A stretch of DNA of 64,000 bases from Microgenomates group bacterium (GTDB taxonomy: Bacteria > Patescibacteriota > Microgenomatia > PFEM01 > JBNASD01). Positions 1 through 64,000 of this stretch are shown piece after piece. The first letter of the stretch is position 1, and each line of letters opens with the position of its first letter. Where the stretch lies: the NCBI GenBank assembly GCA_049720225.1, contig JBNASD010000001.1, positions 15,162 to 79,161 on the forward strand. The letters are read 5' to 3'. The translations under genes were made by a program, and so were the position numbers. The notes under the pieces were generated by a model that was given only the letters and a program-made list of their open reading frames with translations, was not told the DNA's origin and searched no databases.

Positions 1-1386
1 GGTTTAAAAGGAGAACCAAGTTTTTTGGCAAAACTTTCTAAAATTAATGGAAATTTAGCTAAAATTTCTAATTGGCAAGAAGCAGAGCCGATAGTTGAGG
101 AACTAAAAAAAGCGGATTATAAAGTTTTAGAAATAGAAAAGAAAGAAGTAATCCAAACCCCCCCTCCGCCTTTTACCACTTCTACCATGCAGCAAAAAGC
201 GGCACAAGTTTTGCGGTTTTCCGCCAAAAAAACAATGCAGATTGCCCAACAACTTTACGAAAAAGGATTAATTACTTATCACCGCACCGACTCCGTGGCA
301 TTAGCCAGTGAGGCAATTGATGTCATTCGTGATTTTATTGCCAAAAATTTTGGAAAGAATTTCCTTCCGGAGAACCCCCGGATTTTTAAAACCCGTTCCC
401 GGGTAGCCCAAGAGGCTCACGAGGCTATCCGGCCGACGTCGTTAGTTCCTGTAGGAAATAGCCAATTACCACTAGCCAATAAAGATGAGGAGAGATTGTA
501 TGAATTAATCTTTAAACGCGCGGTTGCCTCCCAAATGAGAGAAGCGATTTGGGACCAAACAAAAATAACGGTTGAGGGAAAGGAAGAGAAAAACATTTAT
601 ATTTTAGAAGCAGAGGGAAAAGTGATTAAATTTGCCGGTTGGTTGAAGATTTACAACAATACCCAACACGCAACCCATAACAGTTTAACTGAAAAACAAT
701 TACCAGCGGTTAACAAAGATGATGGTTTATTATTAATTAAAATTGACCCCCAACAAAAATTTACCCAACCACCTCCGCGTTATACCGAGGCAAGTTTAAT
801 AAAAACATTGGAAAAAATGGGAATCGGTCGGCCATCTACTTATGCCCCAATTGTTTCCACTATCCAGGAAAGACAATATGTAGAAAAAATTGAAGGAAAA
901 TTTCATCCTACAACATTGGGAATGACGGTAAATGATTTTTTGTTTGATTATTTTCCCGATATTATAGATTACGATTTTACCGCCAAAATGGAGGAGGATT
1001 TAGACGAAATTGCCAATGGCAAAAAACAATGGCAGGTGGTTTTAAGTAATTTTTACGGTCCGTTTTCTCAAAAATTAGAGGAAGTAATTAAGGGAGCGGA
1101 AAAAGTAAAAGTTCCCACCCAAATTACTGGCGAAAAATGTCCAAAATGTAAGGCAGATTTAGTGGTTCGGATTGGAAAATTTGGTAAATTTATTGCCTGT
1201 TCTCGTTTTCCGGAGTGTGATTACAAAACGCCTTATGTTCAAAAGGTAGCTGAGGTAAAATGTCCTTTATGTGGAGGAGAGGTGGTGGTTCGCCAAACGA
1301 AAAACAAAAAGCGATTTTACGGTTGTGTTAATTGGCCAAAATGTAATTGGGCTTCTTGGAGAAAACCAAAAAAAATTGACAGTTAA
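1..1386 (+). CDS. topA: DNA topoisomerase I, C-terminal part (5' end lies outside the window)
   Basis: The frame is open from nt 1, so the gene is truncated by the window edge. Translation shows Toprim/topo IA core motifs (PPPFTTSTMQQKA, ITYHRTDS). The C-terminal end carries two C4 zinc ribbons (CPKCKADL...CSRFPEC; CPLCGG...CVNWPKC). Confidence 0.85.
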   Translation, partial: GLKGEPSFLAKLSKINGNLAKISNWQEAEPIVEELKKADYKVLEIEKKEVIQTPPPPFTTSTMQQKAAQVLRFSAKKTMQIAQQLYEKGLITYHRTDSVALASEAIDVIRDFIAKNFGKNFLPENPRIFKTRSRVAQEAHEAIRPTSLVPVGNSQLPLANKDEERLYELIFKRAVASQMREAIWDQTKITVEGKEEKNIYILEAEGKVIKFAGWLKIYNNTQHATHNSLTEKQLPAVNKDDGLLLIKIDPQQKFTQPPPRYTEASLIKTLEKMGIGRPSTYAPIVSTIQERQYVEKIEGKFHPTTLGMTVNDFLFDYFPDIIDYDFTAKMEEDLDEIANGKKQWQVVLSNFYGPFSQKLEEVIKGAEKVKVPTQITGEKCPKCKADLVVRIGKFGKFIACSRFPECDYKTPYVQKVAEVKCPLCGGEVVVRQTKNKKRFYGCVNWPKCNWASWRKPKKIDS

Positions 1387-1414
1387 AAAATAATTTGTTA
1401 TTTTTTAGGGGAAA

Positions 1415-2002
1415 ATGATTTTATCCGATAAAGATATTTTAAAATACCTCAAAAAAGGAAGAATTAAAATTGAACCTTTTGATAAAAGTTGTCTTCAACC
1501 TTCAACCGTTGACCTTCATTTAGCGGATGAGGTAAGGGTTTTTGATAATTGGGAAGTAGGGGTAATTGATGTTTATAAAAAACAAGATGTTTCCCGGGTG
1601 GTAAAAATTAAAAAAGAAGGATTTATTCTTCATCCCGGGGAATTTATTTTGGGTTCCACGAAAGAAAAAATTACCTTAGGAGATGAAGTAGCGGGAAAGC
1701 TAGAAGGGCGAAGTTCGTTGGGGAGATTGGGTTTGGTGATTCACGCCACCGCCGGTTATGTTGATCCCGGTTTTTCTGGATGGTTAACTTTTGAGATTTC
1801 TAACATTTCTCGCTTGCCAATTAAGATTTATCCTGATTTAAGAATTGCCCAAATTTGTTTTTTTAAGATGTCTAGTCCGGTACTTAATCCTTATGGAAGT
1901 AAAAATTTAGGGTCCAAATATCAAGGTCAAAAAGGGCCGACTGCCTCCCGAGTTTGGTTAGATTTTCAAAAAAATAATGCAAGAAGGAAAATTAAAGGTT
2001 AA
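1415..2002 (+). CDS. dcd: dCTP deaminase (dUTPase superfamily)
   Basis: 195 aa. The N-terminus MILSDKDILKYL...IEPFD...QPSTVDLHL is typical of Dcd. It sits directly upstream of thyX and overlaps it. Confidence 0.75.
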   Translation: MILSDKDILKYLKKGRIKIEPFDKSCLQPSTVDLHLADEVRVFDNWEVGVIDVYKKQDVSRVVKIKKEGFILHPGEFILGSTKEKITLGDEVAGKLEGRSSLGRLGLVIHATAGYVDPGFSGWLTFEISNISRLPIKIYPDLRIAQICFFKMSSPVLNPYGSKNLGSKYQGQKGPTASRVWLDFQKNNARRKIKG

Positions 2003-2693
2003 ATTAATTGCTTATTCTCAAAACGCTGAACAAGTAGTGGCGGGGGCGATTAGACAATGTTATTCCTCAGTTGGGGCAGAAGAATTAGTCCAAAAAATTT
2101 CTTCGGGGGAGAAAAAGAGATTAATTAAAATGGTTTTAGCCTCTGGCCATACTTCTACTTTAGAACATGCTTCTTTTACTTTTGCAATTGAAGGAATTTC
2201 TCGTGCCTGTTCTCATCAATTGGTTCGTCACCGAATTGCTTCTTACTCCCAACAATCACAAAGATATGTTGATTTCTCTTCAAAAGGATTAACCTTTATT
2301 GTTCCACCAAGCATTAAAAATAACCCCCTTGTGTTAAAAGAGTTTAAAAAAATTTTAAAATTTACTGAAGCGGGTTATTTTTCTTTAAGAAAAAAGGGAA
2401 TTAATCCTGAAGATGCACGGTTTGTTCTTCCTCAGGCAGTGGAGACAAAAATAGTAGTGACAATGAATGCCCGTGAATTGCTTCATTTTTTTGAATTAAG
2501 ATTGTGTAAGCGCGCTCAATGGGAGATAAGAGAGTTGGCAAAAGCAATGCTTAAAGAGGTTAAAAAAATCGCCCCTACCATTTTTGCCATTGCCGGTCCG
2601 ACCTGCGAAACCCAAAAAATTTGTTGGGAAGGAAAATTTTCCTGCGGAAAATGGCAAAAAATTAAAGGAGGGCAATTAAAAGAAAGAATATGA
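1977..2693 (+). CDS. thyX: flavin-dependent thymidylate synthase ThyX
   Basis: Carries the ThyX signature RHRIASYSQQSQRY (RHRxxxxxxSxR). 238 aa; TGA stop. Confidence 0.85.
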   Translation: MQEGKLKVKLIAYSQNAEQVVAGAIRQCYSSVGAEELVQKISSGEKKRLIKMVLASGHTSTLEHASFTFAIEGISRACSHQLVRHRIASYSQQSQRYVDFSSKGLTFIVPPSIKNNPLVLKEFKKILKFTEAGYFSLRKKGINPEDARFVLPQAVETKIVVTMNARELLHFFELRLCKRAQWEIRELAKAMLKEVKKIAPTIFAIAGPTCETQKICWEGKFSCGKWQKIKGGQLKERI

Positions 2694-2694
2694 T

Positions 2695-3327
2695 ATGAGG
2701 GGAATTTTTATTACTTTTGAAGGTCCAGAGGGAGGCGGAAAAAGCCTTCAGATTGAGAAATTAAAAGAATATCTTCAAGAAACCGGAAGAGAGGTAGTAG
2801 TGGTAAGAGAACCAGGGCAAACTTCAATTGGAGAGCAAATTCGCCAAATTCTTCTTAATCCCAAAAATAAAGAAATGGAACCACGAGCAGAAACATTACT
2901 TTTTGAATCAGCGAGGGCACAATTGGTGGAAGAGGTAATTAAGCCAGCTTTAGCAGTAGGAAAAATTGTTTTGGCAGACCGCTTTTTTGATAGCACGACC
3001 GCCTATCAAGGATATGGACGGGGAATGAATCTAAAAGAGATTGATTGGCTTAATCGTTTTGCCACCGGGGGATTGGTTCCTGATTTAACAATTTTGTTAG
3101 ATGTTCCAGTGGAGGTAGGTTTAGAAAGAAGGAGAAAGTCAGGAAAGGAGGATAGATTAGATAAGGAAGGATTAGAGTTTCATCAAAGAGTAAGAGAGGG
3201 ATATTTAAAAATAGCAAAAAGTCAACCAGAAAGGTGGCGAGTAGTTAATGCTAGTCGTTCACCCGAAGAAATTTTTGAGGAGATTAAAGGGTTAGTAGAA
3301 GAAAAATTAAAAGAAATTCAAAAATGA
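2695..3327 (+). CDS. tmk: thymidylate kinase
   Basis: P-loop FITFEGPEGGGKS and a DRF/lid region. 210 aa. The ATG lies 1 nt after the thyX TGA stop. Confidence 0.85.
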   Translation: MRGIFITFEGPEGGGKSLQIEKLKEYLQETGREVVVVREPGQTSIGEQIRQILLNPKNKEMEPRAETLLFESARAQLVEEVIKPALAVGKIVLADRFFDSTTAYQGYGRGMNLKEIDWLNRFATGGLVPDLTILLDVPVEVGLERRRKSGKEDRLDKEGLEFHQRVREGYLKIAKSQPERWRVVNASRSPEEIFEEIKGLVEEKLKEIQK

Positions 3328-3578
3328 GCCTAAAAGAAATTTTTGAAAGAATTCAAAGGACGCGAACCACTTCGGGTAGGGATTCCAAAGAATGTCCATT
3401 TAATCCCGCAAAAAGGGGAAAACCAGAAGAAAGTTGTAGAAGGGGGGCGTGTAAGTTTTTTGATGATTGTCCATCAGGAAGAAATGCCTTAAAACCAGGT
3501 GAGGAGCCAAAACCAGGACCAATTAAAGATTCGAGAACGGGGAGAGTGGCTGATTTTGATAGACCTCCTCATATATAA
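3324..3578 (+). CDS. small Cys/Pro/Arg-rich hypothetical protein (possible Zn-ribbon), uncertain
   Basis: 84-aa ORF. Its ATG overlaps the tmk TGA (ATGA), which suggests translational coupling. It has four Cys (CPFNPAKRGKPEESCRRGACKFFDDC) and locally elevated GC. No recognisable family. Confidence 0.3.
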   Translation: MSLKEIFERIQRTRTTSGRDSKECPFNPAKRGKPEESCRRGACKFFDDCPSGRNALKPGEEPKPGPIKDSRTGRVADFDRPPHI

Positions 3579-3586
3579 TTAAAAAG

Positions 3587-4822
3587 ATGAAGGATAAAAT
3601 TTTTACTTTAATTACTCAAGAAGAAAACCTTCAAGAGGAAACAATTAATTTAATTCCTTCGGAAAATTATTGTTCAGTCGCGGTTAAAAAGACTTTAGGG
3701 TCGGTTTTAACCGATAAATATGCAGAAGGTTATCCGAAAAGGCGTTATTATCAGGGTAACAAGATTGTGGATGAAGTAGAAAATTTGGCAATTCAACGAG
3801 CTAAATCTCTTTTTGGTGTTCCTTATGTGAATGTTCAACCTTATTCTGGGTCTACCGCAAATATGGCGGTATATTTTACTTTGGCAAATCCTGGAGAAAA
3901 AGTGATGGGAATGGATTTAAAAGCGGGAGGACACCTAACCCACGGAGCGCCGGTGAATTTTTCCGGAAAATTTTATAAAGTAGTTAGTTACGGAGTAAAT
4001 AGTGATGGTTGGTTAGATTATGAGGAAATTGAAAATTTAGCTAAAAGACATCGTCCGAAAATTATTTGGTGCGGAGCGACTGCTTATCCTCGATTTTTTG
4101 ATTGGCAAAAATTTGCCAAAATTGCCGAAAAGGTGGGGGCGTGGTTGGTGGCGGATATCGCTCATTATGCGGGATTAATTGTTGGTGGGGTTTATCCTTC
4201 GCCTGTTTCTTTTGCTGATATTTTAACAACAACTACCCATAAAACTTTACGCGGGCCGCGGGGAGCAATGATCATGGTTACCAAAAAAGGCCTTAAAAAA
4301 GATAAAAATTTGGGAGAAAAAATAAACCGTTGGGTTTTTCCTGGTCTTCAGGGTGGTCCTCACGAAAACAATATTGCCGGTATTGCGGTGGCGTTAGCAG
4401 AAGCAAAGAAACCTTCTTTTAAAAAATATGCCCAACAGGTAATAAAAAACGCTCAGGTATTAGCGGAAGAATTAATAAAATTCGGATTTAAATTAGTTAC
4501 GGGAGGAACGGATAATCATTTACTTTTGATTGATTTGCGAAACAAAAAAATTAGCGGAAAAGAGACGGCGGTAATTTTAGAAAAAGTAGGAATTATTGTT
4601 AACGCCAATTCTATTCCCAATGATCCAGGCCCACCTTTAAAGCCATCAGGAATTCGCTTAGGAACGCCAGCGGTGACCACCAGAGGAATGAAAGAAAAAG
4701 AGATGAAGCTGATTGCTAATTTCATTTATCGGGCGATAGAGTTTAAAGAAGATGAAAAAGAACTTCAAAAAATTAAAAATGAAGTTAAACGGTTAACTTC
4801 TCAATTTAGATTAAGATTTTAA
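3587..4822 (+). CDS. glyA: serine hydroxymethyltransferase
   Basis: 411 aa. Shows the PLP-lysine region TTTTHKTLRGPRG and the SHMT N-terminus INLIPSEN. Confidence 0.9.
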   Translation: MKDKIFTLITQEENLQEETINLIPSENYCSVAVKKTLGSVLTDKYAEGYPKRRYYQGNKIVDEVENLAIQRAKSLFGVPYVNVQPYSGSTANMAVYFTLANPGEKVMGMDLKAGGHLTHGAPVNFSGKFYKVVSYGVNSDGWLDYEEIENLAKRHRPKIIWCGATAYPRFFDWQKFAKIAEKVGAWLVADIAHYAGLIVGGVYPSPVSFADILTTTTHKTLRGPRGAMIMVTKKGLKKDKNLGEKINRWVFPGLQGGPHENNIAGIAVALAEAKKPSFKKYAQQVIKNAQVLAEELIKFGFKLVTGGTDNHLLLIDLRNKKISGKETAVILEKVGIIVNANSIPNDPGPPLKPSGIRLGTPAVTTRGMKEKEMKLIANFIYRAIEFKEDEKELQKIKNEVKRLTSQFRLRF

Positions 4823-4834
4823 ATCAAAAATAAA

Positions 4835-5659
4835 ATGGCGATAATTTTTGATGGCAAAAAATTAGCAGAAGAAAAAGAAAAAATTTTAGCCCAAAAAGTG
4901 GCAGAATTAAAGAAAAAAACAGGAATTACCCCTAAATTGACTGCTTTTTTAATTGGTGAAAATCCGGCTTCGATTTTATATTTAAAGAAAAAAAGCGAGG
5001 CGGGAAAAAGAGTAGGAATTGAAGTAGAAGTAGTAAAAATAAAAAAAATAACCTCCCTTATTAACTTAATTGAGGAAAAAAATAACGATTTCAAAACACA
5101 CGGAATTATGGTCCAATTACCATTACCAGAGGAATTTAAAAATTGGGAATTAAAAATTCTTGAATCAATTTCCCCAATAAAAGATGTTGATTGTTTAACA
5201 CCGGTTAATTTAGGTTTATTAGCAAGGGGACAACCGCGATTTTTACCGGCGACAGTAAAAGCGGTTTTGGAAATAATTAAAAATTCAAATTTTAAAGTTC
5301 TCGGTTCAAACATAGTAGTTGTGGGGGCATCAAATATTGTGGGAAAACCATTAGCGCTTTTACTTTCTAATTTAGGAGCAACGGTGACTCTTTGTCGCTC
5401 AAAAACCAAAAACTTAGCTAAATTTACTTGCCAAGCGGATTTTCTTATTTCAGCAACCGGTGTGCCAAATTTAATTAAAGCGGAGATGGTAAAAAGGGAA
5501 GCGATAGTAATTGATGTTGGCGCCCCCAAGGCAGATGTTGATTTTGAAAAAGTAAAAAAGATTGCTTCGTTTATTACGCCAGTTCCGGGTGGGGTAGGTC
5601 CCTTAACTGTGGTAAGTTTATTAGAAAATTTACTTATTGCCTTTGAACGAACTTCTTGA
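4835..5659 (+). CDS. folD: bifunctional methylene-THF dehydrogenase/cyclohydrolase
   Basis: 274 aa. Motifs: HGIMVQLPLP and the NAD(P)-binding VVVGASNIVGKPLALLL. Confidence 0.85.
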   Translation: MAIIFDGKKLAEEKEKILAQKVAELKKKTGITPKLTAFLIGENPASILYLKKKSEAGKRVGIEVEVVKIKKITSLINLIEEKNNDFKTHGIMVQLPLPEEFKNWELKILESISPIKDVDCLTPVNLGLLARGQPRFLPATVKAVLEIIKNSNFKVLGSNIVVVGASNIVGKPLALLLSNLGATVTLCRSKTKNLAKFTCQADFLISATGVPNLIKAEMVKREAIVIDVGAPKADVDFEKVKKIASFITPVPGGVGPLTVVSLLENLLIAFERTS

Positions 5660-5684
5660 TAAAATAAAAAAGTTAATTTTATTC

Positions 5685-5726
5685 CCGTTCGTGCTTTTCT
5701 CTCCCAATATGGGGGTCAACGAACGG
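5685..5726 (+). promoter_or_regulatory. inverted repeat in the rpsB leader (CCGTTCG...CGAACGG with a nested CCC-AATAT-GGG hairpin)
   Basis: A perfect 7-bp inverted repeat separated by 28 nt, in the 84-nt gap between folD and rpsB. It may be an S2 autoregulatory leader or a terminator/attenuator. Confidence 0.2.
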
Positions 5727-5743
5727 TAGCTTAAAAGAAAAGC

Positions 5744-6529
5744 ATGGTTAAAACTAAAAAAGCAAAAACAGAAGAAAAATTAGAAGAAAAAGCAGAAAAA
5801 ACTTCCTCTTCGGAAATTTCTCTTAAATCATTATTGGAAGCAGGTTGTCATTTTGGTCATCAGGTTCGTCGTTGGCATCCAGCAATGAAACCTTATTTAT
5901 TTGGCGTTCGGGGAGGGGTTCATATTTTTGATTTAGTAAAAACCAAAGAAGGATTAGAAAAAGCCTGTGAATTTATGAAAAAATCCGCTCAAGAAGGGAA
6001 AAGGATTGTTTTTGTGGGTACCAAAAGACAAGCAAAGGCGGTAATTACTGAAGAAGCCAAAAAAATTGGTGTTCCTTATGTGACCGAAAGATGGGTAGGA
6101 GGAACAATTACTAATTGGGAGCAGATTAAAAAAAGCATTGATAAATTAGTTAGAATGAAAGAGGAGCAAGATAAAGGAGAATATAAAAAATATACCAAAA
6201 AAGAGCAAATTCTTCTTAATCGAGAAATTCTTCGTCTAGAAAAGCTTTATGGAGGATTAGTAGGTTTAGAAGATAAACCAGAAATAATTTTTGTCGTTGA
6301 TGTGAGAAAGGAAGATACGGCAGTTGAGGAAGCAAAAAAGAAGGGAGTGACTATTGTTGCTTTGGTTGATTCTGATTCCAATCCTGAGGGAATTGATTAT
6401 GTCATTCCCGGAAATGATGATGCGGTTGGGTCAATAAGATTTATTGTCGGAAAAATCGCCGAAGCAGTTAAAGAAGGAAAAGAAATAAAAGAAAAGAAAG
6501 GAGAAAAAAATGAAAAAAGTAAGTCTTGA
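5744..6529 (+). CDS. rpsB: 30S ribosomal protein S2 (with ~20-aa Lys/Glu-rich N-terminal extension)
   Basis: The core [19 protein letters not shown]...IFDL is typical of S2. Confidence 0.9.
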
Positions 6530-6971
6530 ACAAATCAAAAAATTAAGAGAAAAAACTAAAGCCGGGGTAATGGATTGCCGGCAGGCACTGGAAGAATGTG
6601 ACGGTGATGAGAAAAAAGCCATCGAATGGCTAAGAAAAAAGGGACTTTCCTCCGCCTGTAAAAGAGAAGAAAGAGAAACCAAACAAGGAATTGTTGAGGC
6701 TTATGTTCATCCTGATAGCCGAATTGCGTCAGTGGTAGAATTAACTTGTGAAACCGATTTTGTGGCCCGGACCGATGAATTTAAAAAATTAGCCCATGAG
6801 TTGGCGCTCCAGGTGGCCGCGATGGCGCCGGAAAGCGTGGAGGAACTTTTAAAACAACCTTGGATTAGAGATCAAAAAATTTTGGTTGGTGATTTGATTA
6901 AAGAAACCATTGCCAAAGTAGGAGAAAATATTGTCGTTAAAAGAATTTATCGCTGTGAATTAGGAAAATGA
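6510..6971 (+). CDS. tsf: elongation factor Ts (short form, 153 aa)
   Basis: UBA-like N-terminus [21 protein letters not shown]; C-terminal [11 protein letters not shown]. It overlaps the rpsB end. Confidence 0.8.
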
Positions 6972-7522
6972 TTGATTTTTCCGATACCCGGCAAAAAATG
7001 GAAGAAGTTTTAAAGCTTCTTCGGGAAGATTTGTTGACTTTGCGGGCAGGAAGAGCAGAACCGGCGATGGTTGAGTATATTCAGGTAGAAGCTTATGAGA
7101 CAAAAATGCCTTTAAACCAATTAGCGACTATTACTTCGGCGGATGCGGGAACCCTACTTATTACTCCTTTTGATAAAAGTATTATTAAAAATATTTTAAA
7201 AGCGATTGAGGATCATAAAGAATTAGGCGCTTCAGCGATATTAGAGGGAGATTTAATTCGTTTAAAATTCCCTCCTTTAAGTGAGGAAAGAAGAAAAGAA
7301 TTGGTAAAACTTTTAAGTCAAAAGTTAGAAGGAGCAAGAATTATGATTCGGCAGGTGAGAGGTGATAAATTACGGGAAATTCGTCGAAAGGGAGAGGAAA
7401 AGGAAATTAACGAAGATGAAGAATTTCGGGCCACCCAACAATTACAAAAACTCACCGATGAGTTTAATCAGAAAATAGAGGAAATGGGAAAAGCAAAAGA
7501 AAAAGAGCTTTTAACCGTTTAA
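6968..7522 (+). CDS. frr: ribosome recycling factor
   Basis: 184 aa. Typical Frr pattern (LRAGRAEPAMVEYIQVEAYE...). Confidence 0.85.
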   Translation: MIDFSDTRQKMEEVLKLLREDLLTLRAGRAEPAMVEYIQVEAYETKMPLNQLATITSADAGTLLITPFDKSIIKNILKAIEDHKELGASAILEGDLIRLKFPPLSEERRKELVKLLSQKLEGARIMIRQVRGDKLREIRRKGEEKEINEDEEFRATQQLQKLTDEFNQKIEEMGKAKEKELLTV

Positions 7523-7535
7523 ATTTAATAATAAA

Positions 7536-8669
7536 ATGACCATTATTCTTTCCCTTTTAGTTTTATCAATTTTAATTTTAGCTCATGAATTTGGGCATTT
7601 TTTGGCAGCAAAAAAAGCGGGAATAAAGGTAGAAGAATTTGGTTTTGGTTATCCTCCGCGCTTGTTTGGAAAAAAAATAGGGGAGACGATTTATTCAATT
7701 AACGTCATTCCTTTTGGCGGTTTTGTCAAACTTTACGGAGAAGAGTTAGAAGAAAGAAAGAAAGAAAAATTTGCTTTTTGGGCAAAAAGTAAAAAAGCAA
7801 GAAGCGCAGTAATTTTAGCCGGTGTTTTTGCCAATTTTTTATTAGGAATCGCCATTTTTTCTCTTGTTTATTCTTTTACCGGTATTCCCCAAAAAACTAA
7901 TAAAGTAAAAATTGTGGGGATTTCTCCTGATTCTCCTGCCCAAAAAGGAGGATTAAAAGTAGATGATGTAATTTTGGCGGTTGATGATGAAAAAATTACT
8001 AACTTAACTGAATTTACAAAGTTAATCCAAGGAAAAAAGGGAAAAGAAGTTAAGTTACTAATAAAAAGAGAAAAAGATAATCCTTGTAAAGAAAAAGTTT
8101 TGGGAGGGGGAGGGTTTAGTTGCGAAAATGGAAATTTAGTTTTTTGGCTTATTCCTCGAGAAACACCGCCAGAGGGAGAAGGACCGTTGGGAGTGGTGGT
8201 AAGCGATGTGGAATTAGTTCGCTATTGGTGGGGAAAAACAATTGTCTTAGGAATTTGGGAAGGGTTAAAAGAAGCAATTGGTTGGGGAGGATTAATTCTT
8301 CTTTCTTTGAAAAAAATGCTAGGTGATTTATTTTTTAAAGGAATTGTTCCCCAAGATGTTGCTGGTCCAGTAGGGGTTTTTCAAGTTACCAGTCAAGTTG
8401 CCAAACAGGGGATTTTAAATCTTTTGCAATTTACCGGAATTTTATCGATTAATTTGGCAATTTTAAATGTTTTACCTTTTCCAGCGTTGGATGGGGGAAG
8501 ATTAATTTTTATTTTTTACGAACTAATTTTTCGTCGGCGCCCTTCGGCAAAAATAGAGCATTGGGTTAATTTTTTGGGAATGGTAGTTTTAATTTTCTTA
8601 ATTTTGGCAGTTACCGTAAAAGATATTCAACGATTAATCAACGGAAACTTTCCCTTTTCTTCTCCTTAG
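7536..8669 (+). CDS. rseP: RIP site-2 metalloprotease (M50, RseP-like) with PDZ domain
   Basis: HEFGH zinc motif at the N-terminus, multiple TM segments, a central PDZ-like segment and the LDGG motif near the C-terminus. Confidence 0.8.
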   Translation: MTIILSLLVLSILILAHEFGHFLAAKKAGIKVEEFGFGYPPRLFGKKIGETIYSINVIPFGGFVKLYGEELEERKKEKFAFWAKSKKARSAVILAGVFANFLLGIAIFSLVYSFTGIPQKTNKVKIVGISPDSPAQKGGLKVDDVILAVDDEKITNLTEFTKLIQGKKGKEVKLLIKREKDNPCKEKVLGGGGFSCENGNLVFWLIPRETPPEGEGPLGVVVSDVELVRYWWGKTIVLGIWEGLKEAIGWGGLILLSLKKMLGDLFFKGIVPQDVAGPVGVFQVTSQVAKQGILNLLQFTGILSINLAILNVLPFPALDGGRLIFIFYELIFRRRPSAKIEHWVNFLGMVVLIFLILAVTVKDIQRLINGNFPFSSP

Positions 8670-8718
8670 AAATTTTTATGATAAAATATTTTTATAACTT
8701 TATTTTTAAATACTTAAT

Positions 8719-9051
8719 ATGAAAAGTAAAAATTTGGAATTACAAAAAATTATTAAAGCTACCCAATTATTAAAAGGTAAACAAGTTATTATTTTTGGTT
8801 CTCAAGCTAAGGAAAAAGGAAAAAAGGGAAGCGATCTTGATCTTTGTATATTGATAAAAAAAGGAGAAGATCCTTTGAAATTTCAGCGCCAATTTCGTCT
8901 TAAATTATGGGAATTAGGCTATCAATGGATTTGGCCTTTAGATATTCATGTTTATCCTGAAGATTTTTTTAACGATAGACTTTCTCTTCAAGACCCGTTT
9001 ATAAAAGAGATTAAAAAAGGAGTAAAAATATATGACCAAAGTAATATTTAA
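8719..9051 (+). CDS. minimal nucleotidyltransferase (MNT/MntA-like antitoxin)
   Basis: 110 aa. NTase motif GSQAKEKGKKGSDLDLCILI (GS...DxD). Confidence 0.7.
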   Translation: MKSKNLELQKIIKATQLLKGKQVIIFGSQAKEKGKKGSDLDLCILIKKGEDPLKFQRQFRLKLWELGYQWIWPLDIHVYPEDFFNDRLSLQDPFIKEIKKGVKIYDQSNI

Positions 9052-9433
9052 AAAATTAGCAGAAGAATGGATTAAGGCAGCAGAACATGATTTAGATTGG
9101 GCAGAGGGAAGCTTAAAATTAAAAAAATTTGCCGGTGTTTGTTTTTTATCTCAGCAAGTAGTTGAAAAGTCGCTTAAGGCTTTTTTGTACTCTCATGGTG
9201 AAAATTTAAAAAAAATACACGACTTAGATAAACTTTTAATTTTAGCAATTAAGTATGCTCCTGAATTAGAAAGATTTAAAATAGCAACCGCTACTCTTTC
9301 TAGTTATTATTTACAAACCCGCTATCCCGATATTGGTAATATTGAGATTTTTAATAAAAAAAAATTAGCTGAAGAAGCTTTTGGTTGGGCAAAAGAAATT
9401 TTTAATATTATTAAAAATAAAATTAAAAAATAA
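9032..9433 (+). CDS. HEPN domain protein (HepT-like toxin partner)
   Basis: 133 aa. HEPN (PF05168-type) C-terminal ...LSSYYLQTRYPD. It overlaps the MNT gene by 20 nt, and its TAA is immediately followed by the proS ATG. Confidence 0.7.
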   Translation: MTKVIFKKLAEEWIKAAEHDLDWAEGSLKLKKFAGVCFLSQQVVEKSLKAFLYSHGENLKKIHDLDKLLILAIKYAPELERFKIATATLSSYYLQTRYPDIGNIEIFNKKKLAEEAFGWAKEIFNIIKNKIKK

Positions 9434-11128
9434 ATGCGCGTCTCTTGGCTTTTTGGAAAAACGACTAAAAGTGTTCCGGCGGATGCCAAAATTCCTTCCC
9501 ATAAATTTTTATGGCAGGGAGGATTTATTCGTCGTTTTTCCACCGGTAGGTGGGGAATTTTACCTTTAGGAATGAGGGTATGGGAAAAGGTTTACCGAAT
9601 TATTGATGAGGAAATGAAGGCGATTGGGTGCCAAAAAATTGTTGTTCCTACCTTACACCCAATTGAGATTTGGCGGGCAACCAATCGTGATCAAGCTTTT
9701 GGGGAAGAGATGTTAGTAATCAAAGATCATCATGGGGCTACTTTTGCTTTAGGAGCGACCGCCGAAGGGATGATGGTTGAATTGGTAAAAATGTTTGCTC
9801 CTTCTTATAAAGACTTACCGATTTTAGTTTATCAATTTTCCCAAAAGTTTCGTGATGATAAGCGTCCTCGGGGAGGAATAATGCGGGTAAGAGAATTTAT
9901 GATGAAAGATGCTTATAGCTTTGCTCGGTCTGAGAAAGAGGCTTTGGAGATTTATTGGCGATTTTATGAAGCTTATTTACGAATTGCTAAAAAATTGGAT
10001 TTACCAGTAATTCCGGTAGAAGCGGATTCAGGAGCAATTGGTGGGAGTTTATCTCATGAGTTTCAAATTGAATCAAAATATGGAGATCAAACCTTTTTTG
10101 TTTGTGATTCTTGTGGTTATGCGGCCAATGCAGAAAAAGCGGAGTTTAAGCGAGTACCGATAAATCCCGAAGAAGAAGAAAAACCATTTAAAATCATTCC
10201 CCAACCAGAATGGGTGTATACAATGGAGGATAATGTCAAACATTATGGTGAGCCTTTATGGCGATACTTAAAAAATGTTGTTTATAAGGATGAAAAAGGA
10301 AGGATTATAATTGCTTCTTTAAGGGGAGACCAGAATGTTAGCGAAACAAAATTAAAAAGAGCCGTGGGGGCTAGCCAATTAACCCCGGCTACCGAAGAAG
10401 ATTTAGCAAAAATTGGCACTAAGCACGGTTATGTTCACTCGTGGGGACATAAGGGAGTAACTTATATTGGCGATTTAGGTTTACCGATGGTTAAAAATTA
10501 TATCGGTGGACAAAAAGAAGAAACAACCGATTCAATTAATGTGAATTATGGGCGGGATTTTAAATATGAAGTTTTGGCGGATATTGTCGAGGCAAAAGAT
10601 GGCGATCCTTGTGCTCGTTGTCAAAATGGAAAATTACAACAAAAAACTGGTTTTGAGTGGGGTCATTGTTTTAAGTTAGATCATGTTTATTCTAAACCCC
10701 AAGAGGGATATTTTACCGATAAAAACGGGAATCCAAAACTTTTTTGGATGGGTTCATATGGAATAGGAATGGAAAGAACCATTGCCTGTCTTGTAGAAAC
10801 TCACCATGATTCGCGGGGAATTATTTGGCCTTCAACAGTCGCTCCTTATCAAGTTTATCTTATTTATCTTAAAAGCGAGCAAAAAAAAGTTAAACAAAAA
10901 GCAGAGGAGGTTTATGAGCAATTAATTAAAGAAGGAGTAGAAGTTTTATATGATGATCGGGAAGACGTTTCTGCTGGAGAAAAATTTGCCGATGCGGATT
11001 TAATTGGTTGTCCAGTAAGATTGGTTGTTTCGGAAAAAACTAAAGATAAAATTGAATGGAAAGGAAGAAAAGAAAAACACCCCTTACTTTTAAGTGAAAA
11101 AGAATTAATTAAAAAACTTAAATCTTAA
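9434..11128 (+). CDS. proS: prolyl-tRNA synthetase (bacterial type, reduced editing insertion)
   Basis: 564 aa. Class II motifs and an N-terminus MRVSWLFGKT...PADAKIPSHKFLWQGGFIRR like bacterial ProRS. Confidence 0.9.
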   Translation: MRVSWLFGKTTKSVPADAKIPSHKFLWQGGFIRRFSTGRWGILPLGMRVWEKVYRIIDEEMKAIGCQKIVVPTLHPIEIWRATNRDQAFGEEMLVIKDHHGATFALGATAEGMMVELVKMFAPSYKDLPILVYQFSQKFRDDKRPRGGIMRVREFMMKDAYSFARSEKEALEIYWRFYEAYLRIAKKLDLPVIPVEADSGAIGGSLSHEFQIESKYGDQTFFVCDSCGYAANAEKAEFKRVPINPEEEEKPFKIIPQPEWVYTMEDNVKHYGEPLWRYLKNVVYKDEKGRIIIASLRGDQNVSETKLKRAVGASQLTPATEEDLAKIGTKHGYVHSWGHKGVTYIGDLGLPMVKNYIGGQKEETTDSINVNYGRDFKYEVLADIVEAKDGDPCARCQNGKLQQKTGFEWGHCFKLDHVYSKPQEGYFTDKNGNPKLFWMGSYGIGMERTIACLVETHHDSRGIIWPSTVAPYQVYLIYLKSEQKKVKQKAEEVYEQLIKEGVEVLYDDREDVSAGEKFADADLIGCPVRLVVSEKTKDKIEWKGRKEKHPLLLSEKELIKKLKS

Positions 11129-11151
11129 TTTTTTTCTTTGACACTTTTTGC

Positions 11152-11172
11152 CACCTGTCCAAAATTGTCAAT
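11152..11172. repeat. 21-bp direct repeat copy 1 (CACCTGTCCAAAATTGTCAAT)
   Basis: Matches 11672..11692 at 18/21 positions. The two copies bracket the pseudogene, and a TAATTAA is adjacent to each copy. Confidence 0.6.
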
Positions 11173-11621
11173 TAATTAATATCGAAAAATTCTTTAAATG
11201 GTTTATCATTTTCTATTTTGGAGACGACAAAAATTCTGACATACTTATCTATTCCTAACAAACTTCTTAAAAATTCAATTTCCTTTTCGCAAGGATATGC
11301 GTGAAGAAAAAGACTTTGGTGGAGAGGAAAAAATCCTAATTTTCGAAGATAAAACTGAAAAATTTTTCTCTGAAAATTAAACTTTTTTTGGAATATCGTA
11401 ACTTATTAAATACCATTTGCCGTTCCAAAATGAAGGTTTGGTAATTTTTAATTCATCTAAAGCAAATTTGAGAATTTTTTCTTTACCTTTTTGGGTAATT
11501 TTTACAATTTGATATTTGCCCTCATTTTTAATTTCTATTAACTTTTGGTTTTCTAATCTTAATAAAGTTCTTTTAAGATAGGGGATATTGAATCTTTTGA
11601 AAGCAGATTTTTCTTCTTCAT
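11172..11621 (-). pseudogene. frameshifted gene for a winged-HTH + Cas2-like (ferredoxin-fold) putative regulator
   Basis: Minus-strand frame A gives ...SAFKRFNIPYLKRTLLRLENQKLIEIKNEGKYQIVKITQKGKEKILKFALDELKITKPSFWNGKWYLISYDIPKKV*. Frame A+1 continues ...QRKIFQFYLRKLGFFPLHQSLFLHAYPCEKEIEFLRSLLGIDKYVRIFVVSKIENDKPFKEFFDIN*. The frames switch at a 7-nt homopolymer (11383..11389). The only ATG (11621..11619) is in yet another frame. The YDIP...R...L...G...Q.S.F pattern resembles Cas2/VapD-fold domains. Confidence 0.45.
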
Positions 11622-11671
11622 TAAAAATTTTTTTTAAACCCCTTTGGAAGGTTAGGAGCGACTAATTAAGA

Positions 11672-11692
11672 CACCTGTCTAATTTTGTCAAT
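11672..11692. repeat. 21-bp direct repeat copy 2 (CACCTGTCTAATTTTGTCAAT)
   Basis: See copy 1. It lies just upstream (on the minus strand) of the pseudogene start, so it could be an operator. Confidence 0.6.
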
Positions 11693-11772
11693 GAAGGTTA
11701 AGGGGAAATTAGTTTTATTTTATTTTTGAAATTAATTGACTTTTTATGGTTTTTTAAGATATCCTTTTTTAA

Positions 11773-12747
11773 ATGAAAAAAGATAAACCCAAGGTAGTAG
11801 TAATTGGTGGGGGAACAGGAACTTATACCGTTTTAACAGGCTTGCGCGATTACCCAATTGATTTAACCGCAATTGTTTCAATGTTCGATTCCGGTGGTTC
11901 CTCAGGTAGACTAAGAGATGAGTTTGGGGTTTTACCACCGGGCGATGTTCGCCAGGCATTATTGGCTTTGTCCTCTTTGCCATTAGAAAAAATAAGTTTA
12001 CGCCAACTTTTTGAATATCGCTTCGAAAACGGAATTGGTTTAAAAGGACACTCTTTTGGTAATCTTTTATTAACCGCTTTAACTGATATTACTGGCCGAA
12101 TTGATTTAGCCATTGCCGAGGCGGAAAGAATTTTGGATGTAAAAGGAAAAGTATTGCCTGTTTCTTTAATTGACTCTAATTTATGTGCTCGTTTGGAAGA
12201 TGGAACGATTATTAAAGGAGAAAGCAATATCGATATCCGCCGAGTAAGGCCAGAACTAAAAATTCTTGATGTTTTTTTGGATCCGCCGGCGCGGATTTTT
12301 TCCTTAGCCAGAAAAGCCATTCTTCAGGCGGATTTAATTGTTTTGGGTCCGGGTGATCTTTATACTTCTTTAATTCCTAATTTATTAGTAGAGGGAGTTT
12401 CCCAAGCAATTTTTCGTTCTAAAGGGGAGGTAATTTATGTTTGTAATTTAATGACTAAACATGGGGAAACAGATGGATTTGCGGTTTCTGATTTTATTAA
12501 GGAGGTAAAAAGATATTTAGGAAAAGGAGGGAAAAAATTAAAAAAAGTATTAGTAAATAGTTGGTGGAAAATTCCCCCCAAAATTTTGCGGCGATACCAC
12601 CAAGAAAAGTCTTATCCAGTAAAATATGACCAAGAAAATTGTCAGAGGTTGGGATTAGAAATTATTAGTCTTCCTTTAGCGAGCGCCGGTAATCTTTTTC
12701 GTCATGATCCCCAAAAATTAGCTCGGGCAATTATTGATTTGTTATAA
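11773..12747 (+). CDS. YvcK/CofD-like (UPF0052, gluconeogenesis factor family)
   Basis: 324 aa. N-terminus KVVVIGGGTGTYTVLTGLRDY...FDSGGSSGRLR is typical of the YvcK/CofD family. Confidence 0.75.
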   Translation: MKKDKPKVVVIGGGTGTYTVLTGLRDYPIDLTAIVSMFDSGGSSGRLRDEFGVLPPGDVRQALLALSSLPLEKISLRQLFEYRFENGIGLKGHSFGNLLLTALTDITGRIDLAIAEAERILDVKGKVLPVSLIDSNLCARLEDGTIIKGESNIDIRRVRPELKILDVFLDPPARIFSLARKAILQADLIVLGPGDLYTSLIPNLLVEGVSQAIFRSKGEVIYVCNLMTKHGETDGFAVSDFIKEVKRYLGKGGKKLKKVLVNSWWKIPPKILRRYHQEKSYPVKYDQENCQRLGLEIISLPLASAGNLFRHDPQKLARAIIDLL

Positions 12748-12752
12748 TCTTT

Positions 12753-13607
12753 TTGATGAAAAAAATTATCACCCATATTAATCCTGATTTAGATGCGGTT
12801 ACCGGTGTTTGGTTAATTAAAAAATTTTTGCCCGAATGGGAAGATGCCGGGATTGATTTTATTTCAGCGACACCTACTGGGGAAAAAATGCCGGATGTCG
12901 ATAAAGATCCTCAAGTTTTGTACATTGATGTGGGGCGAGGAAAATTAGATCATCACCAAACAAAAAAATATCTTTCTGCGACTAAACTTTGTTGGCAATA
13001 TATTTTAAAAAAAAGAAAAAGTCAGCCATTATCTTCTTTAGATTTAAAAGCGGGAGAAAAATTAGTAGAAATCGTTACCCAAGTCGATAATGCTTATGAT
13101 ATTCATTGGCAAGAAAGTCAAGAATTTCGCTATTGTTTTTATTTCCACAACATTATTGATGGTTTAAGAGGATTAAGTTGGAGTGATAGGGAGGTAGTTG
13201 ACTTTTCCTTTTGTGCGCTGGAGGCAATTTTTCTTCAAATTAAAAATAAAATTAAAGCTCAAGAAGAAATTGAAAAAGGAGAAGAATTTGAAACTTGTTG
13301 GGGAAAAGCGTTGGCGGTAGAATCTTCTAATAAACAAGTGATTTGGGAAGGGGAAGTAAAAGGATACGTTTTAGTAGTAAAAAAAGATCCAGAAAGCGGA
13401 AAGGTACAAATTTATGCCCGTCCTGATTCGAAAGTAGACCTTACCCAGATTTATCAAAAAATTAAAAAAATCGATCCTGATTCTGATTGGTTTTTACATT
13501 CTAGTAAAAGATTACTTCTTAATCATTCTTCGGTCAATCCCAATATGCGGCCAACAAAATTAACTTCGGAGCAAATTATTAGGTTGTTAAAAAAACAAAA
13601 AATTTAA
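12753..13607 (+). CDS. DHH-family phosphoesterase-like protein
   Basis: 284 aa. HINPDLDAVTG and a DHH motif (GKLDHHQTK). Confidence 0.5.
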   Translation: MMKKIITHINPDLDAVTGVWLIKKFLPEWEDAGIDFISATPTGEKMPDVDKDPQVLYIDVGRGKLDHHQTKKYLSATKLCWQYILKKRKSQPLSSLDLKAGEKLVEIVTQVDNAYDIHWQESQEFRYCFYFHNIIDGLRGLSWSDREVVDFSFCALEAIFLQIKNKIKAQEEIEKGEEFETCWGKALAVESSNKQVIWEGEVKGYVLVVKKDPESGKVQIYARPDSKVDLTQIYQKIKKIDPDSDWFLHSSKRLLLNHSSVNPNMRPTKLTSEQIIRLLKKQKI

Positions 13608-13637
13608 GTTATAATATATATTTGCTATTTATTATAT

Positions 13638-13847
13638 TTGAGTTTTTGGGGAGGGGGTGGATTTAAACAAATGGCAACCGTTGTTAGGAAAAAACCAGGA
13701 GATACAATTGATTCTTTAATTGCCAATTTTCGGCGAAAAGTTTTGGCAGATAATATTTTGTTAGAGCTTAAAAAGAGAGAATTTTATAAACCGCCTTCCG
13801 TTCAACGGAAAGAAAGGTTAGCCGCCTTAAAAAGAAAAAGGCGTTAA
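13638..13847 (+). CDS. rpsU: 30S ribosomal protein S21 (true start probably ATG at 13671, MATVVRKKPGD)
   Basis: KPGDTIDSLIANFRRKV...ERLAALKRKRR is typical of S21. A strong GGAGGGGG Shine-Dalgarno lies upstream of 13671. Confidence 0.8.
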   Translation: MSFWGGGGFKQMATVVRKKPGDTIDSLIANFRRKVLADNILLELKKREFYKPPSVQRKERLAALKRKRR

Positions 13848-14297
13848 ATGCTTGAAGAAAAAATTCGTCAAGATTTAGCTTCGGCTTTAAAAAAAGGAGA
13901 GACGCTTAAAGTTTCTACCTTAAGATTTTTGTTGGCGGAAATTAAAAACGAAGTGATGGCAAAACAAAGAGAATTAACAGATGAGGAAATTGTTGCTATT
14001 ATTCGCCGTCAGATTAAAAAAAGAGAAGAATCGATAACCGCTTTTCAACAGGGAGCTCGCGATGATTTAGTAAGGAAAGAAAAAGAAGAAATAAACATTT
14101 TGAGTAAATATCTTCCTCAGCAGCTGTCTTCTGAAGAATTAGAAAAAATTATTAAGCAGGCAATTGCGGAAATAAATGCTAAAAACCCAGCGGATTTTGG
14201 GAGAGTAATGGGAGCGGTAATGGGAAAGGTTAGGGGACAAGCAGATGGATCATTGGTCTCAGAGATGGTAAAAAAAGAACTAGAGGGAAATCGTTGA
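13848..14297 (+). CDS. GatB/YqeY domain protein
   Basis: 149 aa. The YqeY pattern (LKKGETLKVSTLRFLLAEIKN...) is commonly found next to rpsU. Confidence 0.75.
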   Translation: MLEEKIRQDLASALKKGETLKVSTLRFLLAEIKNEVMAKQRELTDEEIVAIIRRQIKKREESITAFQQGARDDLVRKEKEEINILSKYLPQQLSSEELEKIIKQAIAEINAKNPADFGRVMGAVMGKVRGQADGSLVSEMVKKELEGNR

Positions 14298-14358
14298 AAG
14301 TGGAAAATTGTAAATTGAAAATTTTTACTTGATATATTTTATTACTATTAAGTTATAA

Positions 14359-14706
14359 TTGACAGAATCAATGTTTTCCATTAATTTAATATTTGTAGAT
14401 CAAAAAACAATTTGGGATTTAAACAAAAAATATCGTCAGGTAGATAAGCCGACAACAGTTTTGAGTTTTTATTATGGTTTTGAGGAGTTTCCTAAAAAAG
14501 GGGCAGGCAAAAATAAAAATAATCAAGAGGTAGTTATCGGGGAAGTTTTTATTTGTCCTCAAGAGGCAAAAAAACAAAAATTAGCGATTAAAGATTTAGT
14601 TATCCATGGAATCAACAACCTTTTATCTCAAATACAGACCGAAAAAAATATCCGAATTAGATTTAACCGAAGTTCGGGAAACTCTTCAAAAGATTGCCAA
14701 AAGTAA
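14359..14706 (+). CDS. YbeY-like N-terminal fragment lacking the HxxxHxxxxxH zinc triad; overlaps dnaX by 100 nt
   Basis: DKPTTVLSFYYG matches the YbeY core (DxPTDVLSF). Where HGxLHLxGYDH is expected, the frame reads IHGINNLLSQIQ and runs into the dnaX start. Confidence 0.35.
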   Translation: MTESMFSINLIFVDQKTIWDLNKKYRQVDKPTTVLSFYYGFEEFPKKGAGKNKNNQEVVIGEVFICPQEAKKQKLAIKDLVIHGINNLLSQIQTEKNIRIRFNRSSGNSSKDCQK

Positions 14707-16084
14707 AAAAATCCCCCATGCTTTGTTGTTTACCGGACCTAAGGGAACAGGAAAAACTTCTACCGCGAGAATTTTGGCTAAATTAATTAATTGTCTTCAA
14801 CCTAAGGAAGACGAGCCCTGCAATCAATGTTCTGCTTGTGAAGAAATAAACAGTGGAGCCAGTTTAGATTTAATTGAAATTGATGCCGCTTCTAATCGAG
14901 GTATTGATGATATTCGTGATTTAAAGGAAAAAATTAAGCTCTCTCCTGTAAATTTGAAATATAAAGTTTATATTATTGATGAAGTTCATATGTTGACAAC
15001 CGAAGCGTTTAATGCCTTACTTAAAACGTTAGAAGAACCACCTTCTCATGCGGTTTTTATTCTCTGTACCACCGAACCAGAAAAAATTCCGGAAACCATT
15101 GTTTCTCGTTGTTTAAAAATAAATTTTCGGAAAGCAAAACCAGAGGAAATAATTAATGCTTTAAAAAGGGCAGTAAAAGGAGAAAAAATTAAAGTAGAAA
15201 AAGGAGTATTAGAGGCAATTGCTTCCTCTGTTGATGGTAGTTTTCGTGATGCCCATAAAATTTTAGAACAATTAGCTTTAGAAGGAAAGGAAATTACTTT
15301 AAAAGAAACAAAGAGAGTTTTAGAACAAACAGAAGATCTATCACCGGAAAAATTGTTAACTTTTATTATTGAAGGAGAGACGAAAAAAGCCCTTCAAGAA
15401 ATAGAAAGAGTAGTAAGCGTTGGGGGAGATATTAACCATTATCTTTTAAGAATGCTTTATTTATTAAGAAGTGGATTGTTAGCGCGAGTAGGAATTGAGG
15501 AAGAAGAAAAAGAGGTATTAAAGCGATTAAATTCTTCACAAATTAAAAGTCTTATTAATTTATTTACCGAAGTAGCCGGGGAAATTCGTTATTCTCCCAT
15601 TCCTCAATTACCGTTAGAAGTAGCGGTAGTGGAGTGGATTGAAAAAGAAAAAAATAAACAAAAAGAGAAAAAAGTTAACCAATTGCCAGAAGAGGACGAA
15701 AAAGATTCTTTTAAAGATTCTCAGAATAAAGATCAACGTCATCCTTTAAGATTAATTGAGACAAAATGGAGTGAAATTTTAACTAAAATAAAACCTAAAA
15801 ATCATTCAGTGGAGGCTCTTTTAAAAGCTGCTCGACCCCACGATTATCGTAATGAATATCTTATTTTAGAAGTTTTTTATAAATTTCATAAAGAACGGTT
15901 AGAAACAGAAAAATGCCGCCGGATAGTCGAGGAAACGATAGAAGAGGTAGTGGGAATACCAGTGAGATTAAGATGTATTTTGGGGGAGAAAAAAGAAATG
16001 AAAAAAGAAATTCCTCAAGAAGAAGTAAATGAAGAAGAAGTAATAAATTTGGCTCAAGAAATTTTTGGTGGTAAAATAGTTTAA
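14606..16084 (+). CDS. dnaX: DNA polymerase III subunit gamma/tau
   Basis: YLKYRPKK, Walker A GPKGTGKTS, DEVHML. 492 aa. Confidence 0.9.
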   Translation: MESTTFYLKYRPKKISELDLTEVRETLQKIAKSKKIPHALLFTGPKGTGKTSTARILAKLINCLQPKEDEPCNQCSACEEINSGASLDLIEIDAASNRGIDDIRDLKEKIKLSPVNLKYKVYIIDEVHMLTTEAFNALLKTLEEPPSHAVFILCTTEPEKIPETIVSRCLKINFRKAKPEEIINALKRAVKGEKIKVEKGVLEAIASSVDGSFRDAHKILEQLALEGKEITLKETKRVLEQTEDLSPEKLLTFIIEGETKKALQEIERVVSVGGDINHYLLRMLYLLRSGLLARVGIEEEEKEVLKRLNSSQIKSLINLFTEVAGEIRYSPIPQLPLEVAVVEWIEKEKNKQKEKKVNQLPEEDEKDSFKDSQNKDQRHPLRLIETKWSEILTKIKPKNHSVEALLKAARPHDYRNEYLILEVFYKFHKERLETEKCRRIVEETIEEVVGIPVRLRCILGEKKEMKKEIPQEEVNEEEVINLAQEIFGGKIV

Positions 16085-16113
16085 ATTATAAAATTAATTA
16101 AAAGGAGGAAAAA

Positions 16114-16395
16114 ATGTTTGATAAATTTCGTCAACAATTAGGTCAATTGGGGGAATTAAAAAAACTTCGCGATCAGGCAATGGCTTTAAAAAGACAATTA
16201 GCCGCCGAAGAAGTGGTGGTTGAGGAGGAAGGAGTAAAAGTGGTAATTACTGGCGACCAACAAATTAAACAATTAGAAATAAAAGGAATTAGTAATCAGG
16301 CTCTCATTGACGTTTTAAATAAAGCAATCAAAAAATCCCAAGAGCTAGCGGCAAAAAAACTTCAAGAGATAGGGGGAGGATTATTAGGAGGATAA
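16114..16395 (+). CDS. ybaB: nucleoid-associated protein YbaB/EbfC
   Basis: 93 aa, typical YbaB. Conserved dnaX-ybaB-recR order. Confidence 0.85.
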   Translation: MFDKFRQQLGQLGELKKLRDQAMALKRQLAAEEVVVEEEGVKVVITGDQQIKQLEIKGISNQALIDVLNKAIKKSQELAAKKLQEIGGGLLGG

Positions 16396-16437
16396 AAAAT
16401 TTAAAAAGCTTCTTTTAAAATCAATTACTTCTTCGTT

Positions 16438-17073
16438 TTGTTTAAAAATGATAAAATTAATTTTATGATTTTACCCAAAGCCATTCGAAAGTTAATGGAG
16501 TCTTTTGAAAAATTGCCGGGAATTGGACCAAAAACTGCCGCTCGATTAACTTTTTATTTACTTCATCTTCCCCAAAAGCAATTAGAAGAATTTGCCCAAT
16601 CTCTTTTGGATTTAAAGAAAAATACTGTTTTATGTTCAATTTGCTATAATGTTTCTGAGACTGATCCTTGTCCAATTTGTAGTGATGTTAATCGGGACAA
16701 AGGAACAATTTGTGTCGTTGAACAACCATTAGATGTTTTAGCAATTGAGAAAGCAGGGAAGTATAAAGGGGTTTATCATGTTTTACATGGGGTAATTAAT
16801 CCGTTAGAGAATATTGGGCCAGACGAGCTTTATATTAATCAATTGTTAGAGCGGTTACGAGTTGATGGGTTACGGGTTAAAGAAGTAATTTTGGCAACTA
16901 ATCCAACGATGGAAGGAGAAGCAACGGCGATGTATCTTAAAAATCAATTTAAAATTTTAAATTTAAAATTTAAAATTACCCGGCTGGGCCAAGGTTTACC
17001 AACAGGAGGGGATTTAGAATATGCCGATGAAATGACTTTATCGCAAGCGCTTGAAGGAAGGAGGGAATATTAA
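16438..17073 (+). CDS. recR: recombination protein RecR
   Basis: HhH LPGIGPKTAARL, the C4 zinc finger CSICYNVSETDPCPIC and a Toprim domain. The true start may be the ATG at ~16465. Confidence 0.9.
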   Translation: MFKNDKINFMILPKAIRKLMESFEKLPGIGPKTAARLTFYLLHLPQKQLEEFAQSLLDLKKNTVLCSICYNVSETDPCPICSDVNRDKGTICVVEQPLDVLAIEKAGKYKGVYHVLHGVINPLENIGPDELYINQLLERLRVDGLRVKEVILATNPTMEGEATAMYLKNQFKILNLKFKITRLGQGLPTGGDLEYADEMTLSQALEGRREY

Positions 17074-17552
17074 TGAAAGCGCAAAGCGCAAAGCTCAAAG
17101 CTCAAAACTTAAAAAAATTTATTCCGCCACCACCGCCACCATTTGAAACTTTACAACAACCAAAAAACCCAATTGAGGAGCCCTTTTTCCCTTCTTCAGC
17201 AGTTTCCTCACCCGAGGCAGATAGTCAAGCGCAAAAATTAGCCGAAATGAAAAAAGCAGATGAGGAGAAAAGTCGGCAGTTAGCCAAAAAAATTATTGAA
17301 GAATTAGAGCAAGAAATTGCCAAATGGCGAAAAATTAGGGAAGAGCAACTAAAAGCGCGTCGCCAGCCACCAGAGCAACAAGGCAGTCAAGAAAAAATGG
17401 AGGGAGAAGAAAAACAAAATCAATTACCCCCTCTTCAAGAACCAACGACTAAACCTAAACGAGGATTATTTTTTGGTTTTTGGGGTCGGCGAATCAAATC
17501 CGCCCAACAACAATCCCAACCAGAAAAGGTAGGAAGGAGGGTGGGAGGATAA
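17073..17552 (+). CDS. hypothetical Pro/Gln-rich low-complexity protein
   Basis: 159 aa. Its ATG overlaps the recR TAA (TAATG). It starts with a 7-mer x4 repeat (AAAGCGC/AAAGCTC) encoding KAQSAKLKAQ, then a PPPPPP run and a coiled-coil-like middle. Confidence 0.4.
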   Translation: MKAQSAKLKAQNLKKFIPPPPPPFETLQQPKNPIEEPFFPSSAVSSPEADSQAQKLAEMKKADEEKSRQLAKKIIEELEQEIAKWRKIREEQLKARRQPPEQQGSQEKMEGEEKQNQLPPLQEPTTKPKRGLFFGFWGRRIKSAQQQSQPEKVGRRVGG

Positions 17553-18415
17553 TGGAATTTTCAGAAGACGATTTATCGCCATCTTCTTTGATAGTTGACC
17601 CTAATTCTATACCAAGGCAGGGGAGTGGACAATTACTTGAAGAAAGATGTAGAGAAAATGAAATAGGAGAATACATTCCTGTATGTTATGATTTAGAAAA
17701 ATATTTTAAACTTCTTAGGGAAAGTAAAACTTATAAAAAAATTTTAGAAAAAAGAAAAAGTTCATTAAGAGAAAAAAGTAAAGAAGAAGGAAGTTTAGTA
17801 TCAGATGAAGAGATAGAAGCTGCCTTTTGGCAAACAGAAGAATTTAAACAGTTTTTTTGGGATTTTAATGAATACGTGATTCATTTAGGATACGATGAAG
17901 GTTTATATCCTCCTGAATTTAGAGAACTTTTGGAAAAATATATTGAAGCAGTTCATGACTGCTTCAATGCTGCTCAAAGTGGGAATCCTGATTTATTAAA
18001 AGAAAAAGATCTAGAAAGAAGTAGACTTCATGATGAAACAGCAAGAGCTTTGTTAAAAAGCGGAAGATTTCCTGATGAAGTTTGTCAAATAATTGAAAAA
18101 GCTTTCGGAGAAACTAATCCTTTAACTGCTAACAATATTAAAGAGTTTTTAGCAAGAATATTAGTAAGAGCATTTTTGGTAGATATGGGAGAGGATTACA
18201 TAGAATCAGCTCGCCAATCTGACCTTCTTAGAAAACTTAGGGTAATAGAAAATGAATGGGCAAGAAGGGAACTTGAAGCTGAATTTTTTGAAATGATGAA
18301 ATCTTTAGAAAAATTTCCACCAGAGGAAATAAAATTAATTCGTGAAAAATTTTGCCAAGCAAATAATAATAAAGTAACTTGGAGAAAAAGAGAAGAATTT
18401 TCAAAACCTAAATGA
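17552..18415 (+). CDS. hypothetical acidic cytoplasmic protein (287 aa)
   Basis: ATG overlaps the upstream TAA (TAATG) and a strong AGGAAGGAGGGTGGGAGG Shine-Dalgarno precedes it. Arg codons are ~18 AGA/AGG versus 2 CGN, unlike the neighbouring cysS/recR (mixed). No family recognised. Confidence 0.5.
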   Translation: MEFSEDDLSPSSLIVDPNSIPRQGSGQLLEERCRENEIGEYIPVCYDLEKYFKLLRESKTYKKILEKRKSSLREKSKEEGSLVSDEEIEAAFWQTEEFKQFFWDFNEYVIHLGYDEGLYPPEFRELLEKYIEAVHDCFNAAQSGNPDLLKEKDLERSRLHDETARALLKSGRFPDEVCQIIEKAFGETNPLTANNIKEFLARILVRAFLVDMGEDYIESARQSDLLRKLRVIENEWARRELEAEFFEMMKSLEKFPPEEIKLIREKFCQANNNKVTWRKREEFSKPK

Positions 18416-18430
18416 TAATAAAATTAAATA

Positions 18431-19837
18431 ATGATTAAACTTTACAACACCCTAACCCAAAAAAAAGAAATCTTTAAGCCAATTAAAAAAGGGGAAGTGG
18501 GAATTTATTCCTGTGGACCAACAGTTTATTGGAATCAGCATATTGGTCATATGTATGCTTATACCCAGTGGGATGTTTTGGTGCGCTTTTTAAGATGGAT
18601 GGGATATAAAGTGAAATGGGTGATGAATATTACTGACGTTGGTCATTTAACCTCCGATGCCGATACTGGAGAAGATAAAATGGAAAAGGGAGCTAAAAGG
18701 GAGGGATTAACTGTTTGGCAGTTAGCGGAGAAATATATTGCTCAATTTTTGGAAAGCTTAGAATTGTTAAATATTTCTCGTCCTGACGTTTTATGTCGAG
18801 CAACAGAGCATATTTCCCAACAGATTGAATTAATTAAAAAAATCGAAAAACGTGGTTTTACTTACAAGACGAAAATTGGTTTAGTTTTTGATACCTCAAA
18901 ATTTCCTGATTATCCAAAATTTGCTCGGTTAAATTTAAAAAAACAACTTCCTGGAGCTCGTTTAGAGGTAGATCCGGAGAAAAAATCTCCTTGGGATTTT
19001 TATTTATGGATTTATGGGCGACCAAACCATATTATGCAGTGGGATTCCCCATGGGGAAGGGGATTTCCTGGTTGGCATATTGAATGCACGGCGATGTCAA
19101 CTTATTATTTAGGAGAAAAATTTGATATTCATACTGGCGGAAAAGAACATATTCCTATTCATCATACTAATGAAATTGCTCAAGGATACGGGGCCTTTGG
19201 TCGGCAAACGGCTAATTTTTGGCTTCATAATGATTGGTTAAGATTAAAAGGGGAAAAGATGAGTAAAAGTAAAGGGAATATTTATACAATTCAAGATTTG
19301 GTTAAAAAAGGTTTTCACCCATTAGCTTTTCGTTATTTAGTATTAACTTCTCATTACCGAGGTGGATTAGATTTTGATTGGGAGAATTTAAAAGGAGCCC
19401 AAACAGCTTATTTTAGACTGATTGATTTTGTAAAAAGTTGGCAAGAAAAAAGTGAAAAAGAAAGCAAGAAAGAAGTTAAGAAAGAGAAAATAAAAAATGA
19501 ACACTTTAGAAAAAAATTTATTACTAAATTAAGTGATGATTTAAATATCCCCGAAGGGTTAGCAGTAGTTTGGGAATTAGTAAAAGCAGATCTACCAGAA
19601 AAAAATAAATTAGAATTAATTATTGATTTTGATAAAGTTTTAGGATTAAATTTAATTAAGGAAGCAAAAAAAGAAATTGCTATACCCTTAAAGATTAAGA
19701 AATTATTAGAAAAACGGGAAAAGTTTCGCCAAGAAAAAAAATGGAAAGAGGCAGATTTAATTCGCAAACAAATAGAAAAAGAAGGCTGGCGGGTAGAAGA
19801 TACCCCTGAGGGGGTAAAAATTAAAAAACTTGGTTAA
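18431..19837 (+). CDS. cysS: cysteinyl-tRNA synthetase
   Basis: Class I HIGH (NQHIGHMYA) and KMSKS motifs. 468 aa. Confidence 0.9.
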   Translation: MIKLYNTLTQKKEIFKPIKKGEVGIYSCGPTVYWNQHIGHMYAYTQWDVLVRFLRWMGYKVKWVMNITDVGHLTSDADTGEDKMEKGAKREGLTVWQLAEKYIAQFLESLELLNISRPDVLCRATEHISQQIELIKKIEKRGFTYKTKIGLVFDTSKFPDYPKFARLNLKKQLPGARLEVDPEKKSPWDFYLWIYGRPNHIMQWDSPWGRGFPGWHIECTAMSTYYLGEKFDIHTGGKEHIPIHHTNEIAQGYGAFGRQTANFWLHNDWLRLKGEKMSKSKGNIYTIQDLVKKGFHPLAFRYLVLTSHYRGGLDFDWENLKGAQTAYFRLIDFVKSWQEKSEKESKKEVKKEKIKNEHFRKKFITKLSDDLNIPEGLAVVWELVKADLPEKNKLELIIDFDKVLGLNLIKEAKKEIAIPLKIKKLLEKREKFRQEKKWKEADLIRKQIEKEGWRVEDTPEGVKIKKLG

Positions 19838-19867
19838 TTTTTAAAAAGGTGATAAGATTAATTTAAG

Positions 19868-20521
19868 GTGAATAAAAAAGGTAAGTTAAATATTCTTTTG
19901 ATTTTGACTTTAGGGATAACCTTTTTATCTTTTACCGCGATAATTTTTTTGGTCATTCTTTTCAATATTAGTAGCGCTCAATATCTGAAACAGCTAAAAA
20001 AACAAGAGCCACAACTTCCCAACCAAGAAACGGTAAAACCAAGTGAAGTGTTAAATAAAAAATCGTTTTATTCCGGAAAAAAGATTATTTTAAGAGGAAA
20101 AGTAATTCAAGAATCGGTAGTCTGCGAGAAAAAAGAATGTCCCAATGATGATCCCTGTTGTGGTTGTCCTTCAGAAAGAGATTTATTGATAATTGATTCA
20201 GATGCCCTTTTAACTTCAAAAACCAAAGAGGCTTTAAAACTATTAGGTAAAGATAGTGAGAGTTTTTGCCAACGAGAGAAAGGAAGTTGTCGTTATTTGT
20301 GTTCTGGATGGAATAGTGGAGCTCTCTATGATGTTTATGGTGAATTTTGGGCAGAAGCGCCTCCGCCAGGTTGGAATAAATCGCTAGAATATTATTTTAC
20401 GGTTGAGGGAAAAAATTTGGTAAAAACACAAAATTTTGGAGAGAGAGTTAATGTTTTGATTGAAGAAGTGAAAGGAATATTTAAAAACCTACGAACTAGT
20501 GGTTATTATGTTTTGCCATAA
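19868..20521 (+). CDS. hypothetical secreted/membrane-anchored Cys-rich protein
   Basis: N-terminal TM/signal anchor, then 11 Cys (CEKKECPNDDPCCGCP...CQREKGSCRYLCSGW). 217 aa. Confidence 0.5.
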   Translation: MNKKGKLNILLILTLGITFLSFTAIIFLVILFNISSAQYLKQLKKQEPQLPNQETVKPSEVLNKKSFYSGKKIILRGKVIQESVVCEKKECPNDDPCCGCPSERDLLIIDSDALLTSKTKEALKLLGKDSESFCQREKGSCRYLCSGWNSGALYDVYGEFWAEAPPPGWNKSLEYYFTVEGKNLVKTQNFGERVNVLIEEVKGIFKNLRTSGYYVLP

Positions 20522-20526
20522 AAATA

Positions 20527-21363
20527 ATGAGTAATCTTTCTGTGGGGATTGTTGGTTTACCCAATAGCGGAAAAAGCACCCTCTTTAATACCTTACTAAA
20601 AAGACAGGTTGCTCAGGTAGGAAATTATCCTTTTACTACTATTGAACCTAACGTTGGAATAGTGGAAGTTCCTGATGATAATTTAATTGCTTTAATGGAT
20701 TTGATTAACCCGGAAAAAGTAATTCCGGCGACGGTAAAATTTATTGATATTGCTGGTTTAGTAAAAAATGCTCATCAAGGAGAAGGCTTAGGAAATCAAT
20801 TTTTAGCTAAAATTCGGGAAGTTGATGCGATTGTTCATATTATCCGGGGATTTGAAAATCCCGATATTCCTCATTTTTACGGCTCAATTGATCCTTTACG
20901 AGATAAAGAAATCGTTGATTTAGAGCTAGAATTAGCAGGGATAAAAAAACCAACGATTTATGTTTTAAATTGTTCTTTAAAAGAAGGGCAAAAATTTAAT
21001 TTTCCTGGATGGTTAACGATTGATGCCCAAACAGGAGAGGGAATTGATGAATTAATTAAAAATGCTTATAATGTTTTGGGTTTAATTACTTTTTATACGA
21101 TTAAAGGAGGAAAAGAAATTACCGCCTGGGCAATTAAAAAAGGAACCACCGCTTTAGAAGCGGCAGGAAAAGTTCATAGCGATATGGCGAAGGGATTTAT
21201 TAAAGCGGAGGTAATTGGAATAGAAGAACTTTTAGAAATTGGTCAGCAAGAGAAGGGAAAAGGGGTATGGACAAAAGCTAAAAGTTTAGGTAAAATAAGA
21301 CTTGAAGGTCGCGATTATCAAGTCAAAAACGGCGAGGTAATCGAATTTAAATTTAATATTTAA
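20527..21363 (+). CDS. ychF: ribosome-binding ATPase YchF (short form with reduced helical insertion)
   Basis: G1 GLPNSGKST, NYPFTTIEPN, a C-terminal TGS domain. 278 aa against ~360 typical. Confidence 0.85.
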   Translation: MSNLSVGIVGLPNSGKSTLFNTLLKRQVAQVGNYPFTTIEPNVGIVEVPDDNLIALMDLINPEKVIPATVKFIDIAGLVKNAHQGEGLGNQFLAKIREVDAIVHIIRGFENPDIPHFYGSIDPLRDKEIVDLELELAGIKKPTIYVLNCSLKEGQKFNFPGWLTIDAQTGEGIDELIKNAYNVLGLITFYTIKGGKEITAWAIKKGTTALEAAGKVHSDMAKGFIKAEVIGIEELLEIGQQEKGKGVWTKAKSLGKIRLEGRDYQVKNGEVIEFKFNI

Positions 21364-21372
21364 AAGGAAAAA

Positions 21373-21684
21373 ATGCGAGATTACGAGTTAACTTTGTTAA
21401 TTGATCCTGATTTAGGGCCAGACAAACAAAAAACTTTTCTTCAGAAAATAAAAAAAATAATTGAAGAATTAAAGGGAAAAGTTGAGAAGACTAAAGAGTG
21501 GGGAAAAAGAATTTTAGCTTACCCCATTAAGAAGAAAGAAATGGGGTATTATTTTTTATGGGAAATAAATTTTGATCCAACAGGCTTGAAAAAATTAGAA
21601 GAAAAACTTAAACTAGAAGAATATCTTTTACGTTATTTAATTGTCAGAAAACAAAAAGAGAAGAAAGGAGGAAATAAAAAATAA
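21373..21684 (+). CDS. rpsF: 30S ribosomal protein S6
   Basis: MRDYELTLLIDPDL is typical of S6. Confidence 0.85.
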   Translation: MRDYELTLLIDPDLGPDKQKTFLQKIKKIIEELKGKVEKTKEWGKRILAYPIKKKEMGYYFLWEINFDPTGLKKLEEKLKLEEYLLRYLIVRKQKEKKGGNKK

Positions 21685-21685
21685 C

Positions 21686-22237
21686 ATGGCAACTCGTTCT
21701 TTAAACAAAGTTCAACTTATCGGGAATTTAACCCGAGATCCAGAATTAAGATACACTCCCCAAGGAACACCTGTTTGTACCTTTGGGTTAGCCACCAACC
21801 GTCAATGGGTGACGGAAAAAGGAGAAAGAAAGGAGGAGACAGAGTTTCATCAGATTGTGGCGTGGAATAAATTAGCCGAGCTTTGCGCTCAGCTTCTGTT
21901 TAAAGGAAGAAAAGTTTATGTTGAAGGAAGACTACAAACACGGCGCTGGACTGGTCCTGACGGAAGTGAAAGGCAACGCCAAGAGGTAGTCATTAGCGAT
22001 ATGATGATACTTGATAGTCGTCGGGCGCCGGGAGAGGAAAAGGTAGAAGAAAAATTGGAGGAAGTTTTACCTCAAGAAGGAGAGGTTCCTCCCGAAGAGC
22101 TTCCTCCAGTGGAAGAAATGTCACCAGCTGAAAGTGAGGGAAAAACTACCGATAAGGCTTCAGAAGGAGAAGTTTCTGGTGGAGAAGAAAATAAACAAGA
22201 GGAAGAAAAAGTAAGTCCTGATGATATTCCTTTTTAA
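21686..22237 (+). CDS. ssb: single-stranded DNA-binding protein
   Basis: OB fold (NKVQLIGNLTRDPELRYT); an acidic tail ending DDIPF. I place the start at the ATG at 21686; the listed ORF begins earlier, at 21641. Confidence 0.85.
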   Translation: MATRSLNKVQLIGNLTRDPELRYTPQGTPVCTFGLATNRQWVTEKGERKEETEFHQIVAWNKLAELCAQLLFKGRKVYVEGRLQTRRWTGPDGSERQRQEVVISDMMILDSRRAPGEEKVEEKLEEVLPQEGEVPPEELPPVEEMSPAESEGKTTDKASEGEVSGGEENKQEEEKVSPDDIPF

Positions 22238-22256
22238 ATTTTAAAAATTTTAAAAA

Positions 22257-22490
22257 ATGGTAAAGACCAAAAAGAAAATTAAAAAAGATAAAGGTTGTTT
22301 ATTTTGTCAAGAGAATTTAATTCCGGATTACAAAGAGCCGGAAATATTACAGCAGTTTATTTCCGAAAGGGGAAAAATTATTCCTCGAAGTCGGACGGGA
22401 ATTTGTGCCAAACACCAGCGGAAACTAACCCGAGAAATTAAGCGCGCCAGATATTTGGCGCTTCTTCCTTTTGTTACTCAAATTAGGTAA
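22257..22490 (+). CDS. rpsR: 30S ribosomal protein S18
   Basis: Typical S18 core; conserved rpsF-ssb-rpsR order. Confidence 0.85.
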
Positions 22491-22502
22491 AATTTTTAAG
22501 TA

Positions 22503-23726
22503 ATGAAAATAAGCCTGCACCAAATAAGAAAGTTTTCCTTAATTTTGCTTTTGGTTTTAATTTCCGGTGCTAGTGGATGGTGGTTGGCAAAAAATGAAGA
22601 AAAGCTTTTTTTAATAAGAAAAAACCCCTCAAAAGAAATAAAAGAAACATTTAATAATCCGCGAAATTTAGATTTTTCTTTGTTTTGGCAAGTTTGGGAT
22701 CAATTAGAAAAATCTTATATTGATAAAAAAGCTTTGGATTCTCAAAAGATGTTTTTGGGGGCAATAAAAGGAATGGTTGAGGCAGTAGGAGACCCCTATA
22801 CCTTTTTTCTTTCCCCTGAAGAAAACAAAGAAAATAAAGATGATCTAAGTGGAGAGTTTGAGGGAATTGGGGTTCAATTAGGATATAAGGACCATCAATT
22901 AGCGGTAATTGCTCCCTTAAAAGGAACACCAGCAGAGAAGGCGGGAATAAAAGCAGGCGATTTAATTTTAAAAATTGGCGATCAGGATGCCAGTGAGGTA
23001 ACTCTTTATCAAGCAGTAAAAATGATTCGCGGTCCTAAAGGAACCAAAATAAAACTTACTCTTCTTCGTCCTTCAGAAACGGAACCCTATGAAGTGGTAA
23101 TTGAGAGAGATAAAATTTTAGTTCCCAGTGTTGAATTAGAGTTTGTTAAAAAAGAAGGAAAGGAAATTGCTTATTTAAAATTAAGTCGGTTTGGCGAAAA
23201 AACAGAAGAAGAATGGCAAAAGGCGGTAGACCAAATAGTTAATCATCAGCCAAGAGTAGAAGGATTAATTTTGGATTTAAGGAATAATCCCGGCGGTTAT
23301 CTTACTGGTTCGATTTTTATCGCTTCGGAATTTTTAAAGAAGGGGGTAATTGTTCAACAGGAGTCAGGAAAGGGAGTAAAAGAAACTTATTCGGTTAATC
23401 GAAAGGGAAGGTTAACAGAAATTAAAATGGTGGTTTTGGTAAATGAGGGGAGCGCTTCTGCTTCAGAAATTGTTGCGGGGGCTTTAAAAGATTATCAGCG
23501 AGCGAAAATAATTGGCGAGAAAACTTTTGGTAAAGGAACAATTCAAGAAGCGCAAGATTTTCCCGATGGTTCTGGTCTTCATGTAACTACCGCCCGTTGG
23601 CTTTTGCCTAGCGGCAATTCAATTGAGAAAAATGGGATTACTCCAGATATCATAATAGAAGACGATTCGGATACTCCAATTGATGAACCTCTTGAAAAAG
23701 CAAAAGAGGTAGTATTAAAATTTTAA
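22503..23726 (+). CDS. ctpA: carboxyl-terminal processing protease (S41) with PDZ
   Basis: N-terminal TM; PDZ domain (GIKAGDLILKIGDQ); S41 catalytic region GSASASEIVAGAL. Confidence 0.85.
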   Translation: MKISLHQIRKFSLILLLVLISGASGWWLAKNEEKLFLIRKNPSKEIKETFNNPRNLDFSLFWQVWDQLEKSYIDKKALDSQKMFLGAIKGMVEAVGDPYTFFLSPEENKENKDDLSGEFEGIGVQLGYKDHQLAVIAPLKGTPAEKAGIKAGDLILKIGDQDASEVTLYQAVKMIRGPKGTKIKLTLLRPSETEPYEVVIERDKILVPSVELEFVKKEGKEIAYLKLSRFGEKTEEEWQKAVDQIVNHQPRVEGLILDLRNNPGGYLTGSIFIASEFLKKGVIVQQESGKGVKETYSVNRKGRLTEIKMVVLVNEGSASASEIVAGALKDYQRAKIIGEKTFGKGTIQEAQDFPDGSGLHVTTARWLLPSGNSIEKNGITPDIIIEDDSDTPIDEPLEKAKEVVLKF

Positions 23727-23732
23727 AAGAAA

Positions 23733-24902
23733 ATGAAAACAGTCAAAAAATTTTTAATCGGAATTGCTATTGGTTTGGTAATTCTTGCCTCTCTTTTAGG
23801 GGGAGCAATTTCAGATCGGCTATTTGGTTATCGAATTTTAGACCGCTTTTTTCCTCGTCCTTCTTCTGAAGGGAAAGAAATTGTAAAACAGAGATTATTA
23901 ACTGAAGAATCGGTAGTAATTGAGGTGGCGGAGAAGGTTTCTCCCAGTGTAGTAACCGTCGGAATTACCAAAACGCAAAAAGTTTTGGATTTATTTGAAT
24001 GGGATCCATTTATGGACCCTTTTGGTTTTTTCCGCTCTCCAAAAACTAAAGAAGAAAAAATTCAGCAAGATATTGGCAGTGGATTTATTATTTCTTCTGA
24101 TGGTTTGGTAGTTACTAATAAGCATGTTGTAGCTGATACTCAAGCTAAGTACCGAGTAATTACTAAGGATGATAAAGAATATGAAGTTAAAAAAATTTAT
24201 CGTGATCCAGTTAACGATTTAGCAATTCTTAAAATTGAAGCGACAGGATTAAAACCAGTAGAGTTAGGCGATTCGGACAATCTTAAAGTAGGGCAATTTG
24301 TAATAGCGATTGGAACAGCCTTAGGTCAATTTCGTCATACCGTTACCACCGGGGTAATTTCTGGATTAGGAAGAGGAATTACCGCCGGTTCTCCCTTTGA
24401 AGGATATGTTGAAAGATTAGATAACGTGATTCAAACAGACGCGGCCATTAATCCAGGAAACTCTGGTGGTCCACTTTTAAATTCTGCCGGTCAGGTAATT
24501 GGAGTAAATGTCGCCGTGGCCGCCGAAGGACAAAATATTGGCTTTGCTTTACCGATTAATTTAGTTAAAGAAACAATTAAAACCTTTGAAGAAACAGGCC
24601 GATTTGAAAGACCATTTTTAGGGGTTCGCTATCGAATGATTTCTCAGGATTTAGCTTTATTAAATGATGTTCCCCAAGGAGCTTATGTAGTGGAAGTAGT
24701 TGATAATTCGCCGGCTGACAAAGCAGGAATTAAAGAGGGAGATATTATCACTAAACTTGATGGTCAACCGGTAAGGGAAAAAGACGGGGGATTGGCAAAA
24801 TTAATTAATCAAAAAAAGGTAGGGGAGAGGGTAAAAATTACCATTTGGCGAGACGAAAAAGAAAAAGAACTAGAAGTAGTTTTAGCCGAGATGAGTGAGT
24901 AA
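23733..24902 (+). CDS. htrA: HtrA/DegP-family trypsin-like serine protease with one PDZ
   Basis: TNKHVV, GNSGGPL, C-terminal PDZ. 389 aa. Confidence 0.85.
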   Translation: MKTVKKFLIGIAIGLVILASLLGGAISDRLFGYRILDRFFPRPSSEGKEIVKQRLLTEESVVIEVAEKVSPSVVTVGITKTQKVLDLFEWDPFMDPFGFFRSPKTKEEKIQQDIGSGFIISSDGLVVTNKHVVADTQAKYRVITKDDKEYEVKKIYRDPVNDLAILKIEATGLKPVELGDSDNLKVGQFVIAIGTALGQFRHTVTTGVISGLGRGITAGSPFEGYVERLDNVIQTDAAINPGNSGGPLLNSAGQVIGVNVAVAAEGQNIGFALPINLVKETIKTFEETGRFERPFLGVRYRMISQDLALLNDVPQGAYVVEVVDNSPADKAGIKEGDIITKLDGQPVREKDGGLAKLINQKKVGERVKITIWRDEKEKELEVVLAEMSE

Positions 24903-24906
24903 AAGA

Positions 24907-25590
24907 TTAGCCTACGATTTTCTCCAAACTTCCATTCAAAATATTTTCCAAATCATACCAGGATTTTTTCAGTCGATGATCGGTTACCCGATTTTGGGGG
25001 AAATTATAAGTACGAATTTTTTCTGCCCTCATTCCTCGGCCAATAGCCGAGCGATAACCAGCAATCGTTTGTTCTTTTTTAAGCTCTTCTGCTTCCCAAA
25101 TTTTACTTCGTAAAAGCTGTAAGGCTAATTCTCGATTTTGAAATTGTGATCTTTCTTGTTGACAAACAACCGTAATTCCCGTTGGTTTATGAGTTAATCT
25201 TACAGCGGAATTAACCTTTTGAACGTTTTGTCCTCCCTGAGAAGAGGCGCGGAAAAATTGCCAATCCAAATCGGCGGGATTAATTTTAATTTCTTCTTCT
25301 TTAATTTCCGGTAAAACAACAACCGTTGCGGTTGAAGTGTGAATTCGGCCATATCTTTCCGTTTTGGGAACTCGTTGAACTCGGTGGACTCCTGATTCGT
25401 TTTTTAGTTTTTGATAAATATCAGGAGGACCGCTGATTTTTAAAATTCCACCACTTAAAATTTCTGCCTTCCATCCCTGTTTTTCGGCAAAGCGATAATA
25501 CATTCTTAACAAATCATCGGCCCAAATTTTGGCTTCTTCACCACCGACACCAGGACGAATTTCAATGATGACAAAGCGAGAATTATTCAT
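24907..25590 (-). CDS. class I peptide chain release factor, RF1-like (PxT = PKT, GGQ), lacking N-terminal domain 1
   Basis: 227 aa. It aligns to E. coli RF1 from about residue 105 to the end (EIRPGVGGEEA..., GVHRVQRVPKTE, SSQGGQNVQK, RTYNFPQNRVTDHR). There is no room for an N-terminus, because rpmE ends 10 nt upstream. Confidence 0.75.
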   Translation of the reverse strand: MNNSRFVIIEIRPGVGGEEAKIWADDLLRMYYRFAEKQGWKAEILSGGILKISGPPDIYQKLKNESGVHRVQRVPKTERYGRIHTSTATVVVLPEIKEEEIKINPADLDWQFFRASSQGGQNVQKVNSAVRLTHKPTGITVVCQQERSQFQNRELALQLLRSKIWEAEELKKEQTIAGYRSAIGRGMRAEKIRTYNFPQNRVTDHRLKKSWYDLENILNGSLEKIVG

Positions 25591-25600
25591 AATTTATTTT

Positions 25601-25918
25601 TTATTCTTTAGAAGGTTTTTTGATTCTTCTTTTAAGCATTTCTTTGAGGCTAAGCGGTTTTTCTTCTTTGATTTCTGCTTTTCGGCGATCTTTTTTCTTT
25701 TGGTAGGGTTTAGCTTTAGCTAAGGCGACTTTCTTTTGGAATTTTTCCACTCTTCCTTGGGTATCAACAAATTTCATTTTACCAGTAAAAAAGGGGTGAC
25801 AATGAGAACAAACCTCAACGTTAATTTCTGGCAGAGTAGAACCCACGGTAAAAGTATTTCCACAAGTACAAGTTACTTTGGCTTCGGGATACCATTTTGG
25901 ATGAATATTTGGTTTCAT
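25601..25918 (-). CDS. rpmE: 50S ribosomal protein L31 with ~40-aa Lys-rich C-terminal extension
   Basis: [23 protein letters not shown]...[11 protein letters not shown] is the L31 core. The tail [23 protein letters not shown]... is extra. Confidence 0.85.
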
Positions 25919-25931
25919 AAAATTAATTTTA

Positions 25932-27194
25932 TCATAAGTTAAAATATTTTAAAAGAGAAGATTGGGGAATAGTTTCTTGGGTTTTATTTTGGAGATTTTT
26001 AATAGTTACTTTCTTAGATTTTACTTCATCAGGGCCGATAATAAGAACAAAGAGAATGCCTTGTTTATCCGCATATTTTAACTGTTTTTCTAATTTTTCT
26101 GGTTGAAGGTATATTTCCGTAGGAACTTTTGCCTGGCGAAGAAAACGAGCAATTTTTAAAGAATTTCGATATAAGGATTCATCAAAAACAGTAACTAAAA
26201 CTTTAGTAGGAAGGGGATTAATTTTTGGCCATTTACCAAATTTTTCTAAAACTTGCTGAATTACTTTATCCCCAGCGGCAAAACCAACACCGGGAATTCG
26301 TGGCCCCCCAATAACTTCTACTAAGTTGTCATATCTTCCTCCTCCCAATATTGCTCGAAATTCTCCTTTTCGGTCGCGAGCTTCAAAAACAGTTCCCGTA
26401 TAATAATCTAGTCCTCTCACAATTAAGGGATCAAACTCTACATATTTTTCCACTCCTAAATCTTTTAAAGTAGAAAAAATTGCGGTTAATTCTTCTGATT
26501 CACCGGCAAAATCTTTATCCTTAAGAATTTTTTTAAGATCGGCAATTTGCAGTTTATCAAGACCAATTTCTTTTAACCAGGCCTCCCATTCTTCTTCTTT
26601 CATTTTTTCTTTTTTATCGATTGCTTTAAAGATTTGAGGAATTTTTGATTTAGGAATTTCGATTAAATCAAGTTTTTTTTCCATTAATTGCCGATGGTTC
26701 ACTTTTATTACTACTTGAGAGGGAGTTAACCCCACCTCTTTTAAAAATTCCACCGCTAAGGCAATAACTTCTGCATCCGCTTCTGGCGATTCCCACCCTA
26801 ACAAATCAACATCCCATTGATAAAATTCCCTGGTTCTTCCTTTTTGGGGTTTTTCGTAACGCCAGCGCGGACCAATAGAAAACCAACGAATTGGTCGAGG
26901 AAGTGTTTCTTGTTTTTGGGCTACCATTCGCGCCAAAGTGGGGGTTAATTCTGGTCTTAAGGCTAATTTTTCACCACTTTTGGTTTTGACTATAAAAGTT
27001 TGTTCTTTAACTAATTCCTCCCCAGATTTTGCGGCATATAAAGCAAAAGATTCTAAACAAGGACCTTCATATTCTTGGTACCCAAAAAGGCGAGAAACAG
27101 AACGCATTTTTTCAAAAAGCCACCGGCGGGTAGCCATTTGCGGAGGATAAAAATCTTCAAACCCACGGACTAAGGAAAATTTTAATTTTTTCAT
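25932..27194 (-). CDS. hisS: histidyl-tRNA synthetase
   Basis: Class II motifs ([19 protein letters not shown]; GGGRYD). 420 aa. Confidence 0.9.
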
Positions 27195-27234
27195 TTTTAT
27201 TGATTATAAAATTTACCCCTTTAAGTGTCAATTT

Positions 27235-28053
27235 TTATTCGGCAGGGGAAGGGGTAGGAGAGGGAGAGGAAGAAGGCTTTTCTAAACCGATTGCTTTTCC
27301 AGGAATAACATGAATAATTTTAGCAGTAATAGTTTTTTCTCCATTTTCTTTTGGAATTCCTACAACCACAATTCGATCGCCTATTTGCAAGTCAGAATAA
27401 TTTATTGATTGAACACGAGTGGTAATTTTTTTAGTAATTTTCGTTTCGTCGGTAACGGTTACTAAATAGACTTCGTTTTTCGCTAAAGTTTTTAAGGTAA
27501 TTAATTTTTCTTCTGTTGATAAATCAGTAATTTTTCCCATCACCGCCGTTCTGGTATGAAGTTTTGGTTTATTAATTACCACAATTCTTTTTGCTTCTAA
27601 AATGCCTTCTTCATTAAGATAACCCATGGCAATTATCCAATTTCCCACCTTAAGATCAGTTAATTTTAAATTTTCCCTTTTTAACCCAACAATTTTTGTT
27701 TCCTCGGTAACTTTTACTTCTAAAAGGCGGTTATTCTTAATTTTTAAAGTAATAGTCGAAAGTTCTTCATTAATTTGAACAATTTCTCCTTGATAACCCC
27801 GTGCCTTTCTTATTAATTGAATTCTTTCTTGGACTCTTTCTTTTACTACTTCTCTAATTTGGTTTATTTTTTCTTTAATTTCCGGTCGAACTTTTGGTGA
27901 GGGAGTAGCGTTTTCTTGAAGTTGTTGTTCGAGAGTAACTCTTTCTTGTTGGCGATTTTGAACTGGAGAAGGGAAAGGAACCGCCAAAATTACGTTATTA
28001 CTAACGAAAAATAATAAAGTTAAATTGGTTAAAAAGAAAAGAGTTTTTTTCAT
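27235..28053 (-). CDS. hypothetical secreted protein with internal tandem beta-rich repeats and S/P/T tail
   Basis: Signal peptide; two ~60-aa repeats (ETKIVGL...WIIAMG / ETKITKK...RIVVVGI); C-terminal KPSSSPSPTPSPAE. Confidence 0.5.
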   Translation of the reverse strand: MKKTLFFLTNLTLLFFVSNNVILAVPFPSPVQNRQQERVTLEQQLQENATPSPKVRPEIKEKINQIREVVKERVQERIQLIRKARGYQGEIVQINEELSTITLKIKNNRLLEVKVTEETKIVGLKRENLKLTDLKVGNWIIAMGYLNEEGILEAKRIVVINKPKLHTRTAVMGKITDLSTEEKLITLKTLAKNEVYLVTVTDETKITKKITTRVQSINYSDLQIGDRIVVVGIPKENGEKTITAKIIHVIPGKAIGLEKPSSSPSPTPSPAE

Positions 28054-28544
28054 ATTTCTGCGCTTGTATAAATAACATTTAAACTTTTGCTTATTTCGTT
28101 TCCGGCTTCATCGTAAGTAGAAATAGTAATTTCGTTATTTCCTCCTATTAAAGTAATTTCCGTGGAGAAATTTCCTTCTTCATCAGCTTCAACGATTTTT
28201 TCTCCTTCTTCGTAAAGGACGACCACTGTTGCCAGAGGAAAGGCCTTTCCTGTGACTTGAATTTTTTCTTTATTAAAAACTTCATTTTCTTCGGGAGAAA
28301 GAATGGTTAAAAGAGGCGCTCCTGCTTCTTCTTTATTAGCAGGAGTAGGCGAGGGAGAAACCTCTTGGGTGACTTTTATTTCTTCTTGAGTTTTAGGGGC
28401 AATTTTTTGGGTAATTTTTTTAATATTCCAGACGCCAAAAGTAAGGACTAATCCTAAAAAAATACCAAGGATGATTGCCAGAAGATTTTCTTTACGCATT
28501 TTTACTCTTCTTTTTATTTTAGGAGAAGAAAAAATTCTTGTCAA
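28050..28544 (-). CDS. hypothetical membrane-anchored protein with Ig-like domain
   Basis: N-terminal TM, an SPSPTP linker, a bacterial Ig-like beta region. It overlaps the downstream gene by 4 nt. Confidence 0.45.
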   Translation of the reverse strand: MTRIFSSPKIKRRVKMRKENLLAIILGIFLGLVLTFGVWNIKKITQKIAPKTQEEIKVTQEVSPSPTPANKEEAGAPLLTILSPEENEVFNKEKIQVTGKAFPLATVVVLYEEGEKIVEADEEGNFSTEITLIGGNNEITISTYDEAGNEISKSLNVIYTSAEI

Positions 28545-28576
28545 GGAGAAAATTATTTGCTAAACTTTAATTCAAG

Positions 28577-29233
28577 ATGGAGATTCAGTTTTTTGGTCAT
28601 TCTTGTTTTCGATTAAAATTTAAAAAAGAAATTGTGGTAACTGATCCTTTTGATTCCCAAGTGACTGGTTTAAAGTTACCAAAAATTAACGCCGATATTG
28701 TTACCGTTTCTCACCAACACCAAGATCACAATAATTTTTCCGCAATTTTAGGAACTCCTCAACGACCAGAACCATTTTTAATTTCCGGTCCAGGCGAATA
28801 TGAAATAGGAGAGATAAGAATTATTGGCATTTCTTCATTTCATGATAAAAAGAAGGGAAAAGAAAGAGGAAAAAATACTATCTATCTTTTTGAAAGTGAA
28901 GGTTTAAGATTAGTCCATTTAGGGGATTTAGGGGAAAAATTGACTGAAGAACAACTTGAAGAACTAGAAGGAAGTGATATTGTTTTTGTGCCAGTAGGAG
29001 GAAAATACACTTTAAGTCCCCAAGAAGCCAAAGAAGTAATTACTCAGATTAATCCCAGTATTGTTATTCCTATGCACTATGCTTTACCAGGAATGAAATT
29101 TGATTTAGAAAAGGTAGAAGATTTTTTGGAAATAATGGGAATAGAAAAACCCTCCTTTCTTCCTAAATTGATTATTAAAGGAGAAAATTTGCCCGAAGAA
29201 AGAGAGGTGATTGTTTTAAATGCCAGAGGTTAA
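28577..29233 (+). CDS. MBL-fold metallo-hydrolase
   Basis: HxHxDH motif (VSHQHQDH). 218 aa. Confidence 0.75.
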   Translation: MEIQFFGHSCFRLKFKKEIVVTDPFDSQVTGLKLPKINADIVTVSHQHQDHNNFSAILGTPQRPEPFLISGPGEYEIGEIRIIGISSFHDKKKGKERGKNTIYLFESEGLRLVHLGDLGEKLTEEQLEELEGSDIVFVPVGGKYTLSPQEAKEVITQINPSIVIPMHYALPGMKFDLEKVEDFLEIMGIEKPSFLPKLIIKGENLPEEREVIVLNARG

Positions 29234-30542
29234 AATTCCTCCGCATTCTGACGAGGCAGAAGCGTCGGTTTTAGGGGCAATTTTGATTGATAAAGATGCG
29301 ATTGTCGCAGTAGCGGAGTTTCTAAGACCCGAGCATTTTTATAATCAACAAAACGGCTTAATTTATGAAGCCATTCTTCATCTTTACGAAGAGAGAAAAC
29401 CAATTGATTTGGTGACTTTAAAAGATGAGCTTAAAAAAAGAAAAATCCTTTCTAAAGTTGGCGGTTCTTCTTATTTAGCAGAGTTAGTTAATCAAGTTCC
29501 CACTGCTGCCCATGTTGAAGAATATGGATTAATAATTAAGGATAATTACACTAAAAGAGAGTTAATTTCTGCGGCTGCCCGAATTACCGAAGAGGCTTTT
29601 GATGAAGGAAAAGAAGCCCGTAAGGTTTTAGATGATGCTGAGCAGGCAATTTTTGCTTTATCACAAAAACATTTAAAAGAAGGATTTTTGCCGGTTAAAG
29701 AGATTCTAGCAGAAAGTTTTGATCGTTTAGATGAACTTCATAAAACCGCGGGGGGATTAAGGGGGGTTCCTACCGGATTTAAGGATTTAGATGATACTTT
29801 GGCAGGAATGCAGGATTCTAACCTTTTAATTTTGGCTGCCCGTCCGGGTTTGGGAAAAACTGCTTTTGCCCTAGAAATTGCTCGTCATGTAGCGGTAAAA
29901 GAAAAATTACCCGTTGGTTTTTTCTCTTTAGAAATGAGTAAAGAAGAGTTAGTAGACAGACTTTTGGTTTCTCAGGCGGATATTGATGCTTGGAAGTTAA
30001 AAACTGGTCGTTTAAGCGAGGATGATTTTACGCGATTGTCGGAAGCGATGGGAATTTTGGCGGAGGCGCCACTATTTATTGACGATACTCCCGCTTTAAC
30101 TATTTTAGAGATGAGAACTAAGGCTCGTCGGTTAATGGCGGAACATGGGTTGAGGTTATTAATTGTTGATTATTTACAATTAATGAAAAGTGTAAGACAA
30201 TTGGAAAATCGCGTTCAGGAAGTTTCGGAAATTTCGATGGGATTAAAAAATTTAGCTCGGGAGTTAAAAATTCCTGTTTTGGCAATTTCTCAACTTTCTC
30301 GAGAGGTGGAAAAAAGAGGAAAAAAACGACCTCAACTGGCAGATTTAAGAGAGTCCGGATCAATTGAACAAGATGCGGATGTAGTGATGTTTTTATGGCG
30401 GGAAGACGATGATGATTTAGAAAACGTAGAATTAGAGGTTGCCAAACACCGTAATGGACCATTAAGAAGGATAAAACTTCGCTTCCGCGGTGATCGGATT
30501 AAATTTTATGGAGTAGAGACAAAAAGGAGTGAGGAAGAATAG
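29220..30542 (+). CDS. dnaB: replicative DNA helicase DnaB
   Basis: DnaB N-terminal domain (EASVLGAIL); Walker A ARPGLGKT; RecA fold. TAG stop at 30540..30542. Confidence 0.9.
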   Translation: MPEVKIPPHSDEAEASVLGAILIDKDAIVAVAEFLRPEHFYNQQNGLIYEAILHLYEERKPIDLVTLKDELKKRKILSKVGGSSYLAELVNQVPTAAHVEEYGLIIKDNYTKRELISAAARITEEAFDEGKEARKVLDDAEQAIFALSQKHLKEGFLPVKEILAESFDRLDELHKTAGGLRGVPTGFKDLDDTLAGMQDSNLLILAARPGLGKTAFALEIARHVAVKEKLPVGFFSLEMSKEELVDRLLVSQADIDAWKLKTGRLSEDDFTRLSEAMGILAEAPLFIDDTPALTILEMRTKARRLMAEHGLRLLIVDYLQLMKSVRQLENRVQEVSEISMGLKNLARELKIPVLAISQLSREVEKRGKKRPQLADLRESGSIEQDADVVMFLWREDDDDLENVELEVAKHRNGPLRRIKLRFRGDRIKFYGVETKRSEEE

Positions 30543-30628
30543 TGCCGCGGGAGGGAGTCGAACCCTCACGGCCTTTAAAGACCACGGGTTTTTGAGACCC
30601 GCCTGTCTGCCAATTCCAGCACCGCGGC
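30543..30628 (-). tRNA. tRNA-Leu (anticodon CAA), type II with long variable arm; CCA not encoded
   Basis: Manually folded. Acceptor GCCGCGG/CCGCGGC, D-loop with GG, anticodon stem CGGGT/ACCCG with loop CTCAAAA, a variable-arm hairpin, T-arm GAGGG-TTCGACT-CCCTC, discriminator A. Confidence 0.8.
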
Positions 30629-30664
30629 AGATTATTCTTTTTGATATTTTACTATAATTAATAT

Positions 30665-31114
30665 CTATTTTAAAAGAAGAACCAAAAGAATAATAACGAT
30701 TTGAGGAAGAATTCCCACTAAAAATTTCGCTTTTCGATGGAAATAGTGTGAATGAAGAATTTCAATTTGGGAAAAAGGGAAGATTCGCCAATTTAAAAAT
30801 AAAACAGGAAATTCTAATAAATCAGGTAAAATACTAAAAAAAATCCCTAGCCAAAGCCAGGGATTTAAAGGAAGGTTTTTTTGAAAGATAAACCAACAAA
30901 TAATTAAAGCAACTGCCAAATCAAATCCTCCCAAAAGAAAATTAATAATTTTCGATCTTTTTTTAAAACCAATTCCTAAATCCCAATGGGGAATCCAGTC
31001 TAAGAAAAAATGAAAAATAAAAAGAAGGGGAGAGGTAAGCCAGGGATTTAAAGGGGGATTACTAATTTTTGAGGCCACTAACCCGCCTACTAAAGAATGA
31101 GTGACTACCAGCAT
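30665..31114 (-). CDS. hypothetical polytopic membrane protein (possibly DUF457-like membrane-bound hydrolase)
   Basis: 149 aa, very hydrophobic, with an N-terminal THSLVG motif. Confidence 0.35.
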   Translation of the reverse strand: MLVVTHSLVGGLVASKISNPPLNPWLTSPLLFIFHFFLDWIPHWDLGIGFKKRSKIINFLLGGFDLAVALIICWFIFQKNLPLNPWLWLGIFFSILPDLLEFPVLFLNWRIFPFSQIEILHSHYFHRKAKFLVGILPQIVIILLVLLLK

Positions 31115-31151
31115 AGAAATAAAGTATAAAACGTGATATGATTAATGTCAA

Positions 31152-31898
31152 ATGTTGCCGGTTTTATTGCAAATAGGCGGAATTAACCTTTATACTTTTG
31201 GGTTTTTTTTAGGAATTGGTTTTTTCTTTACCTCTTTTTTAGTTTGGCGTCGATTAAAACAGTTAGGTTTAAAAGAAGAAGAAGTTATTGACGGAATTAT
31301 TTTTTCCTCCTTTTTGGGAATAATTTTTAGTCGGTTAATTTTTATTCTTGAGCATTTTTCTTTTTATAAATTTTCTTTTCGGTATTGGGTTTTGATTTTC
31401 CGTTATCCCGGATTTTCTCTTTTAGGTGGATTAATAGGAATTTTTTTAGGAACTTTTTTATTTTGCCGATGGAAAAAATGGGATTTTTGGCGAGTTGTTG
31501 ATGAAGTGATTTTTGGTCTTTTTCCAATCTTAATTTTTTCTCATGTTGGGGCTTTTTTTGATGGAAGTGGGGCGGGGAAGCCAACCACTTTACCTTGGGG
31601 AGTATTTTTTCCCGAAAGTTTAGTCCGTCAACACCCAGTTTCTTTATATTCCGCTTTATTTTTTCTTTTTTTGTGGATTTTTTTCCTAAAAATTGAAAAT
31701 CATTGGCGATTTTGGTCATGGTATCCCAGTCAGGCACCCGGATTTATTTTTTTAATTTTTTTGATATTTTCGGGAATTTTTAATTTGGGGGTTGCATTTT
31801 TAAAAGATATTGAAGTATACTCCTTAATAGGAGAAGTTTTAGCTAATTTATTAATTGTAATTTTTTCAGGAGGTATATTATGGAAAAAAAGAAAGTAA
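31152..31898 (+). CDS. lgt: prolipoprotein diacylglyceryl transferase-like membrane protein
   Basis: Multi-TM. Lgt-like N-terminus (IGGINLYTFGFFLGIGF) and HPVSLYSALFF (H-P...LYE-like). Confidence 0.5.
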   Translation: MLPVLLQIGGINLYTFGFFLGIGFFFTSFLVWRRLKQLGLKEEEVIDGIIFSSFLGIIFSRLIFILEHFSFYKFSFRYWVLIFRYPGFSLLGGLIGIFLGTFLFCRWKKWDFWRVVDEVIFGLFPILIFSHVGAFFDGSGAGKPTTLPWGVFFPESLVRQHPVSLYSALFFLFLWIFFLKIENHWRFWSWYPSQAPGFIFLIFLIFSGIFNLGVAFLKDIEVYSLIGEVLANLLIVIFSGGILWKKRK

Positions 31899-32293
31899 GA
31901 AATCAAACCAAAAAATTATCTTCTCCTCCTCGGGTGAAATTTCCCTTAAGTTTATTAAAACCAATTGCTGAATTTCTCAAAAAAGAGAGTGAAGATTTAG
32001 AAAAAAAGCAGAAAGAATTAAAAAAAGCAGATCCTTTTAGTGATGTTGATCGGGTAATAGATAACGCCGCTTCTGATACGGAAGCAACGGAACAATTTGT
32101 TCATCAACAGAAAAGTGCCTTGCAGGCAGAAATTAACCGGCGATTGATTCAGATAAGAAAGGCGCTAACCAGAATTAAGATCGGCAAATATGGAATCTGC
32201 GAAAAATGTGGCCAAATGATTGATACTGATCGATTAATGATCATGCCCGAAGCAACTTTATGTGCCTCTTGTGCTAAGAAAAAAGAAGAGTGA
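31880..32293 (+). CDS. DksA/TraR-family C4 zinc-finger protein
   Basis: A coiled-coil, then CEKCGQMIDTDRLMIMPEATLCASC. Confidence 0.65.
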   Translation: MEKKKVRNQTKKLSSPPRVKFPLSLLKPIAEFLKKESEDLEKKQKELKKADPFSDVDRVIDNAASDTEATEQFVHQQKSALQAEINRRLIQIRKALTRIKIGKYGICEKCGQMIDTDRLMIMPEATLCASCAKKKEE

Positions 32294-33027
32294 AATCTCC
32301 AAAAGTTCTTTATCAAGATGAGGAAATAATTATTTTAAATAAACCTGCTGGTTGGGTAGTTAATCGAGCACAAACGGTAAAACAAAAAACAATTCAAGAC
32401 TGGCTGGAGGAGAATTTTTCTTTTCCCATTTTTAAAGAAAAAATTTTTCGTAGTGGAGTGGTTCATCGTTTGGATAAAGAAACTTCCGGAATTTTATTAA
32501 TTGCCAAAACCCCATTTTCTTTTTTAGAACTTCAAAAGCAATTTAAGGAAAGAAAAGTAAAAAAGAAATATTTTGCTTTAGTTCACGGATTAGTAATTCC
32601 CAAAGAAGGAAGTGTGAAAGCGCCAATTAGTCGTAGTCCTTTTGATAGAAAGAAATTTGGTGTTTTTTTGGGGGGAAGAGAAGCGGAAACAAATTTTAAA
32701 GTGTTAGATTATTTTAAAGATGAAAAAAATAATTATTTTACTTTTTTGGAAGTAGAGCCAAAAACCGGAAGGACTCATCAAATTAGAGTTCATCTTAAAT
32801 ATTTAGGGTATCCAATTGTCAGCGATTCTTTTTATGCAGGAAGAAAAACCGTTCGGGAGGATAGAAAGTGGTGTAGTCGGCTTTTTTTGCAAGCTTATTT
32901 TTTAAGTTTTGTTCATCCAACCCAAAAGAATAAAATAGAAATAAAACTTCCTTTAGAAAGCGAGCTTAAAGAAATTCTTAAAAAATTACAAAAAATAAAT
33001 GAGAGGGAAATTGAAAACCAAAAATAA
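32290..33027 (+). CDS. RluA-family pseudouridine synthase
   Basis: Catalytic VHRLDKETSGILLIAKT; a C-terminal HQIRVH. Confidence 0.8.
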   Translation: MKSPKVLYQDEEIIILNKPAGWVVNRAQTVKQKTIQDWLEENFSFPIFKEKIFRSGVVHRLDKETSGILLIAKTPFSFLELQKQFKERKVKKKYFALVHGLVIPKEGSVKAPISRSPFDRKKFGVFLGGREAETNFKVLDYFKDEKNNYFTFLEVEPKTGRTHQIRVHLKYLGYPIVSDSFYAGRKTVREDRKWCSRLFLQAYFLSFVHPTQKNKIEIKLPLESELKEILKKLQKINEREIENQK

Positions 33028-33952
33028 AAAAATTAAGTTGATTTTTTGGATTTTAATTTTCTTTTTATTATTTTTTATAGGGTGGGGGAGGAAAATAGTA
33101 AGTAAGATTTACCAAAGTCCGATTTTTAAAAACGAAAAGGTAAATCTTATTTTCTTTGATTATAATAATTTATTTTTATTTTCCTTAAATCCCCAAGAGG
33201 AGGAATTAAAAATATTTACCTTTCCTGGCGATCTTTATTTAGAAACAGTATATGGATATGGAAAATATAAAATTAATTCTCTTTTTGATTTAGACAGTTT
33301 AGAGAAAAAGGAGGGGAGACTTTTTTTAGAGACGATTAAGGAAAATTTATTTTTTCCCTTCGATGGCTACTTAATTTCTGAAGAAAAGATTGATTTTTCA
33401 AATAAAAACTCAATTATTAAAAGCCTTTTTCAATTACTTAAGAATAAAAAACAAGGGAATTTATCAAGGGTGGAAATTTTTTGGCTTTGGTTAAAAATTA
33501 AAGGTTTTCGGCAGGATAAAATTTATGTTCAGGGGGAAAAGGAAAAAGTTTTAAAAAAAGTTTTGATTTCTAGTAAAGAGGAAGGTTGGGAACTAGACGA
33601 AGATAATTTTTTAAAAATAATAGGAAACTCCTTTTCTTACCCGCAAATTATTAAAGAAAGCTTTTCTTTGGCAATTTTTAACGGTACTTCTTATCAGAGA
33701 CTGGGAGAAAGAGTAGCCAAAAGGATAGAAGTTCTAGGGGGAAGAGTAGTGGAGATAGATAATTATCAGGAAAATTTGGAAGATATTTGCTTATTAATTA
33801 CCACTAAGGAGAAGAAAGAAAGTTTTACTGCAAAAAAAGTTAGTAGTTTTTTTGATTGTCGTTGGCAGGAAGCAAAAGAGGAAAATCGGCGGTGGGATTT
33901 GACGTTAGTGATTGGAAAAAAATACTGGCAAAAACTTAAGGAAAAATGGTAA
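32999..33952 (+). CDS. LytR-CpsA-Psr (LCP)-like protein with LytR_C domain
   Basis: N-terminal TM; the C-terminal LAIFNGTSYQRLGERVAKRIEVLGGRVVEIDN resembles the LytR C-terminal domain. Confidence 0.5.
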   Translation: MRGKLKTKNKKIKLIFWILIFFLLFFIGWGRKIVSKIYQSPIFKNEKVNLIFFDYNNLFLFSLNPQEEELKIFTFPGDLYLETVYGYGKYKINSLFDLDSLEKKEGRLFLETIKENLFFPFDGYLISEEKIDFSNKNSIIKSLFQLLKNKKQGNLSRVEIFWLWLKIKGFRQDKIYVQGEKEKVLKKVLISSKEEGWELDEDNFLKIIGNSFSYPQIIKESFSLAIFNGTSYQRLGERVAKRIEVLGGRVVEIDNYQENLEDICLLITTKEKKESFTAKKVSSFFDCRWQEAKEENRRWDLTLVIGKKYWQKLKEKW

Positions 33953-33961
33953 AATAAAAAT

Positions 33962-34708
33962 ATGTCAGGACATTCTCATTGGGCTACCATCAAAAGACAA
34001 AAAGAAGCGGCTGATAAGCAACGTGGGCAAATTTTTTCTAAATTAGCCCGAATGATTACCGTAGCGGCTAAAGAAGGAACCGATCCGGAGACAAATTTTA
34101 AGCTTCGGTTAGCGATTGAAAAAGCGAAACAGGCCAATATGCCTAAAGAAAATATTTTGCGGGCAATTGAGCGAGGTGGAGGAGGAAAACAAGGTGGAGA
34201 TTGGCAAGAGATAATTTTTGAAGGATATGGACCAGAAGGAATAGGCGTAATGGTAGAAGTGGTAACTGATAATAAAAACAGAACCACCGCGGAAATTAAA
34301 AATCTTTTTGAAAATGCAGGGGGAAGCTTAGCTTCACCCGGAGCGGTTTCTTTTATGTTTAAAAAGGAGGGATTAATTACGGTTGAGAAAGGGGAGAATC
34401 CCGAAGAGCAAATTTTAAATATTATGGATTTAGGAGTAAATGAAGTGGAAGAGGTAAAAGATGTAATTGAAGTTTATACTTCTCCGGAAAATCTTGAAGA
34501 AATAAAAGAAAAACTTCTTCAGGCGGGATATAAAGTAAAAGATCGAGAAATAATTTGGCAACCAATTACGCCGGTACCTATTAACGATCAAGATAAAGCA
34601 AAAAAAATCTTAAATTTTATGGAAAGACTACAAAATCATGATGATGTACAAAAAGTTTACGCCAATTTTGATATTTCCAACGAAATTCTTTCCTCTTTAA
34701 TGAACTAA
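33962..34708 (+). CDS. yebC: YebC/PmpR-family transcriptional regulator
   Basis: MSGHSHWATIKRQKEAADKQRG is a typical start. Confidence 0.9.
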   Translation: MSGHSHWATIKRQKEAADKQRGQIFSKLARMITVAAKEGTDPETNFKLRLAIEKAKQANMPKENILRAIERGGGGKQGGDWQEIIFEGYGPEGIGVMVEVVTDNKNRTTAEIKNLFENAGGSLASPGAVSFMFKKEGLITVEKGENPEEQILNIMDLGVNEVEEVKDVIEVYTSPENLEEIKEKLLQAGYKVKDREIIWQPITPVPINDQDKAKKILNFMERLQNHDDVQKVYANFDISNEILSSLMN

Positions 34709-34714
34709 AAAATA

Positions 34715-35494
34715 ATGTTTAAATTAACTAAAAGAAAAAAATTTGTAATTACCTCTGGTTTACTTTCGTTTGGTTTCCTTTTAATGATTTTAGGGGAAAT
34801 TCTTCCTAAGGAAATAATGATTGGAATAATGATGGTTGTCTCTTATTTTCTTTCTGCTTGGGCACTTTCTGAAGGGTTAAATGGAATAAAATGGTTTACC
34901 GTCTTAATTCTTCCTGTTCTTTTTACTGGAGGAATTGGTTTATTTTATTTTTTTCTTTCTTCTTCCTTTTTGACGCGCCTGTTGGTGGTTTTTTTTTACG
35001 GAATTGGGGTTTATATTCTTTTGCTGGTGGGAAATATTTTTTCGGTAGCTGCGATTAGAACAATTCAGCTTCTTCGCTCTGCTCAGGTGGTGGGTTTTCT
35101 TTTTACTCTTGTTATTGCCTTTCTTTTCTATAGTTCGCTTTTTTCTTTTAAATTTCCTTATTGGATTAATTTTTTTGTCTCTTTTTTAATTGCTTTTCTT
35201 TTAGTAATTCCAGGATTATGGAGTGTAAATTTAGAAGAAAAAATTTCTTTAAGAGTTTTAATTTATAGTTTGATTATTTCCCTAATTCAGGGAGAAATTG
35301 CTTTAGCTTTTTCTTTTTGGCCAACAATTTCTTCAGTAACCGCTTTAGCCTTAATTTCTTCTCTTTACCTTAATTTAGGTTTAGGACAGCATTACTTAAA
35401 TGAAAGACTTTTTAAAAAAGTAATTAAAGAATATCTTGCAGAGACAATTTTTGTTTTTTTAATTATTTTTTTAACTACTTTTTGGTCAGGATAA
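34715..35494 (+). CDS. hypothetical polytopic membrane protein
   Basis: 259 aa; ~7 predicted TM helices. Confidence 0.5.
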   Translation: MFKLTKRKKFVITSGLLSFGFLLMILGEILPKEIMIGIMMVVSYFLSAWALSEGLNGIKWFTVLILPVLFTGGIGLFYFFLSSSFLTRLLVVFFYGIGVYILLLVGNIFSVAAIRTIQLLRSAQVVGFLFTLVIAFLFYSSLFSFKFPYWINFFVSFLIAFLLVIPGLWSVNLEEKISLRVLIYSLIISLIQGEIALAFSFWPTISSVTALALISSLYLNLGLGQHYLNERLFKKVIKEYLAETIFVFLIIFLTTFWSG

Positions 35495-36355
35495 TTTTTA
35501 AAGAAGGGTTAAGGTGGGGAAGAGGGGAGGGGTTTCCAATAATATCCTATAATTATTTAATAACCCTATAGTATTATATTTTCACAAAAAATTTTCTTTA
35601 TTTTCACAAAATAGCACTAAAAATTTTTATTTGCCAATAATATAGTTTGATATACTTGACTTTGTGGATAACTTTAGAGGGGAGTTAACTTAAAAATAAA
35701 ATTTAATTTTTTAACAAATTATTCTCTTCCTTTAAATTGAAATAAGAATTAATAAAGATAATAATTTCCCTTTCCCTTTTCTTAGATAGCTCTCTTTAGC
35801 AATGACGCACAATATATCTTTTGCGACATTTTTAAGCAGAGTGAGGAAGAGGGGTTTAAATTTTTAAGTTTTAAAAATTATAAAAATAAAAATTTGAGTT
35901 TTATTTTTAACTAAAACCTTTTAAAAGTTTCCTTAATTCTCTTTAATAAACTATTAAGGTTTTTTCATTTTTTAGATTTCTTATAACTTCTCCCGGCTAA
36001 ATTAAAAAAATTAAAAACGAAAAATGGAGCTGTTGTCTTAAAACAGATGGTTCTTTTAAAATACCAAAATATATCCTTTTTTTAAAAAAGCCGTTTTTGG
36101 GGCTTTAGCGGGTTGGTTGAATTTGCAATAAAAACAAAAAAATATCGCTTCGGAGAAAAAGTTTCTTTTTTAATCAAGATTTTCTCTTTTTCCTTCAATC
36201 TAGATCAAAATAATTCCTGCTTAAGAGAAGTGCTTTATATTAATAGTTTTAAATAAAAATAAGCCCTAAAAAAATAAATAATCCCTAAAAAATAATCAAT
36301 CGCATATAAGAGATATAAAACAAAAATTTTTTAAAATTTATGATGTCGCACAATA

Positions 36356-36384
36356 TTGACAAGCAAATTTTAGGGGTTTATAAT
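36356..36384 (+). promoter_or_regulatory. perfect sigma70-consensus promoter TTGACA-N17-TATAAT for the recombinase gene
   Basis: TTGACA 36356..36361, a 17-nt spacer, TATAAT 36379..36384, then 7 nt to the ATG at 36392. There is no Shine-Dalgarno, so the mRNA is probably leaderless. Confidence 0.5.
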
Positions 36385-36391
36385 TAAATTT

Positions 36392-37348
36392 ATGTCTCAA
36401 CTTAAAGAAAAAACAAAATGGGAAAAATTAATCGACAATTTTTTAGAGGATTTACAAATTTCTCGTCACTACTCTCCCCTAACAATTCGCAATTATTATC
36501 ATTATCTTTCGCGGTTTTCTTTATGGATTAAAAAAAATTTTCCTAAAGTTGAACCAGAGACACTTACTTTAGAAATATTGAAAAAATACCGATTGTTTTT
36601 AGCCAGATTTATCGCACCAAATGGCTCTCCCCTTTCTAGTAGCACTCAAGCTTATCATGTGATAGCTTTACGGTCATTTTTAAAGTGGTTAATTAAGAAC
36701 GATGTTAAGACCTTATCTCCAGAAAAAATTGATGTTCCTAAGATGGGGGGAAGAAGTTTAAAATTTTTGACTACCGAGCAGGTGGAAAGATTACTCTCCC
36801 AACCAAATATTTCTAATTTTCGGGGATTAAGAGATAAGGCAATTTTAGAGGTTCTTTTCTCAACGGGATTACGAGTTTCTGAATTAGTAAAGCTAAATCG
36901 CGACCAAATAGATTTAAAAAGAAGAGAATTTGGGGTAATTGGAAAAGGAGGGAAAGCGCGGGTTGTTTTTCTTTCTCCGCGGGCAGTGAAATGGCTTAAA
37001 AAATATCTAGAGAGTCGATCAGATTCGTGGTCTCCTCTTTTTATTCGGACTTCAGGAAAAGGAATTGCTAAATTTTCCACCGCTGAAGGAGAAAAAATGA
37101 GACTTTCTGTTCGTTCAGTCCAGCGAATTGTGGAAAAATATGTTAAAAAAGCGCGGCTACCAATAAAAATTACCCCTCATGGTTTACGACATAGTTTTGC
37201 TACTGATCTTTTAATGGCGGGAGCAGATCTTCGAAGCGTTCAGGAACTTTTGGGACACAAAAATATTGTCACGACTCAAATTTATACTCATGTGACCAAT
37301 CGGCAGTTAAAGCAAATTTATGATACTTTTCATGGAAAGGGAAAATAA
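36392..37348 (+). CDS. tyrosine site-specific recombinase, XerC/XerD-like
   Basis: 318 aa. N-terminal core-binding domain; catalytic R (GLRVSEL), HGLRHSFAT, LLGH, and the Tyr in TQIYTHV. Confidence 0.85.
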   Translation: MSQLKEKTKWEKLIDNFLEDLQISRHYSPLTIRNYYHYLSRFSLWIKKNFPKVEPETLTLEILKKYRLFLARFIAPNGSPLSSSTQAYHVIALRSFLKWLIKNDVKTLSPEKIDVPKMGGRSLKFLTTEQVERLLSQPNISNFRGLRDKAILEVLFSTGLRVSELVKLNRDQIDLKRREFGVIGKGGKARVVFLSPRAVKWLKKYLESRSDSWSPLFIRTSGKGIAKFSTAEGEKMRLSVRSVQRIVEKYVKKARLPIKITPHGLRHSFATDLLMAGADLRSVQELLGHKNIVTTQIYTHVTNRQLKQIYDTFHGKGK

Positions 37349-37349
37349 A

Positions 37350-39911
37350 TTATTTTTTAAGGCAAGCTACCGCCGCTACTGTATCTTGAGGTTTGGAAAA
37401 ACGCATTAAGATTACTCCTTGGGTATCTCGTCCTAACTGGGGAATATTTTTTAATGGTAGTTTAATTACCTGAGCTTTCTTACTGGTGATAATTACTTGA
37501 TCAACTTCTTCGGTAACTAATTGACAACAGACAACTTTTCCTGTCTTTTCATTAATATTAGCAACTTTTACCCCAATTCCTCCTCTTTTTTGAAGTGGGT
37601 ATTCATTTAAAGAAGTTCTTTTTCCTCTTCCCTTTTCGGTAACCACAAGGATATCTTGGAAATATTTTTTTCGCTTATCTTCGGGTAAGGTTGGGGTAGA
37701 AATTACCTCCATTCCCACTAAATGATCTCCTTCTTTTAAATGAATCCCGGTTACTCCCTGGGTATCTCTTTTGGTTGGTTTAACATCAGTTTCTTTAAAC
37801 TTAATTGATTTTCCATTTTGGGAAACTAAGAAAATTAAATTATTACCAGTAGTAGGTTTTACCCAACGGAGATTATCATTATTTCTTAATTTTACGGCAA
37901 TTATTCCTGACCGGCGAATGTTAGCAAACTCTTCAAGTGGGGTTTTTTTAACTAATCCCTTTTCGGTAGCCATTAACAAATATTTAATTTCCTTTTCTTC
38001 TTTTTGAAGAGGAAGAATTGTTTGGATTTTTTCTTCTGGTTCAATGTTTATTAAATTAATTACCGCTTGTCCTTTTGATTGTCTTGATCCTTCAGGAATT
38101 TCCCAGGCGCGAGTAGAAAAAACTCTTCCTTTGTTGGTAAAAAACAAAATATAGTCATGAGTTTTGCAAGAAAGAAGATAAAGAATTTCGTCTTCTTCTT
38201 TAGTGGTCATTCCACTTACTCCTTTTCCGCCTCTTCTTTGAATTCGGTAGGTGGCCACAGGAAGACGTTTTACATAGCCGCTTTTAGTGACTAAAATTAA
38301 ACAATCCTCATTAGGAATTAAATCTTCTTCCGAAATATCTTCTGCTTCTTGTTGATAAATTTTGGTTTTTCTTTCATCTTGATATTTTTTCTTTAATTCC
38401 ACAAACTCATTTTTCATTACTTCTAGTACTTTTTGGGGGTATTGAAGAATAGCAGTTAATTCTTTAATTTTTTTCATTACCTCTTCGTATTCTTCTTCAA
38501 TTTTTTTCCTTTCCAAGGCGGCTAGTCTTCTTAATTGCATATCTAAAATTGCTTGAGCTTGAATTTCGGTAAGATTGAATTTTTCCATTAAATTTACTTT
38601 GGCAATTTCGGCAGTTTGGGATTTTTTAATGGTTTCAATTACCGCATCGAGATTGTCGAGGGCAATTTTTAATCCCTCTAAAATATGAGCTCTTCTTTTT
38701 GCTTCCTCTAAATCAAATTTAGTTCGGCGAATAATTACTTTTTGTCGATGATTAATAAATTCCCAAAGAATTTGTTTTAAACTTAAAGTCTGAGGAACAC
38801 CATCAACTAATGCCACCATATTAAAAGGAAAAGAAGTTCTTAATTCGGTATGATGATAAAGATTATTAAGGATTGCTTTTGGTCGGGAATTCTTTTTTAA
38901 TTCTAAAACTATTCTTAAACCATGACGATCCGATTCGTCTCTAATTTCGGAGATTCCATTTATTTTTTTATCCCTTACTAATGAAGCGATTTTTGCAATT
39001 AATTGAGCTTTATTAACCTGATAAGGAATTTCACTAATGACAATTCTATATTTTCCTCCTTTTGTTTCTTCAATTTCTGCTTTTCCTTGAACAATAACTT
39101 TTCCTCTTCCTGTCGTATAGGCTTCTAAAAGACTTTTTCGATTATAAATGATTCCTCCAGTAGGAAAATCCGGTCCTTTGATAAATTTCATTAACTGTTC
39201 GGTAGTTGCTTCAGTTTCAAATTTTGCTTGGAGAGCTTTTTTCATTAATTCTTCATCGTTGAGTTCTATCTTTTTTATTTCTTGGTTTTCTTGGGGGGAG
39301 ATAATTTTTCCACTTTCTATTAAATAAATAAGGGCATCCATTACTTCTCCCAAATTGTGAGGAGGAATTTTAGTAGCCATTCCTACCGCAATTCCTTCAG
39401 AACCCATTAAAAGAAGATTGGGAATTTTTGAAGGAAGAAAAACTGGTTCTTTTAAAGTAGCATCAAAGTTATCAATGAAATCAACTGTTTCTTTTTGAAT
39501 ATCAGCCAAGAGTTCCTGAGTGATTGGTGCTAATCTTACTTCGGTATAACGCATTGCTGCTGGAGGATCGCCATCAACCGAACCAAAATTCCCCTGCCCG
39601 TCAATTAAAGGATAACGCATTGAAAAATCTTGCGCTAAACGAACCAAAGCATCATAAATTGCCATATCTCCATGGGGATGGTATTTTCCCATTACTTCTC
39701 CTACAACTTTTGCGCTTTTAGTATATTTTGCTGGATAACTTAGACCCATCTGGTACATCGTATAAAGAATTCGTCGATGAACTGGTTTAAGTCCATCTCT
39801 CACATCTGGTAAAGCACGAGCGACAATTACGCTCATCGCGTAATCTAAATAAGACTTTTTTAATTCTTCGGTTATTTCAACAATTTTAATTTTTCCTAAA
39901 TTTTTATCCAT
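37350..39911 (-). CDS. gyrA: DNA gyrase subunit A
   Basis: 853 aa. [26 protein letters not shown] and C-terminal beta-pinwheel repeats. Confidence 0.95.
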
Positions 39912-39965
39912 TGTTTATTTAATTAAACTACTGATTTAATTAATTAAACAAAAAAATTTAATTAA

Positions 39966-42529
<2,564 letters not shown>

Positions 42530-42572
42530 CCCATTGACATTTTATCATAAATTAATGAATAATTAATTTAAA

Positions 42573-44279
42573 ATGACACCTGCCCGGAATATTGCCGATA
42601 TTTTAGCGGAAAAGGGAGTATTAACTAAAAAAGATCTTGAAAAAGTTAAACTTGAGGAGATAAATACGGGAAAGCCGGTTAAAGAAATTCTTAAAGAATT
42701 TCATCTTGCAGATGAAGAACAAATTGCTCAAGCAGAAGGAGAATTGTGGAAAGTTCCTTATGTGAATTTAGCGGAAACTCCCTTTTCTCCTCAAGCTTTA
42801 AATTTTTTATCTCAAGCGGTAGCGGAAGAATATAATGTAATTCCTTTTCAATTTGACTCTTCAACTAATGAACTTGCTGTCGCTTTAGAAAATCCCCTAG
42901 ATTTAGATTTAATTAAATTTTTAGAAAAAAAGACAGGAACAAAAATAAAACCTCACATTGCTTCCCCTACCCAAATTAAAGAAGCGATTGAATCTCATTA
43001 TGGTCAAAGCTTGGTAGCAGAAATTAAGGCCACTTTGGGAGAAACTAAAGTTACTCCTCAACAACCTCAACCTACTTATATTCCACGACCGGGAGAGGTT
43101 TTGAGGGAAGAAAAAATTGCCCGAGTAGTTAATATTATTTTAGAATTTGCGGTAAAATCGAGAGCGTCTGATATTCATATTGAACCTCAAGAAGAAAATA
43201 CTCGGGTAAGATATCGAATTGACGGCATTCTTCATGAGAAATTGGTTTTACCTAAATATCTTCATGATGCGGTTGTTTCCCGGGTAAAAATTCTTTCGGG
43301 AATGAGAATTGATGAAAAAAGGGTACCTCAGGATGGTCGATTTAGCTTTAAAGCAGAGGATCAGGAAATTGATTTGCGGGTTTCTTCTTTGCCGACTGTC
43401 CATGGAGAGAAGATTGTGATGAGGTTACTTAAAAAAACTGGTCAGGTTCCTGATTTGCCAGAATTAGGCTTAAGAGGAAGGGCCTTAAAAGATTTACAAG
43501 AAGCAATTTTAAGACCTCACGGAATTATTATTGTTTGCGGACCTACCGGTTCAGGAAAGACGACTACCCTATATTCAGTTCTTTCGCGAATTAATACTCC
43601 CCGCGTAAATATTATTACTTTGGAAGATCCCGTGGAATACGAAATTCCCGGCGTTAATCAAGTTCAAGTTAATCCGGCGGCGGGTTTAACTTTTGCTTCG
43701 GGAATGCGCTCTTTTTTGCGGCAAGATCCTAACATTATTATGGTAGGAGAAATTAGAGATCGAGAAACTACGGAATTAGCGGTTCAGGCTTCTTTAACTG
43801 GACATTTGGTTTTTTCTACTCTTCACACTAACAATGCTGCTCAGGCAATTCCTCGCCTTTTGGATTTAGGAGCAGAACCATTTTTACTTGCTTCCTCAGT
43901 TACCTGTTTAGTGGCTCAGCGAATTTGTCGAAGAATTTGTCCAGATTGTAAGGAAGAATATTCTCCTCCACCAGAAGTAATTGAAGATATTAAAAAAGTC
44001 TTAGGAAAACTTTTTCCTCCTCAAAAAGAAACAAAACTTTATCGGGGTAAAAAATGCGCTACCTGTAACAACACAGGTTATTTAGGAAGGATAGGAATTT
44101 TTGAAGTATTGCCAATTAGTGAAAAAATTGCTAGACTGATTTTAGAAAGAGCGTCTGCCCGAGAGATTGAAAAACAGGCAAGAGAAGAAGGGATGGTTAC
44201 TATGAAGCAAGATGGATATTTAAAAGTTTTAGAGGGGATTACTACTATTGAAGAAGTTTTAAGGGTAGCGCAAGAGTAA
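42573..44279 (+). CDS. pilB: type IV pilus assembly ATPase PilB/GspE
   Basis: N-terminal GSPII_E_N domain, Walker A GPTGSGKTTT, tetracysteine CRRICPDCK...CATCNNTG. Confidence 0.9.
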   Translation: MTPARNIADILAEKGVLTKKDLEKVKLEEINTGKPVKEILKEFHLADEEQIAQAEGELWKVPYVNLAETPFSPQALNFLSQAVAEEYNVIPFQFDSSTNELAVALENPLDLDLIKFLEKKTGTKIKPHIASPTQIKEAIESHYGQSLVAEIKATLGETKVTPQQPQPTYIPRPGEVLREEKIARVVNIILEFAVKSRASDIHIEPQEENTRVRYRIDGILHEKLVLPKYLHDAVVSRVKILSGMRIDEKRVPQDGRFSFKAEDQEIDLRVSSLPTVHGEKIVMRLLKKTGQVPDLPELGLRGRALKDLQEAILRPHGIIIVCGPTGSGKTTTLYSVLSRINTPRVNIITLEDPVEYEIPGVNQVQVNPAAGLTFASGMRSFLRQDPNIIMVGEIRDRETTELAVQASLTGHLVFSTLHTNNAAQAIPRLLDLGAEPFLLASSVTCLVAQRICRRICPDCKEEYSPPPEVIEDIKKVLGKLFPPQKETKLYRGKKCATCNNTGYLGRIGIFEVLPISEKIARLILERASAREIEKQAREEGMVTMKQDGYLKVLEGITTIEEVLRVAQE

Positions 44280-44281
44280 AA

Positions 44282-45337
44282 ATGAAAATAGAAGAATTAC
44301 TAGAAATAACCATCAATAAAAAAGCGTCTGATCTTCATTTAATTGTTGGCTTGCCTCCTACTGTAAGGGTAAATGGAGAATTATTTTCTATACCGGGAAA
44401 GGAGACTTTAACGGAAAGTTTAGTAAAGGATCTGATTTTTAGCATTTTAAGCGAAGAACAAAAAGAAATTCTTTTAGTTAATAAAGAACTGGACTTTTCT
44501 TTTGATTATCAAGGGAGAGGAAGGTTTAGAGTTAACGCTTATCATCAAAAAGGAACATTAGCGGCGGCGTTTCGTCTTTTGCCCCCCACCATTCCTTCCA
44601 TTAAAGAAGTAAATCTTCCGGATATTTGTTATTCTTTTGCCGAACTAAAACAAGGATTTATTTTAGTTACTGGACCCACGGGTCATGGAAAATCAACTAC
44701 TCTTGCAGCCACCATTGAGGAAATTAATAAAAATAGACCGGTGCATATAGTCACTATTGAGGATCCTATCGAATATGTTTTTTGTCCCAAGAAAGCAATT
44801 ATTTCTCAGAGAGAGATTCGGACTGATACCCATTCCTGGCAAATTGCCTTACGGTCTTGTTTGCGTGAGGATCCAGACGTGGTAATGATTGGCGAAATGA
44901 GAGATTACGAAACGATTGCCTCTGCCTTAACTATTGCCGAAACGGGTCATTTGGTTTTTGCTACCCTTCACACTAATTCTGCGGCTCAAACGGTGGATAG
45001 AATTATTGATGTTTTTCCTGAAGAACAACAGACTCAAGTAAGGATGCAACTTTCTAATACTTTAGAAGCAATTCTTTCTCAAAGACTCTTGCCTTGTCTA
45101 GATGGAGGAAGAATTCCTGCTTTTGAAATCTTAACCGCTACACCAGCGGTAAGGACCGCTATTCGTGAAGGAAAAACCCATCTTATTGATAATATTATTC
45201 AAACTTCAGTAGAGTTAGGAATGAGAACTTTAGAAATGGATCTAGCTTGGTTAGTTAAACAGGGAAAAATTGATTTAGAAACCGCAAAAGCGTATGCCTT
45301 AAAGCCAGAAGAACTAATACGGTTAGTTAGGAAATAA
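44282..45337 (+). CDS. pilT: twitching-motility retraction ATPase PilT
   Basis: 351 aa. GPTGHGKSTT; the TIEDPIEY, AIRE-like region. Confidence 0.9.
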   Translation: MKIEELLEITINKKASDLHLIVGLPPTVRVNGELFSIPGKETLTESLVKDLIFSILSEEQKEILLVNKELDFSFDYQGRGRFRVNAYHQKGTLAAAFRLLPPTIPSIKEVNLPDICYSFAELKQGFILVTGPTGHGKSTTLAATIEEINKNRPVHIVTIEDPIEYVFCPKKAIISQREIRTDTHSWQIALRSCLREDPDVVMIGEMRDYETIASALTIAETGHLVFATLHTNSAAQTVDRIIDVFPEEQQTQVRMQLSNTLEAILSQRLLPCLDGGRIPAFEILTATPAVRTAIREGKTHLIDNIIQTSVELGMRTLEMDLAWLVKQGKIDLETAKAYALKPEELIRLVRK

Positions 45338-45339
45338 AA

Positions 45340-46545
45340 ATGGAAAAATTTGATTACAAAGCTAAAGATGAAAGTGGAAAAACAATTCAGGGAGTAGTTG
45401 AAGCGTCGTCAGAGAAAGAAGCAGTTAAAATTCTCCGCGCTCGTAAGCTTCTGGTAATTTCTTTAAAACAAAAAAAAATAAATGCTATCGAAGAACTTCG
45501 TGAAAGAGCTTTTTCAAGAATCAGTTTAAACGATAAAGTTAATTTTACGCGTCAATTTTCAACAATGATTACTGCCGGTCTTCATATTACCGAGGCGTTG
45601 GAAATTTTAGAACTTCAATCCCCTCCAGGATTAAGAAGAGTGGTTAGAGAAGTATTAAAAGATATTGAAGGAGGAAAGAGTTTGTCCCAAGCAATAGAAA
45701 AACATCCAGAAGCATTTGATACTCTTTATGTGTCTTTGGTAAAAGCAGGAGAAACCGCTGGAGTTTTGGAAAAGGTTTTGTCTCGCTTAGCAGATAATAT
45801 GGAGAAACAAAAAGAATTTCAGGGGAAGGTAAAGGGAGCAATGATATATCCAGCGATTGTAATTTTTGGAATGATTATAGTGGCGGGAATTATGGTAATT
45901 TTTGTTTTACCAAAAATGATGACTATTTATGAAGAATTTCAGGCACAACTTCCTACTTCGACAAAAATCCTTTTAGCCATTTCTAAATTCGCTACTAAAT
46001 TTTGGTGGTTAATGTTAGCTTTTGTTTTTGGCGGAATAATTGGATTAAGAATTCTTTTTCGAAGCCCAGAATTCAAAAAAGAATTTGATCGATTTTTGTT
46101 TCGAATACCAATTATTGGTAATTTAAGACAGAAGTCGGTTTTAACAGAATTTACCCGTACTTTAGGATTATTAACTAACGCAGGAATTTTAATTGTTGAT
46201 GCTTTACATGTTGCTTCCCGATCTTTGGGAAGTAAATTTTACCAAGAGGCAGTTTTAAAAGCAGCAGATCAAGTGGAAAGAGGAGTACCTTTAGCAACTG
46301 CCTTAGCAGAAATAGGTATTTTCCCCCCCATTTTGCCGCAAATGATTTCCGTAGGAGAAGAAACAGGAAAAATCGATGAGGTTTTGTTTAAAATTTCTCA
46401 TTATTTTGAGCAAGAAACCGAAGCGGCAATTAAAGCCTTGACAAGCGCCATGGAGCCAATTATTATGATTATATTAGGAATTGGAGTGGCATTCTTAATG
46501 ATTTCAGTAATAATGCCAATTTATAACTTAACCTCGCAATTCTAA
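45340..46545 (+). CDS. pilC: type IV pilus platform protein PilC/GspF
   Basis: 401 aa, two GspF repeats, 3 TM. Confidence 0.9.
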   Translation: MEKFDYKAKDESGKTIQGVVEASSEKEAVKILRARKLLVISLKQKKINAIEELRERAFSRISLNDKVNFTRQFSTMITAGLHITEALEILELQSPPGLRRVVREVLKDIEGGKSLSQAIEKHPEAFDTLYVSLVKAGETAGVLEKVLSRLADNMEKQKEFQGKVKGAMIYPAIVIFGMIIVAGIMVIFVLPKMMTIYEEFQAQLPTSTKILLAISKFATKFWWLMLAFVFGGIIGLRILFRSPEFKKEFDRFLFRIPIIGNLRQKSVLTEFTRTLGLLTNAGILIVDALHVASRSLGSKFYQEAVLKAADQVERGVPLATALAEIGIFPPILPQMISVGEETGKIDEVLFKISHYFEQETEAAIKALTSAMEPIIMIILGIGVAFLMISVIMPIYNLTSQF

Positions 46546-46627
46546 ATTAGGCCTTGACAAAGAAGATTTAAAAATTATAAAAAGATTTATAAGAAAAAAT
46601 GATAAAGAAAGGAGGTGAGAAAAAAGA

Positions 46628-47188
46628 ATGAAAAAAGTAAAAGGTTTTACCATGATTGAGTTGTTGATTGTAATTGCGGTTTTAGGAATTTTAGCAGTAG
46701 CTGTTTTAGCAGCTATTAATCCTATAGAACAAATAAATCGAAGTAGAGATACTGGGAGTCGTTCTGATGCGGAACAACTTATAGGGGCTATTGACCGCTT
46801 CTACACCGCTAATGGTTATTATCCTTGGGTTGATAGTGCCGATAACCCTGATTATGATCAACCATGGAGAAAAGTAGATATGACTTGGGTAGATAATTTA
46901 GGAAATTCTGTACTTACCAAACTTTCTGATCCTACTCAAGGAACAGCAGAAATTAAAGAATCGTTTGTGGATAGAATTACTGATTCAGAATATAATTCAC
47001 TTTATATTTATAACAACGGTCAACAGGGAGGAAGTACTTATGTCTGTTTTATGCCAAAATCTGCTAACTTTTTGAATGAGGCCAACAGGAGAGCGGGACA
47101 AAATTGTGCTGGATTGCCACCCGATTTACAAACAGCAGGGTGTGACAATATTTGCCCGGGCGGAAAGTGCTTTTCATGTTTGCCATAA
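46628..47188 (+). CDS. prepilin-type pilin (186 aa)
   Basis: Class III signal KGFTMIELLIVIAVLGILA (G/F cleavage, Glu+5). Six Cys at the C-terminus. Confidence 0.8.
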   Translation: MKKVKGFTMIELLIVIAVLGILAVAVLAAINPIEQINRSRDTGSRSDAEQLIGAIDRFYTANGYYPWVDSADNPDYDQPWRKVDMTWVDNLGNSVLTKLSDPTQGTAEIKESFVDRITDSEYNSLYIYNNGQQGGSTYVCFMPKSANFLNEANRRAGQNCAGLPPDLQTAGCDNICPGGKCFSCLP

Positions 47189-47247
47189 AATCTGGAAAAG
47201 AATAAAGGCGAGAAAGAAGACTTAGTTGAATAATTAATAATCAAAGA

Positions 47248-48030
47248 ATGACTTTCTCTTTACCATTAGTATTGTGTGTCTTGGGGCTTTGTGTAGGAAG
47301 TTTTGTTAATTGCTTAGTTTGGCGGCTACATCAGGGATTATCGCCAATTGGGGGGAGGTCGATTTGTCCGTCTTGTAAAAAACAGATTCGTTGGTATGAT
47401 AATATTCCGTTGGTTTCTTTTGTGTTGCTTAAAGGGCGGTGTCGAGATTGTCATTCGCCTATCCCCTATCATTATCCGTTAGTGGAATTATCTGGTGGAA
47501 TTTTAACTTTAATAGTTTTTTATTCTCAAGGAATTTTTCTGAAGGAGAATTTTTTGTTTTTAATTTTCAATTTATTAATTACTTACCTTCTTTTGGCAAT
47601 TTTTCTTTCTGACTTGCTTTATATGACTATCCCTGACCAAATAGTTTTCTCAGGAATAATAATTTCTTTAGTTTTTTTATTTTTAACATATCCCCTTTCA
47701 GAAATTTTTAAGTTTTTAATTTCTGGTTTTGTTTTTGCTGGATTTTTTTATTTATTGCGTTTATTTACCAAAGGCAAAGGAATGGGTTTAGGGGATGTAA
47801 AATTAGCTGGATTAATGGGTTTAGTTTTAGGTTGGCCAAAAATTTTGGTTGCTTTTTATTTTGCCTTCTTGACAGGAGCAATCGTTGGTGTCATACTGAT
47901 TTTATTAAGAAAAAAAAGGTGGGGTGAACATATTCCATTTGGGCCATTTCTAAGTGGAGCAACTTTTATTAATTTAATTTGGGGAAATGAAATATTAAAA
48001 TGGGCAGAAAAAATTTTGGGCTTACTTTAA
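47248..48030 (+). CDS. pilD: prepilin peptidase PilD (A24) with N-terminal Zn-binding CxxC...CxxC
   Basis: CPSCKKQ...CRDCHSPI; multi-TM; the DxxxGxGD region (GMGLGDVKLAG). Confidence 0.85.
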   Translation: MTFSLPLVLCVLGLCVGSFVNCLVWRLHQGLSPIGGRSICPSCKKQIRWYDNIPLVSFVLLKGRCRDCHSPIPYHYPLVELSGGILTLIVFYSQGIFLKENFLFLIFNLLITYLLLAIFLSDLLYMTIPDQIVFSGIIISLVFLFLTYPLSEIFKFLISGFVFAGFFYLLRLFTKGKGMGLGDVKLAGLMGLVLGWPKILVAFYFAFLTGAIVGVILILLRKKRWGEHIPFGPFLSGATFINLIWGNEILKWAEKILGLL

Positions 48031-48797
48031 TAGAACTATTAATAGTACTCGCTACGTTAGCAATTTTAATTACGTTATCTTTTTTTACTTTTAAAACCCA
48101 AATGGCCAAAGGTAGAGATGGTCGACGAAAGGCGGATTTAAATAAACTTCAGAAAGCATTAGAAGATTATATGAATGACCATGGCTGTTATCCTAATCCT
48201 GAGGAAATTACTACCAACAATATTATTTGTGGCGGATCGTTCTCTCCTTATTTAACTCAACTCCCTTGTGATCCGATTAATAATTCTTACTATAATTTTT
48301 TTTATTCCTATGATCAGAGAGAAGATTGTAAAACGTGGTATAAAATTTACGCAAAGTTTGAATACGACAAAGATTTAATTATCGAAAAAGTTGGTTGTAA
48401 AAATGGATGTGGACCGGTTAAAAATTATAATTATTGGGTTTCTAGTCCTAATATGACTGAAGTTAATCAGATTGCCGAAGCAGAAGATTGGTGGCCAAAA
48501 GAAATAGCCGTTAAAAATACGTTAGTAACACCGTCTTCTTCTATTTCGCCTTCCTTAACTCCATCTTTTACAGCAACGCCTACTTTATTTTCGACTCCCT
48601 CTCTTATTCTTACTCCTCCTTTAATTTGTGATTCTGGCTATTACTCTTATTGCCAAAACGGAGATTGTATATATTATGGAACAATGCCCCCCCTTCACTG
48701 TAATATTTATTATTGCTGTATAGGAGAAAATAATTGTAATTGTGCTCAGGGGGCGTGTAGAAATGAATTTGGTCAACCGATAAATAATTGCTATTAA
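48000..48797 (+). CDS. prepilin-type pilin with S/T/P-rich linker and Cys-rich C-terminal module (candidate tip adhesin)
   Basis: GLTLIELLIVLATLAIL signal; a pilin core YKIYAKFEYDKD; a TLVTPSSSISPSLTPSFTATPTLFSTPSLILTPP linker; then ICDSGYYSYCQNGDCIYYGT...CCIGENNCNCAQGACRNEF...NNCY. It overlaps the pilD 3' end by 31 nt. Confidence 0.7.
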   Translation: MGRKNFGLTLIELLIVLATLAILITLSFFTFKTQMAKGRDGRRKADLNKLQKALEDYMNDHGCYPNPEEITTNNIICGGSFSPYLTQLPCDPINNSYYNFFYSYDQREDCKTWYKIYAKFEYDKDLIIEKVGCKNGCGPVKNYNYWVSSPNMTEVNQIAEAEDWWPKEIAVKNTLVTPSSSISPSLTPSFTATPTLFSTPSLILTPPLICDSGYYSYCQNGDCIYYGTMPPLHCNIYYCCIGENNCNCAQGACRNEFGQPINNCY

Positions 48798-48812
48798 TAA
48801 ATAAATAAAAAT

Positions 48813-49259
48813 ATGGAAAATAATCAAGATAAAGGCTTTACTTTAATTGAACTTTTGGTGGTAATTACAATTTTAGGAATTTTAGCGGTGATTGGTTTGG
48901 GAAGTTTTTCTTCTTCACAAATGAAAGGACGAGATGCTCAAAGAAAAAACGATCTTTCCCAAATTCAAAAAGCCTTAGAAATGTATTACAATGATAATGG
49001 ATCTTATCCTTTAACCAATCAAATGCAAACACTTTTAAACACCGGTGGGTCATGGACAGCCGCCGGAGGAAGTACTATTTATATGAAAACTGTACCTAAA
49101 GGACCAAAAGGAGATGTTTATTGTTATGAAAGTGATGGAAGTTATTATAGACTTTATGCTAAACTGGAAAATGTGAGAGATCCAAAAATTATTACACCGC
49201 AAAGTAGTATATGCGCTAGTTATAATTACGGAGTTTCCAGTAGTAACATAACGCCATGA
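48813..49259 (+). CDS. prepilin-type pilin paralog A
   Basis: [19 protein letters not shown]; shared core [27 protein letters not shown]; Cys pair. Confidence 0.8.
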
Positions 49260-49332
49260 ATAAAAAATTTTTAACCAAAAAAGGTTTTACTTTAATTGAA
49301 CTTTTAGTGGTGATTTCTATTATTGGGATTTT
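49256..49332 (+). repeat. 77-nt direct repeat (pilin 5' end), second copy at 49756..49832, 76/77 identical
   Basis: Direct comparison: ATGAATAAAAAATTTTTAAC[C/A]AAAAAAGGTTTTACTTTAATTGAACTTTTAGTGGTGATTTCTATTATTGGGATTTT. Confidence 0.9.
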
Positions 49333-49735
49333 AACCGCTTTAATTATGGTTAATTTTAATGCTGCTCGAGAAAGAGCAAGAGATGCTCAAAGAAAATCGG
49401 ATTTGGATCAAATTAAAAAGGCATTGAGGATGTATTATAATGATTTCGGAGTTTACCCTCAGAATGATTCAAGTAATAAAATTAGAGGATGTAATCCGTT
49501 AGTGACTTTTAATTGGGGAACTCCATTTACCTGTGGCGGGATGAGTTATATGAAAATTCTTCCTCAAGATCCTAGTGAGGGAAGAACTTATAAATATCTT
49601 CAAACATCTTCGGGTAATGATTTTTGCTTATGGACTACATTAGAAAACAAATCAGATGGTGATATTAATAAATCTAAAAACCGCTGTTTAAATTGTTCTG
49701 TAGGAACATATGATTACGTGGTATGTGCAGATTAA
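49256..49735 (+). CDS. prepilin-type pilin paralog B
   Basis: [26 protein letters not shown]. The ATG overlaps the upstream TGA (ATGA). Core [27 protein letters not shown]. Confidence 0.8.
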
Positions 49736-49755
49736 TTTTAAAAAAAATTTAAAAG

Positions 49756-50193
49756 ATGAATAAAAAATTTTTAACAAAAAAAGGTTTTACTTTAATTGAA
49801 CTTTTAGTGGTGATTTCTATTATTGGGATTTTGGCTTCATTAGCTTTAGCGAGTTACAGCAGTGCTCAAAAACAAGCCCGTGATGCCCAAAGAAAAAGTG
49901 ATTTAAATCAATATAGAATTGCTTTAGAAAATTATGCGGTAGCTAATAATGGCCTTTATCCAATTTTGACTTATCCTAATCCGATAGGAAATATTTGCCC
50001 CTCCCCTCTTAGCGGTAAATTTATTAGTAGTTGTATTGATGATCCTTTGTCAGATAGAAACTATTATTACGGCTCAAACGGGACAATATATATTCTTTAT
50101 GCTAATTTAGAAAAAGGAGGTTATTGGTATATTTGTTCTAATGGAAAATCAGGAGAGGTTTCTTCCTCTCCAAATTTAAATCTTTGCCAATGA
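49756..50193 (+). CDS. prepilin-type pilin paralog C
   Basis: The first 77 nt are identical to paralog B except for 1 nt. Core [19 protein letters not shown]. Confidence 0.8.
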   Translation: MNKKFLTKKGFTLIELLVVISIIGILASLALASYSSAQKQARDAQRKSDLNQYRIALENYAVANNGLYPILTYPNPIGNICPSPLSGKFISSCIDDPLSDRNYYYGSNGTIYILYANLEKGGYWYICSNGKSGEVSSSPNLNLCQ

Positions 50194-50606
50194 AAAAAAA
50201 AGGTTTTACTTTAATTGAACTTTTAGTTTCGCTATCGATTATTGCTATTTTAATAGGGTTAGCATTGGTTTCTTATCAAGGTGCTCAAAGATCTTCTCGG
50301 GATGGGAGAAGAAAAGCAGATTTAGAGCAAATTCGTAGCGCTTTGGAAATGTGTCGAACTGATACCGGAAGTTATCCTTCGGGAACCTTAGTTTCCGGTA
50401 ATAATATAACTTGCGGATCGGTGACTTATCTTACTATTCCTTCTGACCCTCTTTCTGACCGTCAATATGTCTATACTAATATAGATAGAACTTCCTATAC
50501 CCTCTGTGCTGCTTTAGAAAATGGAGCAGGAACAGTTACTGGATGTGGTTCGTGTGCTAAACCCAATAGTTCTGTTGTTTGTAATTATAAAGTGACTAAT
50601 CCTTAA
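50190..50606 (+). CDS. prepilin-type pilin paralog D
   Basis: [21 protein letters not shown]. The ATG overlaps the upstream TGA (ATGA). Core RDGRRKADLEQIRSALEM. I place the start at this ATG; the listed ORF begins at 50184 with a TTG. Confidence 0.8.
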   Translation: MKKKGFTLIELLVSLSIIAILIGLALVSYQGAQRSSRDGRRKADLEQIRSALEMCRTDTGSYPSGTLVSGNNITCGSVTYLTIPSDPLSDRQYVYTNIDRTSYTLCAALENGAGTVTGCGSCAKPNSSVVCNYKVTNP

Positions 50607-50610
50607 ATGA

Positions 50611-51111
50611 ATGAAAAAAAATCTTTTTTTAAATTTTGGGTTTACTTTAATTGAACTTCTTGTTGTTATTTCTCTTATCGGAATTCTTTTTGGGTTTGGA
50701 GTGGCTCAGTATGTTCAATTTAATCGTCGCCAGGTAGTTGAACAAACCGCTTTAGATTTAAAAAATAATCTTCGTTTAGCGCAAACCCAAGCTTTAGGAG
50801 GAAATAAACCAGTAGGTTGTTCTTTTTTACTTGGATATAAAGTAGTTTTTTTTCAAGGAAGCGTTGAAAATAATACTCCCGATGGTTATCTTATTAAAGC
50901 AATTTGTTCAGAAGGAGAAATAGGAGAAAAAAGATTTACTTTTCCTTTGGTGGTAAGATTTTCTCCCCTCCCCTCCCCTCCTTCGGTAGTTTTTAAAGTT
51001 TTGGGACATGGAACCGATTTAGAAAATGAATTGGAAATTAAATTAAAAGGGTTTAATAACGATTCTTATATTAAAACGGTTATTATTACTTCATCAGGAG
51101 AAATTAGATAA
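50611..51111 (+). CDS. minor pilin (GspH/FimT-like pseudopilin)
   Basis: [18 protein letters not shown]; 166 aa. Confidence 0.65.
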   Translation: MKKNLFLNFGFTLIELLVVISLIGILFGFGVAQYVQFNRRQVVEQTALDLKNNLRLAQTQALGGNKPVGCSFLLGYKVVFFQGSVENNTPDGYLIKAICSEGEIGEKRFTFPLVVRFSPLPSPPSVVFKVLGHGTDLENELEIKLKGFNNDSYIKTVIITSSGEIR

Positions 51112-51489
51112 ATGAAGGATAAAAAGGGACAAGCATTGTTTGAAGTAGTAATTGCTATTGGGGTAATTTTGATTTTGGTGGTTGCTTTAATTATTACTGC
51201 TACTTATTCTTTAAGGAATGCGGAATTCTCTCGAAGTCAAATGCTAGCAACGAAATATGCGCAGGAAGCAATAGAAAAGATTCGTTTGTTTAGAGATAAT
51301 AATCCTTGGAATACATTTATTCTTCAGTGTAACTCTTTTGACTTAGGAATGAATTTACCTTCAAATTTTTCTTTAACAAGGCAATGTTTTTGTCTTTCTG
51401 ATATTTGTGAGGTTAAGATTGTTATTAATTGGCAAGACAGTAAAGGAAATCATAAATCAGAATTAACCACTAAAATTACGAAAAAATGA
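51112..51489 (+). CDS. minor pseudopilin (GspI/PilV-like)
   Basis: KGQALFEVVIAIGV, i.e. G/Q with Glu+5. 125 aa. Confidence 0.55.
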   Translation: MKDKKGQALFEVVIAIGVILILVVALIITATYSLRNAEFSRSQMLATKYAQEAIEKIRLFRDNNPWNTFILQCNSFDLGMNLPSNFSLTRQCFCLSDICEVKIVINWQDSKGNHKSELTTKITKK

Positions 51490-51995
51490 AAAAAAACGGC
51501 TTTACTTTATTAGAAATGATGATTGTGATTACTATTTTAGCCTTAATTGCGGTTGTGGGAAGTGGTTCTTTTTTCTCTATTTTACGAGGATCAACTAAGA
51601 CTAAAAATCTTTCTTTAGTAAAACAAAATGGTGATTACGCCTTATCAGTAATGGAAAGAATGATTAGAAATGCTCGGAGTTTAAAAGCTCCAACAACTAG
51701 CGGGCCGACCGATTCAATTTTAATTGTTAATCCCGACGGTGGGGAAACTCTTTTTAAATGTGATTCAACTACTGATCCACCAACTATCTCTTCAGGAAGT
51801 GCTTCTTTAATTAGCAATGAAGTAAAAGTCAGTTCTGATTGTAATACCTTTTTTAATGTGGTATTGGGAAGAAAAGAATTAGAATCAACCCGAATAGATA
51901 TTTCTTTTACTTTAGTCCCCAATAAAGAAATAGAGCGGCCTGAAGAAAAAGCAGAAATTAACTTTAAAACTTCAGTGACAATGAGAAATTATTGA
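51486..51995 (+). CDS. minor pilin
   Basis: KNGFTLLEMMIVITILALIA; 169 aa. Confidence 0.7.
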   Translation: MKKNGFTLLEMMIVITILALIAVVGSGSFFSILRGSTKTKNLSLVKQNGDYALSVMERMIRNARSLKAPTTSGPTDSILIVNPDGGETLFKCDSTTDPPTISSGSASLISNEVKVSSDCNTFFNVVLGRKELESTRIDISFTLVPNKEIERPEEKAEINFKTSVTMRNY

Positions 51996-52033
51996 CAAGG
52001 TTATTTAATGATTGTTATGATTAAGATAATTGA

Positions 52034-52861
52034 ATGAAAAATAGAGGGCAAAGTTTAATAATTATCCTTTTAATTGCCGCCGTTGGTTTAACGATTGGTT
52101 TAGCGGTAATTTCTCGTTCTGTAACCGATATAAATATTTCCCAACAAGAGGAGGAGTCAGCTCGTGTTTTCTCCGTTGCTGAGGCAGGAATAGAGGAAGC
52201 GATTAGAGCTGGCGATGTTCCTTCTGGAGGGATTACTATCGGAGAGATAACAGCGACAGTAGAGAAACAATCATTAGGAGGAGGTCAAGAATTTGTTTTT
52301 CCTGGTGAATATGAAGCGGGTGATATTCAAACTCTTTGGTTAATTGGCCATGATGAACAAGAGAATTTAAACGAAAATATAAGGTATAATGGTTCTAGTC
52401 TTATTTTTTATTGGGGTAAAGAAGGACAAAGTGCCGACCAAAATACCACCCCTGCTTTAGAAGTGACTTTAATTTATAAAGATGGAAATACCTTCAAAAT
52501 TAAAAGAGGGGTTTATGATCCTAATTCTTCGCGAAGAGCAAGCAATCATTTTGATGCGCCCGATACTGGTACACCTCCTTATGTGGTTGATGGAAAAAAA
52601 TTTCAATTTAAAAAGGAAAACTTTGGACTGGTAACAGGAACTATTCCTTATTTAGTAAGGTTTCGTTTGATTTATAATAATGAACCACAAATAATAGGTG
52701 TTAAGGGAACCACCAATCTTCCTCAACAAGGAATTTGTTTTATTTCTACCGCTACCTCTCCCAATGGAATTACTCGTCGAGTAAAGCAATGTAATCTTTA
52801 TAAGTCACCTCCAGGAATTTTTGATTATGTTTTATATTCTGAAGAAAATTTAGCAAAATAA
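52034..52861 (+). CDS. large minor pilin lacking Glu+5 (PilX/GspK-like)
   Basis: NRGQSLIIILLIAAVGLTIGLAV signal-like N-terminus with no Glu at +5. 275 aa. Confidence 0.5.
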   Translation: MKNRGQSLIIILLIAAVGLTIGLAVISRSVTDINISQQEEESARVFSVAEAGIEEAIRAGDVPSGGITIGEITATVEKQSLGGGQEFVFPGEYEAGDIQTLWLIGHDEQENLNENIRYNGSSLIFYWGKEGQSADQNTTPALEVTLIYKDGNTFKIKRGVYDPNSSRRASNHFDAPDTGTPPYVVDGKKFQFKKENFGLVTGTIPYLVRFRLIYNNEPQIIGVKGTTNLPQQGICFISTATSPNGITRRVKQCNLYKSPPGIFDYVLYSEENLAK

Positions 52862-52870
52862 CCTGCCCAT

Positions 52871-53884
52871 ATGGAAATTTTTGGTTTAGATATTGGTTCC
52901 CATACCATTAAACTTGTCCAACTAACTAAAAAACAAGATAAATATGAGCTTATTGCTTTTCATTCTGCTGAAACTCCTCCTCGGGGATTAAATTCTGATG
53001 CAGAAAGTGATTTAAATAATTTAGCAGAAATCATTAAAAAAATTCATCAAGAAGCAAAAGTAAAAACCAAAAATGTAGTTAGCGCTCTTTCCCAAGATCA
53101 GGTTTATACTCGATTGATTAATCTTCCTCCTCTTTCGGAAAGCGAATTAGAATCTGCCTTAAAATGGGAGGCAGAACAGTATGTCCCCCTTCCATTAGAA
53201 GAAGTAATTTTGTCTCATCAGGTAGTAGGAAAGAAGATTGAAGAAGGAAAGGAAAAAATTGAAGTAATTCTTGCGGCTGCTCCCACTAGATTGGTAGAAA
53301 AATTGATTAAAGTTCTCAAAACCGCCGGATTAACTCCTGTAAGTTTAGAAATGGAGATTGCTGCTGCCGCTCGAAGTGTTGTTTATCCTGAAATTAAAAG
53401 AGCAATGTTGATTGATCTAGGAGCAAAAGCTACTGATTTAGCAATTATTGAAGAAGGAAAAATTGCCTTAGTTCATTCTTTACCTACCGGCGGAGAAGCT
53501 TTAACGAGAGCCTTAGAATTTGAATTAGGATTAGAAACTATACAAGCAGAAGCTTACAAAAAGGCTTATGGGTTAGAAAAAGAAAAGCTAGAAGGAAAAA
53601 TTAGCGAAGCGATTACCCCGGTTTTAGAAAAAATTACTAATGAAATAGAAAAAACAATTAATTTTTATCAAAGTCAACAAAAAACAATTGATCAAATTAT
53701 TTTAATAGGAGGAACCGCTAATTTGCCAGAAATAAGTAGTTTTATGGCTAAAAAAATTGGTTTAGAAGTTCAAGTAGGTAATCCTTTTGCCCGAATAATT
53801 AATAGTAATCTAGCCGCTAAAATTTCCTCTGAAATGTTTCCCTTATATGCAGTGGCGATTGGTTTAGCAATGAAAGAAATTTAA
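52871..53884 (+). CDS. pilM: type IV pilus assembly protein PilM (actin-like ATPase fold)
   Basis: MEIFGLDIGSHTIKLVQL; 337 aa. Confidence 0.85.
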   Translation: MEIFGLDIGSHTIKLVQLTKKQDKYELIAFHSAETPPRGLNSDAESDLNNLAEIIKKIHQEAKVKTKNVVSALSQDQVYTRLINLPPLSESELESALKWEAEQYVPLPLEEVILSHQVVGKKIEEGKEKIEVILAAAPTRLVEKLIKVLKTAGLTPVSLEMEIAAAARSVVYPEIKRAMLIDLGAKATDLAIIEEGKIALVHSLPTGGEALTRALEFELGLETIQAEAYKKAYGLEKEKLEGKISEAITPVLEKITNEIEKTINFYQSQQKTIDQIILIGGTANLPEISSFMAKKIGLEVQVGNPFARIINSNLAAKISSEMFPLYAVAIGLAMKEI

Positions 53885-53894
53885 CTTTAAAAAG

Positions 53895-54440
53895 ATGGAA
53901 AACATTGATTTTCTTCAGGAATTTAAAAAAAAAGAAAAAATAAAGGAAAAATACTCTCCCTTTATTAAAAAAGGATTTTTGTTTTTTGCTTTTCTTTATT
54001 TATTAACTGTTTTTACAGTTTTCTTTTTCTTTCTTTATTATAACCAAGAAAGCAAAAAAGTTTCTTTCTTAATAGAAGAGAAAAAGAATAGAATTAAACA
54101 ATTAGAAAAAAGGGAATCACTTCAAGTTTTAATTAAACAAAGAATCTCTTTTTTGAGCAAAATAATTAATTCCCGGAAAATAGATTTTGTAAATAAAGTT
54201 GCCTATTTAGCTTCTTTAGAAGAAAAAAATAATATTATTTTTAAAAAAATAGAATTTAAAGAGAATGGAGTGGTTTTAGTAAGTGGTACTACGTCGGACG
54301 TAAAAATTTTTAGAAATTTTTTAAAAAATTTAGAAAATGACTCCTATTTTGATCAAATTGATGTTGACTCTATAAAACGCGGAAAAGATGGAAGTTATGA
54401 CTTTAGTCTTTCGCTTGGAAAAAATGAAGAAAAAAAATAG
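53895..54440 (+). CDS. PilN-like bitopic membrane protein
   Basis: Short cytoplasmic N-terminus, one TM, a coiled-coil periplasmic part. Placed after pilM. Confidence 0.55.
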   Translation: MENIDFLQEFKKKEKIKEKYSPFIKKGFLFFAFLYLLTVFTVFFFFLYYNQESKKVSFLIEEKKNRIKQLEKRESLQVLIKQRISFLSKIINSRKIDFVNKVAYLASLEEKNNIIFKKIEFKENGVVLVSGTTSDVKIFRNFLKNLENDSYFDQIDVDSIKRGKDGSYDFSLSLGKNEEKK

Positions 54441-55128
54441 TCCTAACAATATTCAAGAAATAATTAAAAAATACAGCTTTCTTTTAATCGTCTTTTTGAT
54501 GGTTTTTTCTTTTTTATTTCTAATAAAACCTAAAATAACTCAAATATTAGAAATCAGGAAAAAAATAGAAAATGATAAAAAAACTTTGAAATTTTTGACA
54601 GAAAAAACTTTTCTTTTAGAAAGCTTAAATGAGGCGGATTTAATAAGTAGGTCAGAAAAGATTTTAAAGGTTTTACCAGAAGAAATTAATTTACCTTTAG
54701 TTTTAGGTAATATAAGAGCGATTGCTAATAATGAAGGAGTTAATATTAGCAGAATTAATGTTAATTTAACTTCCGATAAAAAAGAGGAATTAAAGGTAAT
54801 AGGTTTTGATTTAACCATTCAAGGAAATAAAGAAGGAATAAAGAACTTTTTGAAAGAAATAGAAGAAAGCGCCCCCTTAATGGATATTAAATCGTTGAGA
54901 ATAGAAGTAGTTGATAAAAACGAGGAGGTAAATTTAAAATTAGACACTTATTATTTAACACTCCCTAAAACGTTAGGAAAAATTGATGCGCCGGTGGTTC
55001 TTTTAACAGAACAGGAAGAAAAACTTTATCAAGATCTTTCTCGTTTTAGCCAAAAATTCTTTATGGGGGAAGGAGGTTTTGAAATTACCTCCGACCAAAT
55101 AGGAAAAGAAAATCCCTTTTCTTTTTAA
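54388..55128 (+). CDS. PilO-like bitopic membrane protein
   Basis: One TM, coiled coil, C-terminal ferredoxin-like region. Assigned mainly on position. Confidence 0.5.
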   Translation: MEVMTLVFRLEKMKKKNSPNNIQEIIKKYSFLLIVFLMVFSFLFLIKPKITQILEIRKKIENDKKTLKFLTEKTFLLESLNEADLISRSEKILKVLPEEINLPLVLGNIRAIANNEGVNISRINVNLTSDKKEELKVIGFDLTIQGNKEGIKNFLKEIEESAPLMDIKSLRIEVVDKNEEVNLKLDTYYLTLPKTLGKIDAPVVLLTEQEEKLYQDLSRFSQKFFMGEGGFEITSDQIGKENPFSF

Positions 55129-55349
55129 GAGCCTTCCTGAATTTTAATTTCTATTAATCTTTTTTTGTTTTTAATTTTTAATAGCTGTTGAAGCGCTTTG
55201 ATAGTTTTCCCTTTTTTCCCAATAATAGTGCCTATGTCTTTTTTGTTTGCCTTTACTAAAATTTGACCATTTTTTTCTTCTTCAATTTGAATATCTTGAG
55301 GATAATCTACAAATAAAGAAATTAATTTTTTAAGAGTATCTTTCATCAA
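55125..55349 (-). CDS. KH-domain RNA-binding protein (YlqC/UPF0109-like)
   Basis: GTIIGKKGKTIKALQQLL is the KH GxxG motif. It lies downstream of rpsP, as is common. Confidence 0.75.
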   Translation of the reverse strand: MMKDTLKKLISLFVDYPQDIQIEEEKNGQILVKANKKDIGTIIGKKGKTIKALQQLLKIKNKKRLIEIKIQEGS

Positions 55350-55566
55350 TAATTTTTTTAACCGCAGGGGTTAATTGAGCTCCTTGTTTAAGCCAGTAAT
55401 CTAATTTTTCTTTATCTAATTTAAATAAAGGAGGAGATACGGATTTATCATACCAACCAATAATATCTTTATAATTTCCATTTCTTTTACTTCGAGCTTC
55501 ATTAACGATAATGCGATATTTTCTGGCTCCTTTTTTTCCGGTTTGAGAAAATTTAATTTTTAGCAT
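55330..55566 (-). CDS. rpsP: 30S ribosomal protein S16
   Basis: MLKIKFSQTGKKGARKYRIIVNEARSKRNG is typical of S16. Confidence 0.9.
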   Translation of the reverse strand: MLKIKFSQTGKKGARKYRIIVNEARSKRNGNYKDIIGWYDKSVSPPLFKLDKEKLDYWLKQGAQLTPAVKKIIDERYS

Positions 55567-55575
55567 TGTTTAATT

Positions 55576-56310
55576 TTATATTTTTGAAGGCAATTTTTCA
55601 AGAGCCTCTTTAGCGGCATTTTCCTCTGCTTCTTGCTTGCTTTTTCCTTTCCCTGAGGCGATTTTTTTATTTTTAAGGAAAACCCCTACCGTAAAAGTTT
55701 TGTTATGATCAGGTCCACTGGTTGCTAACAATCGGTAAGAAGGAGTAATTTTAAATTTTGCTTGGCTGATTTCTTGAAAAATGCTTTTAGGATCCTTAAT
55801 CTCTCCATTTTTAAGAATTTCTTTTAAGATTGGGTGGAAATTTTTAATAATAAAACTTTCTGTAATTTTGATTCCTTGATCAAGAAATAAGGCGCCGATT
55901 AGCGCTTCAAAGCAATTTGCCAAAAGAGAGTTGTTTTCTCTTCCTCCCCCCTTCTCCTCTCCCCTACTTAAAATAAGATAATTTCCTAAATTAAACTTTT
56001 TAGCTATTTTGGCTAAAGCTTCTGTTTTGACGAGATTAGAACGAAGATCGGTTAGAAATCCTTCAGAAAATTGAGGTAATGTTTTAAATAGCCATTTAGA
56101 AATAATAAAAGACAAAACTGAATCACCAAGAAATTCTAATCTTTCATTAGAGGATAAAGAAAGATTTTTATTTTCGTTAAGATAAGAACGATGGGTAAAA
56201 GCCTCTTGATAGAGTTGGGGATTTTTTATTTTAATTTTTAAATTTTTTTCTAAAAGGTCAAGATTCATCTGTTTTTTTAATTCTTTTAAAAATTGTTCCC
56301 AAAACTCCAT
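55576..56310 (-). CDS. rnc: ribonuclease III
   Basis: ERLEFLGDSVL signature and a C-terminal dsRBD. Confidence 0.9.
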   Translation of the reverse strand: MEFWEQFLKELKKQMNLDLLEKNLKIKIKNPQLYQEAFTHRSYLNENKNLSLSSNERLEFLGDSVLSFIISKWLFKTLPQFSEGFLTDLRSNLVKTEALAKIAKKFNLGNYLILSRGEEKGGGRENNSLLANCFEALIGALFLDQGIKITESFIIKNFHPILKEILKNGEIKDPKSIFQEISQAKFKITPSYRLLATSGPDHNKTFTVGVFLKNKKIASGKGKSKQEAEENAAKEALEKLPSKI

Positions 56311-56635
56311 TTACAAACGCAAAGCTTCTTTCGCTTCCGTAAGTTTTTGCTAATTCTATTGCTTCGTCAATAATAACCTTAGGAGGTTCTTTGGGTTGGA
56401 TTACTAACTCAAAAACGGCTAAGCGAAGAATGGCCAAATCCACTTTGTTTATTTGATTAACTGGCCATTGAGGAGCAGCTTCGGCAATAATTTGATCAAT
56501 TTCTTTAATATTTTTTAAAATTTCTTCAACTAAGGGGTCTGAAGTTTTTTCAATTTGGTTCTGAAAACTCCAAGCAAACAAATCGCGAATAATTTTTTCT
56601 CTTCTTTTATGTCTAGGGTCTTGGGGAGTTTTCAT
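56258..56635 (-). CDS. nusB: transcription antitermination factor NusB (probable start MKTPQDPRHKRREK at 56635)
   Basis: RHKRREKIIRDLFAW...AILRLAVFEL resembles NusB. Confidence 0.7.
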   Translation of the reverse strand: MKTPQDPRHKRREKIIRDLFAWSFQNQIEKTSDPLVEEILKNIKEIDQIIAEAAPQWPVNQINKVDLAILRLAVFELVIQPKEPPKVIIDEAIELAKTYGSERSFAFVNGVLGTIFKRIKKTDES

Positions 56636-56792
56636 TTTTAGGATAAGTGCCGCAATTAGGACAAACAAAATGAGGTTTTTTTAATTGACCACATTCCGGA
56701 CAAGTTACTAAATTGGGAAGGGTTATTTTGTGAGTAGCCCTTCTTTTTCCTTGTCTTCGGCTGGAAATTTTTCTTTTAGGAAGTGGAGGCAT
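56613..56792 (-). CDS. rpmF: 50S ribosomal protein L32 (not in supplied ORF track)
   Basis: Manual translation: MPPLPKRKISSRRQGKRRATHKITLPNLVTCPECGQLKKPHFVCPNCGTYPKNENSPRP*. That is the L32 signature plus a CxxC...CxxC zinc ribbon. It overlaps the nusB start by 23 nt. Confidence 0.8.
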   Translation of the reverse strand: MPPLPKRKISSRRQGKRRATHKITLPNLVTCPECGQLKKPHFVCPNCGTYPKNENSPRP

Positions 56793-56803
56793 TTTAATTC
56801 ATT

Positions 56804-58897
56804 TTAATTAGGTTTAACGTCCTTGATTATATATTTTTTTAATTTTTCTTGCAAGAGGGGATAATTTTTTAAAAAAGGAAAAATTTCCTCGCTTGCTTTT
56901 TTAGTTAGTTCAATTAATCTTAGATCAGAAAAGTCAGCTACTTTTAAATCCCAAAATCCGTGCTGACGAGTGCCATAAATTTCTCCCGGACCTCTCATTT
57001 TTAAATCTATTTCTGCTAATTCCATACCGATATTAGTTTTTTCTAATGCTTTTAATCTTTTTAAACTTTGATTATTCCAATAATCGGTAAAAAGTAAGCA
57101 ATAAGAAGGTTTATCTCCTCTTCCTACCCTTCCCCTCAATTGATGAAGCTGAGCAAGGCCAAATCTTTCTGCCCCCTCTATCATCATAATGGTGGCGTTA
57201 GGAATATCAATCCCTACTTCTACTACCGGAGTGGCTACTAAAATATCTAATTGATGATTTTTAAATTTATTTAATACTTCCTCCTTTTCTTTGCTTTTCA
57301 TTTTTCCGTGAAGCAAACCTAATTTTAAATCTGGAAATACCTCCTTTTTTAATCTTTCATATTCGGTAGTCGCCGCCTTAACCGTTTGTAAAGTTTCTAC
57401 TTCTGACTCCTCTATTAATGGGCAAATAATAAATACCTGAGAAGCATTTTGTTTAATTTGTTGACTAATCCATCGGTAAGCGGATTCTCTTTTTTGCGGA
57501 GGAATTACCCATGTTTTAACTGGTTTTCTTCCAGGAGGCATTTCATCTAAAACCGAAAGATCTAAATCTCCATATAAAGTTAAAGCAACGGTTCTTGGAA
57601 TAGGAGTGGCGGTCATTGTTAAAACGTGGGGTGTTCCTCCCTTATTAATTAATTTGCTTCTTTGCTCTACTCCAAACCGATGTTGTTCATCAATAATAAC
57701 TAATCCTAAATTTTCAAAGTCTTTTTTTCTGTAAATTAGGGCGTGGGTACCGATAATTAAATCTGCTTCTTCTTCTGATTTACTTTCTTTAGTTAAAAGA
57801 GCGAGTTTTATTTTATAAGGAGAAAAAAGACTTTTTAAATTTTTGAAATGTTGATTGGCTAAAATTTCCGTTGGGGCCATGAGGACCGAGCGGTAACCAT
57901 TTAAAAAATTAGCAAAAATAGCCACGGCAGCGACTACCGTTTTTCCGCTACCAACATCTCCTTGAAGAAGACGGTTCATCGGTTTTTCTTTTTCCATATC
58001 GGTTAAAATTTCTTGAATTACTCTTTTTTGGGCATTCGTTAAAGAAAAAGGGAGATTGTTTATAAATTCATTAATTTTTTCTTGATCGATAGTGAGTTTT
58101 TTTGCTAATTTTTGCCTTTGCCATTCTTTTTTGCGATAACAAACAGAAAGTTGAAGAAGAAAAAGCTCTTCAAAAGCAAACCGGTATTTTGCTAATTGAG
58201 CCATTTTTTTGTCTTGGGGAAAATGGATTTGAAAAAGGGCATTTTTAAAGTCCATTAAATTATATTTTTTAATGATTAAAGGAGGTAAAAATTCTTGAAG
58301 TTGATGGTTGAGGTTTTTTAAAATAAAAGCAATTCTTGCTCTTAACCATTTTGAGGTAATTCCTGAGGTTTCATGGTAAACAGGAACCAACCGACCAGTG
58401 TGAATAGTTTCTGTTTTTTTTCTAATTTCGTATTCTGGAGAAATTAAAGCAATTTTTTTTCCCCAGTAATCAGCTTTTCCGGAAACACTTATTGGCGTTC
58501 CCGGCTTTAAAATTTTTATTAAGTAGGGTTGATTAAACCAAATTATTTGAATCTCCCCACTTCTATCTTTTAAAACTGCTTTTTGGATTTTTTTTCCGGT
58601 TGAGGTATATTCGTTTTTAATTTCTTTTATTATTCCCCCCACGGTAACAATTTCTCCTGGTTGAATTAAATTAATGGGAGAAACCAAGGAATAATCAATA
58701 TAGCGGAAGGGAAAATGGTACAAAAGATCTTCTACTGTGGAAATTTCTAGTTTTTTTAATCTTTTTCCATAAGTTTTTCCAATAAGGTAAATTTCTTCTA
58801 TGGGTGTGCTTAAGTTCATTTGATTAATATCCATAAAACAGGAATAAAAGAAGTTAAAATTAAAGCTAAGGAAGCAACCACCGTAATAATTAGCCAA
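56804..58897 (-). CDS. recG: ATP-dependent DNA helicase RecG
   Basis: Wedge/OB domain, then SF2 motifs (GDVGSGKT, DEQHRFG, TATPIPRT, a QLRGRVGRG-like motif). The true start is probably internal (MDINQMN...). Confidence 0.9.
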   Translation of the reverse strand: MANYYGGCFLSFNFNFFYSCFMDINQMNLSTPIEEIYLIGKTYGKRLKKLEISTVEDLLYHFPFRYIDYSLVSPINLIQPGEIVTVGGIIKEIKNEYTSTGKKIQKAVLKDRSGEIQIIWFNQPYLIKILKPGTPISVSGKADYWGKKIALISPEYEIRKKTETIHTGRLVPVYHETSGITSKWLRARIAFILKNLNHQLQEFLPPLIIKKYNLMDFKNALFQIHFPQDKKMAQLAKYRFAFEELFLLQLSVCYRKKEWQRQKLAKKLTIDQEKINEFINNLPFSLTNAQKRVIQEILTDMEKEKPMNRLLQGDVGSGKTVVAAVAIFANFLNGYRSVLMAPTEILANQHFKNLKSLFSPYKIKLALLTKESKSEEEADLIIGTHALIYRKKDFENLGLVIIDEQHRFGVEQRSKLINKGGTPHVLTMTATPIPRTVALTLYGDLDLSVLDEMPPGRKPVKTWVIPPQKRESAYRWISQQIKQNASQVFIICPLIEESEVETLQTVKAATTEYERLKKEVFPDLKLGLLHGKMKSKEKEEVLNKFKNHQLDILVATPVVEVGIDIPNATIMMIEGAERFGLAQLHQLRGRVGRGDKPSYCLLFTDYWNNQSLKRLKALEKTNIGMELAEIDLKMRGPGEIYGTRQHGFWDLKVADFSDLRLIELTKKASEEIFPFLKNYPLLQEKLKKYIIKDVKPN

Positions 58898-58983
58898 ACT
58901 TTTCTTTGTTTTTTGCTAATTTTCATTGATTTTATTTTAATCTTTCAATTTTCTTTTTTCAATTGATTTGTTAAAATTAAAAT

Positions 58984-61584
58984 ATGGGTTTTCTTAAAAA
59001 TTGGAGGTGGCGGCAAAATTCCCCTTTTAAACACTCAAGAATTATTTTCTATTTAGGAGTTTTTTCGCTTTTTTTAGTTGGTTTTTTAATTTTTTTTACC
59101 CTTTTCCTTTTTGCCTGGTATAGTAAAGATCTTCCCTCTCCTGATAAAGTAGTGAGAAAAGAAGGATTTGCCACCAAAATTTATGATCGAGAAGGTAATC
59201 TTTTGTATGATGTTTTTAAGGAACAAAGAAGAATTCCTATTTCTTGGGAAGAAATTCCCGAGCATCTTAAAAATGCCACTATCGCTATTGAAGATAAAAA
59301 TTTTTATCAACATCGGGGGTTTGATGTTAAAGGAATTTTGCGAGCTATTCGGAATATAATTATTTATCGACGTCTTCAGGGAGGTTCTACTCTTACTCAA
59401 CAATTAGTTAAAAATACCTTATTAACTCCCCAAAGAACTTTAACTAGAAAAATTAAAGAATTTATTTTAGCAGTTCAAATAGAAAGTAAATATACGAAAG
59501 ATCAAATTCTTTTGATGTATCTTAATGAAGCGCCTTACGGAGGGACCGCTTGGGGAGTGGGAGCAGCCGCGGAAATTTATTTTGGAAAAAAAGTAAAAGA
59601 TTTAAATTTGGTGGAATCGGCAATTTTAGCAGGTTTGCCTCAACGACCTTCTTTTTATTCTCCTTTTAGTGGTAATGATAATGCCTACATCGGAAGAACT
59701 CACCAGGTATTAAGAAGAATGAGAGAAGATGGATATATTACCCCCCAACAGGAGGAGGAAGCAAAAAAACAACTAGAGGAAATAAAATTTTCTAGTCCGG
59801 GAGTCGCTTTTAAAGCACCTCATTTTGTGATGTATGTTAAAAAACAACTTGAAGAAAAATATGGTCAGGAGATAGTAGAAAAAGGAGGGTTAAGAGTAAC
59901 TACTAGTTTAGATTTAAAAATTCAAGAAGAAGCAGAGAAAATTGTAAAAGAAGAAATCGCGAAAGTGGAAGAAAAATATCACATCACTAATGGCGCTGCG
60001 GTAGTGGTTAATCCTCAAACTGGGGAAATTTTAGCAATGGTGGGTTCTAAAGATTACAATGATCCTAATTATGACGGAAAAGTAAATGTCACTTTATCCC
60101 TTCGTCAACCTGGCTCCGCTATTAAACCAGTAACGTACGTTACCGCTTTCAAAAAAGGTTATACCCCTGCTACCTTATTAATGGATACTCCTACCGTTTT
60201 TAAAATTCCCGGTCAACCAGATTACAAACCAGTCAATTATGATGGGAAATTTCATGGACCAATGCAAGTTCGTTACGCGTTAGGGAATTCGATTAATATT
60301 CCGGCAATTAAAATGTTGGCTATCGTGGGGATAAAAGAAATGCTTAAAACTGCTTATGAAATGGGAATTACTAGTTTAGAACCAAATGAAGAAAATTTAA
60401 AAAGACTAGGTTTATCAGTTACTTTAGGAGGAGGAGAAGTAAGGCTTTTAGAAATCACCACCGCTTATTCTGCTTTTGCTAACGGCGGTTTAAAGGTAGA
60501 GCCGGTAAGCATTTTAAAGGTGACAGACAGTAAAGGAAAAGTTTTAGAAGAAATTAAACCAGGACCAAAAAAAAGAGTTTTGAAAGAATCAGAGGCATTT
60601 TTGATTTCTCATATTTTGGCTGATAATTCAGCGAGATTGATTACGTTTGGATCGCAGAGTGCACTAGTAATCCCTGGAAGAACGGTAGCCGTAAAAACGG
60701 GAACAACTAATGATCGACGGGATAATTGGGCTATTGGTTGGACACCGCAAGTAGTAGTAGGAGTTTGGGTGGGAAACAATGACAATTCACCGATGAAAGG
60801 TTTGGTCTCGGGAGTTAGTGGTGCTGCTCCCATTTGGCGAAGAATTATTCAATATGCTTTAAAAGGTAAACCTAATTTAGAATTCATTCCTCCTTCTGAC
60901 ATTGTTACCACTGAAGTAGATGTTGTTTCGGGTTATCGAGCTCATGATGGTTTTCCTTCTCGGACAGAGTATTTTATTAAAGGAACGGAACCAACAGGAG
61001 AAGATCCGGTTCATGTAAAGCTTAAACTTTGTCGCGGTCAGGAAAAATTAGCCACTCCCGCCCAAATTGCCCGGGGTGATTATGAAGAAAGGGAATATTT
61101 TATTTTTAAAGAAGAAGATCCGGTAAGTACAGATGGAGTGAATCGTTGGCAGGAAGGAATTAATCAATGGTTAGCTACCCAAGGAGATTCTCGGTATCAT
61201 CCACCAACTGAATATTGTGGTGACACTGGAGAAATGGTAGTGAGGATTTTAAAACCAAGCAACGAAAGTCAAATAAACAATAATGAAGTAGAAGTAGAGA
61301 TAGAAGTCGCCAGTATTAATCGGGTAACTAAAATTCAGATTTTTGTTGACGATAATCTAAAAGAAGAATTAACATCTCGCCCGTACAAGAGGATTTTAGT
61401 TATTGCCGATGGTCCTCATAAAATAAAAATAAAAGCCTTCGATGAAAAAGGAAATTCAGCAGAAAGTGAAATAAAAATTGGAGTAAATGTTCCTTGGAAT
61501 TGGTCTCCTTCTCCCTCCCCTACTCCTACTTTATTCTTTTCACCAACACCGACAATTAATTTTACTTCCCCTACTCCTTCTTAA
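58984..61584 (+). CDS. class A penicillin-binding protein (PBP1A: glycosyltransferase + transpeptidase) with C-terminal Ig-like extension and S/P/T tail
   Basis: GT51 motifs (EDKNFYQHRGFD; GGSTLTQQL); TPase SAIKP, SIN, KTGT. The C-terminus ends WNWSPSPSPTPTLFFSPTPTINFTSPTPS. Confidence 0.9.
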   Translation: MGFLKNWRWRQNSPFKHSRIIFYLGVFSLFLVGFLIFFTLFLFAWYSKDLPSPDKVVRKEGFATKIYDREGNLLYDVFKEQRRIPISWEEIPEHLKNATIAIEDKNFYQHRGFDVKGILRAIRNIIIYRRLQGGSTLTQQLVKNTLLTPQRTLTRKIKEFILAVQIESKYTKDQILLMYLNEAPYGGTAWGVGAAAEIYFGKKVKDLNLVESAILAGLPQRPSFYSPFSGNDNAYIGRTHQVLRRMREDGYITPQQEEEAKKQLEEIKFSSPGVAFKAPHFVMYVKKQLEEKYGQEIVEKGGLRVTTSLDLKIQEEAEKIVKEEIAKVEEKYHITNGAAVVVNPQTGEILAMVGSKDYNDPNYDGKVNVTLSLRQPGSAIKPVTYVTAFKKGYTPATLLMDTPTVFKIPGQPDYKPVNYDGKFHGPMQVRYALGNSINIPAIKMLAIVGIKEMLKTAYEMGITSLEPNEENLKRLGLSVTLGGGEVRLLEITTAYSAFANGGLKVEPVSILKVTDSKGKVLEEIKPGPKKRVLKESEAFLISHILADNSARLITFGSQSALVIPGRTVAVKTGTTNDRRDNWAIGWTPQVVVGVWVGNNDNSPMKGLVSGVSGAAPIWRRIIQYALKGKPNLEFIPPSDIVTTEVDVVSGYRAHDGFPSRTEYFIKGTEPTGEDPVHVKLKLCRGQEKLATPAQIARGDYEEREYFIFKEEDPVSTDGVNRWQEGINQWLATQGDSRYHPPTEYCGDTGEMVVRILKPSNESQINNNEVEVEIEVASINRVTKIQIFVDDNLKEELTSRPYKRILVIADGPHKIKIKAFDEKGNSAESEIKIGVNVPWNWSPSPSPTPTLFFSPTPTINFTSPTPS

Positions 61585-61636
61585 ATTTATCTTTAACTTG
61601 ACAAAAAAGATATAATAAAATTTAAAGAAGATCAAA

Positions 61637-61963
61637 ATGACTCGTTCTCTTGAAAGAAGAATTCCTTAGCCGGAAGGGGTAAAAGTTACTGAAGGTGGGT
61701 GGCAAAGAGGTCCTTCTTTTGAAAATTTTTTAAAAAGACAGGGAATAGAAATCGATTCCTCTCTTTCTCCCTTAGAGAAAAGATTATTAGAAAGATTTTA
61801 TTGTTATCGTCAAAGAGTGGCTGCTGGAGTTATAGAACCAGATAAAGCGGCAAGACGTTTTGAAAGGTTGGTAAATAAAGCAATAAAAAATCCTGAAGAA
61901 GTAGAAGAATTTTATAAAAAAAATGAATCCTTGATTACTCTTATTAGAGATAACGTTAGATAA
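61637..61963 (+). pseudogene. 108-codon ORF interrupted by an in-frame TAG at codon 11 (61667..61669); hypothetical
   Basis: ATG at 61637: MTRSLERRIP-TAG-PEGVKVTEGGWQRGPSFENFLKRQGIEIDSSLSPLEKRLLERFYCYRQRVAAGVIEPDKAARRFERLVNKAIKNPEEVEEFYKKNESLITLIRDNVR*. There is no in-frame ATG after the TAG for 45 codons, though the coding-like composition continues. Confidence 0.35.
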
Positions 61964-61965
61964 AA

Positions 61966-63987
61966 TTAATTTTTAAGAACAATTCCTAATTTTTCTTTAA
62001 GTTGACTAATAATTTTTTCTCTAATAACTTTTATTTCTTCATCACTTAAATTCCTTTCTTCACTTTGATAAGTGATTCTAAAAGTTCGAGTATTTTTGAA
62101 ATAATCGATTAATTCTACAGTTTTAATTATTGGACTTACTTGTTTAATTAATTGGATTACCGTTTCGACATTAATTTTTTTGTCAAAAACAAAGGCTAAA
62201 TCTTCGATTACAGGAGGAAAATTACTTAAAGGAGTGTATTTTTTAATTGGATTATGAAATTTAACCAATTTTTCAAGATTAATTTCTAATATAGTTACCG
62301 ATTCCTCTAAAGAAAACTTTTCTAAAATTTCTGGTTTTATTTCTCCTAAAATCCCTATTAATTCATTATTTAATAAAATTTCCGCTCCTCTATTGGAAGA
62401 AATTAACTGAGAATAAAAACCAGATTTTAAGGAGAGATTTTTAAATACCATTTTTTCTATTCCCATTTCTTTAACAATATTTTCCAAAATTCCTTTAAGA
62501 TAAAAGAAATCGCTTTTGTTAATAGCTATTGTTAAGGTAGAGATTTCTTGAGGTAATTTATTTTTTCCTTGAGGAAGATAAATATTAGCAATTTCAAAAA
62601 TCTTTATTTCCTGGTAAATTTTATTTTTTCTAATTACTTCTAACAGTGAAGGGATAAGGGAAATTCTTAAATATTCCCATTCTTCTGATAAAGGATTAGC
62701 TACTTTTAGACAATTTTTAGGAAGAATACTTAAATTTTCTAACCACTTTTTACTTATCATTGAATAGTTAACTGTTTCCGTAAATCCCCAATATTTAAGC
62801 ATTTCTTTAATTTTTTCTTCCCAATAGAAAAGATTATTTTTTGGTCTTAAAGGAATTTCTCCTTGGGGAAGAATGGAAGGAAGACGATGATACCCATAAA
62901 TTCGGGCAATTTCTTCAATTAAATCTTCAGGGATATTAATATCTCCTAATCGCCAATGAGGAGGAATTGCTTCCAGATAATTAGAAAAGGTTTTTACTTT
63001 AAATCCTAAATTTTTAAGGATTTCTTCTCCCTTTTTAAGAGAAAAAGAAATTCCCATTACTTGATTAAGTTTTTCTTGGGTAAGTTTTATTTTAGGAAAT
63101 TGAGGGGGATGAGGATAAATGTCAATTAATTTACTGGCTACTTTTGCCTGACAGTTTTTTTCAAAAAGAAGAATTGCCCTTTTCATCGCTAAAATCACTC
63201 CCTCCGGATCAACTCCCTTTTCAAATCTTTGCGCCGCTTCTGTGCGAAAACTTAATTTTTGGCAAGTTTGCCTAATTCTTGCTGGATCATAGGTTTGAAT
63301 AAAAAGTAATACTCTTTTGGTGCTTTTATCAACCGCTGAATTTTCTCCTCCCATAATACCGCAAAGATCAATTATTCTTCTTTTTCCATCTTCAATGATA
63401 ATTGCCCCCTGAGGTAAAATTCTTTTTTGGCCATCTAAAGTAATAATTTCCTCTCCTTCCTTAGCTTCTCTTAAAATCATTTTTGCCCGCAGAATTTTAT
63501 CGTAATCAAAAGTATGCATTGGTTGTCCTAATTCCAGCATTAAATAGTTAGAAATATCAACTACATTATTTAAGGCTCTGATTCCTGATTTTTCTAATCT
63601 TTCTTGAATAATTTTTGGTGAAGGACCAATTTTTACTTCATCAAAAATTAAAGCAGTAAATCGTGGACAAAGACTCTCTTTAGTAATGGTAACATCTAAA
63701 GGAAGACTTTTTTCAACTAAAGGAATTTCTTTTATTTCTATTGGTTTTAGTTCTGCTTTTATTTTAAATTGGGGTAGAATTGCTGATAATTCACGAGCAA
63801 TACCATAAACCGAAAGGCAGTCAGAACGGTTGGTAGTGATTTCGATTTCATAAATATAATCATCCTTTTGGGGGATGATTTTTTCTACTGATTGACTACA
63901 CAAAGAAAGATAATCCGCAATTTGTTTATAATTAGCGGTTGTTTTTAAATATTCCTTAAGCCAAGAATAGGGTACTAAGATATTCAT
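61966..63987 (-). CDS. pheT: phenylalanyl-tRNA synthetase beta subunit
   Basis: 673 aa. B3/4 and B5 domains and a C-terminal FDX-ACB-like region (MNILVPYSWLKEYL start). Confidence 0.9.
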   Translation of the reverse strand: MNILVPYSWLKEYLKTTANYKQIADYLSLCSQSVEKIIPQKDDYIYEIEITTNRSDCLSVYGIARELSAILPQFKIKAELKPIEIKEIPLVEKSLPLDVTITKESLCPRFTALIFDEVKIGPSPKIIQERLEKSGIRALNNVVDISNYLMLELGQPMHTFDYDKILRAKMILREAKEGEEIITLDGQKRILPQGAIIIEDGKRRIIDLCGIMGGENSAVDKSTKRVLLFIQTYDPARIRQTCQKLSFRTEAAQRFEKGVDPEGVILAMKRAILLFEKNCQAKVASKLIDIYPHPPQFPKIKLTQEKLNQVMGISFSLKKGEEILKNLGFKVKTFSNYLEAIPPHWRLGDINIPEDLIEEIARIYGYHRLPSILPQGEIPLRPKNNLFYWEEKIKEMLKYWGFTETVNYSMISKKWLENLSILPKNCLKVANPLSEEWEYLRISLIPSLLEVIRKNKIYQEIKIFEIANIYLPQGKNKLPQEISTLTIAINKSDFFYLKGILENIVKEMGIEKMVFKNLSLKSGFYSQLISSNRGAEILLNNELIGILGEIKPEILEKFSLEESVTILEINLEKLVKFHNPIKKYTPLSNFPPVIEDLAFVFDKKINVETVIQLIKQVSPIIKTVELIDYFKNTRTFRITYQSEERNLSDEEIKVIREKIISQLKEKLGIVLKN

Positions 63988-64000
63988 TTTAAAATTGTTC

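Follow-up and report, generated by a model that had tools for sequence, protein, structure and literature searches.

The gap between proS and a CofD/YvcK-like gene in this genome very probably (we put the probability near 85%) holds an ordinary pseudogene of a shortened PaaX-like regulator, or mini-PaaX, and the repeats at its two ends are relic operators from a family of autorepressors. The window (the whole stretch of DNA that we analyzed, 64 kb) is 94% coding. It has five gaps of over 250 bp, and this one (11129–11772, 644 bp) is the second largest among them. The gap has a GC content of 25.5%, versus 33.9% for the window. The preliminary description of this DNA had noted that the gap lacks a called open reading frame, and we found none of at least 60 amino acids in it. 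Our array scan of the 64-kb window agreed with that description in finding no CRISPR-like array. Rfam gave no matches at gathering thresholds over the whole window. A promoter scan of 11000–11900 was at chance level (3 found, 3.2 expected), so we do not count it as evidence.

Using tblastn and translation, we found three consecutive pieces of a protein on the minus strand of the gap, in three frames (Table 1). Piece B includes the recognition helix and wing of a winged-helix domain, a linker helix, and the first strand of the PaaX_M domain, and piece C is most of the PaaX_M (Cas2-like) domain. Beyond the upstream frameshift, the homology runs on in the third frame as LVAPNLPKGFKK (11665–11624, piece A) and then ends, so that it starts at residue 61 (LVAPNLP). 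Piece A was matched by homologs P0001, P0002, P0004, P0008, P0024, and P0118. No match to residues 1–60 of the homologs was found by tblastn anywhere in the window, nor did tblastn find a second copy of the gene or its missing N-terminal part there.

The preliminary description had read the minus strand as a winged-helix protein that continues in another frame after the T7 run at 11383–11389 (...FNFQRKIFQFYLRKLGFFPLHQSLFLHAYP...VRIFVV...), and our translation gives the same reading. It had also pointed to an ATG near 11616 in a third frame. This ATG exists, but we rejected it as the start of the gene: it is out of frame within the coding region, and the alignment to the homologs extends past it toward the 5' end in another frame. 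The homologs exceed the preliminary model of the protein by about 70 residues, the extra ones being N-terminal.

Table 1. Coordinates of the features in and around the gap, in order of position in the window.
Feature	Position	Strand	Sequence	Remarks
proS	9434–11128	+		flanks the gap
Downstream operator	11138–11171	-	TTGACAATTTTGGACAGGTGGCAAAAAGTGTCAA	complete 34-bp palindrome; begins directly past the stop codon; holds the first 21-mer (11152–11172)
Stop codon of the remnant	11172–11174	-	TAA	within TTAATTAA at 11172–11179
Piece C	11175–11387	-	KKFNFQRKIF...VRIFVVSKIENDKPFKEFFDIN (...FFDIN)	residues 152–221 of P0001; tblastn 73% identity
Frameshift 2	11383–11389	-		+1 insertion; A7 on the gene strand versus A6 in L004
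Piece B	11386–11643	-	RGLKKIFNEEEKSAFKRFNIPYLKRTL...WYLISYDIPK	residues 68–161; tblastn 68% identity, E = 1.5e-38
Piece A	11624–11665	-	LVAPNLPKGFKKNF	residues 61–74; most upstream homology; frame -1 tblastn matches
Frameshift 1	11628–11635	-		+1 insertion; A8T5 versus 12 bases (A7T5 or A6T6) in relatives
Upstream promoter/operator relic	11658–11691	-	TTGACAAAATTAGACAGGTGTCTTAATTAGTCGC	holds the second 21-mer (11672–11692)
Deletion junction	11663–11669	-	...GACAGGTGTCTTAA/TTAGTCGCTCC...	~190 bp missing; alignment to L004
Junction sequence	5' deletion break	-	TCTTAATTAGTCGC, TGTCTTAATTAGTCGC	
CofD/YvcK-like gene	11773–12747	+		flanks the gap

Removing one base from each of the two homopolymers where the frame shifts gives a continuous frame of 163 residues. 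The protein encoded by this repaired remnant matches PF20803 (PaaX_M) with 49.5 bits (E = 4.6e-13; the cut-off is 24 bits), and intact homologs score 53–56 bits. PF20803 is the family that Pfam describes as the "PaaX protein central Cas2-like domain". The match of the repaired remnant to TIGR02277, the NCBIfam equivalog model for PaaX itself (the phenylacetyl-CoA-responsive repressor of paa genes, from E. coli W; PDB 8A39), is partial: it covers profile positions 37–151 of 279 and scores 23.9 bits, with a cut-off of 264.55. For CRISPR_Cas2 (PF09827), the remnant and the intact homologs score 12.0–20.2 bits, under Pfam's gathering threshold of 23.8, and PADLOC's Cas2 model gives E = 0.03. PADLOC's defense models gave nothing beyond sub-threshold CARF, WH, and Cas2 noise. 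The VapD family is absent among the Pfam and PADLOC matches.

In the AlphaFold model of an intact homolog, the PaaX_M part (pLDDT of about 90) has the β-α-β-β-α-β layout of the Cas2 (ferredoxin-like) fold, and the model matches E. coli PaaX (8a39) as well as several Cas2 structures. The preliminary description's call of a winged-helix and Cas2-like protein of PaaX type is thus borne out by both profile and structure. The part of the model with the winged helix has lower confidence (pLDDT 45–74) and consists of helix 44–58, a strand, a helix, helix 86–98, and hairpin 102–115. We considered whether the hydrophobic N-terminal helix might be a membrane anchor, but we dropped this idea, as the order of these elements fits the canonical winged-helix topology, in which that helix would be H1. 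The recognition helix of the winged-helix domain (PYLKRTLxRL) is nearly invariant across the homologs.

In the intact protein, a winged helix precedes PaaX_M, and the C-terminal domain of PaaX is absent: the intact homologs stop about 10 residues past PaaX_M, and a Pfam scan of them gave no PaaX_C at E ≤ 0.1. A search of 5.8 billion proteins found 410 homologs. The best 120 of these 410 are all 204–250 amino acids long and all contain PF20803; the named sources among these 120 are Microgenomates, Daviesbacteria, Gottesmanbacteria, and Patescibacteria group. In a search of 1.84 billion representative proteins, 1062 clusters (50% identity) were found at E ≤ 1e-10. This is a large and undescribed family from the candidate phyla radiation (CPR), and it is a shortened variant of PaaX. 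Because its members lack the PaaX_C domain and are encoded away from paa genes, they are not orthologs of PaaX. In the library that we searched, we found no paper that names both PaaX and Cas2 and none that combines Patescibacteria, leaderless, and promoter; for other papers on PaaX, we went by titles and abstracts.

The closest intact relatives of the remnant (67–74% amino acid identity) are metagenomic (loci L001–L006, L033–L035, and L097) and encode proteins of 221–223 amino acids, with the winged helix and the PaaX_M/Cas2-like domain. We found no near-identical locus in public genomes or metagenomes; the best relative is 73–74% identical. In L001–L004, L033, L035, and L097, the gene lies between CofD and proS, divergent from the former and convergent with the latter. 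In L005, L006, and L034, it adjoins proS, and no CofD was found there. The proS and CofD of these relatives are 71–80% and 75–84% identical to those of the window. Because the intact gene adjoins the orthologous proS (and CofD), the locus in the window is its ortholog. The genes near the dead gene and near its intact relatives include CofD, proS, S21, YqeY, YbeY, and DnaX, and there are no cas genes among the called neighbors in L001–L006. The interval that spans 644 bp in the window spans 806 bp in L001.

To compare the flanks of the gene, we gathered 112 related loci, of which 73 were distinct and were used once duplicates had been removed. The intact gene is flanked by a 34-bp palindrome with the consensus TTGACA-N8-C-N4-G-N8-TGTCAA. 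This element lies directly upstream of the gene in 57 of the 61 loci with enough sequence and directly downstream of it in 47/68, and it is present at both ends in 35/57. The invariant positions are TTGACA (1–6), C15, G20, and GTC (30–32).

The upstream copy appears to be a promoter as well. Its left arm is a consensus −35 box, and a −10 box of the form TAnnnT occupies positions 24–29, with a 17-nucleotide spacer. TAnnnT is present in 51/64 upstream copies versus 15/50 downstream copies. Also, the first in-frame ATG begins just 1–4 nucleotides past the element in 33/64 cases. This layout is probably that of a sigma-70-type promoter with a leaderless mRNA. An inverted repeat that overlaps the −35 and −10 boxes of the gene's own promoter is the arrangement of a PaaX-like autorepressor; that is a likeness in sequence, from which binding and repression are predicted.

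The 14 bases of the core vary from locus to locus but tend to match within a locus: core identity is 11.6/14 within loci versus 6.2/14 between loci (permutation p < 1e-4, n = 42). Symmetric positions of the element covary. Positions 14 and 21 are C:G 46 times and G:C 44 times, and positions 16 and 19 are A:T (37), G:C (34), T:A (16), or C:G (10). In one MAG with four paralogs, the four cores are all different. JBMORX01 is an example of a MAG with four copies of the gene. In L014, extra elements are found beside other genes, with either the gene's own core or the core of another paralog; a 96-amino-acid ORF of a different kind is also bracketed by elements in this locus. The downstream copy, which lacks the promoter, sometimes has a core of a different specificity class. 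Possible roles for the downstream copy are looping, a roadblock to the convergent gene, or cross-regulation, and downstream cores of a different class could wire the paralogs into cross-regulation.

The repeats in the window are the remains of two such elements. The preliminary description had reported two 21-bp repeats, and its coordinates for them are correct; the two are 18/21 identical. With up to 3 mismatches allowed, these two sites are the sole matches in 64 kb (0.00 are expected in shuffled sequence). Homologous elements flank the gene in its relatives. The true unit is the 34-bp palindrome, whose upstream copy has been cut by a deletion: each 21-mer consists of positions 1–20 of the element (the left arm and the core) and one flanking base. 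In the downstream copy, the arms (TTGACA/TGTCAA), C15, and G20 are kept, and the inner symmetry has partly decayed. The upstream copy still has an undamaged −35 box (TTGACA, 11691–11686) and core; its −10 box has become TAATTA, without the final T, and coding sequence has taken the place of the right arm. The TAATTAA motifs that were noted beside both repeats do lie next to them, but they have separate origins: the stop codon lies in one, and the other is the degenerate −10 box at the deletion junction. The cores of the two relics, AGACAGGTGTCT and GGACAGGTGGCA, differ little from that of L004 (GGACACGTGTCC).

We computed the mutual information between each column of the protein alignment of 61 loci and the center of the operator. 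The signal peaks in the Cas2-like domain and not in the winged helix. For the central tetranucleotide, residues 152 (z = 13.3), 175 (z = 10.2), 155, 150, and 160 score highest; for base 14, residues 159 and 155 do. A Mantel-type comparison of protein-region distance with operator-core distance gave a weak and uninformative correlation (0.05–0.12; Spearman 0.10–0.12 for whole domains), and the signal appeared only column by column.

We then counted lineages instead of sequences in Fisher tests, where a lineage is a cluster at 65% identity, which we measured without the tested columns. CACGTG cores occur with K or R at position 152 in 8/8 lineages (p = 1.4e-5). CG(A/T)(A/T)CG cores (CGATCG or CGTACG) occur with E152 and K175 in 5/5 lineages (p = 1.8e-4). 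CCAAAG/CTTTGG cores are paired with G152 or N152 (p = 4e-4), and base 14 is C with K159 and G with D, E, or N at position 159 (p = 2.5e-3), also by lineage counts. The clearest single event, a swap of charges between sister orthologs, occurred in the clade to which the remnant belongs: L001 and L004 have CACGTG cores with K152 and E or Q at position 175, whereas L005 and L035 have CGATCG cores with E152 and K175, and these proteins are 85–91% identical elsewhere. The remnant has the same residues as L004 at these positions (K152, N155, K159, and Q175), so it fits the pattern between residues and cores.

Judging from the fold, residues 152, 155, and 159 would share a face of the first helix in the Cas2-like domain, and residue 175 would be in the hairpin of strands 2 and 3, beside the loop between strand 1 and helix 1; these two parts adjoin in the ferredoxin-like fold. 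We tentatively propose that the Cas2-fold domain reads DNA and that the mini-PaaX proteins are paralog-specific repressors with a simple recognition code, although we consider this somewhat less than an even bet. In the simplest reading, the invariant TTGACA arms would be gripped by the recognition helices of the winged-helix domains, while the Cas2-like dimer, through residues 152, 155, and 159 together with residue 175, would read the C-NNNN-G center and its flanks at the dyad.

Could the palindromes be RNA hairpins instead of protein binding sites, such as a terminator or a stability element that is common to convergent genes? The downstream copies in the relatives do fold as RNA (−11.8 to −21.6 kcal/mol, z of −3.4 to −7.1), and they are located 0–60 nucleotides past the stop codon, between convergent genes. 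(The downstream copy in the window folds more weakly, at −6.9 kcal/mol and z = −1.5.) But the promoter copy would lie upstream of the inferred transcription start and hence outside the RNA. No U-tract follows the element, and a scan of 11000–11900 found no intrinsic terminators. Also, the mismatches in the transcribed copies do not show a preference for G:U (at positions 11–15 there are 15 GT, 9 AC, and 43 others), and positions 7–10 and 25–28 are often A:A mismatches. The cores also track the amino acid identities of the protein. We consider this explanation unlikely.

The preliminary description offered two ideas about the repeats: operators of an autoregulated repressor, or the ends of a tiny mobile unit. 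A small mobile cassette that carries the regulator gene (a MITE-like element or a module for site-specific recombination) would fit with the near-identical palindromes that so often bracket the gene, with the presence of multiple copies in varied contexts in some genomes, and with the bracketed ORF of another kind in L014. However, the upstream copy has the form of a consensus promoter, its register with the ATG is fixed, and it is the only copy that keeps the −10 box. The synteny is stable across a clade whose proteins are just 67–74% identical. The cores diverge between orthologous loci yet stay matched within each locus and covary with protein residues, and we found no adjacent transposase or recombinase and no target-site duplication in the window or the related loci. 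Nor did we find any relatives in the viral contigs of IMG/VR. We consider a mobile cassette to be quite unlikely. The matching of the cores, their covariation with the protein, the weak case for hairpins or mobility, and the closest known mechanism (that of E. coli PaaX) lead us to infer that the elements are operators of an autorepressor, with one of them built into the promoter. The frequencies of the upstream and downstream copies among the relatives also back the first of the two ideas.

How was the gene inactivated? The preliminary description had recognized a decayed gene, and the three frames and the absence of a start codon agree with this, but it did not see the main lesion, which is a deletion at the 5' end. 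The missing sequence corresponds to positions 1426–1615 of L004; its size of about 190 bp comes from the alignment to L004 alone, anchored on the upstream element, as global DNA alignments of this AT-rich upstream region are noisy. The first 26 or so bases of the element are joined directly to codon 61 (TTA GTC GCT CCT...). What was lost is about positions 27–34 of the element, the end of the −10 box and the start region, the ATG, and codons 1–60, which include the K-rich N-terminus. If the model of the intact homolog is correct, then the deletion also took helix 44–58, which is predicted to be H1 of the winged helix. There may be a GTC microhomology at the break.

Besides the deletion, there are two insertions of one base. 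The preliminary description had the right number of frameshifts and the right position for the downstream one, but it placed the other near 11615 instead of at 11628–11635. At the downstream site, L004 is the only relative with an uninterrupted run of A, and L001 and L005 do not have such a run. Among conserved positions, two replacements are unique to the window: W168, which is invariant in the best 120 of the 410 homologs, and Y194, which is found in 112 of these 120, are both L. None of the homologs has L at position 194. Overall, the window deviates at 6 of 68 conserved columns, as compared to 5–7 for the four closest intact relatives. Because this is no more than in the intact relatives, the decay, as judged from these columns, would be recent or is weakly evidenced. 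With an intact ortholog in conserved synteny, the start codon gone, and the frame disrupted, the locus is what is expected of a pseudogene, and no functional product is expected from it.

Homopolymers are a classic site of sequencing error, and both frameshifts are +1 changes in runs of A7 or A8, so the gene might be intact in the organism, with the frameshifts and the short 5' end arising from sequencing or assembly errors. The remnant's high identity to intact orthologs (67–74%), with just two conserved residues uniquely replaced, could be taken in the same way. The two homopolymer shifts by themselves could be errors, but the deletion could not, because homopolymer errors do not fuse an operator core to codon 61. 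Furthermore, 155 other A/T runs of at least 7 nucleotides lie inside intact ORFs of the window. These two observations make assembly error an unlikely source of the lesions. The replacement of W168 and Y194 and the loss of the invariant final T of the −10 hexamer also count against this explanation, and we consider an intact gene to be very unlikely. Finally, continued expression by programmed frameshifting or by transcriptional slippage would make use of the slippery A-runs where both shifts lie, but it is hardly credible, as no in-frame start codon precedes piece A or piece B, the first 60 conserved residues are absent, the intact relatives are read through these sites without a shift, and the frame would have to shift twice in a row in the same direction.

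We propose the following history for the pseudogene and its operators. CPR lineages of the Microgenomates type carry a PaaX-like factor of about 220 amino acids, encoded between the CofD/YvcK-like gene and proS. The protein would act as a dimer that binds the 34-bp palindromes and shuts down its own promoter by keeping RNA polymerase out, in the manner of E. coli PaaX at Px, and its mRNA would be leaderless. In the window, the deletion joined the upstream element, past its core, to codon 61, and two slippage insertions in A-runs then broke the remainder of the gene into three frames.

For the annotation of this genome, 11175–11665 on the minus strand should be marked as a pseudogene, which would replace an unexplained gap of 644 bp. 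The consequence for this genome is minor: one regulator was lost. The dead copy is ordinary, but the regulatory architecture of its relatives merits follow-up. The relatives give the family an anatomy that can be tested: a sigma-70-type promoter with an embedded operator, probably a leaderless mRNA, a frequent second operator past the gene, and covariation that places specificity in the Cas2-like domain. If this is true, then reading DNA would be a new job for the Cas2 fold, and the family would be a handle on transcription regulation in the CPR. To our knowledge, hardly any regulators or operators of CPR bacteria have been defined. The family may also help explain how PaaX uses its central domain.

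It's useful to compare the locus and the family with known systems. The dead copy resembles other pseudogenes of small AT-rich genomes that arose by deletion and slippage, with the same sort of 5' deletion, +1 insertions in A-runs, and AT-richness, and it has no unusual feature. Compared to Cas2 (PF09827), mini-PaaX falls below Pfam's cut-off, its Cas2-like domain is fused to a winged helix, and neither the window nor the related loci that we examined contain cas1 or a CRISPR array. Two PaaX-like regulators with solved structures, from Jannaschia (3L09) and M. tuberculosis (Rv0674, 3KFW), have chains of 234–253 amino acids. We assume from their likeness to PaaX, as described in PMC9493321, that these two proteins keep the helical C-terminal domain.

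Mini-PaaX differs from PaaX itself in several ways. PaaX has about 305–316 amino acids, as compared to about 220 for mini-PaaX, and its PaaX_C domain, which mini-PaaX lacks, binds the inducer (PMC9493321). Mini-PaaX does not match Pfam's model for the N-terminal part of PaaX and has an extra K-rich N-terminus. It is found in CPR hosts with no paa genes nearby, and the center of its operator is conserved and appears to bear the specificity. The site bound by E. coli PaaX is TGATTC-N27-GAATCA, and the protein represses Px, its own promoter, through steric hindrance of RNA polymerase; as of a 2022 review, no structure of PaaX in complex with its operator had been determined (PMC9493321). What mini-PaaX appears to share with PaaX is the layout of an autorepressor, with widely spaced inverted hexamers at its own promoter.

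The predicted operator of the mini-PaaX regulator, a 34-bp palindromic element, is also found around other genes. In L014, a locus on contig JBMORX010000003.1 of a MAG with four regulator paralogs, two elements flank a 96-aa ORF. A fifth L014 element has the core type of L008, which is another paralog in the same genome. Because the ORF is bracketed and the fifth element matches a different paralog, the L014 elements suggest small paralog-specific regulons. They also suggest that a gene between two predicted operators is a recurring layout, seen for this ORF as well as for the regulator.

At some loci, the upstream and downstream elements differ in the specificity class of their cores. The upstream and downstream cores are CCAAAG and CTCGAG at four loci (L013, L015, L026, and L044), CGTACG and CGATCG at L029, and CGATCG and TGATCA at L088 and L094. 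The mismatch could reflect cross-regulation by another paralog. Another regulator locus, L009, has asymmetric cores: taking the reverse complement of AGTCCTTTAGGTTT, the core upstream, yields exactly AAACCTAAAGGACT, the core downstream, so its two sites are mutually inverted. At most loci, in contrast, asymmetric cores are directly oriented.

Features of the window and of related loci, with their positions
Feature	Location	Position	Remark
Two 34-bp elements	L014	3739-4210	at 3739 and 4177
96-aa ORF	L014	3858-4148	coiled-coil-like; unrelated to regulator
Fifth element	L014	8972
Two flanking elements	L009	5884-5917, 6651-6684
Overlapping 110-aa and 133-aa ORFs	window	8719-9433	immediately 5' of proS
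Region with promoter-like site	window	11736-11775	TTGACT-18-TATCCT
284-aa ORF	window	12753-13607	directly after CofD
ORF-free gaps of 300-400 nt	window	14298-14605, 17074-17479, 61585-61965
tRNA-Leu (CAA)	window	30542-30628	ARAGORN
Largest gap (897 nt)	window	35495-36391	no ORF of at least 60 aa
XerC/XerD-like tyrosine recombinase gene	window	36392-37348	directly downstream of largest gap

The gaps of 300-400 nt are three more in a window that is otherwise 94% coding. At gathering thresholds, Rfam had no match in the 897-nt gap, and it reported zero families in the whole window, tRNA included, despite the tRNA-Leu called by ARAGORN.

A promoter-like site ends 7 nt ahead of the ATG of the CofD/YvcK-like gene; the promoter scan as a whole was at chance level. 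By eye, we saw no Shine-Dalgarno-like GGAGG in the same stretch (11736-11775), and this mRNA may also be leaderless when translated.

The genes around the locus vary among its relatives. In L001 and L002, which share the window's CofD | regulator | proS order, a MazE-like/PIN pair separates CofD from a conserved 280-aa gene (L001 2210-2895); the window (12748-13607) and L005 have no such pair. On the other side, the two small ORFs next to proS are a minimal nucleotidyltransferase/HEPN toxin-antitoxin-type pair. Such a pair is absent upstream of proS in L004 and L005 but present in L001, whose nucleotidyltransferase (Polbeta/NTP_transf_2) and HEPN genes, at the same position, are the counterpart of the window's pair.

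Follow-up and report, generated by a model that had tools for sequence, protein, structure and literature searches.

A probable housekeeping release factor 1 without domain 1 in a Microgenomates-group bacterium

Introduction

Class-I release factors are usually described as four-domain proteins, and what domain 1 does in vivo, through L11 contact and RF3-driven recycling, continues to be debated on the basis of E. coli mutants. An E. coli RF1 from which domain 1 had been removed was engineered in the laboratory and, as far as it is recounted in PMC1586002, codon-specific release in vitro was intact, truncated RF1 worked in vivo, and domain 1 was required to stimulate RF3 (Mora et al., 2003). 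Furthermore, dissociation of E. coli RF1 requires RF3 while RF2 dissociates spontaneously (PMC5995542), and small genomes lack prfC, which is dispensable (PMC1586002). RF1 is also reportedly inactive on E. coli ribosomes without L11 (reviewer comment, PMC1586002), and so the loss of this contact is not obviously harmless.

Two groups of natural relatives also lack parts of canonical RF1. PrfH, or RFH (TIGR03072; PDB 7SA4, 9MOR), is a class-I release factor homolog that naturally lacks domain 1 (PMC1586002; PMC6514570), differs from RF1 in the residues that read the stop codon (PMC1586002), recognises codons through a divergent region of its own and invariably has RtcB as a partner. The second group, ArfB, ICT1 (mL62) and C12orf65 (mtRF-R), has the GGQ domain but not the codon-reading domains 2/4, and a C-terminal tail is used instead. 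In a full-text literature search that included papers on release factor evolution and on CPR ribosomes, we found no account of an RF1 lacking domain 1 in CPR/Patescibacteria, nor any statement on prfC in these lineages.

The window analysed here, a stretch of 64,000 nucleotides from a Microgenomates-group bacterium, carries a short prfA gene whose product has domains 2–4, PxT, GGQ and the U1-reading G/E pair in common with canonical bacterial RF1 (PrfA; TIGR00019/NF001859; 1RQ0, 4V63), together with equivalents of Q181, H193 and T194 and the switch-loop region. It differs from canonical RF1 in lacking domain 1 (~90–120 residues), a C-terminal helix of ~20 residues and 9–10 residues of the domain-2 hairpin. 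As far as the engineered E. coli protein is described in PMC1586002, its architecture is the same, but it is a laboratory construct, whereas the short RF1 is natural, conserved, widespread and further trimmed in domain 2 and at the C-terminus. Unlike PrfH it keeps the RF1 decoding residues and has no RtcB nearby, and unlike ArfB and its relatives it has domains 2/4. Our preferred reading, to which we give a probability of about 0.82, is that the gene is a Microgenomates-group (Patescibacteria/CPR) ortholog of prfA with a housekeeping role, the lineage having lost domain 1, the C-terminal helix and the tip of the domain-2 hairpin.

The short prfA gene and its missing parts

The features of the locus are collected in Table 1. 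An in-frame stop lies directly 5' of the ATG, and the stop-to-stop frame (24910–25593) is only one codon longer than the open reading frame, so that an N-terminal extension of the gene is impossible; a wrongly chosen start was rejected on the same in-frame stop and on the start position, which is kept in 47 aligned homologs. With the rpmE stop 10 nt upstream, domain 1 has no coding space.

Pfam matches comprise the C-terminal half of PCRF (positions 98–194 of 194) and the whole RF-1 domain apart from its first position (2–116 of 116). The NCBIfam prfA models match from position 101 or 109 to position 335 or 343 with 317–320 bits (101–335 of 347 in one model). In the solved RF1 structures the alignment begins at residue 88 for T. 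maritima (1rq0, E 4e-74), 104 for T. thermophilus, 108 for E. coli and 120 for S. mutans. As such, ~87–119 N-terminal residues, forming the helical domain 1 that interacts with the L11 stalk and RF3, and ~19–25 C-terminal residues are missing relative to the solved structures. Both statements of the earlier note on the gene itself are upheld by these data, namely that the protein follows RF1 from the start of domain 2 through the GGQ domain with a PKT tripeptide (Pfam, NCBIfam and PDB alignments), and that rpmE, 10 nt away, leaves no room for domain 1 (the spacer and the in-frame stop at the ATG).

A smaller deletion of 9–10 residues affects the beta-hairpin of domain 2 (window 25440–25470, residues ~45–52) by comparison with all solved RF1 structures. 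It is common to the Beckwithbacteria-type RF1, while P0135, a short RF1 of 242 aa placed close to the Parcubacteria group in the tree, retains the hairpin loop, and three other loci (L052, L055, L068) have insertions at this site instead.

Table 1. Features of the hisS-rpmE-prfA locus in window coordinates, and residues of the short RF1 with their T. thermophilus RF1 equivalents.
Feature	Position	Strand	Details
Short prfA	24907..25590	(-)	227-aa RF1, ATG start, TAA stop; domains 2, 3 and 4 only, without domain 1 and without the C-terminal helix
Codons G119-G120-Q121, GGQ motif, peptidyl-tRNA hydrolysis	25228..25236	(-)	Invariant in family; GGQ 228-230 of T. thermophilus RF1
Codons P75-K76-T77, RF1-type PxT 'tripeptide anticodon'	25360..25368	(-)	From sequence; P75 and T77 invariant in family
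Codons G16-G17-E18-E19	25534..25545	(-)	Alignment to 4v63/4v4r RF1; G16, G17 and E19 invariant in 47 family members
Spacer, rpmE stop to prfA start	25591..25600	(-)	10 nt; no Shine-Dalgarno-like purine run (sequence)
rpmE (bL31), upstream operon partner	25601..25918	(-)	105 aa; Pfam PF01197, E 2.5e-30; TAA stop at 25603-25601
hisS (histidyl-tRNA synthetase), first gene of likely operon	25932..27194	(-)	Pfam tRNA-synt_His and HGTP_anticodon
Promoter-like TTGACA-17-TATAAT	27203..27231	(-)	12/12 consensus match, 9 nt upstream of hisS ATG; consensus match only
G16			G116 of T. thermophilus RF1 (alignment)
E19			E119 of T. thermophilus RF1 (alignment)
Q72			Q181 of T. thermophilus RF1 (alignment)
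P75-x-T77			P184-V-T186 of T. thermophilus RF1 (alignment)
H84			H193 of T. thermophilus RF1 (alignment)
T85			T194 of T. thermophilus RF1 (alignment)
Q121			Q230 of T. thermophilus RF1 (alignment)

Decoding and catalytic residues and predicted fold

Up to the hairpin deletion, position n of the short RF1 corresponds to n+100 in T. thermophilus RF1, and beyond the deletion to n+109; the decoding and catalytic residues aligned in this way are invariant in 47 family members. In the RF1-70S crystal structures, G116 and E119 of the T. thermophilus protein read U1 of the stop codon, and the tabulated residues as a set read U1, A2 and A/G3 and perform catalysis. The features by which an RF1 is recognised are thus present in the retained part: a PxT rather than the SPF of RF2, the equivalents of G116, E119, Q181, T186, H193 and T194, the catalytic GGQ, the codon-reading superdomain of domains 2/4 and the GGQ domain 3. 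Of the 70 related RF1 loci scanned, 68 have the PxT, a stricter regular expression having failed in the other two. The AlphaFold2 model (mean pLDDT 81.9, low in the GGQ loop only) superimposes in Foldseek on free RF1 (1rq0) with a TM-score of 0.83 and an rmsd of 2.8 A, and on the pre-accommodated ribosome-bound form (6orl) with a TM-score of 0.81.

Short and intermediate forms among relatives

Aligning orthologs from relatives, as the earlier note had proposed, shows the truncation to be lineage-wide. A scan of species-representative genomes yielded 80 loci, and the motif of the first domain-2 strand could be located in 70 RF1 loci; fewer than 45 codons (mostly 7–30) separate the upstream in-frame stop from this strand in 56 of the 70, as against 109–125 residues before the strand in canonical RF1. 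Similarly, the best 120 database homologs are all 222–245 aa long at 70–100% identity, their named sources being Microgenomates, Shapirobacteria and Woesebacteria MAGs, and the starts of the family members line up with one another (MNxN..(I/L)EIR.G.GG in the 47-member alignment).

A longer N-terminus is possible in the other 14 of the 70 loci, and in several of these, including Beckwithbacteria (complete genome CP011210.1) and Levyibacteria, 66–78 residues precede domain 2. Such intermediate RF1s (L050, L053, L054, L060, L074; P0126) retain an N-terminal region that the short RF1 does not have, but they are 55–62% identical to it over domains 2–4 and occupy the same slot next to rpmE, and therefore the short gene is a positional ortholog. 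In L054, from Beckwithbacteria, matches to the prfA models begin only at position 46 or 54, the first ~45–55 model positions being gone and the rest of domain 1 kept. Intermediate forms in the same slot suggest stepwise erosion of domain 1.

A second large family of short RF1s (230–255 aa; model positions 104–340 of 347) is found among Parcubacteria, Paceibacterota and Minisyncoccia, some of its members lying on contigs of 0.8–0.9 Mb. In neighbour-joining bootstraps the Microgenomates short group was monophyletic in 87% and the Parcubacteria short group in 100%, and the two were joined in 0 of 100 replicates. At least two independent complete losses of domain 1 are thus likely, but this count is tentative because the deeper RF1 nodes have only 8–29% support in this fast distance method.

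Stop codons, RF2 and genome streamlining

Among 68 crude gene calls in the window, 49 end in TAA, 15 in TGA and four in TAG. A relaxed need for RF1 through scarce UAG stops (4/68 here) was rejected as a general explanation, since the share of crude gene calls ending in TAG is 19% for the pooled short-RF1 loci (177/912) and 18% for the longer-RF1 loci; at 19% of stops, RF1 activity is needed.

RF2 genes with the SPF motif were found in six related loci (L075–L080), each in a single frame with a domain 1 of ~121 residues, and one of them scored 439 bits against the TIGR00020 cut-off of 370, over model positions 2–353 of 353. The earlier note's statement that TGA is used as a stop agrees with the counts above, and its expectation that an RF2 must exist is upheld among relatives. 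Three MAGs contain a short RF1 as well as a full-length RF2 (JALHYA01, L027 and L075; CAYMZX01, L042 and L077; CAZDKH01, L014 and L079), and because RF2 in the same MAGs retains the whole of domain 1, the trimming is specific to RF1.

This selectivity bears on the idea that the short protein is a real and sole RF1 whose domain 1 was lost through neutral genome streamlining, unrelated to RF3 or to dissociation kinetics. Other translation proteins in the window are indeed trimmed. EF-Ts (6510–6971, plus strand, between rpsB and frr) has 153 aa and matches positions 1–76 of 204 in Pfam EF_TS, its C-terminal part being missing. The YchF-type GTPase (20527–21363, plus strand) has 278 aa, with a G domain at 6–148 and a YchF C-terminal/TGS domain at 186–277. 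Canonical YchF has ~360 aa and a helical insert, and by this measure the GTPase is another trimmed translation-associated protein. Moreover, CPR proteins are reportedly short in general (PMC9297842). Against streamlining stand the complete domain 1 of RF2 in the same genomes and the complete loss in at least two separate RF1 clades, and we regard it as less likely than not.

Two further observations concern RF2. Its continuous frame in the six loci means that the programmed +1 frameshift which regulates prfB in many bacteria is absent there. In addition, the RF1 and RF2 of one MAG (L014/L079, L027/L075, L042/L077) are 77–93% identical in domain 3 over 30-residue windows, with a DNA identity of 69–76% over ~175 nt, and only 20–40% identical in domains 2/4. 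This likeness within single genomes resembles the outcome of old gene conversion, or of concerted evolution, between prfA and prfB; multiple conversion between bacterial class-I release factor genes is, going by its title, the subject of PMC4530459.

Relation to PrfH, ArfB and RF2

The short RF1 scores 317–320 bits with prfA profiles, 209 with prfB, 70 with prfH and 49 with ArfB. The prfA scores fall under the curated cut-offs (320.5 against 400 bits for NF001859; 316.6 against 423.25 bits for TIGR00019), and the shortfall corresponds to the missing domain. In a search of 1.84 billion representative proteins, canonical RF1s of 355–365 aa were 50–55% identical over the whole length of the short RF1.

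Membership of the other families was rejected in each case. For RF2, the tripeptide is PKT and not SPF, and the 209 bits fall short of the TIGR00020 cut-off. For PrfH, the match of 70.4 bits (TIGR03072 cut-off 166.65) is confined to residues 98–194 in domain 3, a PrfH in the PDB aligns over residues 104–195 only (E 2e-15), and the gene upstream is not of RtcB type, the neighbours being rpmE and hisS on that side and a convergent HtrA-type protease downstream. For ArfB, the 48.7 bits (cut-off 100) cover 36 residues of domain 3, and the codon-reading domains 2/4 are present in the short RF1.

It could still be argued that this is an accessory or rescue factor, a paralog of the PrfH or ArfB kind, and that the genome has its canonical full-length prfA at another place, given that PrfH likewise lacks domain 1 (PMC1586002; PMC6514570), that the window covers 64 kb of a contig of 466,595 bp, and that NCBI names the protein 'release factor-like'. 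Such a factor would not be expected to match the prfH and ArfB models in domain 3 only and far under their cut-offs, or to keep every RF1 stop-codon-reading residue where PrfH differs (PMC1586002), or to lie without an RtcB neighbour in a housekeeping hisS-rpmE-prfA operon, the very slot that relatives with N-termini of ~70 residues occupy. Furthermore, no scanned genome held two RF1-type matches, although the narrow peptide patterns used make this a weak test. An accessory role is therefore improbable, and the degenerate prfH-like or ArfB-like copy that had been offered earlier as an alternative (prfH 70 against 167 bits, ArfB 49 against 100, domain 3 only, no RtcB neighbour) finds no support.

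The family appears in databases as 'release factor-like', 'PCRF domain-containing' or 'hypothetical'. Scores below the prfA cut-offs lead to such vague names, and as a result genomes can seem to lack RF1 in their annotation. TIGR00019 is included in marker-gene sets, and genomes with a short RF1 may fail those sets that use it.

Genomic context and the search for a separate domain 1

With spacers of 13 nt (hisS-rpmE) and 10 nt (rpmE-prfA), a hisS-rpmE-prfA operon is likely, and the lack of a Shine-Dalgarno-like run in the shorter spacer makes translational coupling of prfA to rpmE likely as well. Housekeeping genes surround the short prfA (cysS, ychF, rpsF, ssb, two PDZ proteases, hisS, dnaB, lgt), and neither RtcB nor a second RF-like open reading frame was found within the 64-kb window. 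With two exceptions, the RF1 gene of the related RF1 loci has an L31 gene immediately upstream; prmC, encoding the NPPY methyltransferase, was not seen as a consistent prfA neighbour.

We also considered a split gene, in which domain 1 would be encoded separately and join in trans. Direct indications are lacking, but domain 1 is poorly conserved and could escape searches. When 16 RF1 and RF2 domain-1 sequences of relatives were compared with six-frame segments of the window (phmmer and two profiles), no domain-1-like open reading frame was found within the 64 kb; no match was better than E 0.014, and the best was YebC. An E. coli RF1 query matched the short prfA alone in the window. The arrangement is on these grounds very improbable. 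The C-terminal tail of L31 was rejected as a relic of domain 1, the L31 segment not being among the domain-1 matches and L31 of similar length standing beside longer RF1 as well.

The bL31 protein itself has a Lys/Glu-rich tail of ~40 residues after residue 63, where the Pfam domain ends, and L31 reading frames of similar length precede both short and longer RF1 genes in relatives.

Conservation and selection

Against eight relatives the short prfA shows a pS of 0.65–0.81, at which synonymous sites are saturated, and a pN of 0.13–0.31, giving a dN/dS of at most ~0.1–0.14; judged from these sequences, the gene is under strong purifying selection. Although the sequence comes from a metagenome-assembled genome, misassembly, a frameshift or the decay of a pseudogene has a negligible chance of explaining a gene with an intact frame and a dN/dS of ~0.1, whose start and length recur in >100 protein clusters and in 56 species-level genomes drawn from many studies. 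An upstream assembly error hiding domain 1, which the earlier note had named as a possibility, is excluded because the same architecture recurs in dozens of independent assemblies. Its other suggestion, that the lineage uses a minimal RF1, is strengthened by the lineage-wide truncation, the purifying selection, the retained decoding residues and the shared rpmE-prfA slot.

Two observations were made on the related contigs. Those with a Patescibacteria-type rpmE-prfA locus are often deposited under implausible taxon names ('uncultured Gammaproteobacteria', 'Candidatus Bathyarchaeia archaeon', 'Thermodesulfovibrionales', 'Clostridia', 'Vitreimonas sp.'), which suggests placeholder or wrong taxonomy, or contaminated bins. 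In three relatives (L006:10688-10868, L026:10678-10857, L036:3735-3912) the short prfA is intact, and directly after it come a conserved spacer of ~75 nt that forms a hairpin and then a second, diverged copy of the last ~35 prfA codons. The spacer (RNAfold z -4.4 to -6.1) occurs only at this prfA site and has no Rfam match at gathering score. Spacer and partial copy could represent a small insertion bringing a replacement 3' end, or the relic of an element targeting the prfA 3' end.

Proposed mechanism and significance

Most likely the short protein is a working RF1 without L11-stalk or RF3 contact, its release activity being predicted from the residues it retains. The domain 2/4 superdomain would bind the 30S decoding centre, where UAA and UAG would be read by the canonical RF1 residues (G16, E19, Q72, P75-x-T77, H84, T85), and through the switch loop domain 3 would swing the GGQ loop into the peptidyl-transferase centre, releasing the peptide. 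Contact with the uL11 stalk or RF3 through domain 1 would be impossible, so that the short RF1 would have to exit the ribosome alone or with RRF/EF-G. We infer that it is the sole RF1 of its genome, that RF3 is absent in the lineage and that the short RF1 dissociates faster by itself. Loss of domain 1 from RF1 alone would be the expectation for a lineage terminating without RF3, as it is RF1 and not RF2 that needs RF3 to dissociate in E. coli.

On a wider scale, it is possible, with slightly less than an even chance in our estimate, that UAG/UAA termination in large parts of Patescibacteria is carried out by a natural minimal RF1 while RF2 keeps domain 1. Domain 1 would then have been eroded stepwise (~115 to ~70 to ~8 residues), with two or more clades (Microgenomates and Parcubacteria) losing it independently, the cause being a lack of RF3 that would have forced RF1 to become self-recycling.

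A domain-1-less RF1 that is natural, conserved and widespread, and that accompanies a full-length RF2, amounts to a natural experiment on what domain 1 does, and it predicts RF3-independent recycling of RF1 together with unlike behaviour of RF1 and RF2 at the L11 stalk. If the wider reading for Patescibacteria is true, short RF1s could be used as natural tools to study codon recognition and catalysis apart from factor recycling.

Other features of the window

Between an rseP-like gene and proS, adjacent genes for a nucleotidyltransferase of 110 aa and a HEPN-domain protein of 133 aa overlap by 20 nt (8719–9433, plus strand); from sequence, the pair has the layout of an MNT/HEPN toxin-antitoxin system. 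Further along the window, a type IV pilus cluster (42573–55128, plus strand) encodes PilB-like and PilT-like ATPases, PilC, a prepilin peptidase and PilM/N/O, as well as several pilins with N-terminal methylation motifs.

Follow-up and report, generated by a model that had tools for sequence, protein, structure and literature searches.

A dif-type Xer recombination site probably lies at the heart of a gene-free tract upstream of a Patescibacteria xer gene

The gene-free tract at positions 35495-36391 of a 64-kb stretch of DNA (hereafter the window) is, with a probability that we put at about 0.85 from sequence comparison, the dif locus of a Patescibacteria (Microgenomates-like) chromosome. Within it lies a 28-bp imperfect palindrome that comparison with other loci indirectly shows to be a conserved 11-6-11 recombination site, and the neighbouring Xer most likely uses this site to unlink chromosome dimers.

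The tract is bounded by the stop codon of a gene for a DUF5656 membrane protein on its left and by the ATG of a XerC/D-family gene on its right. An earlier note on this DNA had singled it out as an AT-rich region and the longest non-coding stretch; no wider gap separates ORFs of 100 aa or more in the window, and at 24.3% its GC content is below the roughly 29-39% of 2-kb windows along the 64 kb. Only two ORFs lie inside it, both short (38 and 47 aa). In an all-against-all comparison of the stop-to-stop ORFs (30 aa or longer) taken from every gap, none was conserved across relatives, the only groupings being a near-identical pair (L008/L010) or matches across the dif-type site itself; a hidden small gene was rejected, as no ORF family spans the relatives' gaps. 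Exact-protein look-ups for Xer and DUF5656 returned no record.

The sequence features that the note had listed by eye are all present. The G-tract GGTGGGGAAGAGGGGAGGGG is real and occupies 35513-35532, its end having been placed 2 nt too far (35534). The direct repeats TTTTCACAAAA x2 correspond to a 13-nt exact repeat, TATTTTCACAAAA, at 35577-35589 and 35599-35611. A 13-mer claimed to occur twice does so (TGACGCACAATAT at 35803 and TGTCGCACAATAT at 36344), these being the sole matches in 64 kb at up to one mismatch; 0.01 matches would be expected by chance, and two copies were reached in 0 of 100 shuffles. Its first copy falls, as proposed, within the imperfect palindrome (35802-35829), and the last base of its second copy is the first base of the TTGACA of the recombinase promoter (36356-36384), confirming the overlap with the -35 element. 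The note had suggested aligning this intergenic region across relatives: palindrome, TTTTCAC boxes and G-tract are all conserved, which shows them to be selected features and not chance ones.

The palindrome and the purine-rich element that follows it are resolved as follows.

35802-35829, plus strand: dif-type Xer site, with left arm 35802-35812 ATGACGCACAA, centre 35813-35818 TATATC and right arm 35819-35829 TTTTGCGACAT
35841-35854, plus strand: purine box GTGAGGAAGAGGGG (the 'orphan SD' of the earlier note), 12 nt 3′ of the right arm and a 13/14 direct repeat of 35514-35527

A dif-type site was found in 30 related genome loci, where the 11-bp arms are near-invariant, the centre has four variable bases (10 different central hexamers over the 30 loci) and the flanks are uninformative, at about 0-1 bit. 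Invariant over all 30 sites are G3, C5, A8-A11, T(c1) and T T. T. C G A C, with C(c6) present in 29 of 30; the window site carries A at arm position 4, where 29 of the 30 sites have T. The consensus can be written RYGTCGCACAA-TNNNNC-TTTTRCGACRY. Its two arms are nearly identical to each other, and some relatives show an inner core, ACAA-TGTATC-TTATG, like that of E. coli dif (ATAA-TGTATA-TTATG). This 28-bp core, in which two inverted conserved arms of ~11 bp surround a free 6-bp centre, has the anatomy of a dif site. Beyond these loci, the same type of site turned up in 42 contigs of IMG/VR and in over 120 from metagenomes; each contig stretch examined contains a single full copy, as does the 64-kb window. 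The synteny YebC-DUF5656-gap-Xer-GyrA-GyrB is conserved, the distance from full site to xer being 590 bp in the window and 280-1100+ bp in relatives. By analogy with the known dif/Xer/FtsK system, the Xer encoded 590 bp downstream would bind both near-identical arms and swap strands across the 6-bp centre, so that chromosome dimers would be resolved.

Inverted arms can equally be imagined as RNA, and an unannotated ncRNA was among the explanations first offered: the tract would encode a structured RNA, with the palindrome forming a hairpin and the purine box together with the T-run acting as terminator. The arms are indeed able to pair, a short hairpin and T-run follow the site in several relatives, and CCCTTTTCTT (35775-35784) can pair with AGGAAGAGGG (35845-35854) in the window. 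Yet the arm pair L9-R3 is C-T or C-A in 30/30 sites, never Watson-Crick, arm positions 2 and 7 vary by transitions with each arm changing independently, the arm-adjacent sequence is unconserved, the upstream boxes differ in order and orientation between lineages and the site recurs in hundreds of unrelated contexts. Rfam 15 was scanned at the gathering threshold with the whole window and the loci of 11 relatives, and permissively with the tract; no match appeared at gathering, nor beyond noise at E<=10, in the window or the 11 relatives, and the permissive scan of the tract gave noise only (e.g. SNORD27 and plastid psbA, E 0.3-10). Folding z-scores were -0.46 and -0.03 for the whole tract on its two strands and -1.46 for a DNA fold around the site. 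With neither a covariance-model match nor a fold beyond that of shuffled sequence, a structured RNA of the Rfam 15 kind was rejected, and we find the ncRNA reading as a whole barely credible.

Reading the palindrome as a recombination site agrees with the arrangement of other contigs that share it, in which unrelated flanks are joined exactly at the site. Contigs L094 and L107 are 100% identical over 90 nt to its right (the span compared), whereas to its left they are unrelated (50% ungapped identity); among L094, L107, L093 and L095, all four combinations of left and right flank occur. Six ~10-kb contigs carry a second copy in direct orientation 5.1-5.9 kb away, with a good left arm, an identical centre (TATATC) and a degenerate right arm. 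Between the degenerate and the full copy lie inovirus-like units of 5.1-5.9 kb that encode a Zot-like morphogenesis ATPase; the degenerate copy is on the left-arm side of the full site, and the same element end adjoins either the pseudo-site or the full site. Indirectly, through contigs of other organisms and not through this genome, these joins point to site-specific strand exchange at the site, and the same comparison indirectly shows filamentous-phage-like elements integrated beside it.

A second line of evidence is the convergence of polar G-rich words on the site, the closest of which are listed here.

35513-35532, plus strand: G/A-rich tract with KOPS-like motifs pointing toward dif (AGGGGAG 35523-35529, GGGGAGGG 35524-35531)
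35678-35684, plus strand: final AGGGGAG on the top strand ahead of dif, 118 bp upstream of its left arm
36474-36480 and 36627-36633, minus strand: first two bottom-strand AGGGGAG, inside the plus-strand xer, on the right side of the polarity switch

In the window, AGGGGAG occurs on the top/bottom strand 11/0 times left of the site and 0/9 times right of it; the corresponding counts are 9/0 and 1/7 for the E. coli KOPS GGGNAGGG and 25/1 and 1/18 for GRGNAGRG. AGGGGAG was observed 20 times against 7.95 +/- 2.28 expected, all 20 copies pointing to the site, and an unbiased word scan returned it as the top 7-mer and AGGGGA as the top 6-mer. Its polarity does not depend on gene strand (of the 9 copies on the right, 7 are on the non-coding strand of plus-strand genes), and the polar motifs grow denser toward the site. 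The last two left-hand, top-strand motifs are the one in the G-tract and the one at 35678-35684; a GA-rich block also follows the DUF5656 stop codon in relatives. The switch is replicated in about 190 other loci, with AGGGGAG top:bottom counts, left and right respectively, of 39:0 and 1:47 in genome loci, 43:1 and 4:40 in syntenic metagenome contigs and 76:1 and 9:56 in non-syntenic contigs. Being short, G-rich, over-represented, strand-polarised and switched at the site, AGGGGAG behaves as a KOPS/SRS word, and the site lies, as a dif would, where polar sequences of the FtsK-orienting type converge. A scan of the proteins of the 64-kb window turned up no ftsK gene, so we infer the reader of these motifs, which in analogy to the known dif/Xer/FtsK system would be an FtsK-type translocase steered by them to the site. 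Purine boxes flanking dif were considered as KOPS too and rejected, most having the same orientation on both sides and most not being AGGGGAG; only the left-hand tracts qualify.

Base composition follows the site less uniformly. At four-fold sites in the window, GC skew is 0.04 left and 0.03 right of the site for plus-strand genes and -0.28 and -0.32 for minus-strand genes, i.e. it does not flip; AT skew at four-fold sites looks flipped. Overall GC skew in the syntenic group only falls (0.129 to 0.034), and in non-syntenic contigs it passes from +0.044 to -0.051 at the site, where AT skew flips too and the share of long-ORF bases on the top strand drops from 68% to 21%. Since the four-fold skew is unflipped in the window and the syntenic skew only falls, the replication forks probably meet elsewhere. 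In B. subtilis, dif and the fork-arrest sites are separated by some tens of kb, and a similar offset would explain the unflipped skew here.

On the right-hand side of the tract, the presumed cognate enzyme and its promoter come into play.

36392-37348, plus strand: xer, tyrosine recombinase of the XerC/XerD family, 318 aa, presumed cognate enzyme (Pfam Phage_integrase and SAM-like N-terminal domain)
36356-36384, plus strand: xer promoter, TTGACA-17 nt-TATAAT, a 12/12 match to the sigma-70 consensus
36343-36356, plus strand: arm-type half-site ATGTCGCACAATAT, the consensus left arm plus 3 nt without a right arm, abutting the xer -35 box

The genome thus encodes, adjoining the site, the XerC/D-family tyrosine recombinase expected of a dif locus, and it is the only Xer gene in the window. 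Its product matches Pfam Phage_integrase at E 3e-44 and the NCBIfam models XerC and XerD at 255 and 245 bits, both under the equivalog cut-offs; the best PDB matches are XerD, a XerD-FtsK fusion and a XerC-like recombinase. Of 79 loci, 32 have a plus-strand half-site between -200 and +20 relative to the xer start and 47 have none; the chance expectation is 0.016 per locus, the minus strand yields only 2, and the enrichment at the xer promoter is ~25-fold. In some relatives the half-site provides the -10 element instead. The suggestion that the tract is a cis-regulatory region is therefore plausible only for this second motif copy, which is enriched and strand-specific, yet found in a minority of loci. 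That the arm copy lets Xer repress its own gene is a tentative proposal, to which we give somewhat less than even odds. Copies of TCATGTCGCACAAT... between xer and gyrA in relatives were considered as further sites and rejected, being treated as coincidence because their sequence varies with a 3-nt period and falls within a coding region on the minus strand.

One could extend regulation to the whole tract, with palindrome and half-site as operators of an ordinary transcription factor, or of an Xer acting as repressor only, and no recombination. The half-site does overlap the -35 or -10 of the xer promoter in a strand-specific manner, and the palindrome resembles two 7-bp half-sites (TGTCGCA/TGCGACA) set 14 bp apart. 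However, the full site is 280-1100 bp or more away from xer, and 127 other contigs that carry it have no detectable Xer homologue in the flanks examined (in one, a 29%-identical Xer-like match only). Nor does this account fit flanks that reassort exactly at the site, phage-like units bounded by full and degenerate copies, or polar motifs, GC skew and gene orientation that switch at the site; we regard it as very improbable indeed.

The half-site also bears on phages. IMEX are phages and islands that integrate at dif via the host Xer, such as CTXphi, VGJphi, TLCphi and the gonococcal island, and the inovirus-like, Zot-like-encoding units of other contigs, some in tandem between degenerate and full copy, resemble them; no such element is found in the window. 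The earlier note had proposed a decayed integrated element with att/dif-like sites. The dif-like site of that proposal has strong support from its conservation, from the reassortment of its flanks, from the IMEX-like prophage arrays and from polar-motif convergence; the decay is not supported. On that account the segment 35830-36342 would be the remnant of an element once integrated at dif and the half-site its left-over junction. Full and degenerate copies in direct orientation do mirror the inovirus-like arrays, some relatives have two half-sites upstream of xer, and conservation of the segment extends only to L002, the closest relative. However, the degenerate copy of the window lies on the right-arm side and shares only TAT of the centre, whereas in the arrays it lies on the left-arm side with the same hexamer, so its geometry is not that of an IMEX junction. 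Moreover, in several relatives the half-site is of an inverted right-arm type (GTCGCAAAAT), which simple integration cannot yield, the half-site stays with the xer promoter across deep lineages, and neither element genes nor conserved ORFs were found in the tract. A decayed element is thus unlikely.

As a dif locus, the tract can be compared with systems already known. The dif/Xer/FtsK-KOPS pathway is textbook biology. With dif-XerCD-FtsK(SpoIIIE)-KOPS/SRS of E. coli and B. subtilis, our locus shares the 28-bp 11-6-11 site and a similar inner core, and with E. coli the converging G-rich polar octamers that become denser near the site, GGGNAGGG itself among them. It differs in its nearly identical arms, in the single xer seen, which adjoins the site, in a Xer that scores under the XerC/XerD equivalog cut-offs, in the lack of FtsK in the window and in having AGGGGAG as the strongest polar word. 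In streptococci and lactococci, a single recombinase, XerS, acts at difSL, which has two similar arms, in an FtsK-dependent manner and with a KOPS-like word of its own (PMC3384302). Here as well, recombinase gene and site form one adjacent module. Still, difSL is an atypical 31-bp site directly upstream of xerS, whereas our site is 28 bp, dif-like and 590 bp upstream (280-1100+ bp in relatives). The XerS model matched only the C-terminal half of the Xer, at 139.5 bits against a cut-off of 267, and given this score and such a site at that distance, assignment to a XerS/difSL module was rejected. Single recombinases with near-palindromic dif sites are also known as XerH/difH in Helicobacter and Campylobacter and as archaeal XerA/dif (PMC3325230). 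Our Xer comes close to the XerA model (219.5 bits, cut-off 220) but matches the XerH structure weakly (E 7e-11). XerA works without FtsK, whereas the present site sits at the convergence of KOPS-like motifs.

The locus is an ordinary kind of element that is not yet described for Patescibacteria/CPR in the literature searched. A dif survey from 2011 covered 16 phyla (PMC3025954), and the published dif surveys that we found either leave out the Candidate Phyla Radiation or are earlier than it; a full-text literature search with Patescibacteria/CPR dif, KOPS and part of the left arm of the site gave nothing specific. For a small-celled, mostly uncultured group, the consensus dif together with a polar word (AGGGGAG or GGGNAGGG) would provide practical tools to find the terminus in fragmentary MAGs and determine how their replichores are oriented, to flag misassemblies and to identify phages or plasmids that exploit the host Xer, which would give virus-host links for unculturable organisms.

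The left-hand part of the tract holds a group of short boxes, listed below.

35536-35672, plus strand: conserved box array, the same four box types occurring after DUF5656 in nearly all syntenic loci
35536-35543, plus strand: box CCAATAAT, array member
35546-35553, plus strand: box CCTATAAT, array member
35565-35572, plus strand: box CCTATAGT, array member
35579-35586 and 35601-35608, plus strand: box TTTTCACA, array member in two copies
35638-35646, plus strand: box TAATATAGT, array member
35648-35656, plus strand: box TGATATACT, array member
35663-35672, array listed on the plus strand: box TGTGGATAAC, a perfect DnaA box read on the minus strand

Among lineages the boxes are ordered or oriented in three different ways, and the distance from the array to the left arm is 130-200 bp in this lineage and 570-930 bp in others. 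Because CCTATAAT, CCTATAGT, TTTTCACA and GTGGATAAC occur in the tract and nowhere else in 64 kb, a role as general promoter motifs was rejected. TAATATAGT and TGATATACT are 1-mismatch variants of the TGATATAGT of relatives, which is absent from the window in its exact form. A ~300-nt repeated hairpin element between box array and dif in relatives has no counterpart in the window. On the far side of the site, the SD-like GAGGAAGAGGGG of the earlier note is present at 35843-35854 within the purine box, as part of the 13/14 repeat, and a GGRGRAGWGG-type box lies 14-19 nt past the right arm in most syntenic loci.

A DnaA box among phased repeats in an AT-rich spacer might suggest that the tract is primarily a replication origin or a DnaA-binding/titrating locus. 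Of 31 gaps examined, 13 contain a perfect, strand-conserved TTATCCACA, and most of the rest contain a version with one mismatch; the boxes form helically phased direct repeats (TTTTCAC at 22-bp and TATAGT at 10-bp spacing), four-fold-site GC skew has the same sign on either side of the tract, and non-syntenic contigs show a ~7-fold enrichment of perfect DnaA boxes up to 500 bp from the site. Against this, the perfect DnaA box is the single match in the tract even at up to 2 mismatches, no dnaA gene was found in the window, flanking genes and polar motifs converge instead of diverging, and cumulative GC skew has no minimum here. An oriC assignment was rejected on these grounds (one DnaA box, no dnaA in the window, no skew minimum, convergent polarity), and an ori-type tract is in our view very unlikely.

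For a dif locus, the array has a partial counterpart in the plasmid resolution sites cer and psi, whose accessory sequences are on the left-arm side. The protein-binding-like boxes are on that side too, 130-200 bp off; elsewhere, however, they are 570-930 bp away and in another order, and ArgR, PepA and ArcA-type boxes were not recognised. Chromosomal dif sites are not known to need accessory sequences. It would be a rather long shot, though worth stating, that the DnaA box, the phased TTTTCAC/TATAGT boxes and the GA tract form, in this radiation, a dedicated dif-associated control element, e.g. one through which DnaA or a cell-cycle protein couples replication status to dimer resolution or fork arrest, and that in Microgenomates both dif and the polar-motif convergence are uncoupled from the fork meeting point. 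This speculation draws on boxes that are unique in the window and accompany dif in three arrangements, on the 7-fold enrichment of DnaA boxes near the site in unrelated contexts and on a four-fold GC skew that stays unchanged through the site. The DnaA-box array beside dif and the half-site at the xer promoter are small, testable leads to how a minimal bacterium might control the last step of chromosome segregation.

Bounded on the left by a DUF5656 membrane-protein gene, at its stop codon, and on the right by the ATG of an XerC/D-family recombinase gene (xer), the gene-free tract has a GC content of 24.3%. No wider gap separates ORFs of 100 aa or more anywhere in the window. The gene order LytR_C, YebC, DUF5656, gap, Xer (+), GyrA (−), GyrB (−) is common to about 30 genome loci (L-numbers denote such loci, or contigs from IMG/VR and metagenomes), where the DUF5656-xer gap spans 600-2000 bp and is ORF-poor in most; no small ORF conserved across the syntenic gaps was found. 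Among MAGs of Shapirobacteria, Gottesmanbacteria, Daviesbacteria and other Patescibacteria, Xer has protein matches at 55-70% identity. All tract features listed in the earlier note are present within 2 nt of where it placed them, and its pair of 13-mers stands out from chance (2 matches at ≤1 mismatch in 64 kb vs 0.01 expected). The second 13-mer adjoins the sigma-70 promoter of xer (12/12 consensus match), 13 nt around TTTTCAC recur exactly, as a direct repeat with a spacing of 22 nt, and the supposed orphan SD repeats part of the G-tract in direct orientation, with 13/14 matching positions.

Elements of the tract and of the start of xer
35495-36391: gene-free tract
35523 and 35678, plus strand: last two top-strand AGGGGAG, both within the tract, 35523 inside the supposed G-quadruplex tract
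35536-35672: conserved box array
35802-35829: dif-type palindrome (11-6-11), the site
36343-36356, plus strand: half-site ATGTCGCACAATAT, the consensus left arm without a right arm
36474 and 36627, minus strand: first two bottom-strand AGGGGAG, within xer

We read the palindrome as dif, with a probability of about 85%. From the decayed element with att/dif-like sites proposed earlier, the dif-like recombinase site is what we retain, on its conserved anatomy, flank reassortment and converging polar motifs. The pattern ATGTCGCACAA-N6-TTTTGCGACAT occurs in nearly every syntenic gap, with 280-1100 bp, and in some loci more, between it and the downstream xer, and in the same orientation in all syntenic loci but one. 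Of 30 distinct sites compared, all have G3, C5, A8-A11, the first central base and TT.T.CGAC in common, and in 29 the centre ends on C; its four inner bases differ between sites (10 different central hexamers), and information content drops to ~0-1 bit directly outside the 28 bp. This anatomy is that of a tyrosine-recombinase core site. The inner core of some relatives, ACAA-TGTATC-TTATG, is close to that of E. coli dif, ATAA-TGTATA-TTATG. Since the arms are consistently asymmetric (left CACAA vs right CAAAA, read inward) and positions L9/R3 pair in none of the 30 sites, an oriented protein site fits better than a selected hairpin. The ncRNA that had also been suggested was not recovered: an Rfam scan of the window and of 11 relatives matched no family, and whole-tract folds were no more stable than those of shuffled sequence.

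The window's left arm, ATGACGCACAA, has an A as its fourth base (35805) vs T in 29/30 sites, and the promoter half-site retains T at this position; the A could reflect natural variation or else a mistake in sequencing or assembly. In loci of other CPR lineages (L041, L013, L048) the surroundings of xer yielded no full site; there, inverted arm-type half-sites flank xer, minus strand upstream and plus strand downstream, and L041 has a tandem pair.

A search with GTCGBACAAT-N4-CTTWTRCGAC returned 42 IMG/VR and >120 metagenome contigs with one site per stored stretch; about a third of the metagenome matches have the synteny of the window and the remainder unrelated flanks. In the contigs with unrelated flanks, left and right flanks are found in new combinations, with the breakpoints exactly at the site. 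To its right L094 and L107 share 100% identity over the 90 nt compared, and to its left they are unrelated (50% ungapped identity); all four left/right flank combinations are present among L094, L107, L093 and L095, and a single right flank occurs with left flanks of three classes. Such joins in other contigs mark the 28-bp site as a point of recombination. Six ~10-kb contigs carry a second copy in direct orientation 5.1-5.9 kb away, in which the left arm is good, the centre is again TATATC and the right arm is degenerate. Inovirus-like units lie between the degenerate and the full copy in the IMG/VR contigs L093, L095, L101, L105, L107 and L110; these 5.1-5.9 kb units encode a Zot-like ATPase (Pfam PF05707, PHROG 197), small inovirus-style genes and proteins of 77, 97 and ~390 aa, and several unit-bearing contigs have part of a second element alongside. 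The same element end adjoins the pseudo-site in one contig and the full site in another, which points to tandem arrays. Similar arrays are formed in Vibrio and Neisseria by phages integrating at dif through host Xer (IMEX), and the units appear to be phages exploiting host Xer. CPR bacteria are among the reported hosts of inoviruses (PMC6813254). What the locus offers for the CPR radiation is a consensus for dif, a polar word and a class of phages that exploit Xer.

Polar words converge on the site, at a density that increases toward it. AGGGGAG was derived from the window, where it is 2.5-fold over-represented (20 copies vs 7.95 ± 2.28 expected), and afterwards tested on independent loci.

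Polar motifs, as top/bottom-strand counts left and right of the site
GGGNAGGG (E. coli KOPS), window: left 9/0, right 1/7
GRGNAGRG, window: left 25/1, right 1/18
AGGGGA, window, top 6-mer of an unbiased scan: left 30/1, right 4/18
AGGGGAG, window, top 7-mer of an unbiased scan: left 11/0, right 0/9
AGGGGAG, genome loci: left 39/0, right 1/47
AGGGGAG, syntenic metagenome contigs: left 43/1, right 4/40
AGGGGAG, non-syntenic contigs: left 76/1, right 9/56

Polarity is independent of gene strand: the left-hand AGGGGAG at 31026 is inside a minus-strand gene, and seven of the nine right-hand copies fall in plus-strand genes, on the strand opposite the coding one. Convergence of polar sequences functionally defines the dif-active zone (PMC3025954). 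By its working, the locus would resemble dif/XerCD/FtsK-KOPS. With XerS/difSL it shares a recombinase gene adjoining its site and with XerH and XerA near-identical arms, suggesting one recombinase, but NCBIfam scores place the window's Xer in none of these three families. Judged on sequence, the site is as expected of dif, coincidence with a skew shift and genome-wide copy number aside.

Across the site in non-syntenic contigs GC skew flips from +0.044 to −0.051, AT skew flips too and the top-strand share of long-ORF bases falls from 68% to 21%. Four-fold-site GC skew in the window is the same on either side, at 0.04 (left) and 0.03 (right) in plus-strand genes and −0.28 and −0.32 in minus-strand genes; GyrA and GyrB of relatives have the same negative skew. 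Expression level is an unlikely cause, as the minus-strand genes are functionally mixed (RF2, L31, HisRS, RNase III, NusB, RecG, PheT, gyrase). On the simplest reading of the unflipped skew, the forks would meet to the right of dif, 28 kb or more away. A similar offset is known in B. subtilis, with dif some tens of kb from fork-arrest sites. That termination need not happen at dif was also a conclusion of Kono et al. (PMC3025954). AT skew at four-fold sites looks flipped at the site in the window, where the polar motifs, unlike four-fold-site GC skew, switch between 35684 and 36474.

In 32 of 79 loci a plus-strand arm-type half-site falls between −200 and +20 relative to the start of xer (0.016 expected per locus); only two were found on the minus strand. 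The half-site adjoins the −35 box in the window, L002, L001 and L009; in L006, L008, L010, L012, L011 and L036 its CAMAAT is the −10 element, 17-18 nt past TTGACA and often 6 nt before the xer ATG.

Half-site as −10 (TTGACA-17/18-CAMAAT), start codon ~6 nt later
L008, ~5975-6025
L012, ~5940-5990
L006, ~5975-6020

The latter three loci suggest leaderless xer mRNAs. Our best guess for the half-site, a tentative one, is autoregulation, with Xer bound at its own promoter. An IMEX junction is unlikely, since the degenerate copy in the phage arrays lies on the opposite side of the full site, and is disfavoured also by the inverted right-arm form that the half-site takes in several relatives.

In relatives, the shared elements directly 3′ of the DUF5656 stop codon are a GA tract, a pair of TGATATAGT boxes with a 10-bp spacing, CCTATA[AG]T boxes (two or three), TGTGGATAAC, and a pair of TTTTCACR boxes with a 22-23-bp spacing. 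TGTGGATAAC, a perfect DnaA box, is of constant strand and exact in 13 of 31 gaps. Box order follows three lineage-specific arrangements, with inversion of one sub-unit among the differences, and this variability favours protein-binding DNA over an RNA. The exact boxes CCTATAAT, CCTATAGT, TTTTCACA and GTGGATAAC were absent from the 64 kb outside the tract. Non-syntenic contigs, too, have ~7-fold more perfect DnaA boxes in the 500 bp around the site, on either side (0.153 vs 0.021 per kb). Polarity that converges here, a lone DnaA box, a window without dnaA and the skew profile exclude a replication origin. A purine box follows the right arm by 12-19 nt (35841-35854 in the window).

The 13/14 direct repeat GTG[G/A]GGAAGAGGGG (35514-35527 and 35841-35854, spacing 327 nt, repeat family D6) brackets box array and dif, and L024, L025 and L027 have comparable pairs of GA blocks around this interval. 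In a separate, otherwise diverse contig family (L167, L218, L163, L137, L082, L184, L078, L178, L108) a perfect DnaA box, AAGTTATCCACA, lies 198-317 bp right of the 28-bp site; these may be plasmid or phage replicons with an origin beside a dif-like resolution site. Relatives with the other box order have a ~300-nt non-coding element between box array and dif, made of 3-4 repeated units AGCCTCAAAA...TTTAGAGC-N8-GCTCTAAA (hairpin) and usually ending in AACCCGAAA. Nothing similar is in the window and no Rfam family matched it; it may be a repeat or RNA element outside known families.

The ~300-nt element in relatives (others too)
L006, 5195-5475
L007, 5090-5425
L051, 4850-5230
L015, 5160-5525
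L008, 4755-5050
L030, 5400-5745

Elsewhere in the window, ARAGORN calls a tRNA-Leu(CAA) at 30542-30628 (−), yet the Rfam gathering scan, tRNA model included, gave no match anywhere in the window. The release-factor (RF-1/PCRF) ORF at 24907-25590 (−) has only 227 aa, and the PCRF profile is matched from position 98 onward; it is probably prfB with the usual programmed +1 frameshift, its N-terminal part lying in another frame.

Follow-up and report, generated by a model that had tools for sequence, protein, structure and literature searches.

Modular pilins, which owe an adhesive role to a module grafted on them, are a documented class (PMC8179133). More than 1,200 of them have already been catalogued, so the family described here extends a known principle and is not a new one. 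PilB and PilC of S. sanguinis are lower-abundance modular pilins of the pil operon that carry a vWA module and a lectin module, respectively (PMC8179133, PMC9934059). The type IVb minor pilins CofB and TcpB likewise combine a pilin domain, a flexible linker and extra C-terminal domains that bind a ligand or an adaptor (PMC8179133). These extra domains are large beta-repeat or beta-sandwich structures that trimerise at the tip, with no cystine knot and no reported cassette variation.

In Neisseria, the pilin PilE joins a conserved N-terminal part to a C-terminal, disulfide-bounded, surface-exposed and hypervariable D-region, which is replaced by recombination from pilS cassettes. Small modules carried on Pro/Thr-rich, often O-glycosylated linkers are also found in fungal CBM1 proteins and in bacterial cellulases, as a PT-box followed by a CBM.

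We report here the analysis of a gene from an uncultured, ultrasmall Microgenomates/CPR bacterium known as a MAG, situated in a 64-kb window (the whole stretch of DNA that was analysed). Compared with PilB and PilC, its product ends in an orphan cystine-rich domain (40-60 aa in the family) instead of a large known fold, has a GspG-like head, and holds the two apart with a long disordered T/P/S stalk where the S. sanguinis proteins have a short loop; moreover, the module is hypervariable and cassette-exchanged, and the gene is locked to the 3' end of pilD. The GspG/PulG/EpsG major pseudopilins (PF08334, TIGR01710) are the closest proteins to the head in both sequence and fold. Unlike the modular pilin, they have no C-terminal linker or module; the head studied here scores below both curated cut-offs, and its operon is T4P-like, with PilT and PilM/N/O and no secretin seen in the window. 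As in Neisseria PilE, a conserved pilin N-terminus is combined with a disulfide-stabilised, hypervariable C-terminal region swapped by recombination. In Neisseria, however, a genome carries its own silent donor cassettes and it is a part of the head itself that varies, whereas here the variation is found between genomes or populations, in a separate appended domain, with no silent copies in the 64-kb window. The likeness to CBM1 and PT-box proteins, in which an S/T/P linker likewise ends in a small, Tyr-rich module with disulfides and conserved aromatic positions, is an analogy only, as there is no sequence or fold match and the module is borne by a pilin instead of an enzyme. A literature search found no paper on this family; a 2026 preprint on CPR 'Pam' pili deals with another system, based on donor-strand exchange.

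A bimodular pilin gene overlapping pilD

The gene and the features of its 5' part are as follows.

47248..48030, plus strand: pilD, prepilin peptidase / N-methyltransferase, 260 aa (Pfam A24_N_bact 9.2e-29, Peptidase_A24 2.3e-16)
48000..48797, plus strand: modular type IV pilin gene, ATG start, 265 aa and stop (identical to NCBI MGB9911054.1)
48000..48030, plus strand: dual-coding overlap of 31 nt, comprising the last 10 pilD codons and, in the other frame, the leader MGRKNFG with the first three mature residues
48000..48020, plus strand: MGRKNFG, a class III leader peptide that PilD is predicted to cleave after Gly7 (G|LTLIE motif, Glu at +5)
48021..48497, plus strand: pilin module, aa 8-166, made up of the alpha1 helix and a globular, GspG-like head that has 6 conserved Cys

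The gene product is labelled 'type II secretion system protein' at NCBI. Because an in-frame TGA lies four codons upstream, the ATG at 48000 is the sole start ahead of the pilin signal peptide, and the gene therefore overlaps pilD by exactly 31 nt, the figure given in an earlier note on this DNA. The pilD product has the CxxC...CxxC and GxGD motifs, and the only stretch resembling a ribosome-binding site 5' of the modular pilin gene, GGGGA/GGGGAG, is inside pilD. A pilin of at least 210 aa with a Cys-rich C-terminus follows pilD in 26 of 30 pilD-bearing loci, and in 22 of the 30 it overlaps the pilD 3' end (-1 to -61 nt). The earlier note had read the overlap as implying co-translation with the peptidase that must process the pilin. 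The overlap does argue for translational coupling, probably with modest expression, but it gives no proof of a mechanistic need for synthesis alongside the peptidase.

The N-terminus, MGRKNFG|LTLIELLIVLATLAILITLSFF, fits a class III signal peptide (PF07963 / IPR012902) and passes the Pfam N_methyl cut-off (24.1 bits against 21.2). The +1 residue is Leu, not Phe; F, L or V occurs at this position among relatives. AF2 predicts for the head, with pLDDT >90, the lollipop fold of a type IV pilin (a long alpha1 on a beta-sheet), made of a helix (10-61) and three strands (101-103, 115-118 and 145-148), and its C-terminal edge bears the conserved motifs GCxxGCGP.NYNYWVSSPNM and EDWWP (alignment A1). 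Its top fold matches in the PDB are pilins and pseudopilins, PulG and EpsG, at weak scores (E 0.2-5). The head falls just below the cut-off of PF08334 (T2SSG; 20.5 bits against 21) and far below that of TIGR01710 (38.4 against 88.85). By these profile scores it is GspG-like, yet no GspG equivalog.

We found 82 homologues of the modular pilin, about 70 of which are 215-285 aa long. Head, T/P linker and Cys-rich end occur together in 46 of 47 aligned relatives, the exception being one head-only orthologue (P0062/L089), and the reading frame is intact in about 70 relatives. Since the architecture is kept in this way, the ORF is not a chance one. The existence of the head-only orthologue means that the pilin and C-terminal modules are separable, and that the latter is dispensable for whatever the head does.

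A complete type IV pilus operon

The gene belongs to an operon with the order pilBTC-pilin-pilD-pilins-pilMNO, a complete T4P set in which the prepilin peptidase and the assembly machinery (pilB, pilT, pilC, pilD and pilMNO) accompany the modular pilin. Besides pilD and the modular pilin gene, it contains the following.

42573..46545, plus strand: genes of the assembly ATPase pilB (568 aa), the retraction ATPase pilT (351 aa) and the platform protein pilC (401 aa)
46628..47188, plus strand: 186-aa pilin, probable major pilin, upstream of pilD (Pfam N_methyl 2e-8)
48813..50606, plus strand: four more GspG-like pilin paralogues of 148, 159, 145 and 140 aa (Pfam N_methyl, T2SSG; NCBIfam TIGR01710-like)
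50611..52861, plus strand: minor-pilin set, presumed tip/priming complex (GspH-like, 166 aa; ComGE/GspI-like, 125 aa; GspJ-like, 169 aa; a 275-aa protein)
52871..55128, plus strand: pilM, pilN and pilO (Pfam PilN and PilO; PilM_2 on the L001 orthologue, 74% identical)

Synteny of the pilin operon is seen in two relatives, L001 and L002, whose orthologues of pilB, pilT and pilC match Pfam T2SSE and T2SSF and share 67-82% identity with those of the window. The 275-aa protein of the minor-pilin set has a hydrophobic segment at its N-terminus. The window ORFs that were scanned included no secretin, and this, with the 351-aa PilT-type ATPase and PilM/N/O, sets the operon apart from a type II secretion system.

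The 186-aa pilin is preceded by a perfect Shine-Dalgarno sequence, AAAGGAGGTGA, at 46608-46618 and by a promoter-like site at 46438-46466; in six relatives, too, the consensus Shine-Dalgarno and a promoter-like site are present ahead of this gene. The 186-aa protein probably serves as the operon's major pilin, and the modular pilin is therefore probably a lower-abundance subunit. Both the abundance of the modular pilin and its position in the filament are judged here entirely from ribosome-binding-site strength and head type.

The linker and the Cys-rich C-terminal module

Beyond the head, the protein continues with two further parts.

48522..48623, plus strand: S/T/P-rich linker, aa 175-208, predicted disordered (22 of 34 residues S/T/P)
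48624..48794, plus strand: Cys-rich C-terminal module, aa 209-265 (57 aa), an orphan small beta-rich domain with 10 Cys, 8 Tyr and net charge -3

The excess of S, T and P in the linker is significant relative to the proteome of the window (P = 3e-11), and so is a count of 10 Cys in the 57-residue module, given a background frequency of 0.73% (P = 1e-11). In the full-length AF2 model the linker has a pLDDT below 50 and the module 70-88; when folded alone, the module reaches 84. The prediction thus gives two confidently folded parts with a disordered linker between them, an arrangement that matches the modular pilins of Raynaud et al. 2021. The fusion of a pilin head, a 34-aa S/T/P linker and a Cys-rich module, as described in the earlier note, is borne out by the N_methyl match, the linker composition and the two folded parts. 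Of its module of about 60 aa with 12 Cys, the sequence quoted is exact and measures 57 aa, and the cysteines number 10; the whole protein has 16, the other 6 being in the head. Structure prediction and distribution among relatives, proposed in the same note as checks, yielded a confidently folded module that matches no known fold and is shared by all the aligned orthologues except the head-only one.

The cysteine count is even in all 68 distinct intact modules and in 67 of 69 heads, and the evenness in the modules leads us to infer five disulfides in that of the window. These modules form at least 15 sequence clusters, a rough lower bound and not a classification, because single-linkage clustering at 45% identity chained unlike frameworks together in one group of 42. 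A six-Cys core is invariant across the modules of alignment A2, aromatic positions are kept (YYGC...PNY), and 61 of the 68 modules are net acidic. The linkers of the relatives are also T/P-rich, and span 5-61 aa. CPR genomes are reported to be enriched in MdbA-like oxidoreductases and VKOR (bioRxiv 10.1101/335083); no Dsb, MdbA or VKOR gene was found within the 64-kb window, nor was a pilin glycosyltransferase. A GT-C gene is present in the pilin operon of L001 and L002 only.

The module has no match in Pfam or the PDB, neither by sequence nor by fold, and in particular none that is significant to knottins, CBM1, hevein/CBM18, EGF or defensins. A phmmer search of 1.84 billion representatives with the 60-aa module gave 5 matches, all spurious: they are repeat proteins in which many weak stretches add up to the score. 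When a profile built from 25 modules was run against a database of 5.8 billion proteins, there was no match at E <=0.01, but at this size a 50-column profile cannot reach significance. When the ORFs in all six frames of the window and of 83 loci were searched with the module profile (hmmsearch), only the C-termini of the modular pilin family came up, and no other carriers or silent copies. Likewise, a six-frame scan of the window for at least 6 Cys in 55 aa detected no silent cassettes, picking up only zinc-finger regions, the tail of the 186-aa pilin and one unrelated ORF. No tandem DNA repeats were found in the linker, and a phage origin was rejected, as tblastn gave no match in 50,697 phage records.

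A hypervariable and exchangeable cassette

Between the window and L002, the heads are 65% identical and the modules 28%, with 31-80% for the remaining operon proteins. In some pairs of relatives the heads reach 90-96% identity and the modules merely 22-33%, and near-identical heads bear unrelated cysteine frameworks. The DNA of L087 and L088 is 90% identical up to the end of the linker, has no similarity over about 195 nt, and regains 96% identity at the GFTLIELL codons of the following gene and beyond. The same break-and-resume pattern is seen between L085 and L086, both from metagenome 3300022548, in which two module variants occur side by side. Judging from these DNA comparisons, the module is a replaceable cassette, whose upstream border is the T/P linker and whose downstream border is the conserved region coding for the next pilin's signal sequence. 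This cassette behaviour is a new result of the present work.

The module contains one homopolymer of potential interest for its reading frame.

48687..48693, plus strand: C7 homopolymer in the module (C6 in contig L084, truncating the protein)

C7 tracts are not enriched in the window (3 observed, about 1.6 expected). The frameshifted copy in L084 (P0001), the one split ORF among the relatives, carries a second homopolymer deletion (T5 to T4) about 220 nt downstream, in the next gene, and with two homopolymer indels in 1.25 kb the frameshift looks like a read error. Phase variation at C7 was rejected as the likeliest reading, since this sole variant contig has the second indel.

Proposed role and alternatives

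We lean towards the view that the protein is a bimodular type IV pilin presenting a hypervariable, putative ligand-recognition knob on the pilus. Its translation would be coupled to that of pilD and modest, the 186-aa pilin being the major subunit. PilD would cut after Gly7 and methylate Leu8, as the motifs suggest; alpha1 and the GspG-like head would then allow PilB, PilC and PilMNO to polymerise the protein into a pilus that PilT can retract. In the model, a Thr/Pro/Ser stalk, disordered and about 34 aa long, sets the head apart from the independently folded 57-aa module, which would be held by its five disulfides. The stalk would let the knob stick out from the filament, so that a position in the shaft as well as at the tip would be possible. 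The knob could serve as the ligand-recognition element of the pilus for a partner cell or another surface, the putative ligand most likely being a carbohydrate or a protein, not DNA, and cassette exchange would alter specificity or aid escape from pilus-targeting phages. This binding role is suggested by the architecture and the evolutionary pattern. As for the host-attachment determinant proposed in the earlier note, hypervariability and cassette replacement fit recognition or attachment, and the further step to a host is one that we infer.

The same note had likened the protein to tip-located adhesin pilins, one or a few copies of which would cap the pilus and bind the host, as for S. sanguinis PilB or CofB/TcpB. 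Modular pilins have generally been proposed to be at the tip (PMC8179133), and the weak ribosome-binding site of the gene suggests a low abundance. However, the head is of the GspG/major-pilin type, as in the four downstream paralogues, and the operon encodes a separate GspH/GspI/GspJ-like set with a fourth protein, the usual tip complex. A module of only about 6 kDa on a 34-aa disordered linker would also be sterically unproblematic on the shaft, a position accepted by Raynaud et al. given a flexible linker (PMC8179133). Head type, separate minor-pilin set and flexible linker together make a strict tip location doubtful, and we consider it unlikely. The protein might instead be a major or co-major pilin, forming a bottle-brush pilus with knobs on possibly glycosylated stalks, whose variable coat would mainly evade phage or predators. 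Its head is GspG-like and among the best conserved in the operon (50-72% identity), its gene is the first pilin gene after pilD, and the coexistence of variants in one sample would be expected under frequency-dependent selection on an exposed coat. Yet across relatives it is consistently the 186-aa pilin that has the consensus Shine-Dalgarno and the promoter-like site, coupling is to the gene of an enzyme normally required in small amounts, and a head-only orthologue exists, which renders this reading quite improbable to us. Escape from phage or predators, rather than a change of specificity, could nevertheless be what the hypervariability of the module reflects.

The other explanations concern what the Cys-rich end does, if anything. 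It is very improbable that it is a released or delivered effector, defensin- or conotoxin-like, with head and linker as carrier or pro-region. The combination of a conserved N-terminal part and hypervariable 40-60-aa Cys frameworks does mirror, by analogy, the evolution of secreted cystine-knot peptides, but we identified no motif for cleavage that would separate linker and module, none of the module searches led to a known family of toxins or defensins, and a displayed module fully accounts for the architecture. A DNA receptor of a competence pilus, functionally ComP-like, would be in line with the link between CPR T4P and DNA uptake (10.1101/335083) and with ComP being a disulfide-stabilised pilin. 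Such a receptor would be expected to have a basic, conserved surface, not frameworks replaced by unrelated ones, and the net acidic charge of 61 of 68 modules, including the -3 of the window module, makes this slightly less credible still. The extension might finally have no specific function, being either a low-complexity tail left to drift or an error of annotation or assembly, considering that the module has no database match, that the L084 frameshift truncates it and that one orthologue has none. Nevertheless, even Cys counts in 68 of 68 intact modules from at least 15 clusters, the invariant six-Cys core in A2, the confident AF2 fold, the frame kept in about 70 relatives and L084 indels typical of read error leave us giving this the least credence of all.

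Coming back to the displayed knob, one might speculate that the pili of Microgenomates, and of some other CPR, have a dedicated specificity slot. A pilD-coupled carrier pilin would present a cystine-knot mini-domain that is swapped between populations by homologous recombination across the flanks, the T/P linker and the signal sequence of the next gene, and the repertoire of modules, with several distinct Cys frameworks in its 15 or more clusters, would set the host or partner range of these episymbionts. Comparable cases would be phages that exchange their receptor-binding tips, or peptides that diversify, as conotoxins do, on a pro-region that is conserved; in so specific a form the idea is tentative, and rather unlikely to hold.

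Implications

Type IV pili are essential in cultivated Saccharibacteria, where their role in attachment is unresolved (PMC11665869). For the broader question of how CPR/Patescibacteria locate their partner cells and stay attached to them, the modular pilin family provides a concrete, testable candidate. At only 40-60 aa, the modules lend themselves to synthesis or expression and to screens on cells and glycan arrays, and module type is usable as a population-genomic marker that can be correlated with co-occurring hosts. The module itself represents an undescribed family of bacterial extracellular cystine-rich mini-domains.

The modular pilin and its operon

The gene under study is part of a complete type IV pilus (T4P) operon, in the order pilB, pilT, pilC, a 186-aa pilin, pilD, the modular pilin, four GspG-like pilins, a minor set (GspH-like, ComGE/GspI-like and GspJ-like pilins and a 275-aa protein), pilM, pilN and pilO. 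Of the last 50 residues of the 186-aa pilin, 6 are Cys. The genes at the centre of the analysis are the following.

46628-47188, +, 186-aa pilin
47248-48030, +, pilD, prepilin peptidase (Pfam A24_N_bact 9e-29, Peptidase_A24 2e-16)
48000-48797, +, modular pilin, ATG start, 265 aa

An in-frame TGA four codons 5' of the ATG at 48000 leaves this codon as the sole start ahead of the signal peptide, so the 31-nt overlap with the 3' end of pilD, claimed in an earlier note made from the sequence alone, is real. The N-terminus (MGRKNFG/LTLIELL) is that of a class III signal peptide (Gly -1, Glu +5), and Pfam N_methyl scores 24.1 bits, above its gathering cut-off of 21.2. Residues 175-208 form a linker with 22 Ser, Thr or Pro in 34 positions (P about 3e-11 against the composition of the window proteome), followed by a C-terminal module (residues 209-265) with 10 Cys (P about 1e-11, same reference). 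The pilin head and the 34-aa linker of the earlier note thus hold, while its 12 Cys in the module were counted wrongly; there are 16 in the entire protein, of which the head holds six. The G+C content of the window is 34%.

An identical protein (MGB9911054.1, on a 466-kb contig) is titled 'MAG: type II secretion system protein [Microgenomates group bacterium]' at NCBI. Despite this name we reject both a GspG equivalog, T2SSG scoring 20.5 bits, just under its cut-off of 21, and a type II secretion identity for the system. Functionally and architecturally, the protein belongs with the modular type IV pilins, whose wide distribution and diversity have been demonstrated before (PMC8179133).

A conserved family built of separable parts

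In a search of 5.8 billion proteins, 82 homologues came up, of which about 70 measure 215-285 aa. An alignment of 48 sequences shows strong conservation of the head (six Cys, motifs GCxxGCGPSxNYNYWVSSPNM and E(D/L)WWP), which in 46 of the 47 relatives leads into a T/P-rich segment of 5-61 aa and then a Cys-rich end of 35-119 aa. Absence of the module from orthologues, a doubt raised earlier, is limited to one head-only exception. Scanning one genome per GTDB species gave 80 loci, mostly in Microgenomates (Shapiro-, Roizman-, Beckwith-, Gottesman-, Pace- and Cerribacteria), with a few labelled Peregrinibacteria or Paceibacterota. Many carriers of the CPR-type pilus operon (L005-L014, L020, L023 and others) are titled 'uncultured Gammaproteobacteria', 'Pseudomonadales', 'Nevskiaceae' or 'Omnitrophota'; these labels on GTDB species-representative MAGs are probably wrong.

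At 26 of the 30 loci with pilD on the contig, pilD is followed by a pilin gene whose product has 210-316 aa and 6-12 Cys among the last 60 residues; at 22, this gene and the 3' end of pilD share 1-61 nt. The remaining operon is syntenic in two related loci, L001 and L002. These comparisons show a conserved family rather than a one-off fusion.

The head-only orthologue (P0062 in L089, 153 aa, 3001-3462) occupies the same slot on a 90-kb contig, with a 4-nt pilD overlap and the next pilin gene beginning 12 nt past it, so that linker and module are dispensable in at least one lineage. Another orthologue, P0027, is almost without linker. Two loci, L007 (5959-6909) and L008 (5965-6900), encode proteins of 311-316 aa and 22 Cys with two Cys modules in tandem, parted by a second short T/P stretch; modules are thus stackable, and head, linker and module are separable building blocks.

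A split of the ORF by frameshift, the other doubt raised, is seen in one copy: the 1.25-kb Logan contig L084 equals 47911-49166 of the window except for two single-base deletions.

48687-48693, inside the module, C7 to C6 in L084, truncates the modular pilin gene
about 48905, in the next gene, T5 to T4 in L084, truncates the next pilin gene

Two homopolymer deletions within 1.25 kb, together with the lack of enrichment of C7 tracts in the window, make read error the likely cause and phase variation an improbable one.

In the two close relatives L001 (2126-7251) and L002 (2158-7247), a three-gene insert separates the 186-aa pilin orthologue from pilD; the window has no such insert at the corresponding place, 47188 to 47248. 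One of the inserted genes encodes a GT-C glycosyltransferase of 672-677 aa (Pfam TMEM260_N, PMT_2), a candidate O-glycosyltransferase of pilin or linker. In P. aeruginosa the glycosyltransferase genes tfpO and tfpW adjoin pilA, a position of which this arrangement is reminiscent.

Cassette replacement of the module

Compared with L002, the head is 65% identical and the module 28%, other operon proteins ranging from 31 to 80%. Comparison of every pair shows several (for example P0004/P0025 and P0020/P0028) in which heads of 90-96% identity bear modules no more alike than background (22-33%) and differing in Cys framework. At the DNA level, loci L087 and L088 are 90% identical over pilD, head and linker, share nothing for about 195 nt, and are then 96% identical; the same pattern is seen between L085 and L086, which both come from JGI metagenome 3300022548. 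In both pairs the break starts at the end of the T/P linker (residues 202-213) and similarity returns exactly at the GFTLIELL-coding segment of the following pilin gene. The variable unit thus comprises the module, the leader of the following pilin and the short junction between them, and the module is a replaceable cassette, with variants coexisting in one sample. The two sequences flanking this unit, conserved and repeated in these operons, would be plausible substrates for homologous recombination. A search for silent module copies in the window and in the flanking DNA of 83 loci found none.

Fold and disulfides

The structure prediction suggested earlier for the module gave a confident fold. 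With the family alignment as input, AlphaFold2 placed the head (helix 10-61 plus sheet) at pLDDT above 90, the linker region (167-206) below 50 and the module at 70-88; modelled alone with 24 related modules, the latter reached 84, with three short beta-strands. The best PDB matches of the head (PulG, EpsG, C. difficile PilA1) are weak (E 0.2-5). The module is an orphan domain, having no match by Foldseek (best E 3.3), Pfam scans of 25 modules or a PDB sequence profile search, and only spurious repeat proteins by phmmer against 1.84 billion representatives, all methods that are weak for about 55 residues.

The Cys count is even (6, 8, 10, 14, 16 or 18) in 68 of 69 distinct modules, the sole odd one being the frameshifted P0001, and in 67 of 69 heads. 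This parity rule spans independent frameworks, since the modules form 15 or more sequence clusters and show several Cys spacings. Six Cys are invariant in the YYGC-type subfamily (YYGCxxGxC...C.PNY...C...C...PxNxC), which includes the window protein. Even parity and the extracytoplasmic location of a pilin suggest that all Cys are paired, so that the head would hold three disulfides and the window module five. According to Méheust et al. (10.1101/335083), MdbA-like oxidoreductases with VKOR are enriched in CPR genomes and may have a role in pilin folding; no MdbA-like or VKOR gene was found within the 64-kb window.

Other features of the window

8719-9433, +, adjoining nucleotidyltransferase (110 aa) and HEPN (133 aa) genes amid housekeeping genes, a typical MNT/HEPN toxin-antitoxin-like pair
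19868-20521, +, 217-aa ORF with a dense Cys cluster, CEKKECPNDDPCCGCPSE, no Pfam match
24907-25590, -, release-factor-like ORF, 227 aa, PCRF (positions 98-194) and RF-1 domains, without domain 1
25591-25931, -, ribosomal protein L31
30542-30628, -, tRNA-Leu(CAA), by ARAGORN

The gap upstream of the release-factor-like ORF codes for L31, which rules out a prfB-style programmed frameshift. With Rfam at its gathering threshold, no family was reported anywhere in the window, the tRNA notwithstanding.

Place in the pilus and possible role

Two signals precede the 186-aa pilin.

46438-46466, strong promoter-like site, TTGACA-17-TATTAT
46608-46618, perfect consensus Shine-Dalgarno, AAAGGAGGTGA

The promoter-like site is also conserved in relatives. 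Only the 186-aa pilin has this combination, and an identical Shine-Dalgarno precedes its orthologues in six relatives; the modular pilin has only a GGGGA/GGGGAG stretch inside the pilD coding sequence and is probably expressed through coupling to pilD. Judged by these signals, the 186-aa pilin is probably the major subunit and the modular pilin a lower-abundance one. A tip-only location, in line with the earlier likening to tip adhesins, is possible, but we do not favour it: the head shares its GspG-like character with the four downstream paralogues, a separate H/I/J-like set is encoded in the operon, and a knob this small, on a disordered stalk of 34 aa, need not be terminal for steric reasons. 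Incorporation into the shaft is explicitly allowed when the linker is flexible (Raynaud et al., PMC8179133).

Of 68 modules, 61 are acidic (the one in the window has a net charge of -3), and the modules are about 10-15% aromatic, with conserved Tyr positions, which argues against DNA binding; carbohydrate or protein recognition would be compatible. A conserved carrier, an exchangeable, disulfide-stabilised exposed end and variants coexisting in one sample form the pattern that diversifying or frequency-dependent selection on a specificity determinant would be expected to produce; the pressure may be partner recognition, phage evasion, or both.

Compared with described modular pilins, the grafted module is an undescribed cystine-rich mini-domain family, the T/P stalk is long, the pilD-overlapping position is conserved across a CPR class, and the module is replaced cassette-wise between near-identical carriers; our literature search found no paper describing the family. 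For partner recognition in CPR (PMC11665869), the family would, by its putative function, be a concrete, small and experimentally tractable candidate.
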